The translations under genes and the position numbers were made by a program. Below the pieces are notes generated by a model. That model searched no databases. It was not told the DNA's origin and saw only the letters and a list, made by a program, of their open reading frames with translations. Positions 1 through 64,000 of a DNA stretch of 64,000 bases are shown here, in pieces. Location: the NCBI RefSeq assembly GCF_024298765.1, contig NZ_CP101210.1; one strand, written 5' to 3'. The stretch is from Escherichia coli (lineage in GTDB: Bacteria; Pseudomonadota; Gammaproteobacteria; Enterobacterales; Enterobacteriaceae). How positions within the stretch are numbered: position 1 is the first letter of the stretch; the number at the start of each line of letters is the position of its first letter.

Positions 1-15853: not shown

Positions 15854-16602
15854 TGTCTATTGTGATGCAGTTACAGGATGTTGCGGAGTCTACCCGCCTG
15901 GGGCCGCTTTCTGGCGAGGTTCGGGCTGGGGAGATCCTGCACCTGGTGGGGCCGAATGGCGCGGGTAAGAGTACCTTACTGGCGCGAATGGCCGGAATGA
16001 CCAGCGGTAAGGGAAGCATTCAGTTCGCGGGGCAACCACTGGAAGCATGGTCCGCAACAAAACTCGCGCTGCATCGCGCCTATCTTTCACAACAACAGAC
16101 GCCACCGTTTGCAATGCCGGTCTGGCACTACCTGACACTGCATCAGCACGATAAAACGCGTACCGAACTACTGAATGATGTCGCAGGGGCGCTGGCTCTT
16201 GATGACAAACTCGGACGTAGCACCAATCAACTTTCCGGCGGCGAATGGCAACGCGTACGTCTTGCTGCGGTGGTGCTGCAAATCACACCACAAGCCAATC
16301 CCGCAGGCCAATTGCTGCTTCTTGATGAGCCGATGAACAGTCTTGATGTTGCGCAACAAAGTGCATTAGACAAAATTCTGAGCGCGCTGTGTCAGCAAGG
16401 ACTGGCGATTGTGATGAGCAGTCACGATCTCAACCATACATTGCGTCATGCGCATCGGGCGTGGTTGCTAAAAGGTGGAAAAATGCTGGCCAGTGGACGC
16501 AGGGAAGAGGTGCTCACGCCGCCAAATCTGGCGCAGGCCTATGGGATGAATTTTCGCCGTCTGGATATCGAAGGTCACAGAATGCTGATTTCGACCATCT
16601 GA
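15853..16602 (+). CDS. btuD: Vitamin B12 ABC transporter ATPase (249 aa)
   Basis: Walker [13 protein letters not shown] signature LSGGEWQR, Walker B LLLLDEP; start overlaps btuE stop (TAATG). Confidence 0.95.
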
Positions 16603-16679
16603 TTTCATTAGTATCTTGAAAATCGGGTAATTACGACGCTAAATTAATGCAAGAATAAAAAACAGAGGAACCGTACGGA

Positions 16680-17144
16680 ATGCGTTTCTGCCTTATTTTG
16701 ATCACAGCACTGTTTCTGGCCGGGTGTAGCCACCATAAAGCACCGCCGCCAAATGCCAGACTTTCTGATTCGATTACCGTTATTGCCGGTTTGAACGACC
16801 AGCTACAAAGCTGGCATGGCACGCCGTATCGTTATGGTGGAATGACGCGGCGCGGTGTGGACTGTTCGGGATTTGTGGTTGTGACGATGCGCGATCGTTT
16901 CGATTTGCAGCTGCCCCGTGAAACCAAACAACAAGCCTCTATCGGCACGCAAATTGATAAAGACGAGTTGCTGCCAGGTGACCTGGTCTTTTTCAAAACG
17001 GGCTCCGGACAAAATGGTTTGCATGTAGGTATTTACGATACCAACAACCAATTTATCCACGCCTCTACCAGCAAGGGAGTGATGCGTTCCTCACTTGATA
17101 ATGTCTATTGGCAGAAAAATTTCTGGCAGGCGAGACGAATCTAG
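16680..17144 (+). CDS. nlpC: NlpC/P60-family lipoprotein (154 aa)
   Basis: Lipobox LFLAGC; NlpC/P60 catalytic Cys context (GVDCSGFVV); matches NlpC. Confidence 0.9.
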   Translation: MRFCLILITALFLAGCSHHKAPPPNARLSDSITVIAGLNDQLQSWHGTPYRYGGMTRRGVDCSGFVVVTMRDRFDLQLPRETKQQASIGTQIDKDELLPGDLVFFKTGSGQNGLHVGIYDTNNQFIHASTSKGVMRSSLDNVYWQKNFWQARRI

Positions 17145-17390
17145 TATGTCGAAAAATTGACGGCGATGATACATCGCCGTCAATTTACTCCAGAATACGG
17201 TAGTATTTTGCAGACAAAAATTCCGTAAATGGATTATTCGTTTATAATCAGGATAATCTAAAAAAAGGACCCCTGAAAAAGTGGTTAACATGGAACAAAT
17301 GAAAGTTACTCCTTCTGTAATTGTTATGTCTTATGGCCTCATCCCTTTTAGCCGGATACTGAAAAACATCCTTCGAGAGGGACGGTTACC

Positions 17391-18104
17391 ATGAAGATTT
17401 TTTTGGAGAATCTTTATCATTCTGATTGCTATTTCCTGCCGATAAGAGATAACCAGCAAGACCTTGTCGGCGTTGAGTTAATTACCCATTTCTCCAGTGA
17501 AGATGGTACGGTTCGTATCCCGACGAGTCGGGTTATAGCGCAACTTACCGAGGAGCAACATTGGCAATTATTTTCAGAGCAGTTGGAATTACTAAAATCA
17601 TGCCAACACTTTTTTATTCAACATAAACTCTTTGCCTGGCTTAATTTAACCCCACAAGTGGCTACTTTATTATTAGACAGGGATAATTACGCAGGCGAAC
17701 TATTAAAATATCCGTTTATTGAACTGTTGATTAATGAGAATTACCCGCATCTCGATGAAGGAAAAGATAATCGCGATCTTTTTTCCTTATCGCAAATGTA
17801 TCCCCTTGTGTTAGGTAATTTGGGCGCAGGCAATAGCACAATGAAAGCGGTTTTTGATGGTCTTTTCACCCGCGTAATGCTGGATAAAAGTTTTATTCAG
17901 CAACAAATCACGCATCGCTCCTTCGAACCGTTTATTCGTGCGATTCAGGCGCAAATTTCCCCTTGTTGCAATTGCATCATCGCGGGGGGCATTGATACGC
18001 CAGAAATATTAGCACAGATTACCCCCTTCGATTTCCATGCTCTCCAGGGATGTCTGTGGCCTGCCGTTCCCATAAATCAGATAACGACGTTGGTTCAGCG
18101 ATAA
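17391..18104 (+). CDS. ydiV: Degenerate EAL-domain protein YdiV (anti-FlhD4C2 factor), 237 aa
   Basis: 237-aa ORF; sequence and position between nlpC and selO match YdiV. Confidence 0.88.
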   Translation: MKIFLENLYHSDCYFLPIRDNQQDLVGVELITHFSSEDGTVRIPTSRVIAQLTEEQHWQLFSEQLELLKSCQHFFIQHKLFAWLNLTPQVATLLLDRDNYAGELLKYPFIELLINENYPHLDEGKDNRDLFSLSQMYPLVLGNLGAGNSTMKAVFDGLFTRVMLDKSFIQQQITHRSFEPFIRAIQAQISPCCNCIIAGGIDTPEILAQITPFDFHALQGCLWPAVPINQITTLVQR

Positions 18105-18127
18105 CCCTCCTGTTTGCTGGTGTTTAA

Positions 18128-19603
<1,476 letters not shown>

Positions 19604-19606
19604 AGG

Positions 19607-19798
19607 CTACTTGGTCAACAGCAGCTTGCCAGCCTGAGTTTTACGGAGCAGATATTCTTGCCCGTCATGATCGATAATCAGTTTGCCATCCGGACCTAAC
19701 AGTGTCTGGCTGGTAATTCGCCGGATGGGCTGCGGGGAAGCGGTCTTGTGATTGGCATCCGTTTCAGGCGTGAGTTTTCTGCTATCCGTATAACGCAT
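19607..19798 (-). CDS. ydiE: Hemin uptake protein HemP family (YdiE), 63 aa
   Basis: [28 protein letters not shown]...[27 protein letters not shown]; start taken at the internal ATG to give the 63-aa form. Confidence 0.75.
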
Positions 19799-19929
19799 AA
19801 AAATTAATAATAATTTATATAACAATGATTCTTATTATCAATATTATGGCGGGCCAGAGCAAGCAGTAATTTGTTGAGAAGACAACAAGTTGCGCAGAAA
19901 TGCCCATCCCGTCAGGAATGGGCACGCAT

Positions 19930-20976
19930 TCAGAAGCGAGTATCTACCGCAGAGGCGAGTTTTTCGACCAGGCGTTCGGTATCTTCCCAGCCCAGACACG
20001 GGTCGGTAATGGATTGACCGTAAGTGAGCGGCTGACCGCCGACGATTTTTTGCGTTCCTTCGCGCAGGAAACTTTCCGCCATAATTCCAGCAATCGCCGT
20101 AGATCCATTGCGGATTTGCTGACAAATATCCTCACAAACTTCTAACTGGCGTCGGTGCTGCTTCTGGCAGTTACCGTGGCTGAAATCCACCACCAGATGT
20201 TCAGGTAAATCAAACTCGTGCAGCGTATCGCAGGCTGCGGCGATATCATCGGCATGATAATTCGGTTTTTTGCCGCCACGCATAATAATGTGGCCATACG
20301 GGTTGCCGCTGGTCTGATAGATGGTCATCTGACCATTTTTGTCTGGCGAGAGGAACATATGGCTGGCGCGGGCTGCGCGGATAGCATCCACGGCAATCCG
20401 CGTGTTGCCATCGGTACCATTTTTAAAACCTACCGGACAGGAGAGTGCCGAAGCCATTTCACGGTGGATCTGACTTTCGGTAGTACGTGCGCCAATCGCG
20501 CCCCAACTGATTAAATCAGCAATAAACTGACCGGTCACCATATCGAGGAACTCAGTCGCGGTAGGGACGCCCAGCTCATTTACCTGTAAAAGTAATTTGC
20601 GCGCCAGCTCCAGACCGTGATTTACCCGATAGCTGCCGTTTAAATCTGGATCGGAGATTAGCCCTTTCCAGCCGACAACAGTTCGTGGTTTTTCAAAATA
20701 GGTGCGCATTACGATTTCCAGCCGTGACTGGTACTGGTTGCGCAGCGACTGCAGACGGGTGGCGTACTCCATTGCAGCGGTGAGATCGTGGATCGAGCAG
20801 GGGCCAATAATGACCAACAGTCGCTTATCTTCACCATTCAGTATTTTTTCAATTCTGCGGCGGGAGTCGGTGACATGGGTGGCGACGCCAGGCGTTACGG
20901 GATACCGTAGCGCGAGTTCGGCGGGCGTTACCAGGCTCTCAATACGCGCAGTACGGAGTTCGTCAGTTCTGTTCAT
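19930..20976 (-). CDS. aroH: DAHP synthase, Trp-sensitive (348 aa)
   Basis: MNRTDELRTARIESLVTPAELALRYPVTPGVATHVTDSRRRIEKILNGEDKRLLVIIGPCSIHD... matches AroH. Confidence 0.95.
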   Translation of the reverse strand: MNRTDELRTARIESLVTPAELALRYPVTPGVATHVTDSRRRIEKILNGEDKRLLVIIGPCSIHDLTAAMEYATRLQSLRNQYQSRLEIVMRTYFEKPRTVVGWKGLISDPDLNGSYRVNHGLELARKLLLQVNELGVPTATEFLDMVTGQFIADLISWGAIGARTTESQIHREMASALSCPVGFKNGTDGNTRIAVDAIRAARASHMFLSPDKNGQMTIYQTSGNPYGHIIMRGGKKPNYHADDIAAACDTLHEFDLPEHLVVDFSHGNCQKQHRRQLEVCEDICQQIRNGSTAIAGIMAESFLREGTQKIVGGQPLTYGQSITDPCLGWEDTERLVEKLASAVDTRF

Positions 20977-21120
20977 TACAAGTCTCAGAAATTTGTTGCT
21001 TCTACGGCAGGACTACCGGGAAGTGATGCGCATCACGATAAACCAATCGCAGCTGATTTCAAGTGCGAGGTGTGTCACACCTCGCCGGGTGGTTAGCATG
21101 ATAACAAAAAAACAAGCTAA

Positions 21121-21140
21121 TGCACTAGTTCTCTAGTACA
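21121..21140. promoter_or_regulatory. Candidate TrpR operator of aroH
   Basis: Palindrome tGCACTAGTtctCTAGTACa with CTAG cores like trp-type operators; upstream of aroH and overlapping the ppsR stop codon. Confidence 0.5.
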
Positions 21141-21966
21141 TTCGACGGCTAAGGCCCATGATATCGAGGATCTTGGTGGCAATCTCTTCTACCGAATAAT
21201 TGGTACTGTTAATCCACGGGATCTGATTTTTACGGTACAACGCTTCCACTTCCGCGACTTCCATCCTGCACTGACGAAGCGAGGCATAGCGACTGTTCTC
21301 CCGACGTTCCTCGCGAATCGCCGCCAGACGTTCCGGGTCGATAGTCAGGCCGAACAATTTATGCTGAAGCGGTTTGAGCGACGCGGGTAGCACAAGATTA
21401 TCCATATCGTCGGCAATAAAGGGGTAGTTTGCCGCGCGGATACCAAACTGCATTGCCAGATACAGACTGGTGGGGGTTTTACCACAGCGAGAAACGCCGA
21501 GCAGGATCACCTGAGCCTGGTCCAGATTGCGTAACGAAATGCCATCATCGTGGGCGAGGGTGTAATCAATCGCAGCAATGCGCGCATCATATTTATTGAG
21601 ATTATTAGGGTTAAGGCCATGGGTACGATGAGCAATCGGCGTTGGATCCAGTTTCATCTCTTGTTGTAGCGGGGCAACCAGCGCCTGAACGATATCCTGG
21701 CAAAAGCCCTCACTTTGCAAGATGATGGCGCGAATCTCCGGCAACACGATGGAGTAGAAGACCAGCGGGCGCACACCTGTCTGGTGATAAATTGCGTCAA
21801 TCTGATCCTTCACTGCCCGTGCACGGCTCTCATTTTCGACAAACGGCAGCGTAATGCTGCTGATAGTGACGGGAAATTGTGACATTACTGCGTGTCCTAA
21901 TACCTCCGCAGTTATTGCCGTACCATCAGAAATATAAAAAACGTGGCGATCAACAGCATTATCCAT
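21133..21966 (-). CDS. ppsR: PEP synthase regulatory protein (bifunctional kinase/pyrophosphorylase), 277 aa
   Basis: 277-aa ORF divergent from ppsA; P-loop-like GVSRCGKT; matches PpsR (YdiA). Confidence 0.93.
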
Positions 21967-22196
21967 TTTGTTCTTCCCGTGATGCAGACATAATTCTATG
22001 AAAGCATAAATTAAAAACGCACAGAAGCGTAGAACGTTATGTCTGGTTTATAAAATGAACCTTCAATTTTATTTTTTATGAAAACAGCATTTCATTTTTA
22101 CGGTTTCGTTTATACCGATGGTTTATGTGGAAATTGTCGAAGAGAGCAGATTTGCGCAACGCTGGGATCAGTCTTAAAAAGTAAAAAAATATATTT

Positions 22197-22212
22197 GCTT
22201 GAACGATTCACC
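22197..22212. promoter_or_regulatory. Candidate Cra (FruR) site in the ppsA promoter
   Basis: GCTTGAACGATTCACC resembles the Cra half-site pair TGAAnCGnTTCA; about 90 nt upstream of the ppsA ATG. Confidence 0.45.
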
Positions 22213-22298
22213 GTTTTTTTCATCCGGTTAAATATGCAAAGATAAATGCGCAGAAATGTGTTTCTCAAACCGTTCATTTATCACAAAAGGATTGTTCG

Positions 22299-24677
22299 AT
22301 GTCCAACAATGGCTCGTCACCGCTGGTGCTTTGGTATAACCAACTCGGCATGAATGATGTAGACAGGGTTGGGGGCAAAAATGCCTCCCTGGGTGAAATG
22401 ATTACTAACCTTTCCGGAATGGGTGTTTCCGTTCCGAATGGTTTCGCCACAACCGCCGACGCGTTTAACCAGTTTCTGGACCAAAGCGGCGTAAACCAGC
22501 GCATTTATGAACTGCTGGATAAAACGGATATTGACGATGTTACCCAGCTTGCGAAAGCGGGCGCGCAAATCCGCCAGTGGATTATCGACACTCCCTTCCA
22601 GCCTGAGCTGGAAAACGCCATCCGCGAAGCCTATGCACAGCTTTCCGCCGATGACGAAAACGCCTCGTTTGCGGTGCGTTCCTCCGCTACTGCAGAAGAT
22701 ATGCCGGACGCTTCTTTTGCCGGTCAGCAGGAAACTTTCCTCAACGTTCAGGGTTTTGACGCCGTTCTCGTGGCTGTGAAACATGTATTTGCTTCTCTGT
22801 TTAACGATCGCGCCATCTCTTATCGTGTGCACCAGGGTTACGATCACCGTGGCGTGGCGCTGTCCGCCGGTGTTCAGCGGATGGTGCGCTCCGACCTCGC
22901 ATCTTCTGGCGTGATGTTCTCCATTGATACCGAATCCGGCTTTGACCAGGTGGTGTTTATCACTTCCGCATGGGGCCTTGGTGAAATGGTCGTGCAGGGT
23001 GCGGTTAACCCGGATGAGTTTTACGTGCACAAACCGACACTGGCGGCGAATCGCCCGGCTATCGTGCGCCGCACCATGGGGTCGAAAAAAATCCGCATGG
23101 TTTACGCGCCGACCCAGGAGCACGGCAAGCAGGTTAAAATCGAGGACGTACCGCAAGAACAGCGTGACATCTTCTCGCTGACCAACGAAGAAGTGCAGGA
23201 ACTGGCAAAACAGGCCGTACAAATTGAGAAACACTACGGTCGCCCAATGGATATTGAGTGGGCGAAAGATGGCCACACCGGTAAACTGTTCATTGTGCAG
23301 GCGCGTCCGGAAACCGTGCGCTCACGCGGTCAGGTCATGGAGCGTTATACGCTGCATTCACAGGGTAAGATTATCGCCGAAGGCCGTGCTATCGGTCATC
23401 GCATCGGTGCGGGTCCGGTGAAAGTCATCCATGACATCAGCGAAATGAACCGCATCGAACCTGGAGACGTGCTGGTCACTGACATGACCGACCCGGACTG
23501 GGAACCGATCATGAAGAAAGCATCTGCCATCGTCACCAACCGTGGCGGTCGTACCTGTCACGCGGCGATCATCGCTCGTGAACTCGGCATTCCGGCGGTA
23601 GTGGGCTGTGGTGATGCAACAGAACGGATGAAAGACGGTGAGAACGTCACTGTTTCTTGTGCCGAAGGTGATACCGGTTACGTCTATGCGGAGTTGCTGG
23701 AATTTAGCGTGAAAAGCTCCAGCGTAGAAACGATGCCTGATCTGCCGTTGAAGGTGATGATGAACGTCGGTAACCCGGACCGTGCTTTCGACTTCGCCTG
23801 CCTGCCGAACGAAGGCGTCGGCCTTGCGCGTCTGGAATTTATCATCAACCGTATGATTGGCGTCCACCCACGCGCACTGCTTGAGTTTGACGATCAGGAA
23901 CCGCAGTTGCAAAACGAAATCCGCGAGATGATGAAAGGTTTTGATTCTCCGCGTGAATTTTACGTTGGGCGTCTGACTGAAGGGATCGCGACGCTGGGTG
24001 CCGCGTTTTATCCGAAGCGCGTCATTGTCCGTCTCTCTGATTTTAAATCGAACGAATATGCCAACCTGGTCGGTGGTGAGCGTTACGAGCCAGATGAAGA
24101 GAACCCGATGCTCGGCTTCCGTGGCGCGGGCCGCTATGTTTCCGACAGCTTCCGCGACTGCTTCGCGCTGGAGTGTGAAGCAGTGAAACGTGTGCGCAAC
24201 GACATGGGGCTGACCAACGTTGAGATCATGATCCCGTTCGTGCGTACCGTAGATCAGGCGAAAGCGGTGGTTGAGGAACTGGCGCGTCAGGGGCTGAAAC
24301 GTGGTGAGAACGGGCTGAAAATCATCATGATGTGTGAAATTCCGTCCAACGCCTTGCTGGCAGAGCAGTTCCTCGAATATTTCGACGGCTTCTCAATTGG
24401 CTCAAACGACATGACACAGCTGGCGCTCGGTCTGGACCGTGACTCCGGAGTGGTGTCTGAACTGTTCGATGAGCGCAACGATGCGGTGAAAGCACTGCTG
24501 TCGATGGCGATTCGTGCCGCGAAGAAACAGGGCAAATATGTCGGGATTTGCGGTCAGGGTCCGTCCGACCACGAAGACTTTGCCGCATGGTTGATGGAAG
24601 AGGGGATCGATAGCCTGTCTCTGAACCCGGATACCGTGGTGCAAACCTGGTTAAGCCTGGCTGAACTGAAGAAATAA
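22299..24677 (+). CDS. ppsA: Phosphoenolpyruvate synthase (792 aa)
   Basis: [34 protein letters not shown]...; PEP-utilizing enzyme motifs ([21 protein letters not shown]); matches PpsA. Confidence 0.97.
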
Positions 24678-24684
24678 AATAAAT

Positions 24685-24712
24685 CCCCGGCGGCGTTTTG
24701 TCGCCGGGTTTA
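24685..24712. terminator. Bidirectional terminator between convergent ppsA and fadK
   Basis: CCCCGGCGgcgttttgtCGCCGGG hairpin with flanking A/T runs. Confidence 0.6.
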
Positions 24713-24733
24713 TGTGATCCCCGAAGATGAAAC

Positions 24734-26434
24734 TTATTCAATCTCTTCACAGACATCCTGAGTTAATCGCCGCATAATATCTTTCCTTAACAAAAACTTT
24801 TGTATTTTACCTGAGGCTGTGCGCGGTAGTTTTTCGATTACCACGATATGTTCAGGATATTTATATTTCGCGACCCGTTTACGGCTAAAAAATGCCACTA
24901 CATCTTCCAGCGATAATGAATGATGCGGTGCTTTCAGCACGACATAAGCGCATGAACGTTCACCTAAGCGTTCATCGGGCATTGCAACCACACAAGCATC
25001 GTGAATTTTAGGATGCTGCAATAAAATATCTTCTACTTCACGGCTGCTAATATTTTCGCCGCCGCGGACAATAATATCTTTCTTGCGCCCGGTTATTTTT
25101 ATATAGCCAGCCTCATCCATGCGGCAGAGATCGCCGCTGTAATACCAGCCTTCTTCATCCAGCGCACGGGCGGTTAATTCAGGTTCATCAAAATACCCCA
25201 TAAACACATTGGGGCCACGCGAGGCTTCTTCACCTTCGCAACCTGGCGGTAAAGTCTTGCGTGCGTCATCGACCACTTTAATCTCTACACCTGCGGCAGC
25301 GTAACCATCGGTGTGTATAAAGCGCGACAAAGGATCATCGAGATTCACCACCGCATGCGGCGAACTTTCTGTGGAACCATAAACACTTAATAATTTAATG
25401 CCGCGCTGCTGGCATTCACGCGCCACTTTTTTGGGGATTGTGGTACCGCCGCAAAGAAAGAAACGCAGCGCTGAAAGGTCTGCGGGCTGTTTCTCCAGTA
25501 AATTCAAAAGATCATAGACAAACGGCGTTGCGCCGAGCATACAGGTGCAACGCTGCTGCTCAAGCAGCGCGAGACACGCAGCAGGAGTGAAAATATCTAA
25601 CAACACGCTGCGAGCACCAATCAAAAAAGGTGCTGTTACGCCATGCAGAAAGCCCGTTGCGTGACCAAGTGGCGCAGGCATCATAAAGACATCCTGCCAG
25701 GTCAGATTTAGCCGCGCGCAATAAGCCCGCTCACTGGCGAGAATATTGTTATGCGTTAGCATCACGCCCTTTGGCAGACCCTCGGTTCCGGAGGTAAACA
25801 GCACCGCGGCTAATTCATCGCCGTGGACCGTTATCGCCGTGGTCAGAGGAGTATTGTCGGCGATAATCTGACTTAATGAGAGAGCAGAGGTGGCGGGAGC
25901 CAGTTTGTCCACGCCGACAATTTGTTGTAGTTGTGGAAGCTGATTTTGCAGCGGCAGGATTAAATCTACCGGACGCGTTTGTTTAAACAACGTCGGTGCA
26001 AAGAACATTTTTGCCTGACACTTATTGAGCACCCACACCAGTTCTGCTTCTCGCCAGGAAGGCAACAGCGGCACGGAAACCGCACCGGTTTTCAGGCAGG
26101 CAAGATAGATAACGGTAAATTCACACCAGCCTGGCAGTTGAAATGCGATGCGATCGCCTGATTCAATACCCTTCGCTAACATCCAGTTTGCCAGACAGCT
26201 CGCGGCGTGATCGAGCGCGCTATAAGTGTACGTTGCACCATGATTGTCGACCACGGCAATTTTGTCTGGCATCGCACGAGCGGTCTGCTGCCAGTAATCG
26301 GCCAGTGAAGCATCGCCCCATAACCCTTGCTGACGATACGCCGCACGACGTTGTTCGTTGAACGTTAATGTCACTTTCATTTTGGACTCTCGAAACAGAA
26401 CATCAGGCCCGAGATGCGGGCCTGTGGGATGCAT
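24734..26434 (-). CDS. fadK: Short-chain acyl-CoA synthetase (anaerobic), 566 aa ORF
   Basis: AMP-binding enzyme motifs (TSGTEGLPKGV, YGSTE); matches FadK/YdiD; the true start may be a downstream Met. Confidence 0.9.
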   Translation of the reverse strand: MHPTGPHLGPDVLFRESKMKVTLTFNEQRRAAYRQQGLWGDASLADYWQQTARAMPDKIAVVDNHGATYTYSALDHAASCLANWMLAKGIESGDRIAFQLPGWCEFTVIYLACLKTGAVSVPLLPSWREAELVWVLNKCQAKMFFAPTLFKQTRPVDLILPLQNQLPQLQQIVGVDKLAPATSALSLSQIIADNTPLTTAITVHGDELAAVLFTSGTEGLPKGVMLTHNNILASERAYCARLNLTWQDVFMMPAPLGHATGFLHGVTAPFLIGARSVLLDIFTPAACLALLEQQRCTCMLGATPFVYDLLNLLEKQPADLSALRFFLCGGTTIPKKVARECQQRGIKLLSVYGSTESSPHAVVNLDDPLSRFIHTDGYAAAGVEIKVVDDARKTLPPGCEGEEASRGPNVFMGYFDEPELTARALDEEGWYYSGDLCRMDEAGYIKITGRKKDIIVRGGENISSREVEDILLQHPKIHDACVVAMPDERLGERSCAYVVLKAPHHSLSLEDVVAFFSRKRVAKYKYPEHIVVIEKLPRTASGKIQKFLLRKDIMRRLTQDVCEEIE

Positions 26435-26436
26435 GA

Positions 26437-26730
26437 TTAGCCGTAGCGAAATTCAATACCGAAGGTGCCTGCGGGATATTGCCACTGTTCGAGAATAGTG
26501 TTGCCGCACAGCACCCGACAGGTGCCGCACTCCAGACAACCGGCGGAATCGAAATGAATGTTTCCTGCGTCATCCTGCTTATAAAGTCCGGCAGGGCAGG
26601 CTTTCATTAATTTACGGAATTCATTGATATCGGGATTTGCCGCCAGAATGATATGCGGGTGGCCCTCATCAACATGGAATTTATTTACGCCTAATTTGAT
26701 GTCGACGTTAACCGTAGCGTTCTGGCTCAT
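26437..26730 (-). CDS. ydiT: Ferredoxin-like protein YdiT (FixX-like), 97 aa
   Basis: Cys cluster CLECGTCRVLC; matches YdiT. Confidence 0.88.
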   Translation of the reverse strand: MSQNATVNVDIKLGVNKFHVDEGHPHIILAANPDINEFRKLMKACPAGLYKQDDAGNIHFDSAGCLECGTCRVLCGNTILEQWQYPAGTFGIEFRYG

Positions 26731-28016
26731 AGCGCGGTTGCTCCCTTAATGCCATCTTTCAGCAAGTTGATCAGTCCAATTTTCTTCGCGTGTCCCATGA
26801 TCATTTTGCGTACCGGTTGGTTAGGTTTGCCGTCGATGGTGAACATCTCGTTCATGATGTCGGCGACCATTCGTGGGTATTGGCTAAACAGGCGCGGGTT
26901 TTCCATCAGCGCCGGGATCTTGCGAAAATGCTGCATATCACGCATGACGCAGCTTTGTTCCAGCTCACGTTTGTATTGCGCAAGACTGCTGGCGGAGAAA
27001 TCCGCGCGTTCTTTGGCGGCGATCACTGTTGTGGCGGCAGCCTGAGCCGATGCAATGGCTAAATCCATGCCGCGGACCGTAAAACCCAAATTCAGGCAGA
27101 AGCCTGCGGCGTCACCAACGATCATCACGCCATCGTTAACCAGCTGCGGCACCATTGCCAGACCGCCCTCCGGCACCATATGCGCGGAGTATTCAAGCAG
27201 TTTGCCGCCGCTAATCAGCGGGCGAATGGCGGGGTGTTGTTTAAAATCTTCCAGCATTTGCGGCACACTTTTTTGCGCATGGGCGATATCACCCAATCCA
27301 CAAACCAGCCCCAACGATACGGAATCTTTGTTGGTATAGAGGAATCCGCCGCCCATCAGGCCGTCAGAAGGGGAACCGGCAAACAGCCAGGCGGCACCTT
27401 CCTCGCCCGTAACATTAAAGCGATCGTTGATCTGTTCTGGTGTCAGGCCTATAACCTCTTTAACACCAACAGCGTAATGATGCGGATCGGAAGCGGAAAC
27501 CATTCCCAGCGAGCGGCCAAGCATCGAGTTAACGCCATCAGCCAGAATCACCACATTCGCTTCGAGAATATCATCCCCGGCCTGGACGCCAGTGACCTTG
27601 TTTCCTTCACGAACCAGTGCATCGACGCGTACGCCCGGGATAAACTGCGCGCCCGCCTGCTCGGCTTGTTCCATCAACCACGGGTCCAGACGATTACGCA
27701 ATACGGTATAAGACGCGTGTTGCGGAACATCTGGTTGCTCGCGGTGAAAATCGAGGGTAACGGCGCTTTCTTCGGTTAAGAAGGAGATTTTCTCGCGTGT
27801 GACCTTGCGTTCTACCGGCGCTGATGCTGCAAAGCCTGGAATAATTGCGTCAAGTGTGTGGGCATAAAGACGCCCGCCGGTCATGTTTTTACATCCGGCA
27901 CTGTCGCCGCGTTCTATCACCAGGACATCCAGCCCGGCTCGCGCCATGACCAGTGCGGCAACGCTACCGGCAACGCCCGCACCGACCACAATGGCATCAA
28001 ATTTGTCATCCGACAT
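26727..28016 (-). CDS. ydiS: ETF-quinone oxidoreductase-like flavoprotein YdiS (FixC-like), 429 aa
   Basis: N-terminal FAD-binding GxGxxG (DAIVVGAGVAGSVAA); 4-nt overlap with ydiT. Confidence 0.9.
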   Translation of the reverse strand: MSDDKFDAIVVGAGVAGSVAALVMARAGLDVLVIERGDSAGCKNMTGGRLYAHTLDAIIPGFAASAPVERKVTREKISFLTEESAVTLDFHREQPDVPQHASYTVLRNRLDPWLMEQAEQAGAQFIPGVRVDALVREGNKVTGVQAGDDILEANVVILADGVNSMLGRSLGMVSASDPHHYAVGVKEVIGLTPEQINDRFNVTGEEGAAWLFAGSPSDGLMGGGFLYTNKDSVSLGLVCGLGDIAHAQKSVPQMLEDFKQHPAIRPLISGGKLLEYSAHMVPEGGLAMVPQLVNDGVMIVGDAAGFCLNLGFTVRGMDLAIASAQAAATTVIAAKERADFSASSLAQYKRELEQSCVMRDMQHFRKIPALMENPRLFSQYPRMVADIMNEMFTIDGKPNQPVRKMIMGHAKKIGLINLLKDGIKGATAL

Positions 28017-28070
28017 GCGTTATGCTCCCTTCCCGCTGCGTTTACAGCGGGAGATGTGGTTGAAAGGGAA

Positions 28071-29009
28071 TCAGCGACTCAACTGGCTAATCAGGGCAGG
28101 GACGACTTTGTAGATATCGCCCACCAGACCGTAGTCGGCATAGTTGAAGATTGGCGCATTTTTATCTTTATTAATGGCGACAATCACTTTTGCGCCGTTG
28201 CCGCCAACCATATGCTGGATCTGCCCGGAGATCCCCAGCGTCAGGTAGAGATCGGATTTCAGCAACACGCCGGAGACACCGATATAACGTTCACGCTCCA
28301 TCCAGTTCTCGCCTTCGGCAATTGGACGTGAACAGCCGACTTCAGCATTCAGCACCGCCGCCAGTTCGTGGACCATTTTCAGGTCATCCTGCGCTGCCAG
28401 ACCACGACCGACGCCAACCACACGTTTTGCTTTGCTCAGGTCCACGCTGCTTGCCGCTTTCGCACGGCGTTCGCGACAGAGAATTTCATGACGCGGGGCA
28501 ACATAAGGTACCGTTTCTGTCGGACACTGATTAGAGGTATCACTGGTGCACGGTTCCTGAACACCGGGCGCAAGGGTAATGATCGCCAGCGGGCTATTGA
28601 TCTTTTCCTGTGCGAACGCTAACCCGCCATACATCCGGTGTTCGGCGCAAATGTGACCATCGACAATATCCACCGCAGTGGCATCGTTCACCAGCGCCGC
28701 ATTCAGTTGCACACTTAACCGTGCAGCCAGAGCTTTACCGCGTTTCGTCGCGGCCAGCAGCAACATAGAAGGGTGTTTATCTTTCAGCAGGGCAGCAATG
28801 CTTTCGGCGTAATTTTCAGTACGTTGCAGCGCGTCGTTTTGCGCAAGAACATAAATGCATTTTGGCCCATAAGGCATAACTGTCTGCGCCTGGTCGGTAT
28901 TTTGTACAATGGCATACACCTGTTGGCCCCATTGCTGAGCGCCGCCAAACAGTTCAGCATAACGTTCAGGATTATCGCTAAAGACCCAGACGCTGTTTAA
29001 TTGACTCAT
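28071..29009 (-). CDS. ydiR: Electron transfer flavoprotein alpha subunit YdiR (FixB-like), 312 aa
   Basis: 312-aa ORF; ETF-alpha family; matches YdiR. Confidence 0.9.
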   Translation of the reverse strand: MSQLNSVWVFSDNPERYAELFGGAQQWGQQVYAIVQNTDQAQTVMPYGPKCIYVLAQNDALQRTENYAESIAALLKDKHPSMLLLAATKRGKALAARLSVQLNAALVNDATAVDIVDGHICAEHRMYGGLAFAQEKINSPLAIITLAPGVQEPCTSDTSNQCPTETVPYVAPRHEILCRERRAKAASSVDLSKAKRVVGVGRGLAAQDDLKMVHELAAVLNAEVGCSRPIAEGENWMERERYIGVSGVLLKSDLYLTLGISGQIQHMVGGNGAKVIVAINKDKNAPIFNYADYGLVGDIYKVVPALISQLSR

Positions 29010-29028
29010 CGTTTCTTCTCCGTAGGCT

Positions 29029-29793
29029 TCAGTTCAGGGCTTTCTTCAGATGTTCCGCCAGCTCGGCAATGGCCTCCGGCGAATCGTTATCGAGAATGAT
29101 GTGCTTACGTTCTGTTTGCGGCGGTACGCGAATGCCGGTCAGTTCAGCAAGTGGTGCGCTCTGGCTCCAGCCAATATCACTTGCCTGCCACTGATTTACC
29201 GGTTTTTTACCCGCGCCGAGGATGGCTTTCATCGAAGGAATACGTGGTACGTTAATATCGGAGGTGACGCAGAGCACGGCTGGAACAGAGAGTTCAATAA
29301 CTTCAACATCATCTTCAAGCGTGCGTTCAATCACCAGTGTATTGCCCTGACGCTGAATGGCACTCACTGCATTAATCACCGGAAGTTGCAGAATTTCTCC
29401 GACCAGCAAGCCAACCTGCTGGGCATAAAGGTCGCCGGAACCTTCACCAAAGATCAGTAAATCGAAGCCGATCTTTTCAACTGCTGTCGCCAGCGCCTTT
29501 GCGGTATCGAGAGGCAGTGCATGCTCAAGTTGTGCATCCTGCACCATATACAGGCTGTGCGGCCCGCGGGATAGCACGTCTTTGCGCACTTTCGAGTTCT
29601 GCAACAAAGAGCCGCCGACGGTCAGCGCGGCTATCTCATCGTCATCTGTTGCAAGCTGGCTTGCAGCTTCAATGGCATTGAGATCGAACTGGCTGATTTT
29701 GGCGTCGGCATTGTCGAAATTCAGGGTATATTCTGGAGTGACAACAATGTCCTGTTCTTCAGGCACCAGCTTAAAGCAGGTTATTATTTTCAT
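29029..29793 (-). CDS. ydiQ: Electron transfer flavoprotein beta subunit YdiQ (FixA-like), 254 aa
   Basis: MKIITCFKLVPEEQDIVV...; GGAGAAATC Shine-Dalgarno upstream of the ATG at 29793; the supplied ORF has a spurious 33-aa 5' extension. Confidence 0.9.
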   Translation of the reverse strand: MKIITCFKLVPEEQDIVVTPEYTLNFDNADAKISQFDLNAIEAASQLATDDDEIAALTVGGSLLQNSKVRKDVLSRGPHSLYMVQDAQLEHALPLDTAKALATAVEKIGFDLLIFGEGSGDLYAQQVGLLVGEILQLPVINAVSAIQRQGNTLVIERTLEDDVEVIELSVPAVLCVTSDINVPRIPSMKAILGAGKKPVNQWQASDIGWSQSAPLAELTGIRVPPQTERKHIILDNDSPEAIAELAEHLKKALN

Positions 29794-30108
29794 GATTTCT
29801 CCTGTGAGTCGCATACGGAACCATCTCCGATGGAAGGTAAAAATGGCCTGAAAATAGTGTGCGATAGCGGTGCGGGGTTTTCGACGGAGCAAGCTGTTTT
29901 CCTTGCCAACAATCTTGCAAAAAAAATGCGATCGCTAAAACAAAAGTGCAATTTGCGGCAATGTTGTTATTCCATGACCGTACAATCTTGCATTCAGTGT
30001 AAATAATCTTGTTTAGCTCTCGCTAAACGCGGTTGTATAACCGCAATACACGCCGTATTTTATCCGGCATATATTGTTTTTGCTTGCTCATGGAATAGGG
30101 AGGTTGTC

Positions 30109-31020
30109 ATGTATCAACGCTGTTTTGATAACGCCAGCGAAACGCTGTTTGTCGCCGGTAAAACGCCACGGCTTTCACGTTTTGCATTTAGCGATGATCC
30201 AAAATGGGAGTCCGGACATCACGTTCATGACAATGAAACCGAGTTGATTTACGTCAAGAAAGGGGTAGCAAGGTTTACCATCGATTCTTCGTTATATGTC
30301 GCGCATGCCGATGACATTGTGGTGATAGAACGTGGCAGGTTGCATGCGGTGGCCTCTGACGTTAACGATCCAGCAACGACGTGTACCTGTGCGCTGTACG
30401 GCTTTCAGTTTCAGGGGGCTGAGGAAAATCAGCTACTGCAACCGCATTCTTGCCCGGTAATTGCCGCAGGGCAGGGAAAAGAAGTCATTAAAACCTTATT
30501 TAATGAGCTAAGTGTGATTTTGCCGCAAAGTAAAAATAGCCAAACATCTTCGTTATGGGACGCATTTGCCTATACGTTAGCAATTCTTTACTATGAAAAC
30601 TTTAAAAATGCTTATCGTTCGGAGCAGGGGTATATTAAAAAAGATGTTCTGATAAAAGATATTCTTTTCTATCTGAATAATAATTATCGCGAAAAAATCA
30701 CTTTAGAGCAGTTATCGAAAAAGTTTCGTGCCAGCGTCAGTTATATTTGCCATGAATTTACCAAAGAGTATCGCATTTCCCCTATTAACTATGTTATTCA
30801 ACGGCGTATGACGGAAGCGAAATGGTCACTCACTAATACTGAATTATCACAGGCAGAGATCTCCTGGCGTGTGGGTTATGAAAATGTCGATCACTTTGCC
30901 AAACTGTTTTTGCGCCATGTCGGCTGTTCGCCCAGCGATTACCGCAGGCAATTTAAAAACTGTTTTGCGGAACAAGAAATCCTATCTGAATTTCCTCAAC
31001 CAGTAAGTCTTGCCGGATAA
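30109..31020 (+). CDS. ydiP: AraC-family transcriptional regulator YdiP (303 aa)
   Basis: C-terminal AraC-type HTH; divergent from ydiQRST. Confidence 0.88.
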   Translation: MYQRCFDNASETLFVAGKTPRLSRFAFSDDPKWESGHHVHDNETELIYVKKGVARFTIDSSLYVAHADDIVVIERGRLHAVASDVNDPATTCTCALYGFQFQGAEENQLLQPHSCPVIAAGQGKEVIKTLFNELSVILPQSKNSQTSSLWDAFAYTLAILYYENFKNAYRSEQGYIKKDVLIKDILFYLNNNYREKITLEQLSKKFRASVSYICHEFTKEYRISPINYVIQRRMTEAKWSLTNTELSQAEISWRVGYENVDHFAKLFLRHVGCSPSDYRRQFKNCFAEQEILSEFPQPVSLAG

Positions 31021-31024
31021 ATCT

Positions 31025-31056
31025 GGCGGCGCAGTTTGTTAAGAAGCTGCGCCGCC
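31025..31056. terminator. Bidirectional terminator between convergent ydiP and ydiO
   Basis: GGCGGCGCAG...CTGCGCCGCC inverted repeat. Confidence 0.55.
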
Positions 31057-31062
31057 TGCAGA

Positions 31063-32214
31063 TTATTTGTTCTGATAATCTTTCAGGATCTGCCGACCTG
31101 CTACGTAAATCATAATTTCGTCTGTACCGCCGCCGATACGTTCACAACGGACATCACGCCAGAAGCGGGAGACGCGCGCCTCATCGGTATAGCCCAGACC
31201 GCCCATGATTTGAATCGCATCATCAATGACTTCCATTGCGGTACGTGCGCAGTACAGTTTTGCCAGCGCCGCGCTGGTGCGCAGTGACTGATGCTGATCG
31301 GCTTGCCATGCCACTTTCAACACCATGTTGCGCATGTTGTCGATCTTAATCGCCATCAGCGCCAGTTTTTCCTGGATCATCTGGTTATGACCAATGGGCT
31401 TACCAAAAGCGATACGCTGGTTGGCATAGCGGGCGGCATCTTCGAATGCGCATTCGGCAAAGCCGGTGCTGCGCGCGGCGTTGATCAGGCGCTCCATCTC
31501 AAAGTTGTACATCACATTGAGGAAACCCATTCCTTCTTCGCCCACCATGTCGCTCTCTTCAACTTCCACGTTGTCGAGATAGACTTCGCAGGTGCTGAGC
31601 ATATGCCAGCCGATTTTATGCAGCGGGTTAATCTTAATGCCGGGCTTACTGGAGTCGACCCACCACAGGGTGAAGGCCTTTTTCGGATCTTTCGGTTCTG
31701 GATCGCGCGCCAGCACCAGCATATACGGGTACTCTTTCGCACCGGTAATAAAGGTTTTCTGGCCGTTGATGTAAACCTTGCCGTTTTTACGCGTGTAAGT
31801 GGTGGTGGCGCTGTTGTTATCTGAGCCTGCGCCTGGTTCCGTCAATGCCAGGGCATAGGCGGGATCACCCGTTTCCAGGGTGCTTTCCGCCGTTTTACGT
31901 AGCTGCTCTGCAGAACCGAAACGGCGCATACTGTGAATACATTGACCGTTGGTGATCAAAAATGCCGGGGCACCGCATTTTGACACTTCCATCAGCGCCA
32001 GCATTTGGGTGACGTAATCCGCAGGGATACCACCAAATTCTTCCGGCACGCCAAGCATGGAAATACCGTTATCCGCCAGTGCCCGCATAAATTCACGCGG
32101 GTATGTCCCGTTTTGATCGCAGGTGCGGAAATACTCTTCCGGAAAGTTAGTCGTAATCAGTTCGCGAATACTGGCCAGCAGCAGTTCTTGTTCTTCAGTT
32201 AAAGAAAAATCCAT
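31063..32214 (-). CDS. ydiO: Acyl-CoA dehydrogenase YdiO (383 aa)
   Basis: MDFSLTEEQELLLASIRELITTNFPEEY...; acyl-CoA dehydrogenase family; start at 32214 (the supplied ORF has an 18-aa extension that overlaps ydiF). Confidence 0.9.
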   Translation of the reverse strand: MDFSLTEEQELLLASIRELITTNFPEEYFRTCDQNGTYPREFMRALADNGISMLGVPEEFGGIPADYVTQMLALMEVSKCGAPAFLITNGQCIHSMRRFGSAEQLRKTAESTLETGDPAYALALTEPGAGSDNNSATTTYTRKNGKVYINGQKTFITGAKEYPYMLVLARDPEPKDPKKAFTLWWVDSSKPGIKINPLHKIGWHMLSTCEVYLDNVEVEESDMVGEEGMGFLNVMYNFEMERLINAARSTGFAECAFEDAARYANQRIAFGKPIGHNQMIQEKLALMAIKIDNMRNMVLKVAWQADQHQSLRTSAALAKLYCARTAMEVIDDAIQIMGGLGYTDEARVSRFWRDVRCERIGGGTDEIMIYVAGRQILKDYQNK

Positions 32215-32227
32215 CATTATACTCCTG

Positions 32228-33823
32228 TTAATGAGCCGCTTCAGGCAGGACAAAACCCATCGCCGCATCGATAAATAATCTTTCGTCCATCAGTTTGAGT
32301 TCTGGCGAAATCACTGGGGTGAAATCCATTTTGTCGAGAATATCTTTTTGTAAATCGACGCCAGGAGCGATTTCGATTAAATGCAGGCCGTCTTCTTTCA
32401 GCGTGAATACGGCGCGCTCAGTGATATAACGAACATCCAGCCCTCGCTCGAGCGCGATTTTTCCGCTAAAAGTAATTTCTGGTAGTTCCCGAATAAATTT
32501 CTTCACCCGTCCTTCCTGGACGATATTTAATTTGCCGTCGGTAATTTCTGTTTTTAAACTGCCCGCAGTTAATGTGCCGCAGAAAACGATTTTCTTCGAA
32601 GTGGCACTGATATCAATAAATCCACCGGTGCCCATGATTTTACCATTGAATTTATGCACGCCGACGTTACCGTGCTGGTCGACTTCAGCAAAACTCAAAT
32701 AACAAACATCCAGACCACCACCGTGATAAAAATCAAACTGGGACGTCATATCCAGAATGGCGCGGGTATTCACGTTCGCGCCAAAGGCGATCCCCTGTGA
32801 AGTAATACCGCCAATCGGACCTGTTTCTACCGTCAGAATAAAGTCATCAGCACAACCTTCTTCCCGGGCGACCAGGCCAATGCCGTCAGCAATACCGACG
32901 CCGACATTCCCCACTGCGCCTTTGCGCATTTCGAATAATGCACGCCGTGCAACTAATTTACGTTGGTTTAGGGGCAGGCTAAGTTTGGTGCTGTCATCAA
33001 GGGTGAAGTCACCAGAAATAAAGCGGTTAACCGGCGCTCCGCCATACAGTTGGGTTTGATCCGGATCGACCACCACAATATCCACCAGATAACCCGGAAT
33101 ACGGACAGATTTAGGATGCAGCGTGGCTTTCTTAACCATTTTCTGCACCTGCATCATCACAATACCGCCGTTATTGTGCACCGCCTGAGCAATAACCAAT
33201 GCGTCGAGATACATCACCTCATCTTCAAAAGTGGCGTAGCCTTCGCTGTCGCAGGTGGTAGCGCGAATGAAGGCGATATCTGGCGCTATCGCTTTGTAAT
33301 AGAGATATTCTTGGTTATCAAACTCGACCAGTTTAATCAGGTCTTCTTTAGTGACTTCATTCAGTTTGCCGCCTTGCTGGCGTGGATCGACAAATGTTCC
33401 GATGCCAATATCACTAATAATACCAGGCTGGTGGGCTGCGGCGGCGCGTAAGGTTTGTGTAAGTACACCTTGTGGATAGTTATAAGCAATAATTTTATTT
33501 TGTTCTGCGAGATCAGAAATACGCGGCGATTGTCCCCAGTGACCGCATAATGCCCATTTCACCAGGCCTTCTTGCGCCAGCGGACTAATACCACGGTCGG
33601 CGCGATCGCCAAGCCCTGTTGGACTAATAATCGATAAATTACGTGGTGTTTGAGTCTGTTTATATTTATCAGCAAGAGCAGTAATTAACGTGGTGGCTTC
33701 CAGAATACCGCCGCCAGCGCCTAACACACAAAGTGTTGCTTCGTCGGGAATATAATTCACCGCTTCCTGTGCCGACAGGACCGGCACTCGTCCATTAATG
33801 CGAGGTGGTTTTACAGGTTTCAT
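32228..33823 (-). CDS. ydiF: Acyl-CoA:acetate CoA-transferase YdiF (531 aa)
   Basis: 531-aa ORF; family I CoA-transferase fused alpha/beta; matches YdiF. Confidence 0.9.
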   Translation of the reverse strand: MKPVKPPRINGRVPVLSAQEAVNYIPDEATLCVLGAGGGILEATTLITALADKYKQTQTPRNLSIISPTGLGDRADRGISPLAQEGLVKWALCGHWGQSPRISDLAEQNKIIAYNYPQGVLTQTLRAAAAHQPGIISDIGIGTFVDPRQQGGKLNEVTKEDLIKLVEFDNQEYLYYKAIAPDIAFIRATTCDSEGYATFEDEVMYLDALVIAQAVHNNGGIVMMQVQKMVKKATLHPKSVRIPGYLVDIVVVDPDQTQLYGGAPVNRFISGDFTLDDSTKLSLPLNQRKLVARRALFEMRKGAVGNVGVGIADGIGLVAREEGCADDFILTVETGPIGGITSQGIAFGANVNTRAILDMTSQFDFYHGGGLDVCYLSFAEVDQHGNVGVHKFNGKIMGTGGFIDISATSKKIVFCGTLTAGSLKTEITDGKLNIVQEGRVKKFIRELPEITFSGKIALERGLDVRYITERAVFTLKEDGLHLIEIAPGVDLQKDILDKMDFTPVISPELKLMDERLFIDAAMGFVLPEAAH

Positions 33824-33968
33824 TGTTAATTCCTGATTCAGGTGTGATTTTCCCTACGCCAGATGGAGAATTAGCGCACAGAGACTCACAAAATATTTTT
33901 ATTAAATACGGTTAAATATATTTTTTTTAGTTCGGCGGGGGAGGATATTCCCGCCGAAATATTATTGC

Positions 33969-34727
33969 TTATGCCTGATGTAAAATAGTTAATACTGTGC
34001 GCAAATCATTTACCGAGATTTGCCCTGGTGCAGAGGCTTTTTTTACCGCACCAAAAGTTGCCGCCGAGCCAAATACTTCACCAGCCAGACGAGAAATTAC
34101 GCCAGTTTTTGCCATCGACATCGTGATGATTGGACGATCGGCATACTGCTCCTGCATCTCCAGGGTCGCGGCAAGCAACGTCAGCACATCGCTGGTACTT
34201 TGCGGCATCAGCGCAATCTTAGGAATATCGGCGTCGAAGGATTGCATTTTGCGCAGACGGGCAATGATTTCTTCGGCTTCCGGCGTTTTATGGAAGTCAT
34301 GGTTGGACATGACAACTTTCACATCATGCGCGTGGGCGTAGGCGACGGTTTCTTTAACCTGATCATCGCCGGTAAATAACTCCAGATCGATCATATCAAC
34401 CAGGCCGCTGTCGATGGCTGCACGATTGAGTGCAATATAAGCCTCGGTGGAAATCGCCTGCTCGCCGCCTTCTTTGGCACTGCGGAAGGTAAACAGCAGC
34501 GGTTTTTCTGGCATGGTTTCACGGAGAATTTTTGCTGCCGCTATGACAGACTCCACATTGGAGAGATCGGCATAGTGGTCCACACGCCATTCCAGAATAT
34601 CAAAGTCCGCTTCACGATAGGCGAGAGCTTCGGATTTCACGCTGGCGATATCTTTCGCCATCAGCGAGACGATGATTTTAGGTGCGCCCGTACCAATGAC
34701 GAGATCTTTTACAGTTACGGTTTTCAT
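33969..34727 (-). CDS. aroD: 3-dehydroquinate dehydratase, type I (252 aa)
   Basis: [52 protein letters not shown]... matches AroD. Confidence 0.95.
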
Positions 34728-34757
34728 TTTTTACCCTTTCTGCACGCGGTCAGCCTG

Positions 34758-35624
34758 TCAGGCACCGAACCCCATGACCTGTTTAACATATTCCAGAGGG
34801 AAATCTTTGCCAGTCCATAACGTGAACTGTTCAGCCCCTTGCCACAACAACATGCCGTATCCATCAATCGTTTTGCAACCAGCTTGTTGCGCCTGCTGCA
34901 ATAACTTCGTCATATGCGGGTTATACACGCATTCAGTGACCAGAAGTCCCGGATGTAACAGACTGATATCATTAACCAATGATTCATTCTCAAGGGGTTT
35001 CATGCCCACTTTTGTGCCATTGGTTAAAATGTCGGCGGACGCCAGGGCTTCAGCAAAGGCTTGCTGATCGGCGAGATCGGTAACCGTGACGACACAATCG
35101 GTGTTTTCGTTAACCCGCTGCGCGAAGGCGAGGGCTTTATCGAAGAACTCATCCCGACGGTTAAAGAGTTTAATTTCTTTTAAACCTTCAATTGCCCCCT
35201 GCGCGCCAATTGCCGTTGAGGCACCACCGGCCCCTAATAGCACCATCGTTTTGCCTTTGATATCAAAACCGCTCTCTTTAATGGCGCGAATATGACCCGT
35301 GCCGTCGGTGTTATAGCCACGCAGATAGCCATCATCATTAACGATGGTGTTGATGGCACCCACCAGTTTGGCCGCTGGCGTTAATTCATCAACATATTCA
35401 CACGCCAGTTGTTTGTTCGGCATCGACACACCAGTTCCGCGCATTTTGAGGGCTTTTAATCCTTCAATTGCTCCGGGAAAACTATCGTTATCCACTTCAA
35501 AGGCCATATAGGTAAATGGCAATCCCGCTTTTTCTAAGGCTTTATTCTGCATTTCGGGCGATAAACTGTGGCGGATGGGATAGGCCATCAACCCAATCAA
35601 TTCGTATTTTGCGGTAACATCCAT
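34758..35624 (-). CDS. ydiB: Quinate/shikimate dehydrogenase YdiB (288 aa)
   Basis: [44 protein letters not shown]... matches YdiB. Confidence 0.93.
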
Positions 35625-35635
35625 AATTAACTCCT

Positions 35636-36907
35636 TTAACCTCTATGCTTAATTGTGTTTAACCGGGTGCTAAATTTATGCTCGCCAAACCGCACATCAT
35701 TTTCAGGAATAATGAAAACGCGATAATAGCGGATAAAAACAATAATTGCGGTAATCAGGGCCAGCAGCGCGAAAGTAAAATCGAGAGCGATGATATATTG
35801 CAGGCCGATGTTCGACAGATAACCGGTAATCAGCGGAATAACAAAGTTAGCCAGTCCACCCATCATCATATAAATACTGGTGACTTTGGCTTTGCTTTTG
35901 GGGAAAAACTCTGACATGACCGAAACGCCGAGCTGTAAAATGCCGCCAGCTGCTGAGAAACCGATAACAAAGGCTCCGGCATTACACACCAGTGGAGAAG
36001 GGTACAGGTAGATAATGGCTGCTGTTATTGTTGCCAGTGCAGAGTTAAATACATTAGCCCAGATGGGCCGGACCATTTTTTTCAGTAGTGCGGCAAAAAT
36101 AAAGACACAGACCAACGAGCCCATACTGTAATAAGAGATGGTTTTTAATGCTTCAGCTTCTGACATACCAGCAAAAGCCATCGCATATTTGGGCATCCAC
36201 ACCACAATCACATAAAAGGTCGCGAATGCGGCTACACCGAACAGTACCGATGAAACACCTTCCAGCCAGACTAACGGTTTGCTGTTCATTTGCGGTAATT
36301 CATTAGCTACGCTGGCGTCCACCAACTGGCTGGGGAATTTGCTTTTCAACAGCATCAGCGTGATCAGTACAAACAGAATACCCGGAATAATCAGCCCATA
36401 GCCGTACCAGATGTTATTGAGCAACATATAGCTCACCAGCATTGGGTAGAACATTTGCCCGAATGACACCATCGCTTTAACCAGTATGACCGCCGAACCA
36501 GTGGCTTTCGGAAAGCATTCCATGAGCGCGGGGTAGCCACCCGTATCCAGCGCTGAATTAGCGATACCTACGCACACTGCCAGACAGTAGGCGAGAGTTA
36601 AATTCGGGCAAGCAGGAATACCAAAGAAGAATAGCAGATACATTATTACTGCCATTAATATCACCGCCCGACGACCAAACTTATCGGAGATCACACCGAA
36701 GAATAAAATACTGATCAATCGCCCCAAACCGATACCGGAAATTAAATAGGCAATGCCCGCGTTGTCAGTGGAAAACTTTTCTGCCAAAGATGTCATGTTT
36801 TGGGCAAGCGTAATAACACTAATGCCGTGCAGGAAATAGCTGAAGTAAATACAAAGAACAGCCAGGATAAATGGCGTGCTGAAAGCCTTATTTTGAGACA
36901 TTTTCAC
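35636..36907 (-). CDS. ydiN: MFS transporter YdiN
   Basis: 12-TM-like hydrophobic profile with MFS motif ([19 protein letters not shown]); start codon ambiguous within the first few residues. Confidence 0.85.
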
Positions 36908-37127
36908 AGCACCTTGCTGAAAGATAATTTCGTTACCGTACGTATTGTTCTCCGACGGTTTACATAATTACTATACTGAAGATGATTTTCCCTGGGTACA
37001 TGGCATAAAGTTTATGTTTCCAGGAATATTGCATGTCATAGTTTGTTTTTGATCGCGATTTTCCTTAGTTAGCGCAGAAAGAGTTATTTATCCGTAAGAT
37101 CTTGCATGACCTGAAAAGAATATTGCA

Positions 37128-38342
37128 TTACCCACCCGGAGCGACATTTTCCTTTAGCGAGTGATGCCGCGTTTCTTTGCGGCTGCGTAAGCCGATAAAC
37201 AGCGCCAGTAAAAAGCCGATGGCAGCGATGGCGGTATCGAACCACATAATATCGGCAATACTTCTTTGGGACAGATGAGCCGTAATCAACGGAATAGTAA
37301 AGGTCGCAATACTGCCCGCACTGTAATAGATCCCTGTAGCTTTACCTTTAGCGTAGGGGAAACGTTCAGCCATTAATGTCAGGCCAATTTGCACAACACC
37401 TCCAGCAGAGGTAAAACCAATGACAAAAGCAAATATTATCACCACATAAAATGTGGGATGCAGGCAGACGGTAAACAGAGCAATAAATGAGATAAAGGTG
37501 TACAGCATCAGTAATGTTGTTGGGCGAACGGTATTACGAATGAGTGGAGCGGTAATAAATACACAAAGCAGCGAACCCACGGTGTAGATACTGAGTAGTT
37601 TGATCGACATAGTGTATGACATGCCAGCAACAAATTGTCCGTATTGTGCCAGCCACTGGCTAACCAGATAAAACGTTGCCATTGAGATATAGCCATATAG
37701 GGAATAACTGGCTAAATCGATAATTGAACAGCGATGTTCCGTAGAGCTGGTGGTTTTCTTTATGACAGGTAAGCGACGACCCGGATGGGGTGGGAACGTA
37801 CAACGGCATAAAAACAGAGCGTTAATAAACATAATGCCTGCGGCAATCATAAAGGACCAACCGAACCACAGTTCAGCCCACACTAACAGGCTAATTATTA
37901 GCGGTAATAAAAATTGTCCGCTGGAAACAAATGCTTTAATTAAAATATTGGCTGTCCCAGGTGAGCGTGGAAAAGCTTCCATCAAACTGGGATAGGTGCC
38001 TGCATCGAGAAAACTGTTTGCCATTCCCGCCAGAAAGCCAAAAACATAAGCGATAATGATGTTATTGGTGTGCAGGATGCCAAAAAAGAAGGCCATATAG
38101 CAGCACATCCCGAGCATGATAAAAGGGCGGCGACCAAAGCGATCGGATAATAATCCTGCAAAAAGCAAGACACTTAATCGACCAATGCCCAGTGATGAGA
38201 TAACTATCGAGACGCCCGCGGCATTAGTCTGCCAAAGCGTCTCCAGCGAGGCCATATTCAGGCTCATCAAAATGACGCCCATACCATGCACCAGGTAATT
38301 AAAATACAACCCCAGTGCGGTAGGGTAATAGGGATTTTTCAT
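37128..38342 (-). CDS. ydiM: MFS transporter YdiM (404 aa)
   Basis: Paralogous to the adjacent ydiN; MFS motif GRLSVLLFAGLLSDRFGRR. Confidence 0.85.
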   Translation of the reverse strand: MKNPYYPTALGLYFNYLVHGMGVILMSLNMASLETLWQTNAAGVSIVISSLGIGRLSVLLFAGLLSDRFGRRPFIMLGMCCYMAFFFGILHTNNIIIAYVFGFLAGMANSFLDAGTYPSLMEAFPRSPGTANILIKAFVSSGQFLLPLIISLLVWAELWFGWSFMIAAGIMFINALFLCRCTFPPHPGRRLPVIKKTTSSTEHRCSIIDLASYSLYGYISMATFYLVSQWLAQYGQFVAGMSYTMSIKLLSIYTVGSLLCVFITAPLIRNTVRPTTLLMLYTFISFIALFTVCLHPTFYVVIIFAFVIGFTSAGGVVQIGLTLMAERFPYAKGKATGIYYSAGSIATFTIPLITAHLSQRSIADIMWFDTAIAAIGFLLALFIGLRSRKETRHHSLKENVAPGG

Positions 38343-38441
38343 AGGTTCTACTTAGCAAAGGTGCTTTAAAAAGTGTAGCGATGTTGTGTCAGTATCCGTT
38401 CATTATTGTTGTAACAAAGACAATTCCTTTCTGTGGAGAAA

Positions 38442-38798
38442 TTAACAAAGCCGCTCCAGATCGTGTGCATATAATTCAGCGGCTACCGATTGATAGATCT
38501 TCCAGTCAATAAAATTGCCATCAGGGTAGACTTGTTGAAACGCGGTTAAGTCGGGGAAAAAACGCATGGTGTTGTTGCCGATGCGGTTATTTATTTTCTC
38601 TATGATGGCATGAAGATGTTTTTTTCTTTGCTGACGCATAGCCAACAGTTGCTCGACTACACGATCAGGAATGGCGTATTTGCCATTTTCCCATTGACGC
38701 CAGCTTTCACTGTCACCGGTCTGGGCAATCCAGGTCGCGCATTCATCAATAGTCATGGCAAAAATATGGCGGAGTGCCTGGAGTTCATAAGCGTTCAT
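38442..38798 (-). CDS. ydiL: Uncharacterized protein YdiL (118 aa)
   Basis: MNAYELQALRHIFAMTIDECATWIAQ...; start set at the internal ATG (38798). Confidence 0.78.
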   Translation of the reverse strand: MNAYELQALRHIFAMTIDECATWIAQTGDSESWRQWENGKYAIPDRVVEQLLAMRQQRKKHLHAIIEKINNRIGNNTMRFFPDLTAFQQVYPDGNFIDWKIYQSVAAELYAHDLERLC

Positions 38799-38936
38799 CG
38801 TGTAATGGCTGCATGAAATAAACAATAAAATATAAATAACATTATCAGCCTGCTGACGGCTTGAAGAGAGTCACAGTATCTTGTGCAACATTATTGGAAA
38901 GCGTGAGGGGCGAGGTAGCGAAGCGGAAAAATGTTA

Positions 38937-39043
38937 AAAAAAAGCCCATCGTGGGAGATGGGCAAAGACTACACACAGCAATTCGTTGTTTCACTCAGGG
39001 GATTTCCATGCTTATAAATCAATATGTTGATTTATAACCGTGA
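38937..39043 (-). ncRNA. rprA: RprA small RNA (RpoS translational activator)
   Basis: Minus-strand reads ACGGUUAUAAAUCAACAUAUUGAUUUAUAAGCAUGGAAAUCCCCUGAGUGAAACAACGAAUUGCUGUGUGUAGUCUUUGCCCAUCUCCCACGAUGGGCUUUUUUUU, which matches RprA as I recall it, including the terminal hairpin and U-tract; lies between ydiL and ydiK. Confidence 0.88.
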
Positions 39044-39226
39044 GCTAATAGTAGGCATACGGACTTTTTGCGTCGATCAGATTCGTCTCATTAGTTTAAA
39101 AACTGTAAAGAATTTGCGACAGGTACTACCAGCTGAATGGCGGTAAGCAGGAAAATATGGGGAAGAGCAAGCAAATATCAATTAGCAGGGGTTAACAATC
39201 AGGCGGCAGAGCCGCCTGATGAGAAA

Positions 39227-40339
39227 TTACTTATTCGGTTTCTCGATTTCGCCAAGTTCTTCGAGAATTTCTTCCGGTTGGTCCGTCGGCGGCGGGACTT
39301 CTTCCACCCACGCGGCAAACAGACGCCAGGAAACGGCTAACAGAACCGGACCAATAAACAGACCGATCATCCCGAAAGCAATCAAACCACCAATAACGCC
39401 AGAGAGGATCAGGATCAGCGGTAAATCGGCACCCATGCGAATTAACATTGGGCGGATGACGTTATCCAGCGTGCCAACCACACCGCTCCACACTAACAAT
39501 ACCGTTCCCCAGGTGGTATCGCCGGTCCAGTAGAGCCAGATAATCGCCGGAATCAGTACCGGCAATGGGCCAAGCTGGACAAGGCAGGAGAGGATCATTA
39601 ACACCGTGAGCAACGTTGCATAAGGTACGCCGGATACGGCGAGGCCGATACCGCCAAGCACAGCCTGTACTAACGCCGTCACCACCACACCCAGCGCCAC
39701 CGCGCGGATAGCCTGTGCCGCCAGCAGTACGGCGGCATCTCCGCGAACGCCTGCCAGACGGGTTGCAAAATGGCGAATGCCTTGTGCCACCTGTTCACCG
39801 CGCCAGTACAGCAGGGCGCTGAAGAGAAGCATCAGCGCACAATGCACCATAAAGCGCCCGATATGCGCCGCCTGCCCAACGAACCAGGTGGTGGTGGTGC
39901 CAATATAAGGACGGACTTTCGCCATGATCGCCGTCCCCCCCATATCCAGCAAATTGTGCCAGCCTGCATATAGCTTCGCGCCAATCACCGGAATGGTATT
40001 AAGCCACGCCAGATCGGGTAACGTCATGTCACCACTGGAAATGGCTTTAATTAGCGGGCCGCTGCCGTCGACGATACTGTTAACCAGCAAAGCAATAGGG
40101 ATGATAAACACCATCACTAATAACAGCGTCATCACCAGAACGGCGAGAGAGCGGCGACCAAACATGATCTTTTGCAAACGTAACAATACCGGCCAGGTGG
40201 CGATAACCACTGTACCGGCCCATGCAAAGCCGAGAATAAAGGGTTGTACAATCCACAGACATGCCACAATCATGATGGCTAAAAACAGCACCGAAAGCAG
40301 AATTTGTGCGACATCCCTGGGCTGACGAACATTTACCAT
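39227..40339 (-). CDS. ydiK: AI-2E/UPF0118-family membrane transporter YdiK (370 aa)
   Basis: Polytopic membrane protein; matches YdiK. Confidence 0.88.
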   Translation of the reverse strand: MVNVRQPRDVAQILLSVLFLAIMIVACLWIVQPFILGFAWAGTVVIATWPVLLRLQKIMFGRRSLAVLVMTLLLVMVFIIPIALLVNSIVDGSGPLIKAISSGDMTLPDLAWLNTIPVIGAKLYAGWHNLLDMGGTAIMAKVRPYIGTTTTWFVGQAAHIGRFMVHCALMLLFSALLYWRGEQVAQGIRHFATRLAGVRGDAAVLLAAQAIRAVALGVVVTALVQAVLGGIGLAVSGVPYATLLTVLMILSCLVQLGPLPVLIPAIIWLYWTGDTTWGTVLLVWSGVVGTLDNVIRPMLIRMGADLPLILILSGVIGGLIAFGMIGLFIGPVLLAVSWRLFAAWVEEVPPPTDQPEEILEELGEIEKPNK

Positions 40340-40727
40340 AACTACTTTTCACCTTTTTTGTGCGTCAAATCGTCGACGCGACGTGAACACGCGAAACTCA
40401 CCTGCATAATGATGAGCAATTTCAGCGGTTTTTAACAGGCCGATTCTGCCCTTAATTCTGATGGGCGTGTTAGAAAAAAATGTGGTACAACAACTCAGGC
40501 AACACGCAAACGATTTACTCGTCGTATTTCAAGTTGCATATGCTGCGGCTACGTTCGTTCACCCCAGTTACTTACTGTTGTAAGCTCCTGGAGTTCACTC
40601 GCTTGCCGCCTTCCTGCAACACGAAATCCATAGAGTAAACAAACATCACCTTTCAGTGCGCTATTGCAGCCGCCTGAAAGAACAGTGTATCGACCTACAT
40701 CACAGACCGCAGGAAAGGGTCAATATA

Positions 40728-43700
40728 ATGATTCCACAGATTTCCCAGGCACCCGGCGTCGTTCAACTGGTGCTTAATTTTTTGCAAGAGCTGGAGCAAC
40801 AAGGTTTTACCGGCGATACGGCGACAAGTTATGCCGATCGTCTGACAATGTCGACCGACAACAGTATTTACCAACTTCTCCCCGATGCGGTGGTATTTCC
40901 GCGTTCAACCGCAGATGTGGCGCTTATAGCCCGTCTTGCCGCGCAGGAACGCTATTCATCGCTGATCTTTACCCCCCGCGGCGGCGGCACCGGCACTAAC
41001 GGTCAGGCGCTCAACCAGGGGATTATTGTTGATATGTCCCGCCATATGAACCGCATCATCGAAATTAACCCTGAAGAGGGCTGGGTGCGCGTTGAGGCCG
41101 GGGTGATAAAAGATCAACTCAATCAGTACCTGAAACCGTTCGGCTACTTTTTTGCGCCGGAACTTTCGACCAGCAACCGGGCAACGCTCGGTGGGATGAT
41201 CAATACCGATGCATCCGGTCAGGGATCGCTGGTCTATGGCAAAACGTCAGATCACGTACTTGGCGTACGCGCGGTGTTGTTGGGGGGCGATATTCTCGAT
41301 ACGCAACCTTTACCCGTCGAACTGGCGGAAACGCTGGGTAAATCCAATACCACAATCGGGCGAATTTATAACACGGTTTATCAACGTTGCCGTCAGCAAC
41401 GCCAGTTAATCATCGACAACTTCCCCAAGCTTAACCGCTTTCTTACCGGTTACGATCTGCGTCATGTCTTTAACGATGAGATGACCGAGTTCGACCTGAC
41501 GCGCATTCTGACGGGTTCAGAAGGGACGCTGGCCTTTATTACCGAAGCGCGACTGGATATTACGCGCTTGCCTAAAGTGCGCCGTCTGGTGAACGTCAAA
41601 TATGACTCTTTTGACTCCGCACTGCGTAACGCGCCGTTTATGGTTGAGGCGCGGGCGCTTTCGGTAGAGACGGTGGACTCAAAAGTGCTGAATCTGGCGC
41701 GGGAAGATATTGTCTGGCATTCCGTCAGCGAGTTGATTACCGATGTGCCAGACAAAGAGATGCTCGGGCTGAACATTGTGGAATTTGCTGGTGATGATGA
41801 GACGCTGATTGATGAGCGAGTAAATGCACTCTGTGCGCGGCTGGATGAACTTATCGCCAGTCAGCAAGCAGGTGTGATCGGCTGGCAGGTATGCAGTGAG
41901 CTGGCAGGTGTTGAGCGTATTTATGCGATGCGCAAAAAAGCTGTCGGCCTGCTTGGCAATGCCAAAGGTGCCGCTAAGCCAATTCCGTTTGCTGAGGATA
42001 CCTGCGTACCGCCGGAACATCTGGCCGATTATATTGCTGAATTTCGCGCGCTGCTCGACAGCCACGGCTTAAGCTACGGTATGTTTGGTCACGTCGATGC
42101 AGGTGTCTTGCACGTCCGTCCGGCACTGGATATGTGCGATCCGCAACAAGAGATTTTGATGAAGCAAATCTCTGATGATGTAGTGGCGCTTACCGCGAAA
42201 TACGGTGGTTTGTTGTGGGGCGAACACGGCAAAGGTTTTCGTGCCGAATACAGCCCGGCGTTTTTCGGTGAGGAACTTTTTGCAGAACTGCGTAAAGTGA
42301 AAGCGGCATTTGACCCGCATAACCGACTCAACCCAGGGAAGATTTGCCCGCCAGAAGGTCTCGATGCACCGATGATGAAAGTGGACGCGGTGAAGCGCGG
42401 TACATTCGACCGGCAGATCCCCATTGCGGTACGCCAGCAGTGGCGCGGTGCGATGGAGTGTAACGGTAACGGTTTATGCTTCAACTTTGATGCCCGCAGT
42501 CCGATGTGCCCGTCGATGAAGATTACCCAGAACCGGATTCATTCACCGAAAGGACGCGCAACGCTGGTGCGTGAGTGGCTGCGTTTGTTGGCAGATCGCG
42601 GCGTTGACCCACTCAAACTGGAACAAGAACTGCCTGAATCCGGCGTCAGTTTGCGGACGTTAATTGCCCGCACGCGCAATAGCTGGCATGCGAATAAAGG
42701 CGAATATGACTTCTCACACGAAGTCAAAGAGGCGATGTCGGGCTGTCTGGCCTGTAAAGCGTGTTCGACCCAGTGCCCCATCAAAATTGATGTGCCGGAG
42801 TTTCGCTCTCGTTTTCTGCAGCTCTATCACACCCGTTATTTACGCCCGCTTCGCGACCACCTCGTTGCTACGGTCGAGAGCTACGCACCGCTGATGGCAC
42901 GCGCGCCGAAAACCTTTAACTTCTTCATTAACCAGCCGCTGGTGCGCAAACTCTCGGAAAAACATATCGGCATGGTTGATTTGCCACTGCTGTCAGTCCC
43001 CTCGCTACAACAACAAATGGTGGGGCATCGCTCGGCGAATATGACGCTGGAACAGCTTGAAGCTCTCAATGCAGAGCAGAAAGCGCGCACGGTGTTGGTG
43101 GTGCAAGACCCCTTTACCAGCTATTACGATGCGCAAGTGGTGGCGGATTTTGTCCGTCTGGTCGAAAAATTAGGTTTCCAGCCTGTGCTACTGCCATTTT
43201 CGCCAAATGGCAAAGCCCAGCATATCAAAGGCTTTCTTAATCGTTTTGCGAAGACGGCGAAAAAGACGGCGGATTTCCTCAACCGTGTGGCGAAGCTGGG
43301 GATGCCAATGGTGGGCGTCGATCCGGCGCTGGTACTTTGTTATCGCGATGAATATAAACTGGCTCTGGGCGAGGAGCGTGGCGAGTTTAACGTCTTACTG
43401 GCGAATGAATGGCTGGCAAGCGCACTTGACTCACAGCCAGTGGCTACAGTCAGCGGTGAATCATGGTATTTCTTTGGTCACTGTACCGAAGTTACCGCTT
43501 TGCCGGGCGCGCCAGCACAATGGGCTGCGATATTTGCCCGTTTTGGCGCGAAACTGGAAAATGTCAGCGTGGGGTGCTGCGGCATGGCAGGGACTTACGG
43601 ACATGAAGCGAAAAACCATAAAAATTCGCTCGGGATCTATGAGTTATCCTGGCATCAGGCGATGCAGCGACTGCCGCGTAATCGCTGTCTGGCGACCGGA

Positions 43701-43784
43701 TATTCCTGCCGTAGCCAGGTAAAACGGGTCGAAGGCACGGGGGTACGCCATCCTGTGCAGGCTTTACTGGAGATTATTAAATGA
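40728..43784 (+). CDS. ydiJ: FAD-linked oxidoreductase YdiJ with C-terminal Fe-S/CCG domains (1018 aa)
   Basis: MIPQISQAPGVVQLVLNFLQELEQQGFTGD...; FAD-binding PCMH-type domain, Cys clusters (CLACKACSTQC); start at internal ATG 40728. Confidence 0.9.
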   Translation: MIPQISQAPGVVQLVLNFLQELEQQGFTGDTATSYADRLTMSTDNSIYQLLPDAVVFPRSTADVALIARLAAQERYSSLIFTPRGGGTGTNGQALNQGIIVDMSRHMNRIIEINPEEGWVRVEAGVIKDQLNQYLKPFGYFFAPELSTSNRATLGGMINTDASGQGSLVYGKTSDHVLGVRAVLLGGDILDTQPLPVELAETLGKSNTTIGRIYNTVYQRCRQQRQLIIDNFPKLNRFLTGYDLRHVFNDEMTEFDLTRILTGSEGTLAFITEARLDITRLPKVRRLVNVKYDSFDSALRNAPFMVEARALSVETVDSKVLNLAREDIVWHSVSELITDVPDKEMLGLNIVEFAGDDETLIDERVNALCARLDELIASQQAGVIGWQVCSELAGVERIYAMRKKAVGLLGNAKGAAKPIPFAEDTCVPPEHLADYIAEFRALLDSHGLSYGMFGHVDAGVLHVRPALDMCDPQQEILMKQISDDVVALTAKYGGLLWGEHGKGFRAEYSPAFFGEELFAELRKVKAAFDPHNRLNPGKICPPEGLDAPMMKVDAVKRGTFDRQIPIAVRQQWRGAMECNGNGLCFNFDARSPMCPSMKITQNRIHSPKGRATLVREWLRLLADRGVDPLKLEQELPESGVSLRTLIARTRNSWHANKGEYDFSHEVKEAMSGCLACKACSTQCPIKIDVPEFRSRFLQLYHTRYLRPLRDHLVATVESYAPLMARAPKTFNFFINQPLVRKLSEKHIGMVDLPLLSVPSLQQQMVGHRSANMTLEQLEALNAEQKARTVLVVQDPFTSYYDAQVVADFVRLVEKLGFQPVLLPFSPNGKAQHIKGFLNRFAKTAKKTADFLNRVAKLGMPMVGVDPALVLCYRDEYKLALGEERGEFNVLLANEWLASALDSQPVATVSGESWYFFGHCTEVTALPGAPAQWAAIFARFGAKLENVSVGCCGMAGTYGHEAKNHKNSLGIYELSWHQAMQRLPRNRCLATGYSCRSQVKRVEGTGVRHPVQALLEIIK

Positions 43785-44191
43785 TATGGAAACGAAAAAT
43801 CACCCTGGAAGCACTGAATGCCATGGGTGAAGGAAACATGGTGGGGTTGCTGGATATTCGCTTTGAACATATTGGTGATGACACCCTTGAAGCGACAATG
43901 CCAGTAGACTCGCGGACAAAGCAGCCTTTCGGGTTGCTGCATGGAGGGGCATCCGTGGTACTGGCCGAAAGTATCGGTTCCGTTGCCGGTTATTTATGTA
44001 CCGAAGGTGAGCAAAAGGTGGTTGGTCTGGAAATCAATGCTAACCACGTCCGCTCGGCACGAGAAGGGCGGGTGCGCGGCGTATGCAAACCGTTGCATCT
44101 CGGTTCGCGTCACCAGGTCTGGCAGATTGAAATCTTCGATGAGAAAGGGCGTTTGTGCTGTTCGTCACGATTAACGACCGCCATTTTGTGA
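43781..44191 (+). CDS. menI: 1,4-dihydroxy-2-naphthoyl-CoA hydrolase (hotdog thioesterase), 136 aa
   Basis: MIWKRKITLEALNAMGEGNMVGLLDIRFEHIGDDTLEATMPVDSRTKQPFGLLHGGASVVLAESIGS... matches MenI/YdiI; ATGA overlap with the ydiJ stop. Confidence 0.92.
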   Translation: MIWKRKITLEALNAMGEGNMVGLLDIRFEHIGDDTLEATMPVDSRTKQPFGLLHGGASVVLAESIGSVAGYLCTEGEQKVVGLEINANHVRSAREGRVRGVCKPLHLGSRHQVWQIEIFDEKGRLCCSSRLTTAIL

Positions 44192-44290
44192 CGTTGTCAC
44201 CAGAAAAGTGTGACGCATATTGCTTTTGGTCATTATCTGCACAGTAAACGGTGGTATACTGTGCAGGTCTTGTCTAAAAGCGAGGATGCT

Positions 44291-44479
44291 ATGTCTACTC
44301 AACTTGATCCCACCCAGCTGGCCATTGAATTTTTACGCCGTGACCAGAGCAATCTTTCACCTGCCCAATATCTCAAACGTCTGAAACAACTAGAACTTGA
44401 ATTTGCTGACCTGCTTACTCTCTCTTCTGCTGAATTAAAAGAAGAAATCTACTTTGCCTGGCGTCTGGGCGTGCATTGA
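44291..44479 (+). CDS. ydiH: Small uncharacterized protein YdiH (62 aa)
   Basis: MSTQLDPTQLAIEFLRRDQSNLSPAQYLKRLKQLELEFADLLTLSSAELKEEIYFAWRLGVH; start taken at the internal ATG. Confidence 0.7.
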   Translation: MSTQLDPTQLAIEFLRRDQSNLSPAQYLKRLKQLELEFADLLTLSSAELKEEIYFAWRLGVH

Positions 44480-44702
44480 TCCTGACTTAATGCCGCAATT
44501 TTGCCAAATCGACCTGGATTAACCTCCGTCCAGGTTCGATGACCTTCTTAATACTGCTTATCTATCCGCCTGATATTGTTCAAAAATAATACTAATCGCA
44601 GTTTGTGTTAAAACGGCGGGTTAGCTTTATGAGATTATTCTTATCGCCCCTTCAAGAGCTAAGCCACTGAGAGTGCCGGAGATAAGCGCCGGATGGGGTA
44701 GA

Positions 44703-44750
44703 AACCCTTAAGCCTGTGTCGCACAGACTTAAGGGTTTTCTTATTTCTGA
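44703..44750 (+). terminator. Strong Rho-independent terminator; possibly the 3' end of the RydB sRNA
   Basis: Long hairpin AACCCTTAAGcctgtgtcgcacagaCTTAAGGGTT followed by TTCTTATTTCT; the ydiH-sufA intergenic region is where RydB maps in E. coli, but I cannot recall the RydB sequence well enough to confirm. Confidence 0.4.
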
Positions 44751-44832
44751 ACGCTGCACTTTTTTACCTATCTCTTAAATAGTCATTTTCAATACAACTT
44801 TTTCTTTTTCATCACAGCCTTAATGCTCCTTA

Positions 44833-44848
44833 GATAATAATCATTATC
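44833..44848. promoter_or_regulatory. Fur-box-like palindrome in the suf promoter region (distal)
   Basis: GATAATAATCATTATC, a near-perfect match to the GATAATGATAATCATTATC Fur consensus. Confidence 0.5.
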
Positions 44849-44968
44849 TAACAATGAGATACCTAATTCTTAGCGTGCCTGTTAACCCACACATCAGGGT
44901 CTATGCTTATTAAAAGCAGGAAAAAAGCATGTTTTACGGTAAAGCCCCTGCGTTTGCTGGGTTGAACT

Positions 44969-44981
44969 GATAATCATTATC
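44969..44981. promoter_or_regulatory. Fur box in the suf promoter (proximal)
   Basis: GATAATCATTATC about 50 nt upstream of the sufA ATG; the suf operon is known to be Fur-repressed. Confidence 0.6.
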
Positions 44982-45027
44982 ACTAACATGCTGTTTTACG
45001 CTGAAAGCGATGAAGTGAGGTAAATCG

Positions 45028-45396
45028 ATGGACATGCATTCAGGAACCTTTAATCCACAGGATTTCGCCTGGCAGGGCTTAACGCTGACACCCGCAGCCG
45101 CTGTCCACATCCGCGAGCTGGTGGCAAAGCAGCCGGGTATGGTCGGCGTGCGCTTAGGCGTGAAGCAAACGGGCTGCGCGGGCTTTGGCTATGTGCTCGA
45201 CAGTGTTAGCGAGCCGGACAAAGACGATCTGCTGTTTGAACACGACGGCGCGAAGCTGTTTGTCCCGCTGCAAGCGATGCCGTTTATTGATGGCACGGAA
45301 GTCGATTTCGTTCGTGAAGGACTTAATCAGATATTCAAATTTCACAACCCTAAAGCCCAGAATGAATGTGGCTGTGGCGAAAGCTTTGGGGTATAG
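45028..45396 (+). CDS. sufA: Fe-S cluster A-type carrier SufA (122 aa)
   Basis: C-terminal CGCGESF motif; matches SufA. Confidence 0.95.
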
Positions 45397-45404
45397 GCGG
45401 TACT

Positions 45405-46190
45405 ATGTCTCGTAATACTGAAGCAACTGACGATGTCAAAACCTGGACCGGCGGCCCGCTGAATTATAAAGAAGGATTCTTCACCCAGTTAGCCACCGAT
45501 GAGCTGGCAAAGGGGATAAACGAAGAGGTGGTGCGCGCAATTTCGGCGAAGCGTAATGAGCCGGAGTGGATGCTGGAGTTTCGTCTCAACGCCTATCACG
45601 CATGGCTGGAGATGGAAGAACCGCACTGGTTGAAAGCGCACTACGACAAGCTGAATTATCAGGATTACAGCTACTACTCGGCACCATCGTGCGGTAATTG
45701 TGACGACAACTGCGCGTCTGAACCCGGCGCGGTGCAGCAAACTGGCGCGAACGCCTTTTTAAGTAAAGAGGTGGAGGCGGCGTTTGAGCAGTTGGGCGTT
45801 CCCGTGCGGGAAGGCAAAGAGGTGGCAGTGGATGCCATTTTCGACTCTGTTTCGGTTGCCACTACTTATCGCGAAAAACTGGCGGAGCAGGGAATTATTT
45901 TTTGTTCCTTTGGCGAGGCGATCCACGATCACCCGGAACTGGTGCGTAAATATCTCGGCACCGTGGTGCCGGAGAATGACAACTTCTTTGCCGCACTTAA
46001 TGCGGCGGTAGCCTCTGACGGTACGTTTATTTATGTGCCTAAAGGCGTGCGTTGCCCGATGGAACTTTCCACCTATTTTCGCATTAACGCGGAAAAAACC
46101 GGGCAGTTTGAGCGCACCATTCTGGTGGCCGACGAAGACAGCTATGTCAGCTACATTGAAGGCTGTTCCGCTCCGGTGCGTGACAGCTAT
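45405..46190 (+). pseudogene. sufB: sufB 5' fragment (codons 1 to about 262 of about 495)
   Basis: N-terminal SufB sequence only; the C-terminal part that forms the SufBC2D scaffold is missing. Confidence 0.8.
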
Positions 46191-46640
46191 CATAATGGCG
46201 AATACCTCATTCATGGCACCAGTGCGCCGGACAGCGTCGGTTTGCGCGTCAGTTCGGGCTGTATTCGCATGAATGCACCGGATATTAAAGCTTTATTCTC
46301 CAGCGTGCGGACGGGAACACCGGTGAAAGTGATCAACGAACCGGTGAAATATTCCGTGGAACCTAACGGGATGCGTTATGTTGAAGTACATCGACCACTA
46401 TCGGCAGAAGAACAGCAGAACGTTCAGACAATGCCGTACACGCTGCCAGCAGGCTTTACGCAATTTAAAGACAATAAGGCTGTAGATCAGAAGTTAGTCG
46501 ATAAAGCGTTGTATCGTCGGGCAGGGTATCCGGTTGCGGTGAGCAGTGGAGCAACTCCCGCAGCCAGCAATGCGCCTTCAGTAGAGTCAGCGCAGAATGG
46601 GGAACCAGAGCAAGGGAATGTGTTACGCGCGACGCAGTAG
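45405..46640 (+). CDS. In-frame chimeric ORF: SufB N-terminal ~262 aa fused to the C-terminal ~149 aa of an L,D-transpeptidase (LdtE/YnhG-like YkuD domain); deletion remnant
   Basis: Translation follows SufB ([26 protein letters not shown]...[13 protein letters not shown]) then switches to an L,D-transpeptidase catalytic motif ([36 protein letters not shown]) and runs to a stop 60 nt before the convergent lpp; no sufC/D/S/E ORFs exist between sufA and lpp. Confidence 0.85.
46191..46640 (+). pseudogene. ldtE: ldtE (ynhG) 3' fragment: YkuD catalytic domain without signal peptide or LysM domain
   Basis: L,D-transpeptidase motif HGT...SSGCIRM with a C-terminal tail; sits immediately before lpp, where ldtE lies in E. 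coli. Confidence 0.75.
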
Positions 46641-46655
46641 CGGTAAATAGCAGGC

Positions 46656-46686
46656 AAAAAAATGGCGCACAATGTGCGCCATTTTT
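46656..46686. terminator. Bidirectional Rho-independent terminator (lpp terminator; also ends the suf/ldtE transcript)
   Basis: AAAAAAA-TGGCGCAC-aa-TGTGCGCCA-TTTTT. Confidence 0.8.
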
Positions 46687-46702
46687 CACTTCACAGGTAC
46701 TA

Positions 46703-46951
<249 letters not shown>

Positions 46952-47192
46952 CTAGATTGAGTTAATCTCCATGTAGCGTTACAAGTATTACACAAAGTTT
47001 TTTATGTTGAGAATATTTTTTTGATGGGAAGGCACTTATTTTTGATCGTTCGCTCAAAGAAGCATCGAACGCTGGGTTTTAGATAAAAAAATTGAGAGAA
47101 AACAGGATGCTTCCATCGGATTCATCTTAGATAAAGTGAGATTATATAGTGAAATCCGATTTGATTTTTTATTGCTTCTGGTTATCGATTAA

Positions 47193-47219
47193 ATAAAAAA
47201 AGCGCCCATCAGGGCGCTT
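47193..47219 (-). terminator. Rho-independent terminator after pykF
   Basis: Minus strand reads AAGCGCCCTGATGGGCGCTTTTTTTATTT. Confidence 0.7.
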
Positions 47220-47249
47220 CGATATACAAATTAATTCACAAAAGCAATA

Positions 47250-48662
47250 TTACAGGACGTGAACAGATGCGGTGTTAGTAGTGCCGCTCGGTACCAGTGC
47301 ACCAGAAACCATAACTACGACATCACCTTTGTGTGCCAGACCGCTCTGCAGAGCCAGTTCTTTACCCAGACGGTAGAAGTCATCAGTAGAAGTGATCTCT
47401 TTAACCAGCTGCGGCACAACGCCTTTGCTCAGTACTAACTGGTGAGCTGTTTTTTCGTTGGTGGTCAGTGCCAGGATGGTGGCATCCGGGAAGTATTTAC
47501 GTACTGCGCGAGCAGATTTACCGCCCTGAGTAGCAACCACGATCAGTGGAGCATCCAGTTTTTCAGCAGTTTCAACGGCACCACGGCATACCGCTTCGGT
47601 AATACGCAGTTTACGGTTGTCATTGTTGAACTCGAGACGGCTGTTCATCACGCGGTCTGTACGTTCGCAGATGGTCGCCATGATAGAAACCGCTTCCAGC
47701 GGGTATTTACCTTTTGCGGATTCACCAGACAGCATCACTGCGTCAGTACCGTCGAGGATGGCGTTTGCAACGTCACCGGCTTCTGCGCGAGTCGGGCGTG
47801 GGTTTTTGATCATGGAATCCAGCATCTGGGTCGCAGTGATAACAACTTTACGTGCACGGATACATTTTTCGATCATCATCTTCTGGGCGAAGATAACTTC
47901 TTCTACCGGGATTTCTACACCCAGGTCGCCACGCGCAACCATGATGCCGTCAGAGGCTTCGAGGATTTCGTCGAAGTTGTTGAGGCCTTCCTGGTTTTCG
48001 ATTTTGGAGATGATGTGGATGTTTTCGCCGCCGTGCGCTTTCAGGTGCTCACGGATTTCGATAACGTCAGAACGCTTACGAATAAAGGAAGCAGCAACAA
48101 AGTCTACGCCTTGTTCGCAACCAAAGATCAGGTCCTGTTTGTCTTTTTCAGCCAGTGCTGGCAGGGCAATGGAAACGCCAGGCAGGTTCACACCTTTGTT
48201 TTCGCCCAGGTCGCCGTTGTTCAGCACTTTACAGATAACTTTGTTACCTTCAATAGCGGTAACTTCCATACCGATCAGACCGTCGTCAACCAGTACGGTG
48301 TTGCCAACAGACAGGTCAGTAGTGAAACCTTCATACGTTACCGCAACCATTTCGCTGTTGCCGATAACAGATTTATCAGTAGTGAAAGTAAAGGTCTGAC
48401 CCGCTTTCAGAGAAACGTCGTTACCGCCTTCCAGTTTCATGGTGCGGATTTCCGGACCTTTGGTATCAAGCAGGATAGCGGCGGTTTTACCAGTTTTGCT
48501 CATCACGTTGCGCAGATTCTGAATGCGCTGACCGTGTTCTGCATAGTCACCATGAGAGAAGTTCAGACGCATAACGTTCATGCCAGCGTCCAGCATTTTA
48601 GCTAACATCTCTTCAGATTCGGTTTTCGGTCCGATGGTGCAAACAATTTTGGTCTTTTTCAT
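47250..48662 (-). CDS. pykF: Pyruvate kinase I (470 aa)
   Basis: [47 protein letters not shown]... matches PykF; the supplied ORF has a 72-aa spurious 5' extension. Confidence 0.96.
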
Positions 48663-49218
48663 GACAGTCTTAGTCTTTAAGTTGAGAAGGATGGGAGAAA
48701 CTTGCTTTCTGGGCGCACTGCCGGAAAGCGAATCCGGTATTACGAAAGTGGTGGTGCCTCGCTCTAAGGATAGGTGACATCGAAAAAGCGTGCAGAGGAA
48801 TGTGTGCTTGTGTCTCAGCCCAACGTGAGTGCCTGTTTTTGAGTCGTTGAGTTCTACAGTCCAAAGTGCTGAAACCATTCAAGAGTCAATTGGCGCGCAT
48901 TATACGCTGAAATTAATCCAAAAGGAAAACAAAAACAGCGTTTCAAAAAATATACAACTTGTTAGACAATAAATTGTTATCAAAGATTTAACGTTCCAGG
49001 GAAAAGGTTACGCAAAAACTTCACTGTTTGCGCAACGTCTGGTGCCGGGGTTGTCAGTGTGAGGATAAGTGAAAGTTCATCCGGTGTATAAATACATCAT
49101 CGCTCAATTGCTACAGTTAAAATAATTTATCACGTTATTTGTCTGATTTTGTTTGATTTTTGTTTAATTGGTTAGATTGATATATGCTGATAGTTGGCAT
49201 GATAAATAGGTATAAAGA

Positions 49219-49428
49219 ATGGGAAACCGGACAAAAGAGGATGAACTGTACCGAGAAATGTGCAGAGTTGTCGGTAAAGTTGTGCTGGAAATGCGCGATC
49301 TGGGGCAGGAACCAAAGCATATTGTTATCGCAGGCGTATTACGTACAGCATTAGCCAATAAACGCATTCAGCGCAGTGAGCTGGAAAAGCAGGCGATGGA
49401 AACAGTCATTAACGCACTGGTAAAATGA
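49219..49428 (+). CDS. fumD: Small protein YdhZ (fumarase D), 69 aa
   Basis: 69-aa ORF MGNRTKEDELYREMCRVVGKVVLEMRDLGQEPKHIVIAGVLRTALANKRIQRSELEKQAMETVINALVK matches YdhZ. Confidence 0.82.
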   Translation: MGNRTKEDELYREMCRVVGKVVLEMRDLGQEPKHIVIAGVLRTALANKRIQRSELEKQAMETVINALVK

Positions 49429-49668
49429 CCATTCAGGATGAGGCGGTAAGCTTCATCCTGATATTGTTAGTTCAGTTGCGGTCCAGTTAATCATTCTAAA
49501 TAACAACTGCTGAAATTATACGAATTTCGGTGTATATTTTAATTTATAGCGATAAAGTTATTTTTATTTTCTGCGATGAACTTCACAAATAATTGTCGGT
49601 TAAGTTAAATTTATTTCAAATGATAATAAATATCAGTTCACTTATAATTTCTTGCTTTGTGATTTTAA

Positions 49669-49682
49669 TTGATAACGATCAA
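49669..49682. promoter_or_regulatory. FNR-consensus palindrome upstream of ydhY
   Basis: TTGATaacgATCAA, a perfect match to TTGAT-N4-ATCAA, about 200 nt upstream of ydhY in an AT-rich spacer. Confidence 0.55.
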
Positions 49683-49883
49683 TGTTAAGAGCCCAGAATA
49701 ATCACATTATTTTTTCTCCTAACCATAAAGGATTAGTTTATCAGCGTTAAATCTTTTCTCATACACTATCGGGTTAGGGAAAATATCTGGTGTTGAGGAC
49801 AGCGTCAGCAGCGTATTAGTTGAGTGCCTAATATCAGGCTGCTGAATTGTCAGCACTGTGTTTGCGAAGAGGATGCGAAATAA

Positions 49884-52633
<2,750 letters not shown>

Positions 52634-52636
52634 GGA

Positions 52637-64000: not shown

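Follow-up and report, generated by a model that had tools for sequence, protein, structure and literature searches.

The imperfect palindrome at the 3' end of ppsR (ydiA) is very probably the operator through which tryptophan-bound TrpR represses aroH. In this arrangement, the repressor would occlude an operator-proximal aroH promoter, one operator half-site is shared with the end of ppsR, and a second promoter lies outside the operator. The palindrome is the long-known aroH operator of Escherichia coli, an ordinary regulatory element that had already been described. What is added here is a corrected gene geometry, a quantified constraint on the codons and stop of ppsR together with its phylogenetic limits, and the caveat of a second promoter that is probably independent of TrpR.

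The operator and its gene context

In the window (the whole 64-kb stretch of E. coli DNA that was analyzed), ppsR (277 aa, positions 21133 to 21966) and aroH (19930 to 20976), the regulated gene coding for the Trp-sensitive DAHP synthase, are both on the minus strand. The gene identities follow from RefSeq annotation and NCBIfam models: ppsR matches the PpsR equivalog NF049928 (430.6 bits versus a cutoff of 350), aroH matches NF009396 (701.7 bits), and ppsA (22299 to 24677, plus strand), the neighbor divergent from ppsR, scores well over its cutoff. A sequence-only reading of this DNA had described ppsR as ending convergently with aroH. This has to be corrected, as both the open reading frame list and the RefSeq annotation place the two genes in tandem, with ppsR upstream and a spacer of 156 bp. 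With a 401-bp probe across the site, the ppsR-aroH junction was found at an identity of at least 95% in 5,422 out of 5,426 complete E. coli genomes, and the probe matches were always annotated as ppsR and aroH. Within ppsR, a strong antisense RNA 3' end has been mapped in strain K-12 (NC_000913.3, position 1787648, minus strand [Adams et al. 2021]), which by its sequence corresponds to approximately positions 21715 to 21775 of the window, plus strand. The palindrome sits between ppsR and aroH in the window, the same as in K-12, and the two sequences differ by a few single-nucleotide polymorphisms in the spacer (for example, CAGCTGCG in the window and CAGCAGCG in K-12).

The operator occupies positions 21122 to 21139 on the minus strand, where it reads GTACTAGAGAACTAGTGC in the aroH sense (GCACTAGTTCTCTAGTAC on the plus strand). 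We take this sequence to be the published aroH operator, which overlaps the -35 region of the aroH promoter. It is an 18-bp imperfect palindrome centered on 21130/21131, in which 4 bp separate the two CTAG cores, and it agrees with the TrpR consensus GTACTAGTTAACTAGTAC at 15 of 18 positions. No other site in the window matches this consensus with three or fewer mismatches; dinucleotide-preserving shuffles gave a mean of 0.01 chance matches, and any match occurred in only 1 of 100 shuffles. The operator is also the sole CTAG-N4-CTAG in the window (0.27 expected). The sequence-only reading had proposed a TrpR-operator-like palindrome at 21119 to 21141, upstream of aroH and overlapping the ppsR stop codon. 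These parts of the reading hold: the 18-bp core falls within that interval, the stop codon TAG (21133 to 21135) lies inside the core, and the assignment to TrpR and aroH is supported by the literature on this pair and by the comparative loci described below.

Both the locus and the sequence are those of the E. coli aroH operator in earlier work (Zurawski et al. 1981, Kumamoto et al. 1987, Klig et al. 1988), and apart from the few spacer polymorphisms nothing differs in kind from the K-12 operator. According to RegPrecise-based work (PMC5343134), TrpR negatively regulates aroH, and this regulation is kept only in a few close Enterobacteriales. PMC4381063 cites Hudson 1991 for aroH, and control of aroH by the small RNA GcvB has been tested with a negative result (PMC11878033). 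Our own full-text literature search for the aroH operator and its sequence gave no match.

A third CTAG-like core, TTAG, can be read downstream of the operator at 21117 to 21120 (minus strand), in the same 8-bp period. This core is not conserved beyond Escherichia and Enterobacter, and judging by its sequence and spacing it is a possible tandem TrpR contact. Studies of TrpR binding are attributed to Kumamoto et al. 1987 and Klig et al. 1988, and tandem binding is reportedly a subject of the former.

A putative and a mapped promoter of aroH

The gene downstream of the operator is aroH, with a conserved -10-like hexamer 17 to 18 nt past the operator and the sole mapped transcription start 103 bp away, at a second promoter. 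The putative operator-proximal promoter (21098 to 21127, minus strand) has a -10-like TATCAT at 21103 to 21098, preceded by TGT, and a weak -35 (TAGTGC or AGTGCA, 21127 to 21121) that overlaps the right operator arm. Its start is predicted near 21090, which puts the operator center at approximately -40. A TAnnnT hexamer was present 17 to 18 nt past the operator end in 64 of the 81 listed Enterobacteriaceae loci. The distance is 18 nt in the window and 17 nt in most genera, so that the poor -35 falls within the operator's right arm, a layout consistent with classical promoter occlusion. A simple promoter scan missed the operator-proximal promoter because of its poor -35. We presume that this is the classical TrpR-controlled promoter, reportedly described by Zurawski 1981 and Grove & Gunsalus 1987.

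The downstream promoter (21027 to 21062, minus strand) consists of a -35 TTGAAA (21062 to 21057), a 16-bp spacer, and a -10 TATCGT (21040 to 21035), and it was found by the promoter scan with 9 of 12 matches. Kim et al. 2012 mapped transcription starts genome-wide in mid-log cells on M9 glucose, and their sole aroH start is at position 1786408 of NC_000913.2 (414 reads; 51-nt 5' untranslated region), which corresponds to window position 21027; no operator-proximal start was present in that map. The mapped start lies 103.5 bp downstream of the operator center and belongs to the downstream promoter. An aroH start far from the palindrome, combined with an absence of TrpR binding, had been named in the sequence-only reading as grounds for giving up the operator. 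Half of these grounds holds, namely the large distance of the mapped start. The TTGAAW element and the -10 of the downstream promoter are conserved in Serratia, Yersinia, Pantoea, and Erwinia, all of which lack the operator, and the downstream promoter is therefore the older of the two. Unlike the TrpR operator, it is conserved throughout the order, and it appears to be the ancestral aroH promoter and, in M9 glucose, the dominant one. Its -35 has been lost in the Citrobacter freundii group (loci L007, L010 to L013, and L016) through a 30-bp deletion that leaves a spacer of 126 bp.

In the mechanism that we propose, a tryptophan-bound TrpR dimer would bind the 18-bp operator, and a second dimer may sit next to it in tandem, on the neighboring TTAG. 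Bound TrpR would then cover the -35 of the operator-proximal promoter and exclude RNA polymerase, and plentiful tryptophan would lead to less Trp-sensitive DAHP synthase being made. The second promoter, 63 bp farther downstream, lies beyond the operator, with a putative CRP site over its start at 21027, and probably supplies TrpR-independent transcription. As the sole mapped start is 103 bp away, the operator likely governs the operator-proximal promoter only, and what TrpR controls is probably just this weaker, upstream promoter. Repression of aroH by TrpR is reportedly modest, which fits a block of the upstream promoter alone.

The downstream start is also covered by a perfect palindrome, GTGATGCGCATCAC (21022 to 21037), which matches the CRP core TGTGA-N6-TCACA and is centered 2.5 bp upstream of 21027. 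Its arms are conserved in Enterobacteriaceae, Serratia, Yersinia, Pantoea, and Erwinia, with variation in the central 4 bp. A CRP chromatin immunoprecipitation sequencing study in the enterotoxigenic E. coli strain H10407 reported a peak at aroH with the predicted sites AGTGATGCGCATCACG and TGCGAGGTGTGTCACA (PMC4287617, Table 1), and these two sites correspond to window positions 21022 to 21037 and 21064 to 21079. The position of the CRP site over the start implies that cAMP-CRP may repress the downstream promoter. The aroH peak aside, we know of no functional study of CRP at this gene.

Besides occluding a promoter, or instead of it, TrpR could act as a roadblock to polymerases arriving from ppsR, in which case aroH expression by read-through would be tryptophan sensitive. 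The two genes are codirectional and only 156 bp apart, no convincing terminator lies between them, the operator is placed exactly at the end of ppsR, and occlusion could not reach the major mapped aroH start, which is too distant downstream. We nevertheless consider a roadblock unlikely. Direct evidence for cotranscription of ppsR and aroH is lacking, the conserved -10-like hexamer at a constant distance from the operator fits occlusion better, and a GC-rich hairpin at 21065 to 21085 may already halt read-through. This hairpin (GCGAGGUGUG/CACACCUCGC; -15.6 kcal/mol; z = -3.5) has no U-tract after it, stands between the two aroH promoters, and shares bases with the second predicted CRP site. 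Escherichia, Salmonella, and Citrobacter koseri have this hairpin, and other genera have a different G+C-rich sequence in its place. By its predicted fold, the hairpin could limit read-through from ppsR or structure the long-leader transcript.

Somewhat less probable still, and in our view quite improbable, is a role for the palindrome as an intrinsic terminator at the end of ppsR, whose RNA hairpin would have 10 stem pairs with UUGUUUUUUUG after it and whose conservation would serve termination. A terminator scan did call it (10 pairs, a loop of 4, and a T-rich tail), and the RNA folds well (-11.4 kcal/mol; z = -3.55), but good folding is a property of any palindrome. G-C pairs make up only 3 of the 10 in the stem, and the U-run is set off from the stem, starting 5 nt past it. 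The T-run is conserved only in Escherichia, Citrobacter, and Salmonella, and it coincides with the promoter spacer. The arms GTACTA and TAGTAC are kept in sequence and show no compensatory change, as is characteristic of a site bound by protein. For the end of ppsR, the supplement of Adams et al. 2021 (a single data set) lists no RNA 3' end. With its AU-rich stem, offset and unconserved U-run, and no mapped 3' end, the terminator was rejected as the main explanation.

Within the 51-nt aroH leader, a highly conserved block (20990 to 21027, minus strand), CATCACTTCCCGG...GCCG..GAAG...TTCTGAGA, can fold into a small hairpin (-8.1 kcal/mol). We considered a structured leader built on the hairpin CUUCCCGG...CCG..GAAG and discarded it. 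Its compensatory changes were apparent by eye only, and RNAalifold yielded 3 pairs with a covariation contribution of -0.22 kcal/mol. A search of positions 19800 to 22400 against Rfam (E of 1 or less) returned no RNA family, for either the palindrome or the leader.

Conservation of the operator and constraint on ppsR

The 3' end of ppsR reads ...CGT CGA ATG TAC TAG. Its last two sense codons and stop, ATG-TAC-TAG (Met276-Tyr277-stop; 21133 to 21141, minus strand), were assigned from the sequence and the open reading frame list. The left half-site, GTACTAG (21133 to 21139), combines the final G of Met276 with TAC (Tyr277) and the amber stop TAG, an overlap of 7 bp, and the same bases therefore code or terminate and also contact the repressor.

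We compared 87 Enterobacterales loci overall. The Enterobacteriaceae sample was drawn from the 80 closest ppsR loci (PpsR identity of at least 90%), with 81 loci counted when K-12 and the window are included. In 77 of these 81 listed loci, the operator begins at one and the same point, 4 nt ahead of the stop codon of ppsR, and it is also present in Klebsiella, our in-family control. In the 77 regular loci, the five bases of the noncoding right half, C-T-A-G-T, are kept in 77, 77, 77, 77, and 76 loci, respectively, whereas the 4-bp operator spacer and the bases outside the operator vary freely. An invariant right half beside variable neighbors indicates that selection acts on the site itself.

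The coding half is restricted in a similar way. The sequence-only reading had suggested that the overlap constrains both genes, and this is borne out by the listed loci: the terminal tyrosine is encoded by TAC in 79 out of 81 and by TAT in 2 (third-base entropy, 0.17 bit). For comparison, the tyrosine 20 codons upstream (codon -21) is encoded by TAT in 56 loci and by TAC in 21 (0.86 bit), and most other 2-fold sites are near 0.9 to 1.0 bit. The stop codon is TAA in 64 loci, TAG in 16, and never TGA; the remaining locus, L036, has CAA at this position. Where the operator is absent or displaced, the codons are free. The two TAT loci are L033, in which the operator has moved, and L036, in which the left half is scrambled.

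The stop codon also covaries with the other half of the operator. A perfect right arm, CTAGTAC, was found in 0 of 15 TAG-stop loci and 53 of 62 TAA-stop loci among the 77 regular ones, counts that ignore kinship and represent about three independent lineages. The pattern in these sequences suggests a trade-off between a TAG stop and right-arm quality, and the anticorrelation may reflect half-site compensation or simply shared ancestry.

Insertions have separated ppsR from the operator in several loci. In L033 and L040 (both Kosakonia-like), the displaced 18-mer, GTACTAACAAGCTAGTAC, is identical at 18 of 18 positions, whereas the flanks differ at 6 of 13 bases just upstream and 5 of 12 just downstream. 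The 18-mer retains its GTACTAA half even though this half is noncoding there. In L033, the operator is shifted by 205 nt (insertion at L033:3335-3536), and the uncoupled ppsR end is now TAT-TAG. In a third locus, L070, a 24-nt insertion frees the operator, which reads GAACTAGTAAGCTAGTAC and thus has two full CTAG cores.

The insertion in L040 (Kosakonia sacchari; L040:3335-4786) places 1.45 kb between the ppsR stop and the aroH operator, and as a result GTACTAA occurs twice, once where ppsR ends and once in the operator. It codes for two small glycine-rich peptides with N termini like double-glycine leaders (MKELTAHEMQYASGG... and MKQLSNDEMQAVSGAG...). By eye, these resemble microcins; a Pfam scan of the two peptides gave no match.

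In L036 (Intestinirhabdus alba; L036:3320-3340), the ppsR end reads ATG TAT CAA TAA, and PpsR ends in MYQ. A CT-to-TC swap destroyed both the old stop and the left half-site, a new TAA stop formed one codon later from the operator spacer, and PpsR gained a C-terminal glutamine. From its sequence, this locus is a possible example of operator decay.

The notion that the left half is conserved through the PpsR C-terminal Met-Tyr alone, with a fortuitous palindrome, draws on the M-[Y/F] terminus of all 120 listed homologues across Enterobacterales, operator-less genera included, but it is refuted, and we give it practically no weight, by the strong preference for TAC, the avoidance of TGA, the invariant noncoding right half, the identical 18-mer whose GTACTAA is retained outside ppsR in L033 and L040, and a chance expectation of 0.01 matches per window.

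Origin of the operator

Outside Enterobacteriaceae, we sampled Serratia, Yersinia, Dickeya, Pantoea, and Erwinia, with one locus per distant genus. The synteny of ppsA with ppsR-aroH was kept in 6 of 6 cases (these five genera plus Klebsiella). The five junctions contained no CTAG, and their best matches to the operator had at least 8 mismatches; the operator is thus absent in the sampled representatives of Yersiniaceae, Erwiniaceae, and Pectobacteriaceae. The ends of ppsR in these five operator-less genera are TTC-TGA, TTT-TAA, TAT-TAA, TAC-TGA, and TAT-TAA.

Judging from these sequences, it was likely in the ancestor of Enterobacteriaceae that an older ppsR end of the form ...ATG-TAY-TAA came into use as a half-site. 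We lean slightly toward a fuller account, in which the operator arose at the base of the family by exaptation of this half-site-like end, and TrpR binding has since dictated the synonymous and stop codon choice in ppsR. Under exaptation, repressor binding would have fixed TAC and excluded TGA. Separate switches to a TAG stop would have taken place in Escherichia, the Citrobacter freundii group, and Franconibacter; there, the amber codon would restore a full CTAG core and coincide with a degraded right arm. If true, this would be a clean natural case of a stop codon being selected by the repressor of a neighboring gene.

Relation to known systems and implications

The operators of trpEDCBA (GTACTAGTTAACTAGTAC-like) and trpR share the 18-bp design of the aroH operator, in which GTAC/GNAC arms flank two CTAG cores separated by 4 bp. 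The overlap is with the -10 region in the trp operator and with the transcription start in the trpR operator. Unlike these two, the aroH operator overlaps a -35, lies partly within a coding sequence, and belongs to a gene with a further promoter beyond the operator. Transcription factor sites in the 3' ends of upstream genes in compact bacterial genomes are similar in their dual-use bases and suppressed synonymous variation; compared with such sites in general, the overlap at aroH is just 7 bp and, among the families sampled, specific to Enterobacteriaceae.

As a textbook TrpR target that existing annotation already shows abutting ppsR, the aroH operator has little discovery value. It does illustrate dual use, with a synonymous site and the identity of a stop codon both held fixed by a DNA-binding protein that acts for the following gene. 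The aroH start that is used most, in the one condition mapped, is outside the reach of TrpR. Recoding the ppsR amber stop, as in a TAG-free E. coli, alters the left half-site, and a C-terminal tag on PpsR either alters this half-site or splits it from the right half; both changes may derepress aroH.

Follow-up and report, generated by a model that had tools for sequence, protein, structure and literature searches.

The ydi locus of Escherichia coli: a predicted non-bifurcating, quinone-linked acyl-CoA system conserved with quinate/shikimate genes

Introduction

The ydi locus of Escherichia coli couples an acyl-CoA dehydrogenase (ACAD) to an ETF, and raises two questions: which substrate does the system serve, and in which direction do its electrons flow? 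An earlier note on this DNA described a short-chain acyl-CoA module ending at ydiF, possibly bifurcating, whose physiological substrate is unsettled, and on this last point published accounts agree (PMC6412132, PMC10318755). The locus was analysed here within a stretch of 64,000 nucleotides (the window).

The ydi locus is intact and belongs to the core genome

Positions 24734-33823 extend from the 3' end of fadK to the start codon of ydiF and contain eight intact genes (fadK, ydiT, ydiS, ydiR, ydiQ, ydiP, ydiO and ydiF; Table 1) with 0 internal stops. The 9090 bases are 100% identical to NZ_CP029164.1, where the same eight names are annotated, and the locus was found in 5424 of 5426 complete E. 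coli genomes. Genes, order and orientation are identical to those of E. coli K-12 ydiF-ydiO, ydiP and ydiQRST-fadK (b1694-b1701), with no structural differences; what differs is only the reading proposed here, of a non-bifurcating chain functionally joined to ydiN-ydiB-aroD. The region is a known, already-named core-genome locus, ydiF-ydiO/ydiP/ydiQRST-fadK.

The Pfam domains comprise an AMP-binding ligase, a ferredoxin-like protein, an FAD oxidoreductase with an ETF-QO ubiquinone-binding domain, ETF alpha, ETF beta, an AraC/cupin regulator, a three-domain ACAD and a family I CoA-transferase, and NCBIfam equivalogs span the ydi proteins end to end (for example 1-547/548, 1-429/429, 1-312/312, 1-254/254 and 1-382/382). 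Pfam, NCBIfam and the annotation of the identical record all agree with the gene content and names given previously.

The operon-like spacing of ydiS/ydiT (4-base overlap), ydiQ-ydiR (19-bp gap) and ydiF-ydiO (13-bp gap) is consistent with co-transcription, whilst ydiP is transcribed away from ydiQ, with a 315-bp spacer in between, and towards ydiO. A longer fadK ORF would begin at 26434.

Table 1. Features of the ydi locus and its surroundings (window positions)
Feature	Position	Strand	Description
ppsA/fadK hairpin	24686..24708	.	GC-rich, between convergent genes; likely terminator for both
fadK (ydiD)	24734..26380	-	AMP-forming acyl-CoA ligase, 548 aa; Pfam AMP-binding, AMP-binding_C; annotation of identical record
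ydiT	26437..26730	-	FixX-like ferredoxin, cysteines for a single [4Fe-4S] cluster
ydiS	26727..28016	-	FixC/ETF-quinone-oxidoreductase-like flavoprotein; Pfam ETFQO_UQ-bd
ydiR	28071..29009	-	ETF alpha (large) subunit with electron-transfer FAD domain; Pfam ETF, ETF_alpha
ydiQ	29029..29793	-	ETF beta (small) subunit without bifurcating-FAD motifs
Two exact ACAATCTTGCA copies, 73 bp apart	29909..29992 (29909-29919, 29982-29992)	+	ydiQ/ydiP spacer; candidate YdiP operator sites
ydiP	30109..31020	+	AraC-family regulator, cupin ligand-binding domain; Pfam HTH_18, Cupin_2, AraC_binding
ydiP/ydiO hairpin	31025..31056	.	13-bp, GC-rich, between convergent genes; fold energy
ydiO	31063..32214	-	CaiA-like acyl-CoA dehydrogenase/enoyl-CoA reductase
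ydiF	32228..33823	-	Family I CoA-transferase; Pfam CoA_trans
aroD	33969..34727	-	Type I 3-dehydroquinate dehydratase; beyond the range of the earlier note, within the conserved unit; annotation
ydiB	34758..35624	-	NAD-dependent quinate/shikimate dehydrogenase; conserved unit; annotation
ydiN	35636..36901	-	MFS transporter; opens the conserved ydiN-ydiB-aroD-ydiF-ydiO array; annotation, synteny
Three motif copies upstream of ydiN	37025..37127	+	AATATTGCA 37025-37033, GATCTTGCA 37098-37106, AATATTGCA 37119-37127
ydiM (MFS), ydiL	37128..38798 (37128-38342, 38442-38798)	-	Possible further regulon members

The earlier note had placed bidirectional terminators at both convergent boundaries. Judged by fold energy, the hairpins are real: that between ppsA and fadK is the top terminator-like site of the scan (10 pairs, 8 GC), folding at -19.5 kcal/mol on the + strand (z = -2.5) and presenting on the - strand a 7-bp stem followed by the U-rich tail GAUUUAUUUUAUUU, and that between ydiP and ydiO folds at -30.7 kcal/mol on the + strand (z = -6.3) and -23.6 kcal/mol on the - strand (z = -5.2). 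The U-tracts are imperfect, and bidirectional termination is plausible at these sites; as a class, terminator-like sites show no enrichment in the region (15 found vs 12.5 expected).

The electron-transfer proteins lack the signatures of bifurcation

The FixABCX-like character of the module is borne out by identities of 55/43/61/64% between YdiQ/R/S/T and E. coli FixA/B/C/X, together with 48% between YdiO and CaiA. The best solved relatives of YdiS are 7koe_C (6.6e-71) and pig ETF-QO 2gmh, and YdiT matches 7koe_D at 1.8e-14.

Were the system bifurcating or confurcating, YdiQR with a second FAD would couple NADH and ferredoxin/flavodoxin to enoyl-CoA or quinone reduction, as modelled on Bcd-EtfAB, CarCDE and the Azotobacter/Thermotoga FixABCX/EtfABCX, and in keeping with a model used in reverse-beta-oxidation engineering. 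The four-gene set ydiQRST does correspond to FixABCX, and by sequence YdiQ and YdiR have bifurcating ETFs (6fah, 7qh2 and 5ol2) as their best solved relatives. Against this, YdiQ and all its orthologues read ALPxxTA at the site of GADTWATS in solved bifurcating EtfB subunits (the D93/T94/T97 positions), and GDLYAQQVG in place of DGDTAQVG, and the Arg context of bifurcating EtfA, TRPAFGG, is EHRMYGG in YdiR. Mutation of D93/T94/T97 in a bifurcating EtfB leads to loss of the bifurcating FAD (PMC6764259), and in the R. palustris ETF changes of T94 and T97 alone suffice to abolish it. YdiT has cysteines at 45, 65, 68, 71 and 75, four of them conserved across all orthologues; it keeps 4-5 cysteines compared with 9 in T. 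maritima EtfX (7koe_D), and, as in E. coli FixX, these could ligate one cluster as opposed to the two of bifurcating FixX/EtfX. These replacements speak against the suggestion of a possibly bifurcating system: bifurcation by YdiQRST appears unlikely, and we consider NADH/ferredoxin coupling through a second FAD highly improbable.

The CoA enzymes and a reductase-like dehydrogenase

FadK matches its NCBIfam equivalog, named medium-chain fatty-acid--CoA ligase, with 1086 bits over 1-547/548; the second family, cyclohexanecarboxylate-CoA ligase, scores 420 bits, which is under that family's cutoff. YdiF aligns end to end with the chain in PDB 2AHU/2AHV/2AHW (1-531 of 531, 1187.5 bits). For YdiO, the NCBIfam ranking places crotonobetainyl-CoA dehydrogenase and acryloyl-CoA reductase directly after its own equivalog; its nearest characterised families are enoyl-CoA reductases (crotonobetainyl-CoA and acryloyl-CoA reductase). 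It has IGGGT where BCD-type ACADs have IYEGT, and Glu241 in FEMER is invariant.

The conserved unit extends into quinate/shikimate genes

Related loci were defined as those with YdiO of at least 70% identity and usable flanks (n = 46; more than 12 genera, about six gene orders). All 46 clusters contain a type I dehydroquinase (DHquinase_I) gene, and 45 contain a YdiB-type shikimate dehydrogenase, with YdiB orthologues 75-100% identical. The genes ydiN-ydiB-aroD-ydiF-ydiO form a contiguous, co-directional array beside ydiQRST in Escherichia, Citrobacter, Kosakonia, Intestinirhabdus, Yersinia, Brenneria, Dickeya, Serratia, Prodigiosinella and Symbiopectobacterium; the array is also kept, though laid out differently, in two Sutterella species (Betaproteobacteria). 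Within the ETF operon of metagenomic loci L008 and L009, the interval between ETF-alpha and FixC holds genes for shikimate dehydrogenase and/or dehydroquinase, and in L056 such genes come directly after ETF-alpha. As judged by synteny, the ydi locus is one half of a larger conserved unit with ydiN, ydiB and aroD. The eight genes of the module first described are present and intact, but its boundary at ydiF was too narrow, and the conserved aroD, ydiB and ydiN argue against the generic short-chain acyl-CoA substrate then proposed.

An association of YdiM/YdiN with shikimate-pathway genes has been published (PMC10588857). The association of the ydi cluster with ydiB and aroD is clade-specific, since more distant YdiO-like clusters (62-68% identity) have a CaiB-type transferase and lack ydiB and aroD. 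The ppsA gene adjoins the cluster in Escherichia and Citrobacter only and is therefore outside the conserved unit. The 145-bp aroD-ydiF spacer contains a hairpin and zero motif copies (see below), so that co-transcription of aroD with ydiF is no more than possible. As aroD is the biosynthetic dehydroquinase of E. coli, its position in Enterobacterales could reflect inheritance rather than function. YdiO of the Sutterella block is 80-84% identical, so the block may stem from a single horizontal transfer and not be an independent sample.

A DNA motif is common to the ydiQ/ydiP spacer and the ydiN upstream region

Among 15 representative loci, 25 of 32 exact occurrences of WATCTTGCA fall within the ydiP|ydiQ and ydiN-upstream spacers, which make up 4.7% of bases, an enrichment whose statistics ignore the shared ancestry of orthologous spacers. 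With a PWM built without any Escherichia sequence, the ydiQ/ydiP spacer sites rank 1st and 2nd in the whole window (25.7 and 20.5; maximum in 20 shuffles, 19.1), and they are kept in every Enterobacterales genus examined. The copies upstream of ydiN score 15.6, 15.1 and 15.8, the second and third being 21 bp apart; orthologous sites are found in other genera, including Sutterella, as are 21-bp pairs, which were seen in E. coli, Sutterella, L008 and L041. WATCTTGCA is a cis-element common to both regions.

A divergent AraC-type regulator had been noted before, and the Pfam domains and orientation of ydiP accord with this. Its position is conserved in Enterobacterales, and the related clusters L008 and L056 have AraC-family genes at their flanks. 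The ACAATCTTGCA copies are candidate operator sites through which YdiP may act. The genes ydiM and ydiL are kept upstream of ydiN in all Enterobacterales loci, and a PWM match lies at 38877, upstream of ydiL.

Substrate and direction of electron flow

From the observed gene integrity, paralogy, motif states, synteny and shared DNA motif we infer the substrate, the direction of electron flow and the role of YdiP, and our best hypothesis, held tentatively, is a Cai/Fix-like, menaquinol-driven system that reduces shikimoyl-CoA. Quinate, dehydroquinate and dehydroshikimate would be converted via YdiB and AroD to shikimate, an alpha,beta-unsaturated carboxylate. The first CoA thioester would come from FadK, as priming ligase, after which the CoA-transferase YdiF would move CoA from product to fresh substrate, the two completing a quinone-linked, non-bifurcating chain. 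Menaquinol electrons would pass via YdiST (the YdiS flavoprotein and YdiT with its one [4Fe-4S] cluster) and the YdiQR ETF to YdiO, which would reduce the C1=C2 bond of shikimoyl-CoA (or dehydroshikimoyl-CoA). Hydroshikimate would be released, the pathway serving as an anaerobic electron sink, and the activity that has been reported with butyrate and C6-C12 acyl-CoAs would then be secondary or promiscuous. With potentials of -10 mV for crotonyl-CoA/butyryl-CoA and -70 mV for menaquinone (PMC5861303), quinol-driven reduction is downhill without bifurcation.

Sutterella wadsworthensis, which carries a ydi-type cluster, is reported to respire shikimate: its enoate bond is reduced, giving hydroshikimate, and growth is stimulated (10.1101/2022.12.26.521950). 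RNA-seq in that preprint covers E. lenta and H. filiformis only, and no assignment of the Sutterella enzyme was found in its text. Sutterella also has many flavin reductases, and shikimate reduction by them is possible, which counts against the ydi hypothesis.

The main rival is the published view, which we regard as possible if somewhat doubtful: the locus would be the acyl-CoA dehydrogenase branch of anaerobic beta-oxidation, with aroD and ydiB as unrelated neighbours. FadK (or YdiF) would activate butyrate and C6-C12 fatty acids, YdiO would oxidise the acyl-CoA, electrons would flow from the YdiQR ETF through YdiST and the quinone pool to nitrate or another acceptor, and FadI and FadJ, encoded elsewhere, would finish the cycle. 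As related in citing papers, anaerobic growth on fatty acids depends on fadK/ydiD (Campbell 2003), butyrate use by Salmonella, confined to anaerobic conditions with an electron acceptor, requires the ydiQRSTD operon (Bronner 2018), and ydiO and ydiQRST have been placed, in a title, in an anaerobic beta-oxidation dehydrogenase complex (Gulevich 2016). The domain content suits an ACAD to ETF to ETF-QO chain, as the FadK family name suits a fatty-acid ligase. However, no crotonase-family gene was detected in L008-L051 and L053 (tblastn, CaiD probe), the Pfam tables of L008, L009, L055 and L056 contain no hydroxyacyl-CoA dehydrogenase or thiolase, and a review calls the role of YdiQRST in catalysis unclear. 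Nor does this view account readily for dehydroquinase and shikimate dehydrogenase genes kept through about six gene orders, the motif common to the two control regions or the physiological reductases closest to YdiO, and oxidation of acyl-CoA by menaquinone would be uphill.

The same synteny and motif evidence would serve a pathway running in the opposite direction, in which saturated ring acids (hydroshikimate, cyclohexane-type carboxylates) from other gut or plant-associated microbes would be oxidised as CoA thioesters to shikimate, with electrons passing to the quinone pool and shikimate salvaged via YdiB and AroD for aromatic biosynthesis. ETF to ETF-QO-like chains are classically oxidative, gut bacteria make hydroshikimate, and both aroD and shikimate belong to the biosynthetic route; yet what is reported for the cluster-bearing Sutterella is reduction of shikimate, not oxidation of hydroshikimate, and the reductase kinship of YdiO and the uphill menaquinone-linked step under anaerobic conditions weigh here too, making this direction improbable.

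Relation to known systems

The shikimoyl-CoA hypothesis draws on the paralogous E. coli carnitine system, CaiTABCDE with FixABCX (CaiC/FadK 29% identity; other values above), which has the same "CoA loop" logic of transporter, priming ligase, CoA-transferase and ETF-fed ACAD as enoyl-CoA reductase, and the same altered ETF-beta motifs and single-cluster ferredoxin. In contrast to Cai, ydi has a family I CoA-transferase instead of family III CaiB (tblastn with CaiB gave no match at the ydiF gene), an MFS transporter (YdiN) instead of the antiporter CaiT, quinate/shikimate instead of carnitine partner enzymes, and no CaiD-type hydratase.

CarABCDE, the caffeate-respiration system of Acetobacterium woodii, resembles ydi in its CoA-transferase, ATP-dependent priming ligase, ACAD-type enoyl-CoA reductase and ETF; among solved structures, CarD and CarE (6fah) rank with the best matches to YdiQ and YdiR, and its substrate, caffeate, is a plant-derived unsaturated acid, as proposed for ydi. 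CarCDE, which is soluble and bifurcating, has an ETF listed as containing [4Fe-4S] motifs, whereas in ydi the bifurcating motifs are absent and a FixC/FixX-like quinone link takes their place. The bifurcating FixABCX/EtfABCX of A. vinelandii and T. maritima (PDB 7KOE) have four subunits homologous to YdiQRST, from which ydi differs in its absent bifurcating-FAD motifs, its one Fe-S cluster motif versus two and its lack of a link to nitrogen fixation. The shikimate-induced flavin reductase of Eggerthella lenta (urocanate-reductase-like) shares with ydi the proposed net reaction, shikimate to hydroshikimate, which in gut bacteria would likewise serve as a respiratory electron sink, but is of an unrelated class acting on the free acid, whereas the ydi route would use a CoA thioester via ACAD and ETF.

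Salmonella ydiQRSTD is the orthologous operon (Salmonella YdiO is 95% identical), and its requirement for butyrate use is, as described in citing papers, the sole in vivo phenotype that we found reported for the ETF genes. That work, so described, assigns butyrate oxidation, whilst the conserved neighbourhood favours hydroaromatic acids; promiscuous enzymes would reconcile the two readings. The new point for this known E. coli locus is that comparative genomics links it to the adjoining quinate/shikimate genes.

Organisation of the ydi locus

The region from fadK to ydiF (window 24734-33823) is identical over all 9090 bases to NZ_CP029164.1 and to many other complete genomes, and the locus was matched in 5424 of 5426 complete E. 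coli genomes, with at least 80% of the region covered in 5346. Gene names and coordinates are those annotated on the 100%-identical record, and the eight genes have the same order and orientation as the annotated E. coli ydiFO-ydiP-ydiQRST-fadK locus. As first described this is an ordinary locus, already known, named and part of the core genome. Just outside the fully identical stretch, the window apparently differs by one base from strain 104, since the aroD coordinates in the ORF list and in the L001 annotation disagree by one.

Genes of the ydi locus and its upstream neighbours, in window coordinates
Gene	Position	Strand	Remark
fadK	24734-26380	-	annotation of identical record
ydiT	26437-26730	-	annotation of identical record
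ydiS	26727-28016	-	annotation of identical record
ydiR	28071-29009	-	annotation of identical record
ydiQ	29029-29793	-	annotation of identical record
ydiP	30109-31020	+	annotation of identical record
ydiO	31063-32214	-	annotation of identical record
ydiF	32228-33823	-	annotation of identical record
aroD	33969-34727	-	directly upstream of ydiF, same strand; outside the earlier note's range
ydiB	34758-35624	-	upstream of ydiF, same strand; outside the earlier note's range
ydiN	35636-36901	-	upstream of ydiF, same strand; outside the earlier note's range

None of the eight ORFs is interrupted, NCBIfam equivalog profiles span the ydi proteins end to end, and Pfam confirmed every domain that the earlier note had named. 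The ligase (fadK) and the acyl-CoA dehydrogenase (ACAD; ydiO) are both encoded in the locus according to Pfam and NCBIfam, and the priming AMP-ligase FadK shares it with the CoA-transferase YdiF, for which structures have been solved (2AHU, 2AHV and 2AHW). ydiS and ydiT overlap by 4 bases, ydiQ and ydiR are separated by 19 bp and ydiF and ydiO by 13 bp, and a 315 bp divergent spacer lies between ydiQ and ydiP; judged by this spacing, the arrangement looks like two operons and one regulator.

Hairpins exist at both boundaries for which bidirectional terminators had been claimed, one of moderate stability between ppsA and fadK (24686-24708) and a very stable one between ydiP and ydiO (31025-31056; -30.7 and -23.6 kcal/mol, z = -6.3 and -5.2). 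The U-tracts of both are imperfect, so terminator function is only plausible. ppsA is adjacent to the locus only in Escherichia and Citrobacter. An Rfam scan of 22-36 kb of the window (E <= 1) gave no matches, and a sigma-70 promoter scan was uninformative, returning fewer sites (8) than shuffled sequence (11.8).

Two further hairpins lie in intergenic gaps. Between the stop codon of ydiT and the annotated start of fadK, a 56-bp gap (26381-26436) contains an 8-bp stem with 7 GC pairs at 26404-26424 on the minus strand (-17.7 kcal/mol, z = -1.9), which could tune fadK expression relative to ydiQRST; an alternative, longer fadK ORF starting from 26434 would include it. In the aroD-ydiF spacer (33824-33968), a 9-bp GC-rich hairpin (33931-33958) lies just past the aroD stop and is followed on the coding (minus) strand by an A-run and a very AT-rich stretch instead of a U-run, so read-through from aroD into ydiF looks possible.

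Sites for other regulators have also been placed in the region. The K-12 fadK sequence GCGGCACGGAAACTGCA is a published intragenic sigma-54 binding site (PMC4591121); the window carries GCGGCACGGAAACCGCA at 26068-26084 (plus strand, antisense within fadK), which differs from it by one change and retains the GG and GC core dinucleotides. Genome-wide binding studies, in K-12 coordinates, have mapped PtrR (YneJ) by ChIP-exo to the interior of ydiF and FlhDC by SELEX to the ydiO/ydiP/ydiQ region.

Relationship to the Cai and Fix systems

Comparison of the ydi proteins with the K-12 cai/fix locus gave identities of 48% for YdiO and CaiA, 55% for YdiQ and FixA, 43% for YdiR and FixB, 61% for YdiS and FixC, 64% for YdiT and FixX, and 29% for FadK and CaiC. 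After its own equivalog, the next NCBIfam families for YdiO are crotonobetainyl-CoA dehydrogenase and clostridial acryloyl-CoA reductase, both of which are physiologically enoyl-CoA reductases.

In alignment, the usual C-terminal catalytic Glu is absent from both YdiO and CaiA: YdiO reads RIGGGTDEI against QIYEGTNEV of M. elsdenii butyryl-CoA dehydrogenase (BCD), with IGGGT, VSGGS and IYEGT occupying the same site in YdiO, CaiA and BCD respectively. E241-R242 of YdiO (within FEMER) is invariant in the 12 sequences of alignment A1, which include CaiA, and this Glu before the conserved Arg is presumably at the catalytic-base position of isovaleryl-CoA dehydrogenase. The two systems differ in their transferases, CaiB being a family III and YdiF a family I enzyme. 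A CoA loop like that run by CaiC/CaiB in the Cai system and by CarB/CarA for caffeate is proposed here for FadK/YdiF.

Electron transfer by YdiQRST

YdiQRST corresponds to EtfB, EtfA, a FixC-like flavoprotein and a FixX-like ferredoxin, as in FixABCX/EtfABCX, and among solved structures YdiQ and YdiR are best matched by bifurcating ETFs, namely CarDE (6fah), LctBC (7qh2) and C. difficile Etf (5ol2). Both observations favour flavin-based electron bifurcation by YdiQR, which the earlier note had raised as a possibility, but the residues that define the bifurcating site are absent from YdiQ. Residues D93, T94, T97, G127 and V232 of EtfS and R165 of EtfL (R. palustris numbering) are conserved differently in bifurcating and canonical ETFs; D93, T94 and T97 hold the bifurcating FAD, and the T94A/T97A substitutions alone lead to loss of the bifurcating FAD and of NADH reactivity (PMC6764259).

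The EtfB alignment set ten YdiQ/FixA-type sequences beside human ETF-beta and three solved bifurcating subunits; the ten were E. coli YdiQ and FixA together with the YdiQ homologues of Yersinia, Dickeya, two Sutterella species, the loci L008 and L009, and a pair of more distant clusters. Where the bifurcating subunits read GADTWATS (first motif), the YdiQ/FixA(E. coli) clade reads ALPxxTA; YdiQ itself has A-L93-P94-L-D-T97-A, and of D93, T94 and T97 only the T97 equivalent is retained, in 10 of 10 YdiQ/FixA-type sequences. At the second motif, YdiQ, E. coli FixA and all orthologues carry GDLYAQQVG against DGDTAQVG, which we take to be the group 2 (bifurcating) ETF signature and which is found in all three solved bifurcating subunits. 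GDLYAQQVG does not match the canonical (group 1) AMP loop of human ETF-beta either, sharing only Q..G with DDDCNQTG. Differing from the bifurcating subunits at both motifs and from human ETF-beta at the second, the YdiQ/FixA(E. coli) clade is therefore, judged by its sequence, a third ETF type that is neither bifurcating nor canonical.

The remaining subunits were compared in the same way. The bifurcating EtfA motif TRPAFGG, which contains R. palustris R165, is EHRMYGG in YdiR and KHMVYGG in FixB; the R165-aligned position in YdiR is His, and an Arg lies one residue further on. YdiT has 5 Cys, four of them conserved in all orthologues, with one CxxCxxC and one distal Cys-Pro; the number is 4 in E. 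coli FixX (one CxxCxxC and one CP) and 9 in T. maritima EtfX. Two [4Fe-4S] motifs are described for bifurcating FixX, and the two-cluster pattern of bifurcating FixX/EtfX does not occur in YdiT. In YdiS the ubiquinone-binding domain of ETF-QO is preserved, and the protein matches 7koe_C and pig ETF-QO. The replacement of both EtfB motifs and the shortage of YdiT cysteines for two clusters speak against bifurcation, which we regard as very improbable, and, on sequence grounds, the YdiQRST chain is most likely a simple quinone-linked ETF path.

Conserved association with quinate and shikimate genes

A pattern-based scan of species-representative genomes, annotated by tblastn with the E. coli proteins, yielded at least 45 loci. 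In Escherichia, Citrobacter, Kosakonia, Intestinirhabdus, six Yersinia species, Brenneria, Dickeya, Serratia, Prodigiosinella, Symbiopectobacterium and others, ydiN (MFS transporter), ydiB (quinate/shikimate dehydrogenase), aroD (type I dehydroquinase), ydiF and ydiO are contiguous and co-directional, followed by ydiP and ydiQRST-fadK. In the Betaproteobacteria Sutterella seckii and S. wadsworthensis, the same five genes are divergent from ydiQRST. In a Sutterella-type scaffold a ligase gene follows ydiT.

Among closer YdiO relatives (77-83% identity), the metagenomic locus L008 has an operon of MFS transporter, YdiF-like transferase, YdiO, ETF-beta, ETF-alpha, shikimate dehydrogenase, type I dehydroquinase, FixC and FixX, and L009 has MFS transporter, transferase, YdiO, ETF-beta, ETF-alpha, dehydroquinase, FixC, FixX and ligase. 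A further order is found in L056, where the dehydrogenase and dehydroquinase come straight after ETF-alpha and a MaoC dehydratase is present. Over all listed loci whose YdiO is at least 70% identical and whose flanks are usable, dehydroquinase is present in 46 of 46 and a YdiB orthologue in 45, in about six gene arrangements. A YdiB-type dehydrogenase, a type I dehydroquinase and an MFS transporter thus co-localise with the CoA, ACAD and ETF genes across taxa. The eight genes of the earlier note's module are real, and the conserved unit extends beyond them through aroD, ydiB and ydiN.

The published view is of a different substrate. A comparative study of Salmonella assigned ydiFO, ydiQRST and fadHIJK to an anaerobic beta-oxidation pathway with ydiP as regulator (PMC3967523); anaerobic butyrate use by Salmonella through ydiQRSTD, requiring an electron acceptor, and deletion of that operon in S. 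Typhi are reported as cited in PMC9530198 and PMC6249985, and a 2016 paper, by its title as cited in PMC10318755, places ydiO and ydiQRST in an anaerobic beta-oxidation dehydrogenase complex. These phenotypes are experimental and may reflect a real secondary activity. In the loci examined, however, no linked crotonase, hydroxyacyl-CoA dehydrogenase or thiolase was seen: the CaiD tblastn probe detected no crotonase-family gene in L008-L051 and L053, and the Pfam tables of L008, L009, L055 and L056 held no ECH, 3HCDH (hydroxyacyl-CoA dehydrogenase) or thiolase, L056 having just a MaoC dehydratase. Fatty-acid or butyrate oxidation as the primary function is a serious but rather doubtful reading.

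The earlier note was right to treat the physiological substrate as open, YdiO being cited as one of the y-genes on which functional information is limited (PMC6412132) and the contribution of YdiQRST to catalysis being called unclear in a review (PMC10318755). YdiM/YdiN-type transporters have been tied to shikimate-pathway genes and not to ydiFO or ydiQRST (PMC10588857). In the full-text literature outside subscription journals, a search for ydi gene names with shikimate or quinate found no paper linking them. To our knowledge, YdiB has no settled physiological role.

Several more distant or atypical loci were also seen. YdiO relatives at 62-68% identity, closer than CaiA, occur in Desulfovibrio, a Pectobacteriaceae genome and E. 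albertii, in clusters of the same logic built from other parts (CaiB-type transferase, second ACAD, MFS transporter, ETF, FixCX, ligase and regulator). In these sister clusters, L003 (Desulfovibrio desulfuricans), L004 (Pectobacteriaceae CE70) and L005 (E. albertii, near ung/grcA/trxC), the YdiO-like ACAD is accompanied by an MFS transporter and by another ACAD, about 400 aa long; a CaiB-type family III CoA-transferase occurs in L003 and L005, L003 and L004 have ETF, FixCX and a ligase, and L004 and L005 have a desulfoferrodoxin-domain gene. None of the three contains shikimate genes, and they probably represent another CoA-loop reductase.

In L056 (13199-17125), an ApbA-type reductase, the MaoC-type (enoyl-CoA) dehydratase and a glyoxalase-fold gene come after the shikimate dehydrogenase and dehydroquinase, with no FixC or FixX within 10 kb, content that hints at further ring processing, such as 3-hydroxyacyl-CoA dehydration, in some organisms. 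The orphan 74%-identical YdiO homologue P0027 (L006 and L007, 10001-11143) has an aldo-keto reductase and an NrfD/4Fe-4S/cytochrome c set as neighbours; with no ETF, CoA-transferase (both sought within 10 kb) or shikimate genes nearby, it was set aside as uninformative.

A shared DNA motif and candidate regulon

The ydiQ/ydiP spacer contains two exact copies of ACAATCTTGCA, at 29909 and 29982 (73 bp apart), and the spacer upstream of ydiN contains three related copies (cores 37025-37033, 37098-37106 and 37119-37127), of which the second and third are spaced by 21 bp. The core WATCTTGCA is present at both places in every Enterobacterales genus checked, and 21-bp pairs occur in both Sutterella spacers and in the loci L008 and L041. 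Across 15 representative loci, 25 of 32 exact WATCTTGCA occurrences fall within the spacers, which make up 4.7% of bases (nominal P 2e-27, shared ancestry ignored). When a weight matrix (PWM) built solely from non-Escherichia sites was run over the 64-kb window, the two ydiQ/ydiP sites ranked first and second (25.7 and 20.5; shuffle maximum 19.1), and the matrix also gave three matches of at least 15.1 in the 226-bp spacer ahead of ydiN, besides one upstream of ydiL.

ACAATCTTGCA with up to two mismatches is not enriched over the whole window (23 found, 24.4 expected), and the motif signal is carried only by the exact copies, the PWM and the cross-genus positions. In most genera the aroD-ydiF spacer has no copy, so no YdiP site is claimed there. 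A 21-bp spacing between direct repeats is typical of AraC-family operators, which makes YdiP the obvious candidate, and we infer that it may be the regulator that binds the WATCTTGCA-type sites. No AraC gene was seen near the Sutterella loci. The shared motif is evidence, not proof, that the ydiN operon and the ydiQ/ydiP promoters are under common control.

The ydiL match scores 18.2 (38877, minus strand, within the upstream region 38860-38900), and a site scoring 17.8 lies inside ydiM at 38147. Citrobacter, Kosakonia, Intestinirhabdus and Serratia also have a related site ahead of ydiL; given these sites and their recurrence, ydiL and ydiM may belong to the same regulon. The Sutterella spacers between ydiQ and ydiN are unusually long, about 1.4 kb in L044 (3655-5018; S. 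wadsworthensis DSM 14016) and about 1.5 kb in L040 (3464-4949). Each holds several WATCTTGCA-type copies, 21-bp pairs included, with no adjacent AraC-family gene; the L044 spacer has no ORF of 90 aa or more and the L040 spacer no tblastn match.

Shikimate reduction and expression data

Shikimate is reported to be reduced at its enoate group, with hydroshikimate as product, by both S. wadsworthensis and E. lenta, and growth of S. wadsworthensis to be stimulated by shikimate with formate as donor; RNA-seq in that study covered E. lenta and H. filiformis only, and no Sutterella enzyme assignment for shikimate reduction was found in its text (preprint 10.1101/2022.12.26.521950). The cluster, of nine genes, is present in S. 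wadsworthensis DSM 14016 (L044, 183-11149), the sequenced strain, whereas the preprint assayed strain DFI.4.78. Given the different strain and the many other Sutterella reductases, the phenotype is consistent with the cluster reducing shikimate and is not decisive.

In a shikimate-overproducing strain, ydiQ, ydiR, ydiS and ydiT are among the most changed genes (PMC4015609). The supplement lists atp, cyo and pyr genes as 'up' in EXP/STA1, which indicates that the ratios are numerator over denominator; being earlier over later phase, they imply that ydiQRST is high at 5-9 h and low at 44 h. Induction by shikimate was therefore rejected as a reading of these data, the ratios comparing growth phases without a non-producer control. 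The ratios of ydiQ, R, S and T (32.5, 32.4, 20.1 and 28.1) move together, and the transcriptome was retained only as evidence of their co-variation. The earlier note had named a lack of co-expression as grounds against the module; co-expression is borne out for this one operon.

Proposed function and implications

Three lines of evidence, namely the gene neighbourhoods, the shared candidate operator and the phenotype of cluster-bearing Sutterella, point to quinate and shikimate. From the observed gene content, motifs and synteny we infer a substrate and a direction: the ydi module together with ydiN, ydiB and aroD would reduce shikimate as a CoA thioester with menaquinol as driving donor, a reading whose probability we place a little short of even. 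Because shikimate is a cyclohex-1-ene-1-carboxylate, linking it to CoA yields an enoyl-CoA, and enoyl-CoAs are the compounds on which CaiA-type reductases act. Interconversion of quinate, dehydroquinate, dehydroshikimate and shikimate by YdiB and AroD would let several plant acids enter. FadK would prime the CoA loop and YdiF would transfer CoA from the product back to incoming substrate, as in the CaiC/CaiB and CarB/CarA systems, with electrons passing from menaquinol through YdiS, YdiT and YdiQR to YdiO.

With enoyl-CoA near -10 mV and menaquinone near -70 mV (PMC5861303), reduction is downhill without bifurcation and oxidation with menaquinone is uphill. The YdiO relatives, these potentials and the Sutterella phenotype indirectly back a reductive physiological direction; oxidative hydroaromatic salvage, in which saturated ring acids such as hydroshikimate would be oxidised to shikimate as CoA thioesters, appears improbable. 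The unit is carried by taxa associated with the gut or with plants, in keeping with a substrate of plant origin.

More tentatively, ydiN-ydiB-aroD-ydiF-ydiO, ydiP and ydiQRST-fadK, perhaps with ydiL and ydiM, could form one regulon, which would encode a CoA-dependent quinate/shikimate respiration not recognised before. Plant hydroaromatic acids would be converted to shikimate and its CoA thioester, and then to hydroshikimate by YdiO with electrons from menaquinol.

The analysis adds a sequence-based case against bifurcation and places the module in a conserved quinate/shikimate unit, so that the substrate question becomes a specific, testable hypothesis. If true, it would assign a function to about ten E. 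coli genes whose physiological role is poorly understood, explain why E. coli retains the NAD-dependent YdiB and identify the enzyme that reduces shikimate in Sutterella and in many Enterobacterales associated with the gut and with plants. It would also offer a new interpretation of the Salmonella ydiQRSTD deletion in typhoidal serovars and add a diet-derived electron acceptor to the gut physiology of Enterobacteriaceae.

Follow-up and report, generated by a model that had tools for sequence, protein, structure and literature searches.

The question that this locus raises is whether the short spacer between ydiK and ydiL is empty sequence or houses a gene of its own. A first-pass annotation had placed the small RNA RprA on the minus strand here, cautioning that the spacer could be mistaken for an empty one, and had named an Rfam covariance-model search as the way to check the proposal. 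Such a search of the window (the whole 64,000-nucleotide stretch of Escherichia coli DNA analyzed here) passed this check, with a full-length match to the RprA family RF00034 (model positions 1-108 of 108) at 38934-39041 on the minus strand, at 118.5 bits, far above the gathering score of 70 (E = 1.6e-16 over the whole 64-kb window); the same family was again the sole strong match when the ydiK-ydiL spacer was searched alone with permissive filters. The rprA gene of K-12 MG1655 (b4431, 106 nt) maps to 38936-39041 with 106 of 106 positions identical (100%), and 100%-identical E. coli genomes carry the RefSeq annotation “antisense sRNA RprA” at the corresponding position. Given that the spacer as a whole differs from that of K-12 at just 3 of 428 positions, the match is not due to chance.

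On this combined evidence (the RF00034 match, the identity to b4431 and the annotation in identical genomes), we place the rprA gene at 38936-39041 on the minus strand, with transcription starting at the A in position 39041 and the 3′ end falling inside the U-tract; the Rfam and PGAP calls extend to 38934 (38934-39041). The location given earlier, 38937-39043, was right, whereas its ends were off by 1-2 nt on each side. Two mechanically called ORFs overlap the gene (38845-38994, minus strand, and 38861-39037, plus strand), with no hint of coding. Because every defining feature of RprA that is open to computational examination is present, membership in the family follows, and the segment 38936-39041 (minus strand) is, judging from its sequence, almost certainly E. 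coli rprA, encoding the ~105-nt Hfq-dependent, trans-acting sRNA RprA. This is an already known gene, and what is known about RprA is unchanged; the significance for the window is that of correct annotation, namely, that the spacer houses a regulator tying envelope stress (the Rcs system) to RpoS and biofilm matrix genes.

The spacer occupies 38799-39226 and is 428 bp long; thus, the earlier description of a 430-bp region between ydiL and ydiK had the place right and the exact length slightly wrong. It is collinear with the K-12 spacer, with no insertion, and identical to it at 425 of the 428 positions, the differences being at 39189, 39187 and 38902. Upstream of rprA lies ydiK, an AI-2E family transporter gene (39227-40339, minus strand; NCBIfam equivalog NF008216, 687.6 bits), and downstream lies ydiL (38442-38798, minus strand), both outside the sRNA. 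The identity of ydiL rests on the RefSeq annotation of NZ_CP029164.1 (100% identity to the window across the 1.3 kb compared), because NCBIfam includes no YdiL model. The farther neighbors in the window are ydiM, ydiN and ydiJ, and the K-12 order ydiJ, ydiK, rprA, ydiL, ydiM is inverted in the window. A perfect 10-bp inverted repeat, ATCAGGCGGC-TCT-GCCGCCTGAT, begins 7 nt past the ydiK stop codon (39198-39220, minus strand) and is not followed by a U-tract; it is possibly a 3′ stabilizer of the ydiK mRNA or a weak terminator. Some variation beside rprA is seen within the species. A record named E. coli SCPM-O-B-8794 combines a 99%-identical ydiK with an RprA that carries 1 substitution; the sequence immediately after the U-tract differs, and ydiL was not detected within 1.5 kb downstream of rprA. 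In addition, coverage of the 1.3-kb ydiK-rprA-ydiL segment falls below 80% in about 40 of 5424 E. coli genomes. These cases suggest occasional rearrangement or insertion next to rprA.

This arrangement brings up the reading under which the conserved element is a cis-acting part of a neighboring mRNA, either the 3′ UTR of ydiK with its terminator or a leader (attenuator) of ydiL. The element is encoded on the same strand as both neighbors, 185 nt downstream of the ydiK stop codon, ydiK is found upstream of it throughout the Enterobacterales, and the lack of a U-tract after the 39220-39198 hairpin makes some read-through from ydiK conceivable. Nevertheless, the element has the promoter geometry of an independent transcription unit. 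A putative -10 hexamer, TACTAT (4 of 6 consensus positions), lies at 39053-39048 (-12 to -7, a canonical position with respect to the annotated K-12 5′ end), and a putative -35 hexamer, TCGACG (also 4 of 6), lies at 39076-39071, 17 nt from the -10 element; both were read by eye on the minus strand and placed by hand from the annotated 5′ end. The -35 hexamer abuts an RcsB box, TGAGACGAATCTGA, at 39090-39077 of the minus strand (-49 to -36 relative to 39041), which exactly matches the consensus TN(G/A)GAN4TC(T/C)NA derived from RcsB-DNA crystal structures and constitutes the core of the Salmonella PrprA 23-mer that was crystallized with RcsB (PMC7913699). The predicted box is thus located just upstream of -35, as expected from sequence for an RcsB-dependent promoter. 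A scan of the spacer with the sigma-70 consensus missed the rprA promoter, the sole promoter-like matches being upstream and unrelated (39181-39152); weak 4/6 hexamers that escape such a scan are what is expected of an activator-dependent promoter.

The box is conserved along with the gene. Of 116 Enterobacterales loci, 112 have a match to the RcsB-box consensus upstream of the RprA core, compared to a chance expectation of about 0.007 per locus per strand (in 120 nt), and transcription of rprA has been reported to be strictly RcsB-dependent (PMC6298664). Both facts argue against a mere extension of the ydiK mRNA. Among the loci scanned, only two that retain ydiK lack the box: Edwardsiella ictaluri and E. 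hoshinae have the RprA core and the ydiK synteny, yet show no upstream match to the consensus.

At its other end, the gene is closed by a strong Rho-independent terminator (38936-38963, minus strand; RprA nt 79-98 followed by U8) that ends 135 nt before ydiL, which again speaks for a separate transcript. The terminator consists of a stem-loop with a 7-bp GC-rich stem and a 6-nt loop (GCCCATC-TCCCAC-GATGGGC, 38963-38944), followed by the U8 tract TTTTTTTT at 38943-38936, bearing out the terminal GC-rich hairpin and U-tract noted in the first-pass annotation. No other terminator-like site occurs in the spacer, for which shuffled sequences would lead one to expect 0.3. The U-tract is presumed to be the Hfq-binding 3′ end of the RNA; Hfq binds U-rich 3′ tails of sRNAs and is required for the stability and action of RprA (PMC4152358).

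In the predicted fold (the minimum free energy and centroid structures), a 5′ stem-loop (RprA nt 3-32; 39010-39039, minus strand) is followed by a mostly open middle portion and the terminator. This fold is modestly better than those of shuffled sequences (z = -1.99), as is commonly seen in sRNAs whose seed is long and unstructured; because the single-sequence z-score is modest, we relied on comparative evidence. The structure predicted for the window's own sequence was tested on a MAFFT alignment of 59 RprA sequences, in which 89.6% of the cells are paired, compared to 30-48% after sliding the partners by 1-3 columns. The two helices of the 5′ stem-loop (helices 1 and 2) are 86-89% paired and the terminator helix (helix 4) is 99.8% paired. 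Five pairs are changed on both sides, 3 in the 5′ hairpin and 2 in the terminator helix; this particular count was reached in 35 of 500 shuffles, whereas none of the 500 matched the paired fraction, the number of double-change cells, the number of pair types or the covariation score. The 5′ hairpin and the 3′ Rho-independent terminator are, accordingly, supported by covariation.

Of 5426 complete E. coli genomes, 5421 carry the 108-nt rprA segment at ≥99% identity. With such near-invariance within the species, selection and recency cannot be told apart from the E. coli data alone, and one might argue that the copy in the window looks intact merely through recent common ancestry with K-12 while being silent or non-functional. 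Wider comparisons are relevant here. The 21-mer TTGCTGTGTGTAGTCTTTGCC (RprA nt 61-81) is found as an exact match in at least 120 species-representative genomes across the Enterobacterales, including members of Escherichia, Citrobacter, Enterobacter, Pantoea, Erwinia and Serratia as well as Yersinia, Dickeya, Proteus, Providencia, Photorhabdus and Edwardsiella. In the 59-sequence alignment, columns A59-C81 are invariant, but for nt 61-81 this invariance arises by construction, the sequences having been fetched with that very 21-mer; the informative part is the breadth of taxa that carry the exact 21-mer. The core, the terminator pairing, the RcsB box and the synteny all persist across genera in which YdiK is only 53-90% identical, which is indicative of purifying selection, and neither the gene nor the promoter in the window carries any mutation with respect to the functional K-12 allele. 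We therefore regard a silent or non-functional copy as highly unlikely.

The same comparison settles the relationship with the neighbors. Of the 120 loci listed, 108 have ydiK upstream of the 21-mer, on the same strand and at a distance of 250-990 nt; in 10 of the 12 loci without it, the sequence available upstream is shorter than 400 nt. By contrast, ydiL is found downstream in only 8 of the 120, these being loci of Escherichia albertii and Citrobacter. The location expected of RprA, downstream of ydiK and in the same orientation, is thus observed in the window and in most of the loci listed. RprA is tied to ydiK rather than to ydiL, which is absent downstream in the other 112 listed loci, so a ydiL leader is ruled out; together with the promoter, the box and the terminator, this makes a cis-acting part of either neighboring mRNA very improbable. 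The spacer that might have been taken for empty contains a separate gene, rprA.

With this identity in hand, the regions of RprA that contact its targets can be delineated in the window. The target-pairing region (RprA nt 34-72; 38970-39008, minus strand), defined from predicted duplexes and published sites, comprises the regions for the rpoS leader, csgD site II and dgcM (ydaM), and the invariant core AATTGCTGTGTGTAGTCTTTGCC (RprA nt 59-81; 38961-38983, minus strand) includes the anti-csgD site Ib and the U-rich stretch beside the terminator. Because both rpoS and csgD lie outside the window, the K-12 leaders were used, and RprA nt 28-78 were compared with sliding 40-nt target windows; whole-molecule RNAduplex predictions against 230-nt leaders were dropped as they gave unrealistic end-to-end pairings with huge loops. 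With the K-12 rpoS leader (-134 to -95), nt 34-72 form a predicted duplex of -30.5 kcal/mol, which none of 100 shuffles equaled, and with the K-12 csgD leader, the pairing of nt 61-74 with -97 to -84 anchors a duplex that is also predicted at -30.5 kcal/mol, with 1 of 100 shuffles as good. Both predictions agree with the published sites; those reported for RprA are csgD sites Ia/Ib (nt 60-97), csgD site II (nt 28-45) and the dgcM/ydaM site (nt 45-75) (PMC3465796).

A discrete, ~105-nt, Hfq-bound and Rcs-induced RprA has been reported for K-12 (PMC3465796, PMC6298664, PMC4152358), and the copy in the window would be expected to be expressed, to bind Hfq and to be regulated in the same manner in this strain. 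By the route described in the literature, envelope stress would activate the RcsC/RcsD/RcsB phosphorelay, and an RcsB homodimer bound to the box at -49 to -36 would switch on the otherwise weak rprA promoter. Together with Hfq, RprA would then base-pair with the inhibitory hairpin of the rpoS 5′ leader, on its upstream arm, freeing the ribosome-binding site and raising RpoS translation; this leader arm otherwise sequesters the Shine-Dalgarno sequence, hence an anti-antisense mechanism (PMC3465796; PMC4152358). The middle portion and the 3′ core would pair with the csgD and dgcM (ydaM) mRNAs, lowering the production of curli and cellulose, and a processed 3′ fragment (nt 60-105) would probably retain the repression of csgD, given that processed RprA60-105 is sufficient for it in the published work (PMC3465796; PMC4152358). 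How much the rpoS arm matters physiologically is under debate, as rprA knockouts barely alter RpoS levels (PMC3465796; PMC4152358).

Outside the window, the 3′ portion of RprA also occurs on mobile elements. Searches of IMG/VR with the exact 21-mer detected at least 120 phage or prophage contigs in which the RprA core (TTGCTGTGTGTAGTCTT) is coupled to a terminator but the RprA 5′ half is missing. The possibility that these are host flanks carrying a true rprA was rejected because, among the matches listed, none of the 120 viral contigs contains the RprA 5′ half or ydiK. Nor is the RcsB box conserved: its consensus is present in 9 of the 120 phage loci listed. The same core occurs in at least 36 different upstream contexts and with many different terminator stems. 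In 96 of the 120 loci among the matches listed, a gene for a CI/LexA-type repressor (HTH plus Peptidase_S24) is located 231-1652 nt upstream on the same strand, and no counter-example to this arrangement was found among the 120 loci listed, 100 of which have at least 1.5 kb of upstream sequence. The core without the 5′ half is present in Escherichia and Salmonella phages and on an E. coli phage-plasmid, and the core is also found in lytic N4-like Erwinia phages, directly after the thymidylate synthase gene. In addition, second chromosomal copies of the core in a prophage context were detected in Phytobacter massiliensis and Enterobacter wuhouensis.

A second ascertainment, through the repressor gene rather than the 21-mer, yielded 80 loci, of which 46 have the sequence (A/T)TGCTGTGTGTAGTC(T/C)T directly before a terminator; 15 of these carry an RprA-like terminator, and the other 31 have a variant core, in most cases followed by a long GGCGGTACCAG...CTGGTACCGCC hairpin. 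No Rfam family covers the phage modules at the gathering score, the matches being limited to sub-threshold ones to STnc100, DicF and RprA: the structured 5′ domain of the phage element resembles STnc100 (RF02076; 42.9 bits, just below the gathering score of 47), and some of the long 3′ hairpins weakly resemble DicF (19.4 bits, E = 0.075). In a 2026 preprint, STnc100 and PasD are presented as prophage sRNAs that are related but differ in their seeds; RprA is not mentioned there. We found no description of RprA-like phage sRNAs in the literature searched, which is not proof of novelty.

The observations on the phage modules show sequence sharing with RprA and a conserved position. The core with its terminator could form the 3′ end of an RNA transcribed from the lysogenic (repressor) side of these phages and, as such, could act as an sRNA with the RprA seed. 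Going further, we tentatively entertain the possibility, which we deem less likely than not, that the core (UUGCUGUGUGUAGUCUU plus the terminator, encompassing the anti-csgD site) serves on temperate enterobacterial phages as a seed sRNA directed at the RprA regulon of the host, and that RprA and this class of phage elements share or exchange a seed-terminator module. Were lysogens to express such modules as sRNAs that bind Hfq, prophages would gain access to a part of the host's RprA regulon (csgD, and perhaps dgcM, curli and biofilm) free of Rcs control; if functional, they would be a case of prophages copying the seed of a core-genome sRNA.

The alternative for the phage modules is a recombination or attachment patch, and in its host-side version, the 3′ core and terminator of rprA would double as a site at which mobile elements land or find homology, be it a phage att site or a patch for recombination. 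Phytobacter massiliensis (NZ_HE578945.1) provides one such case: a full rprA next to ydiK is accompanied by a copy of nt 37-108 about 8 kb downstream, with a lambda-type tail tape-measure gene in between, and this pair resembles the att-type duplication that an element would leave on integrating in the 3′ part of rprA; an attP reading may apply to this genome. Also in line with a landing site are the 9 extra copies of the RprA core among E. coli genomes, the many phages that carry the core, and the presence of RprA among the ncRNA models screened by Phage_Finder (PMC12540744). In the window, however, nothing is inserted and the spacer is collinear with that of K-12, and the phage modules are internal and adjacent to the repressor gene, with no integrase among the neighboring ORFs scanned with Pfam in representatives, unlike a classical attP. 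The internal position next to the repressor and the lack of an integrase among the ORFs scanned also led us to reject attP as the general explanation of the phage copies. Overall, we consider it improbable that the rprA 3′ end is also a site of this kind.

Some plasmid records also contain rprA. In PLSDB, near full-length copies (98% identity) are found in Klebsiella pneumoniae records labeled “non-mobilizable plasmid,” of 110-144 kb plus one of ~1 Mb, and several E. coli “plasmid” records with rprA are 4.8-4.9 Mb in size, evidently chromosomes. These records may be mislabeled or chimeric, or else represent chromosomal segments captured on plasmids.

Several other RNA features were identified in the window, on the plus strand and above the respective Rfam gathering scores: the rydB sRNA (44646-44706, 81.6 bits), the phenylalanine leader (the pheST leader; 10135-10259, 74.4 bits) and STnc540 (14100-14258, 67.4 bits). 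Two tandem tRNA-Val(GAC) genes are located at 57769-57845 and 57850-57926 on the minus strand. A match to the Rfam “HPnc0260 antisense RNA” family (57645-57807, plus strand, 112.1 bits) overlaps the first of these on the opposite strand; because its best-aligned part is complementary to the tRNA, the match probably arises from the tRNA and does not mark a genuine sRNA.

Among known systems, the closest is RprA of K-12 itself (b4431; RF00034), with which the window shares an identical gene, promoter, RcsB box, terminator and ydiK-rprA-ydiL context, the sole difference being the three spacer substitutions (39189, 39187, 38902) outside the gene and promoter. Like RprA, the sRNAs DsrA and ArcZ pair, with the assistance of Hfq, with the upstream arm of the inhibitory rpoS leader hairpin (PMC4152358). 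The three RNAs differ in that their sequences, loci and inducing signals are unrelated, and neither DsrA nor ArcZ is present in the window at the Rfam gathering score. DsrA is induced by cold, and ArcZ responds to ArcAB and oxygen. The third point of comparison is with prophage sRNAs of the STnc100/PasD/DicF type, of which the subset located downstream of a CI-type repressor carries the RprA core, (U/A)UGCUGUGUGUAGUCUU, right before the terminator; compared to RprA, these elements lack the 5′ hairpin, the rpoS-pairing region and the ydiK neighborhood, and they belong to phage immunity regions, outside the window.

Follow-up and report, generated by a model that had tools for sequence, protein, structure and literature searches.

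Retention of an unaltered suf control region upstream of a probably recent, strain-specific deletion in Escherichia coli

The 548-bp intergenic region between ydiH and sufA (44480 to 45027, plus strand) in the 64-kb stretch of Escherichia coli chromosome analyzed here, called the window below, is very likely the canonical E. coli control region of the suf promoter (PsufA), in which the core regulatory elements are unaltered, the more distal of two Fur-box-like palindromes is an arm of an IHF site, and the deletion that removed most of the operon downstream is recent. This control region is already known and is among the best characterized in E. coli, and the only mildly unusual features that we found are a clone-specific T at the transcription start and the unique deletion. 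Regulator binding to PsufA and transcription from it in the window strain are predicted from the DNA sequence. The control region is unchanged here, and its retention has little significance beyond annotation.

Results and Discussion

The ydiH-sufA region matches that of suf-intact strains

The genes in the window, an E. coli chromosomal segment, are in the order ydiK, ydiJ, menI, ydiH, sufA, a sufB/ldtE fusion, lpp, and pykF. The region from 44480 to 45027 spans exactly the interval from the ydiH stop codon to the sufA ATG and holds the suf control region plus the small RNA gene rydB. Of 5,426 complete E. coli genomes, 5,421 contain this 548-bp spacer, which we compared base by base with the corresponding region of suf-intact strains. 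It is 100% identical to that of strains 104 and 2009C-3133, both of which have a complete sufABCDSE operon and are suf-intact members of the window's own clone. Identity to K-12 over the same interval is 98.9%, with five substitutions and one 1-bp insertion. Three of these differences, at 44499, 44502, and 44575 (the inserted base, a T), are close to ydiH, and the remainder are a T for C at 44841, an A for C at 44921, and a T for A at 44996, so that the -35 and -10 elements, the Fur operator, and the IscR site contain none.

An earlier note on this DNA had held that the iron- and oxidative-stress-responsive promoter of suf is retained with its upstream region intact, and had proposed this base-by-base comparison as a check. 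The comparison found no disrupted -35, -10, or regulator site, and every element that we mapped is undisturbed, in agreement with that view. The rydB gene, the IscR site, the OxyR and IHF blocks, and the A-to-T change of the start base, all described below, are absent from the earlier note. Compared with K-12 PsufA, which is controlled by Fur, IscR, OxyR, and IHF, the window has the same locus and the same architecture, and the -35, Fur operator, IscR site, -10, and far-upstream blocks are identical. The difference lies downstream, where sufA alone of the six suf genes is intact in the window.

Core promoter, IscR site, and transcription start

The -35 hexamer of PsufA has been given as TTGAAC (PMC8561392), and this hexamer is found at 44962 to 44967 on the plus strand, with the same sequence as in K-12. 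We infer that the -10 hexamer is TAACAT at 44984 to 44989 (plus strand), which follows the -35 after a 16-bp spacer and precedes the transcription start by 7 bp. In an alignment of 81 species, each base of TAACAT is common to at least 90% of the sequences.

We placed the transcription start (+1) at 44996 (plus strand), since this is the sole position that fits the published anchors, namely, the ATA of the Fur-site mutation -26ATA-24 (to TAT), which maps to 44970 to 44972, and the C of the IscR-site mutation -50C>G, which maps to C 44946 (PMC12594620). With this start, the second published IscR-site mutation, a deletion of -56 to -51, corresponds to 44940 to 44945 (PMC12594620), and the IscR type 2 site is at 44941 to 44965 on the plus strand (-55 to -31), where it overlaps the -35 and is the same as in K-12. 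Thus, as in K-12, the TTGAAC -35 is set inside an IscR type 2 site that includes -50C.

The start base departs from the canonical promoter, being a T in the window and an A in K-12. An A is found in this column in 77 of 80 Enterobacteriaceae species, and only 71 of the 5,418 complete E. coli genomes compared contain an exact copy of the core 57-mer with T at +1; these apparently all belong to the suf-intact clone. This count is in line with the approximately 72 genomes that are at least 99% identical to the window over the surrounding 20 kb and that constitute its clone. Because sufB and sufD are present in 25 of 25 clone genomes among the matches listed, we consider the T at +1 unrelated to the deletion. 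This base change could shift or weaken initiation.

The proximal palindrome is the known Fur operator

We scanned the window with a 7-1-7 Fur motif, TGATAATNATTATCA, allowing at most 2 mismatches, and obtained 5 matches versus the 0.33 expected by chance from the shuffled 64-kb window. Two of the matches are inside the 548-bp spacer, so the match of this spacer to the Fur consensus exceeds chance. Outside the suf region, a good 7-1-7 match, TGATAATAAATATCA, with 1 mismatch, is found at 49621 to 49635, between fumD and ydhY. The earlier note had described two Fur-box-like palindromes in the spacer, GATAATAATCATTATC at 44833 to 44848 and GATAATCATTATC at 44969 to 44981, and both are exactly at these positions. 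The proximal one, a perfect motif match at a site conserved in all species compared, held up as a Fur box, while the distal one, which is polymorphic and has a left half unconserved outside Escherichia, is unsupported as a second Fur box.

The proximal 7-1-7 match (44968 to 44982) is perfect at 14 of 14 specified bases and includes the palindrome. A 19-bp Fur box, GATAATGATAATCATTATC, is matched at 16 of 19 positions at 44969 to 44987 on the minus strand, with 0.01 such matches expected per window. Together, these matches define a Fur operator at 44968 to 44987 that occupies the spacer between the -35 and the -10 and overlaps the core promoter. To follow this site across species, we used an ortholog set of 600-bp sufA upstream sequences, taking a single genome for each of 80 Enterobacteriaceae species. 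All 80 species have a proximal 7-1-7 match of at least 12/14, and its position relative to the sufA ATG is -60 to -63 in almost every species. In K-12, where the proximal site has the same sequence as in the window, changing -26ATA-24 to TAT removes Fur control (PMC12594620). By its sequence and position, we identify the proximal palindrome as the known Fur operator.

The distal palindrome is probably part of an IHF site

The distal palindrome, at -163 to -148, overlaps no promoter and is far from the PsufA core. Its 7-1-7 match (44835 to 44849) has 2 mismatches (12/14), and its match to the 19-bp Fur box is 14/19 by hand count, with adjoining overlapping repeats that are poor. In K-12 the site reads GATAATAACCATTATC, with a C where the window has a T at 44841. 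The 57-mer around the distal site of the window is found exactly in 1,979 of 5,414 E. coli genomes, most of the others being 1 to 2 bases off, and in the 80-species set the palindrome is confined to the window and two more Escherichia species. The two halves differ in conservation in the 81-sequence alignment, with the left half, GATAAT, being poorly conserved and not kept outside Escherichia and the right half, CATTAT, being conserved and extending in most genera to CATTATT(A/T)ATCAATGCATTG. This extended sequence of the orthologs contains a perfect IHF core, WATCAANNNNTTR, that aligns to 44849 to 44861.

Since the distal palindrome is polymorphic, is conserved in its right half alone, and is located beside the IHF core WATCAANNNNTTR in orthologs, we read it as the A/T arm of an IHF site. 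The probable IHF site is at 44842 to 44861, where the CATTAT arm is followed by the Escherichia version of the core, TAACAATGAGATA. It falls in a conserved block that coincides with what we take to be the IHF region of Lee et al. 2004, -156 to -127, corresponding to 44840 to 44869. According to reviews, IHF binds downstream of a distant OxyR site and upstream of the core promoter, and the putative site in the window is located in this interval. On these grounds the distal palindrome is unlikely to be a Fur operator, though Fur may bind there weakly.

An alternative reading of the distal palindrome is that it is a true second Fur operator, at least in strains with the T allele, at which Fe-Fur would also block IHF-dependent activation by OxyR at high iron. 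Its overlap with the IHF region would fit such a role, as would the 11-mer TAATCATTATC that it has in common with the proven operator and scores of 12/14 to the 7-1-7 motif and 14/19 to the Fur box when only 0.33 chance 7-1-7 matches are expected per 64 kb. We nevertheless regard a second operator as unlikely, because the site is polymorphic and reads GATAATAACCATTATC in K-12, the strain in which suf regulation was worked out, because GATAAT is unconserved outside Escherichia, because hand counting gave no good overlapping second 7-1-7 repeat, and because the literature treats mutation of the proximal site alone as abolishing Fur control (PMC12594620). We also considered a secondary promoter that uses the distal GATAAT as its -10 (44811 to 44838) and rejected it, as promoter-like matches numbered 2 versus 1.9 expected by chance and the half-site is unconserved.

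rydB, the OxyR block, and an additional conserved block

The upstream part of the spacer contains the rydB small RNA gene at 44646 to 44706 (plus strand), which matches Rfam RF00118 over the full model length with a covariance score of 81.6 bits (E value, 5.8e-19) against a gathering score of 50. RNA folding predicts a GC-rich long hairpin with a 12+5 bp stem, followed by a U-rich tail, at 44701 to 44749 (plus strand). We infer that this is a terminator-like element after rydB and ydiH, which would insulate PsufA from upstream transcription. A separate hairpin, ACCTGGA...TCCAGGT at 44511 to 44536, is found just 3' of the ydiH stop codon, does not vary among seven Escherichia sequences, and could be either a terminator or a structure at the 3' end of ydiH.

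Reviews place an OxyR site far upstream of PsufA, beyond -200. In the window, a far-upstream block at 44757 to 44799 (about -239 to -197) is probably this site. The OxyR consensus is highly degenerate, and the match to it at 44757 to 44793 is 13/20, which is among the top ~10 positions in the window; an equal or better match at 44551 to 44587 is probably due to chance. The block is strongly conserved (44766 to 44800) in 81 Enterobacteriaceae sequences and coincides with the region at -236 to -197 (44760 to 44799) that we take to be the OxyR site of Lee et al. 2004.

Another highly conserved block, at 44896 to 44929, contains the 14-mer GGGTCTATGCTTAT within an inverted repeat, ATGCTT-16 nt-AAGCAT (-100 to -68). 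Among the regions upstream of sufA in 81 Enterobacteriaceae sequences, at least 90% agree at every base of this 14-mer (-100 to -87). We sought a regulator for the 44896 to 44929 block, and none was assignable. Position 44921, in the spacer of the inverted repeat, is an A in the window that appears to be private and a C in K-12 and most species.

When published work on K-12 is applied to the window, the predicted layout from upstream to downstream is rydB and its hairpin, the OxyR block, the IHF site, the IscR site over the -35, the Fur operator, the -10, and the start at 44996. At plentiful iron, Fe-Fur in the -35/-10 spacer would block RNA polymerase. Apo-IscR bound at -55 to -31 would recruit polymerase, and oxidized OxyR would activate from far upstream via a bend induced by IHF. 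The distal palindrome would be the A/T arm of the IHF site that, by happenstance, resembles a pair of Fur half-sites in part of Escherichia.

An in-frame deletion joins sufB to ldtE

The first gene downstream of the control region, sufA (45028 to 45396, plus strand; 122 aa; Pfam Fe-S_biosyn, E value of 4.8e-19), is intact, and its position and 369-bp length are as annotated in strain 104, with matching sequence. The earlier note's statement that most of the suf operon is gone is accounted for by a 5,053-bp deletion with its junction at 46192|46193. The deletion is blunt, preserves the reading frame, shows neither microhomology nor a scar, and joins position 2 of sufB codon 263 to position 3 of ldtE codon ~187. 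It removed sufB from codon 263 on, sufC, sufD, sufS, sufE, and the first ~186 codons of ldtE. As a result, of the six genes of sufABCDSE, sufA alone is intact, sufB is cut at codon 263, and sufC, sufD, sufS, and sufE are absent.

The chimeric gene, sufB(1-262)::ldtE(~187-334), is at 45405 to 46640 (plus strand) and is in frame. Its 411-aa product keeps the Pfam domains SufBD_N and Ldt_C, positions 1 to 40 of the 232 in the SUFBD core, and positions 93 to 146 of the 146 (the last 54) in YkuD. Because only fragments of the two catalytic domains are left, the chimera has presumably lost both activities. The site in early sufB with which RyhB pairs is also still present. The next terminator-like hairpin, which is bidirectional and shared with lpp, is at 46665 to 46686 and is likely the end of the shortened transcription unit. 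From the position of this hairpin, PsufA now heads a sufA-chimera transcription unit, and the earlier proposal that the promoter serves only sufA and the chimera is thus consistent with the sequence.

The sufB remnant also carries a private G190E substitution (GGG to GAG at 45973), which is found in 0 of the 5,225 complete genomes that match the flanking 57-mer. This change is suggestive of relaxed constraint on the remnant. As proof of relaxed selection we rejected it, because it is a single event that, with 2 SNPs in 20 kb, would fall there ~8% of the time by chance.

The window strain is probably both SUF deficient and LdtE deficient. It shares the loss of the SUF machinery with laboratory K-12 mutants deleted for sufABCDSE (Outten et al. 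2004, as cited in PMC12594620). The laboratory allele lacks sufA too and carries a cassette or scar, whereas the window keeps sufA and the promoter and additionally has an inactivated ldtE. Laboratory sufABCDSE mutants are described in the literature as viable through Isc and sensitive to iron starvation and oxidative stress, and the window strain is expected, from this literature, to be sensitive to both conditions. Under iron starvation or oxidative stress, it would still induce SufA and a presumably useless fusion protein.

Other natural suf lesions

Loss of SUF is rare and sporadic in E. coli, since sufC is complete in 5,416 of 5,426 genomes and only ~10 are without a complete sufC. We retrieved other chimeras with a SufB N-terminal query, and the cases found in this way are therefore a biased sample. 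A SufB(1-173)::LdtE fusion is found in a K-12-like lineage (Logan ERR2932817; L084, 6001 to 7230), where 5,059 bp is deleted with imperfect microhomology at the junction. A SufB(1-247)::SufS fusion, produced by a blunt deletion of 3,582 bp, is found in two samples (ENA ERZ27275993 and Logan SRR10084762; L085 and L086, 6001 to 7125), and the promoter of this lineage is ~95% identical to that of the window. Among complete genomes, strain ET358 (L089, 7001 to 9915) has lost sufC'-sufD-'sufS beside an IS91 element, and strain LB19b (L090, 7001 to 8011) has a sufA'::'sufB fusion in which the promoter is kept and sufA is destroyed.

Like the deletion in the window, these natural partial suf deletions are sporadic, strain specific, and SUF inactivating, with the promoter left in place, and two of them yield in-frame SufB fusions, one of them to LdtE. 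Unlike it, they are in different lineages and have different breakpoints, and the junction of the window is in none of them. This small census suggests that SUF loss, when it occurs, arises by unrelated one-off deletions. We considered promoter decay in ERR2932817, where the -35 reads TTGTAC, and rejected it, as 578 complete genomes, and E. albertii as well, have exactly this allele, making it a common polymorphism. The protein search also listed SufB-SufC and more SufB-SufS fusion products (P0002, P0009, P0011, P0021, and P0022).

The deletion is probably recent, and selection is not needed to explain the intact promoter

Deletion aside, 6 SNPs and 3 homopolymer indels in 64 kb separate the window from 2009C-3133, its closest suf-intact relative, and these 9 small changes bear out the suggestion in the earlier note that the deletion is recent. 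A search for the junction in 5,426 complete E. coli genomes gave 0 matches, and neither the junction nor the chimera was found in JGI metagenome contigs. The chimera, searched as three protein versions, gave no exact-product match and has no close match in 5.8 billion protein clusters. At the observed divergence, ~0.08 substitutions are expected in 548 bp, and an unchanged promoter therefore shows recency only, not selection. In the model that we favor, the 5,053-bp strain-specific deletion would leave the promoter driving only sufA and the SufB'::'LdtE fusion, and the promoter would be intact because the deletion is very recent, with no need for selection.

It is quite improbable, in our judgment, that either sufA-sparing SUF loss is a recurrent selected genotype or the distal T-allele site is a Fur operator that competes with IHF, with iron gating OxyR activation. 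If either were true, the surviving control region would be more than a leftover and would serve a function of its own.

We also find it very doubtful that selection holds the promoter and sufA in the window strain, on the grounds that a stress-inducible lone SufA, an A-type Fe-S carrier compatible with Isc, would still be useful after the loss of SufBCDSE. A-type carriers are interchangeable, and three independent deletions (L084, L085/L086, and the window) begin in sufB, at codons 173, 247, and 263, and leave both sufA and the promoter in place; strain ET358 likewise retains the promoter, sufA, and sufB. However, the three chimeras came from a query with the SufB N terminus, so this sample is biased to sufA-sparing events, and ~8 complete genomes are without a sufA match, with an equal number being without a sufC match. 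In addition, LB19b retains the promoter yet truncates sufA, and divergence from suf-intact relatives, at ~0.08 changes per 548 bp, is too low to reveal constraint. For these last two reasons, the proposal in the earlier note that the promoter was retained for SufA expression is unsupported, and a very recent deletion remains our preferred explanation.

We also judge it very improbable that the deletion is not natural but arose when the assembly collapsed, when a laboratory construct was made, or when the sequence was edited, any of which would make the orphaned promoter biologically meaningless: the junction is blunt, without microhomology, and exactly in frame, and neither it nor the chimera is in any other genome, assembly, or metagenome searched, but the breakpoints have no repeat able to cause assembly collapse, there is no FRT or cassette scar, the natural suf deletion of L085/L086 is equally blunt and is seen in two independent samples, and the window has private SNPs, one of them in the sufB remnant.

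The three homopolymer indels relative to 2009C-3133, at 4600, 33921, and 57944, are length differences of one base each, which could be real or a sequencing error in either assembly. At 36911, 10 bp before the ydiN start codon, a private SNP changes the Shine-Dalgarno sequence from AAGGAG in 2009C-3133 to AAGGTG in the window.

Follow-up and report, generated by a model that had tools for sequence, protein, structure and literature searches.

A 5,053-bp deletion that probably fused sufB in frame to ldtE in one strain of Escherichia coli

RefSeq annotation places the E. coli suf genes in the order sufA-B-C-D-S-E-ldtE, followed by the convergent gene lpp, in agreement with the arrangement that the original prediction had taken as canonical. 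In the 64-kb stretch of E. coli DNA analysed here (hereafter, the window), only one ORF separates the sufA stop codon from lpp. This raises the questions of what the ORF encodes, whether the segment between its two parts was truly lost from the chromosome, how the ends were joined, and what the loss would mean for the cell. The features of the locus are listed below.

44969 to 44987, minus strand: Fur-box-like site in the kept suf promoter region, 41-59 nt before the start codon of sufA
45028 to 45396, plus strand: sufA, intact, 122 aa (from the ORF list; 0 differences from strains 104 and 13P477T)
45405 to 46640, plus strand: chimeric ORF SufB(1-262)-His-LdtE(187-334), 411 aa, with the SufB-type ATG at 45405 and a stop codon ending at 46640
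45405 to 46192, plus strand: sufB-derived arm, codons 1-262 and the first two bases of codon 263, with a single mismatch to the reference
46192 to 46193, unstranded: deletion junction, 5,053 bp missing, from arm-by-arm comparison with relatives
46193 to 46640, plus strand: ldtE-derived arm, the third base of codon 186, codons 187-334 and the stop codon, identical to ldtE of strain 104
46658 to 46686, unstranded: bidirectional terminator hairpin common to ldtE and lpp, intact, a 13-bp perfect stem between A and T runs
46703 to 46939, minus strand: lpp, 78 aa, intact and convergent (from the ORF list; right arm with 0 differences from strain 104)

The present order of the locus is P_suf-sufA-(sufB'::'ldtE)-terminator-lpp. 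The counterpart of its sufA in strains 104 and 13P477T is annotated as SufA (WP_000367171.1). The Fur-box-like site has three mismatches to GATAATGATAATCATTATC and is the sole match in the window, where 0.01 would be expected by chance. It lies in an upstream region whose sequence is the same in the relatives, and no difference from them was found across positions 36912-45972, so sufA and its upstream region are unchanged and the suf promoter region has been retained, as predicted. The hairpin downstream of the chimeric ORF has a folding energy of -20.7 kcal/mol (z = -3.9), and a terminator scan placed terminator-like sites on both strands there. Two small RNA genes to the left are intact and untouched by the deletion, namely rydB (44646-44706, plus strand, 81.6 bits), which closely precedes the suf promoter, and RprA (38934-39041, minus strand, 118.5 bits), further left. 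Near the left end of the window, synteny with strains 104 and 13P477T places espL1, an annotated type III secretion effector gene, at about 4418-6316 on the minus strand, between yniD and thrS.

The junction was placed by walking base by base against strain 104 (L001), rightwards from sufA and leftwards from lpp. The left arm matched strain 104 through position 46192 and the right arm from position 46193, and the reference bases absent between them number exactly 5,053 relative to the closest complete genomes, which gives a precise length to the deletion of about 5 kb claimed originally. In the wild type, the left breakpoint falls between ...GACAGCTATCA and GTTACACG, and the right breakpoint between ...CGCGCATGG and TAATGGCG. 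Nothing is shared or inserted where the two arms meet (0 nt of microhomology, 0 inserted bases); the microhomology that had been anticipated at about 46185-46195 is therefore absent. No k-mer of at least 7 nt, direct or inverted, was shared within 60 nt on either side of both wild-type breakpoints, no IS element was found between 46192 and 46193, and the window contains no Ns or foreign bases.

The lost segment comprises SufB residues 263-495, all of sufC, sufD, sufS and sufE, the stretch between sufE and ldtE, and LdtE residues 1-186. The ldtE promoter would sit in that intergenic stretch and would hence be gone as well. When the deleted suf proteins were searched against the 64-kb window by tblastn for a second copy, the only hit, at 30% identity, was to the paralogous ABC-ATPase BtuD. 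The coding frames of sufB and ldtE, 5,284 nt apart, are offset by 1. Because the deletion length likewise leaves a remainder of 1 on division by 3, the reading frame stays open across the junction, an outcome expected for one in three chance pairs of breakpoints.

The composition of the encoded protein agrees closely with the original prediction of about 262 SufB codons joined in frame to the LdtE C-terminus. Compared with strain 104 SufB (495 aa), residues 1-262 of the chimera are wild type save for G190E; residue 263 is a His specified by a hybrid codon, whose first two bases (CA) belong to sufB codon 263 and whose T belongs to ldtE codon 186; and residues 264-411 are identical to residues 187-334 of strain 104 LdtE (334 aa). 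Matches to PDB sequences follow the same division, with SufB of 5awf aligning over residues 1-263 and the L,D-transpeptidase 4lzh over chimera residues 265-379.

Pfam profiles of the chimera and its parents indicated that both catalytic domains are truncated. SufBD_N was detected at chimera residues 156-217, followed by SUFBD_core (PF01458) at residues 225-265, covering only profile positions 1-40 of 232. Wild-type SufB matches that profile over its full length (1-232, residues 225-466), and the chimera keeps the first 38 core residues. On the LdtE side, YkuD (PF03734) is represented only by profile positions 93-146 of 146, i.e., the last third (54/146), whereas Ldt_C is complete. Wild-type LdtE has a LysM domain at residues 42-85, YkuD at 97-232 and Ldt_C at 236-302, as well as a signal peptide that we read from the sequence at residues 1-23. 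With residues 1-186 deleted, the chimera is without the export signal and LysM, on which location in the periplasm and binding to peptidoglycan depend, and comparison with the wild-type parents thus bears out the claimed removal of sufC, sufD, sufS, sufE and both N-terminal parts of LdtE. The catalytic His...Cys motif (HGT...SxGCIRM) is retained, with LdtE Cys209 becoming chimera Cys286. The chimera has cysteines at positions 96, 99, 103, 167, 217, 254 and 286, which include the sulfur-acceptor Cys254. The cluster-assembly residues Cys405 and Glu434 are absent, as SufB sequence stops at residue 262; Cys254, Cys405 and Glu434 are the key residues reported for SufB (PMC5571166).

None of 5,426 complete E. 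coli genomes spans the sufB-ldtE junction, the exact chimeric protein was not found among about 15 billion proteins, and the junction 35-mer was not found in metagenome contigs. In 5,417 of the 5,426 genomes the deleted segment is found uninterrupted; for a dnaC-opgB control region the count is 5,420 of 5,426. These counts do not support an enrichment of suf loss among complete genomes. One or two of the 5,426 have no match even to essential core regions (thrS-pheST, matched in 5,425/5,426, and dnaC-opgB); these may be plasmid-only or mislabelled assemblies.

The flanks of the window are near-identical to those of about 77 genomes that form a clade and come from poultry or avian, pig, dog and human sources. 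Over the 17.8 kb of the right arm, strain 104 and several other genomes have the same sequence, and in the 46 kb to the left only four positions set the window apart from strain 104 and 13P477T alike. The suf operon is intact in the clade-mates examined, with one clade-mate, CS18F, carrying sufD::IS421. Given flanks near-identical to a clade with an intact operon, the deletion would be recent and private to this strain. The four private changes are as follows.

1219: synonymous change in yniA, relative to strains 104 and 13P477T
33921: intergenic T7 to T8, between ydiF (32228-33823) and aroD (33969-34727)
36911: T-to-A, 10 nt upstream of the start of ydiN (35636-36901, minus strand)
45973, plus strand: G-to-A, giving SufB G190E in the sufB remnant

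The additional T at 33921, in a tract that is T7 in all close relatives, could be a true slippage mutation or a homopolymer sequencing error. The change at 36911 replaces AAGGAG by AAGGTG in the Shine-Dalgarno sequence of ydiN and, judged from this motif, might lower ydiN translation. A search with the exact 61-mer showed the G190E allele in 0 of the 5,225 complete genomes that match this stretch. Constraint on the remnant may have been relaxed once the deletion had occurred, but chance would also account for the change, as one of four private changes would fall in a 1.2-kb ORF with a probability of about 7%; the change was therefore given no weight as evidence.

The window allele can be compared with other natural lesions of the suf operon. 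E. coli BL21(DE3) likewise carries a spontaneous in-frame suf deletion that yields a fusion protein from the suf promoter and leaves SUF inactive; this protein builds up in the cell without activity, and a delta-isc allele cannot be introduced into the strain (bioRxiv 10.1101/811059). That deletion removes 854 bp and fuses sufA to sufB, whereas in the window strain sufA is intact, 5,053 bp are lost, sufC through sufE are gone and the deletion reaches ldtE, so the two fusions are distinct, as the original prediction had stated. A radiation-evolution paper in which suf is mentioned deals with SufD variants and up-regulation rather than deletions, and was set aside.

With the chimera as a query, five further in-frame suf fusions (L006 and L008-L011) were found in public assemblies. 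The first of these (L006, protein P0001, Logan ERR2932817, positions 8001-9230) is an independent in-frame fusion of SufB(1-173) to LdtE(~97-334). It shares with the window both parent genes, the position of the fusion between sufA and lpp, the size of the deletion (about 5.05 kb) and the open frame; it differs in joining sufB codon 173 to ldtE codon ~97 across an imperfect 11-nt microhomology, in having K-12-like alleles, and in keeping the whole YkuD domain. The L006 fusion is without a signal peptide. The other four (protein entries P0009, P0024, P0011 and P0002) are listed below.

L008: SufB259::SufS53, 2,874 bp deleted, 6-nt microhomology
L009: SufB247::SufS279, 3,582 bp deleted, 0-1 nt microhomology
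L010: SufB370::SufS75, 2,601 bp deleted, 0 nt microhomology
L011: SufB413::SufC31, 348 bp deleted, 0 nt microhomology

Like the window allele, these are in-frame deletions that start inside sufB, and three of the four are blunt; unlike it, they remove less DNA (348-3,582 bp), stop short of the end of the operon and leave sufE and ldtE in place. Each of the five junctions is internal to a contig, and the contigs come from independent de Bruijn assemblies.

Two lesions in complete genomes involve IS elements. In E. coli H32 (NZ_CM184319.1, L004 4288-5372), IS1A stands in place of the segment from the suf promoter through sufS. H32 is, like the window strain, a natural isolate with a complete genome that is without most of the suf operon; it differs in having IS1A at the junction, in having lost the promoter and sufA, and in retaining a 5'-truncated sufE and an intact ldtE. 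This truncated sufE is still annotated as SufE by RefSeq, and an IS3-family element interrupts ydhY nearby. In the chicken isolate CS18F (NZ_CP074576.1, L025 3196-4308), a frameshifted copy of the IS4-like element IS421 lies in sufD. CS18F belongs to the same clade as the window strain (100% identity over the segment) and its suf operon was disrupted independently, by insertion rather than deletion, with all genes present and ldtE untouched. The catalogue thus comprises seven junction-mapped lesions and one IS insertion, with four of the six IS-free junctions blunt. The window allele joins this small known class of natural suf lesions and represents no new system or mechanism.

We consider it likely that the 5,053-bp sufB-ldtE deletion is a genuine, recent chromosomal event private to this strain. 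The strongest competing explanation is that the junction is an artefact of the record, i.e., a contig mis-join, a chimeric long read or a sequence edit, and that the suf-ldtE region of the strain is in fact intact or interrupted by an IS element. The uniqueness of the junction among complete genomes, proteins and metagenome contigs would fit such an error, as would its perfect bluntness and the T7-to-T8 homopolymer difference, which is of a kind typical of long-read errors. On the other hand, neither a repeat nor a shared k-mer of at least 7 nt is available at the breakpoints to collapse an assembly, and the sequence quality is high, given that Ns and foreign bases are absent, that the 64 kb contain a single indel and that the right arm agrees with strain 104 over all of its 17.8 kb. 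Bluntness itself is no mark of artefact, because equally blunt suf-internal deletions sit inside independent de Bruijn contigs from other samples. On this evidence we regard an artefact as improbable and a real deletion as the better account.

If the deletion is real, sufB codon 263 and ldtE codon 186 would have been joined without homology, by illegitimate joining after breakage, and neither replication slippage nor an IS element would be the origin. The 0-nt overlap at the breakpoints speaks against a microhomology-dependent deletion, whether by slippage or by RecBCD/LigA alternative end joining. In a published study, the native RecBCD/LigA end joining of E. coli used 1-9 nt of microhomology (1-3 nt in every event of that study), for which a 0-nt junction is atypical. 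The deletion would fit a type of illegitimate recombination known from E. coli that is independent of short homology and linked to DNA gyrase or topoisomerases.

A further question is whether selection favoured the loss of SUF and LdtE, or whether the chimera gained a function, rather than the deletion being an incidental and mildly deleterious lesion. A broader form of this idea holds that SUF loss, with or without LdtE, is recurrently selected in niches such as an iron-replete gut, poultry hosts or antimicrobial exposure, that sufB codons 247-263 are a hot spot of breakage, and that the chimera is active on its own. The several independent suf lesions, including a second in-frame SufB::LdtE fusion (L006) and one lesion in the same clade (CS18F), are in line with selection, and so are the three left breakpoints within sufB codons 247-263 and the private missense change in the sufB remnant. 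Against this, the segment is no less conserved than the dnaC-opgB control among complete genomes, the probability of a private change within the ORF by chance is small but appreciable (see above), and both catalytic domains of the chimera are truncated.

The clustering of breakpoints at sufB codons 247, 259 and 263 is also not significant (p estimated at about 0.08) given the search bias, as a search with the chimera finds in-frame fusions more readily when sufB is broken at about codon 235 or later. A hot spot had also been suggested by P0017, a Klebsiella-like SufB of 262 aa that ends at the junction codon, and this was rejected, as the entry reflects a nonsense codon or contig ends. In a Klebsiella-like contig (L012 7001-7789, Logan SRR32345410), sufB codon 263 is changed from CAG to TAG with the rest of the operon intact, and we judged its position at the junction codon of the window to be a coincidence. 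The other P0017 contigs simply stop at that codon, and an exact-sequence look-up selects such contigs. We therefore think it very improbable that the window allele was adaptive, and equally so that the broader form of the idea holds; an incidental lesion is the preferred reading.

That the deletion was produced by an IS element inserting in sufB or ldtE followed by an adjacent deletion, as in H32, has the least probability of all and is hardly credible here, for IS-associated suf lesions are known in E. coli (IS1A in H32, IS421 in the clade-mate CS18F) but adjacent deletions leave the IS at the junction, where in the window the arms abut without an extra base.

With regard to consequences, established knowledge of SUF, the back-up pathway for the assembly of iron-sulfur clusters, implies that it would be null in this strain, since the locus has lost SufB Cys405 and Glu434 together with the ATPase SufC, SufD, the desulfurase SufS, and SufE. 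A SUF-null cell would therefore depend on ISC alone. SUF serves under iron limitation and oxidative stress (PMC6006206); the strain should accordingly be sensitive to both and intolerant of isc loss. The chimera would be made from the suf promoter under the control of Fur, OxyR and IscR. It would stay in the cytoplasm because it has no signal peptide and is expected to be inactive because its two domains are truncated, and these predictions from the protein sequence make an inert cytoplasmic by-product most likely.

The strain would be null for LdtE as well. LdtE had been described as a stationary-phase enzyme that crosslinks Lpp; the stationary-phase part stands, in that LdtE is an RpoS-induced housekeeping enzyme working with LdtF, but Lpp is attached by LdtA, LdtB and LdtC, and LdtE, like LdtD, instead forms 3-3 mDAP-mDAP cross-links in peptidoglycan (PMC6428754). 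Single ldtE mutants grow normally and lyse upon LPS-export stress (PMC6428754).

If the deletion is real, the isolate is a natural ISC-only E. coli that is also without one of the two transpeptidases that form 3-3 cross-links. It would be a convenient strain for asking how far E. coli can do without SUF in natural settings, and it would be expected to suffer specifically from iron chelators, oxidants and any damage to ISC. Together with the other lesions catalogued here, it shows how E. coli sheds segments of an operon without homology.
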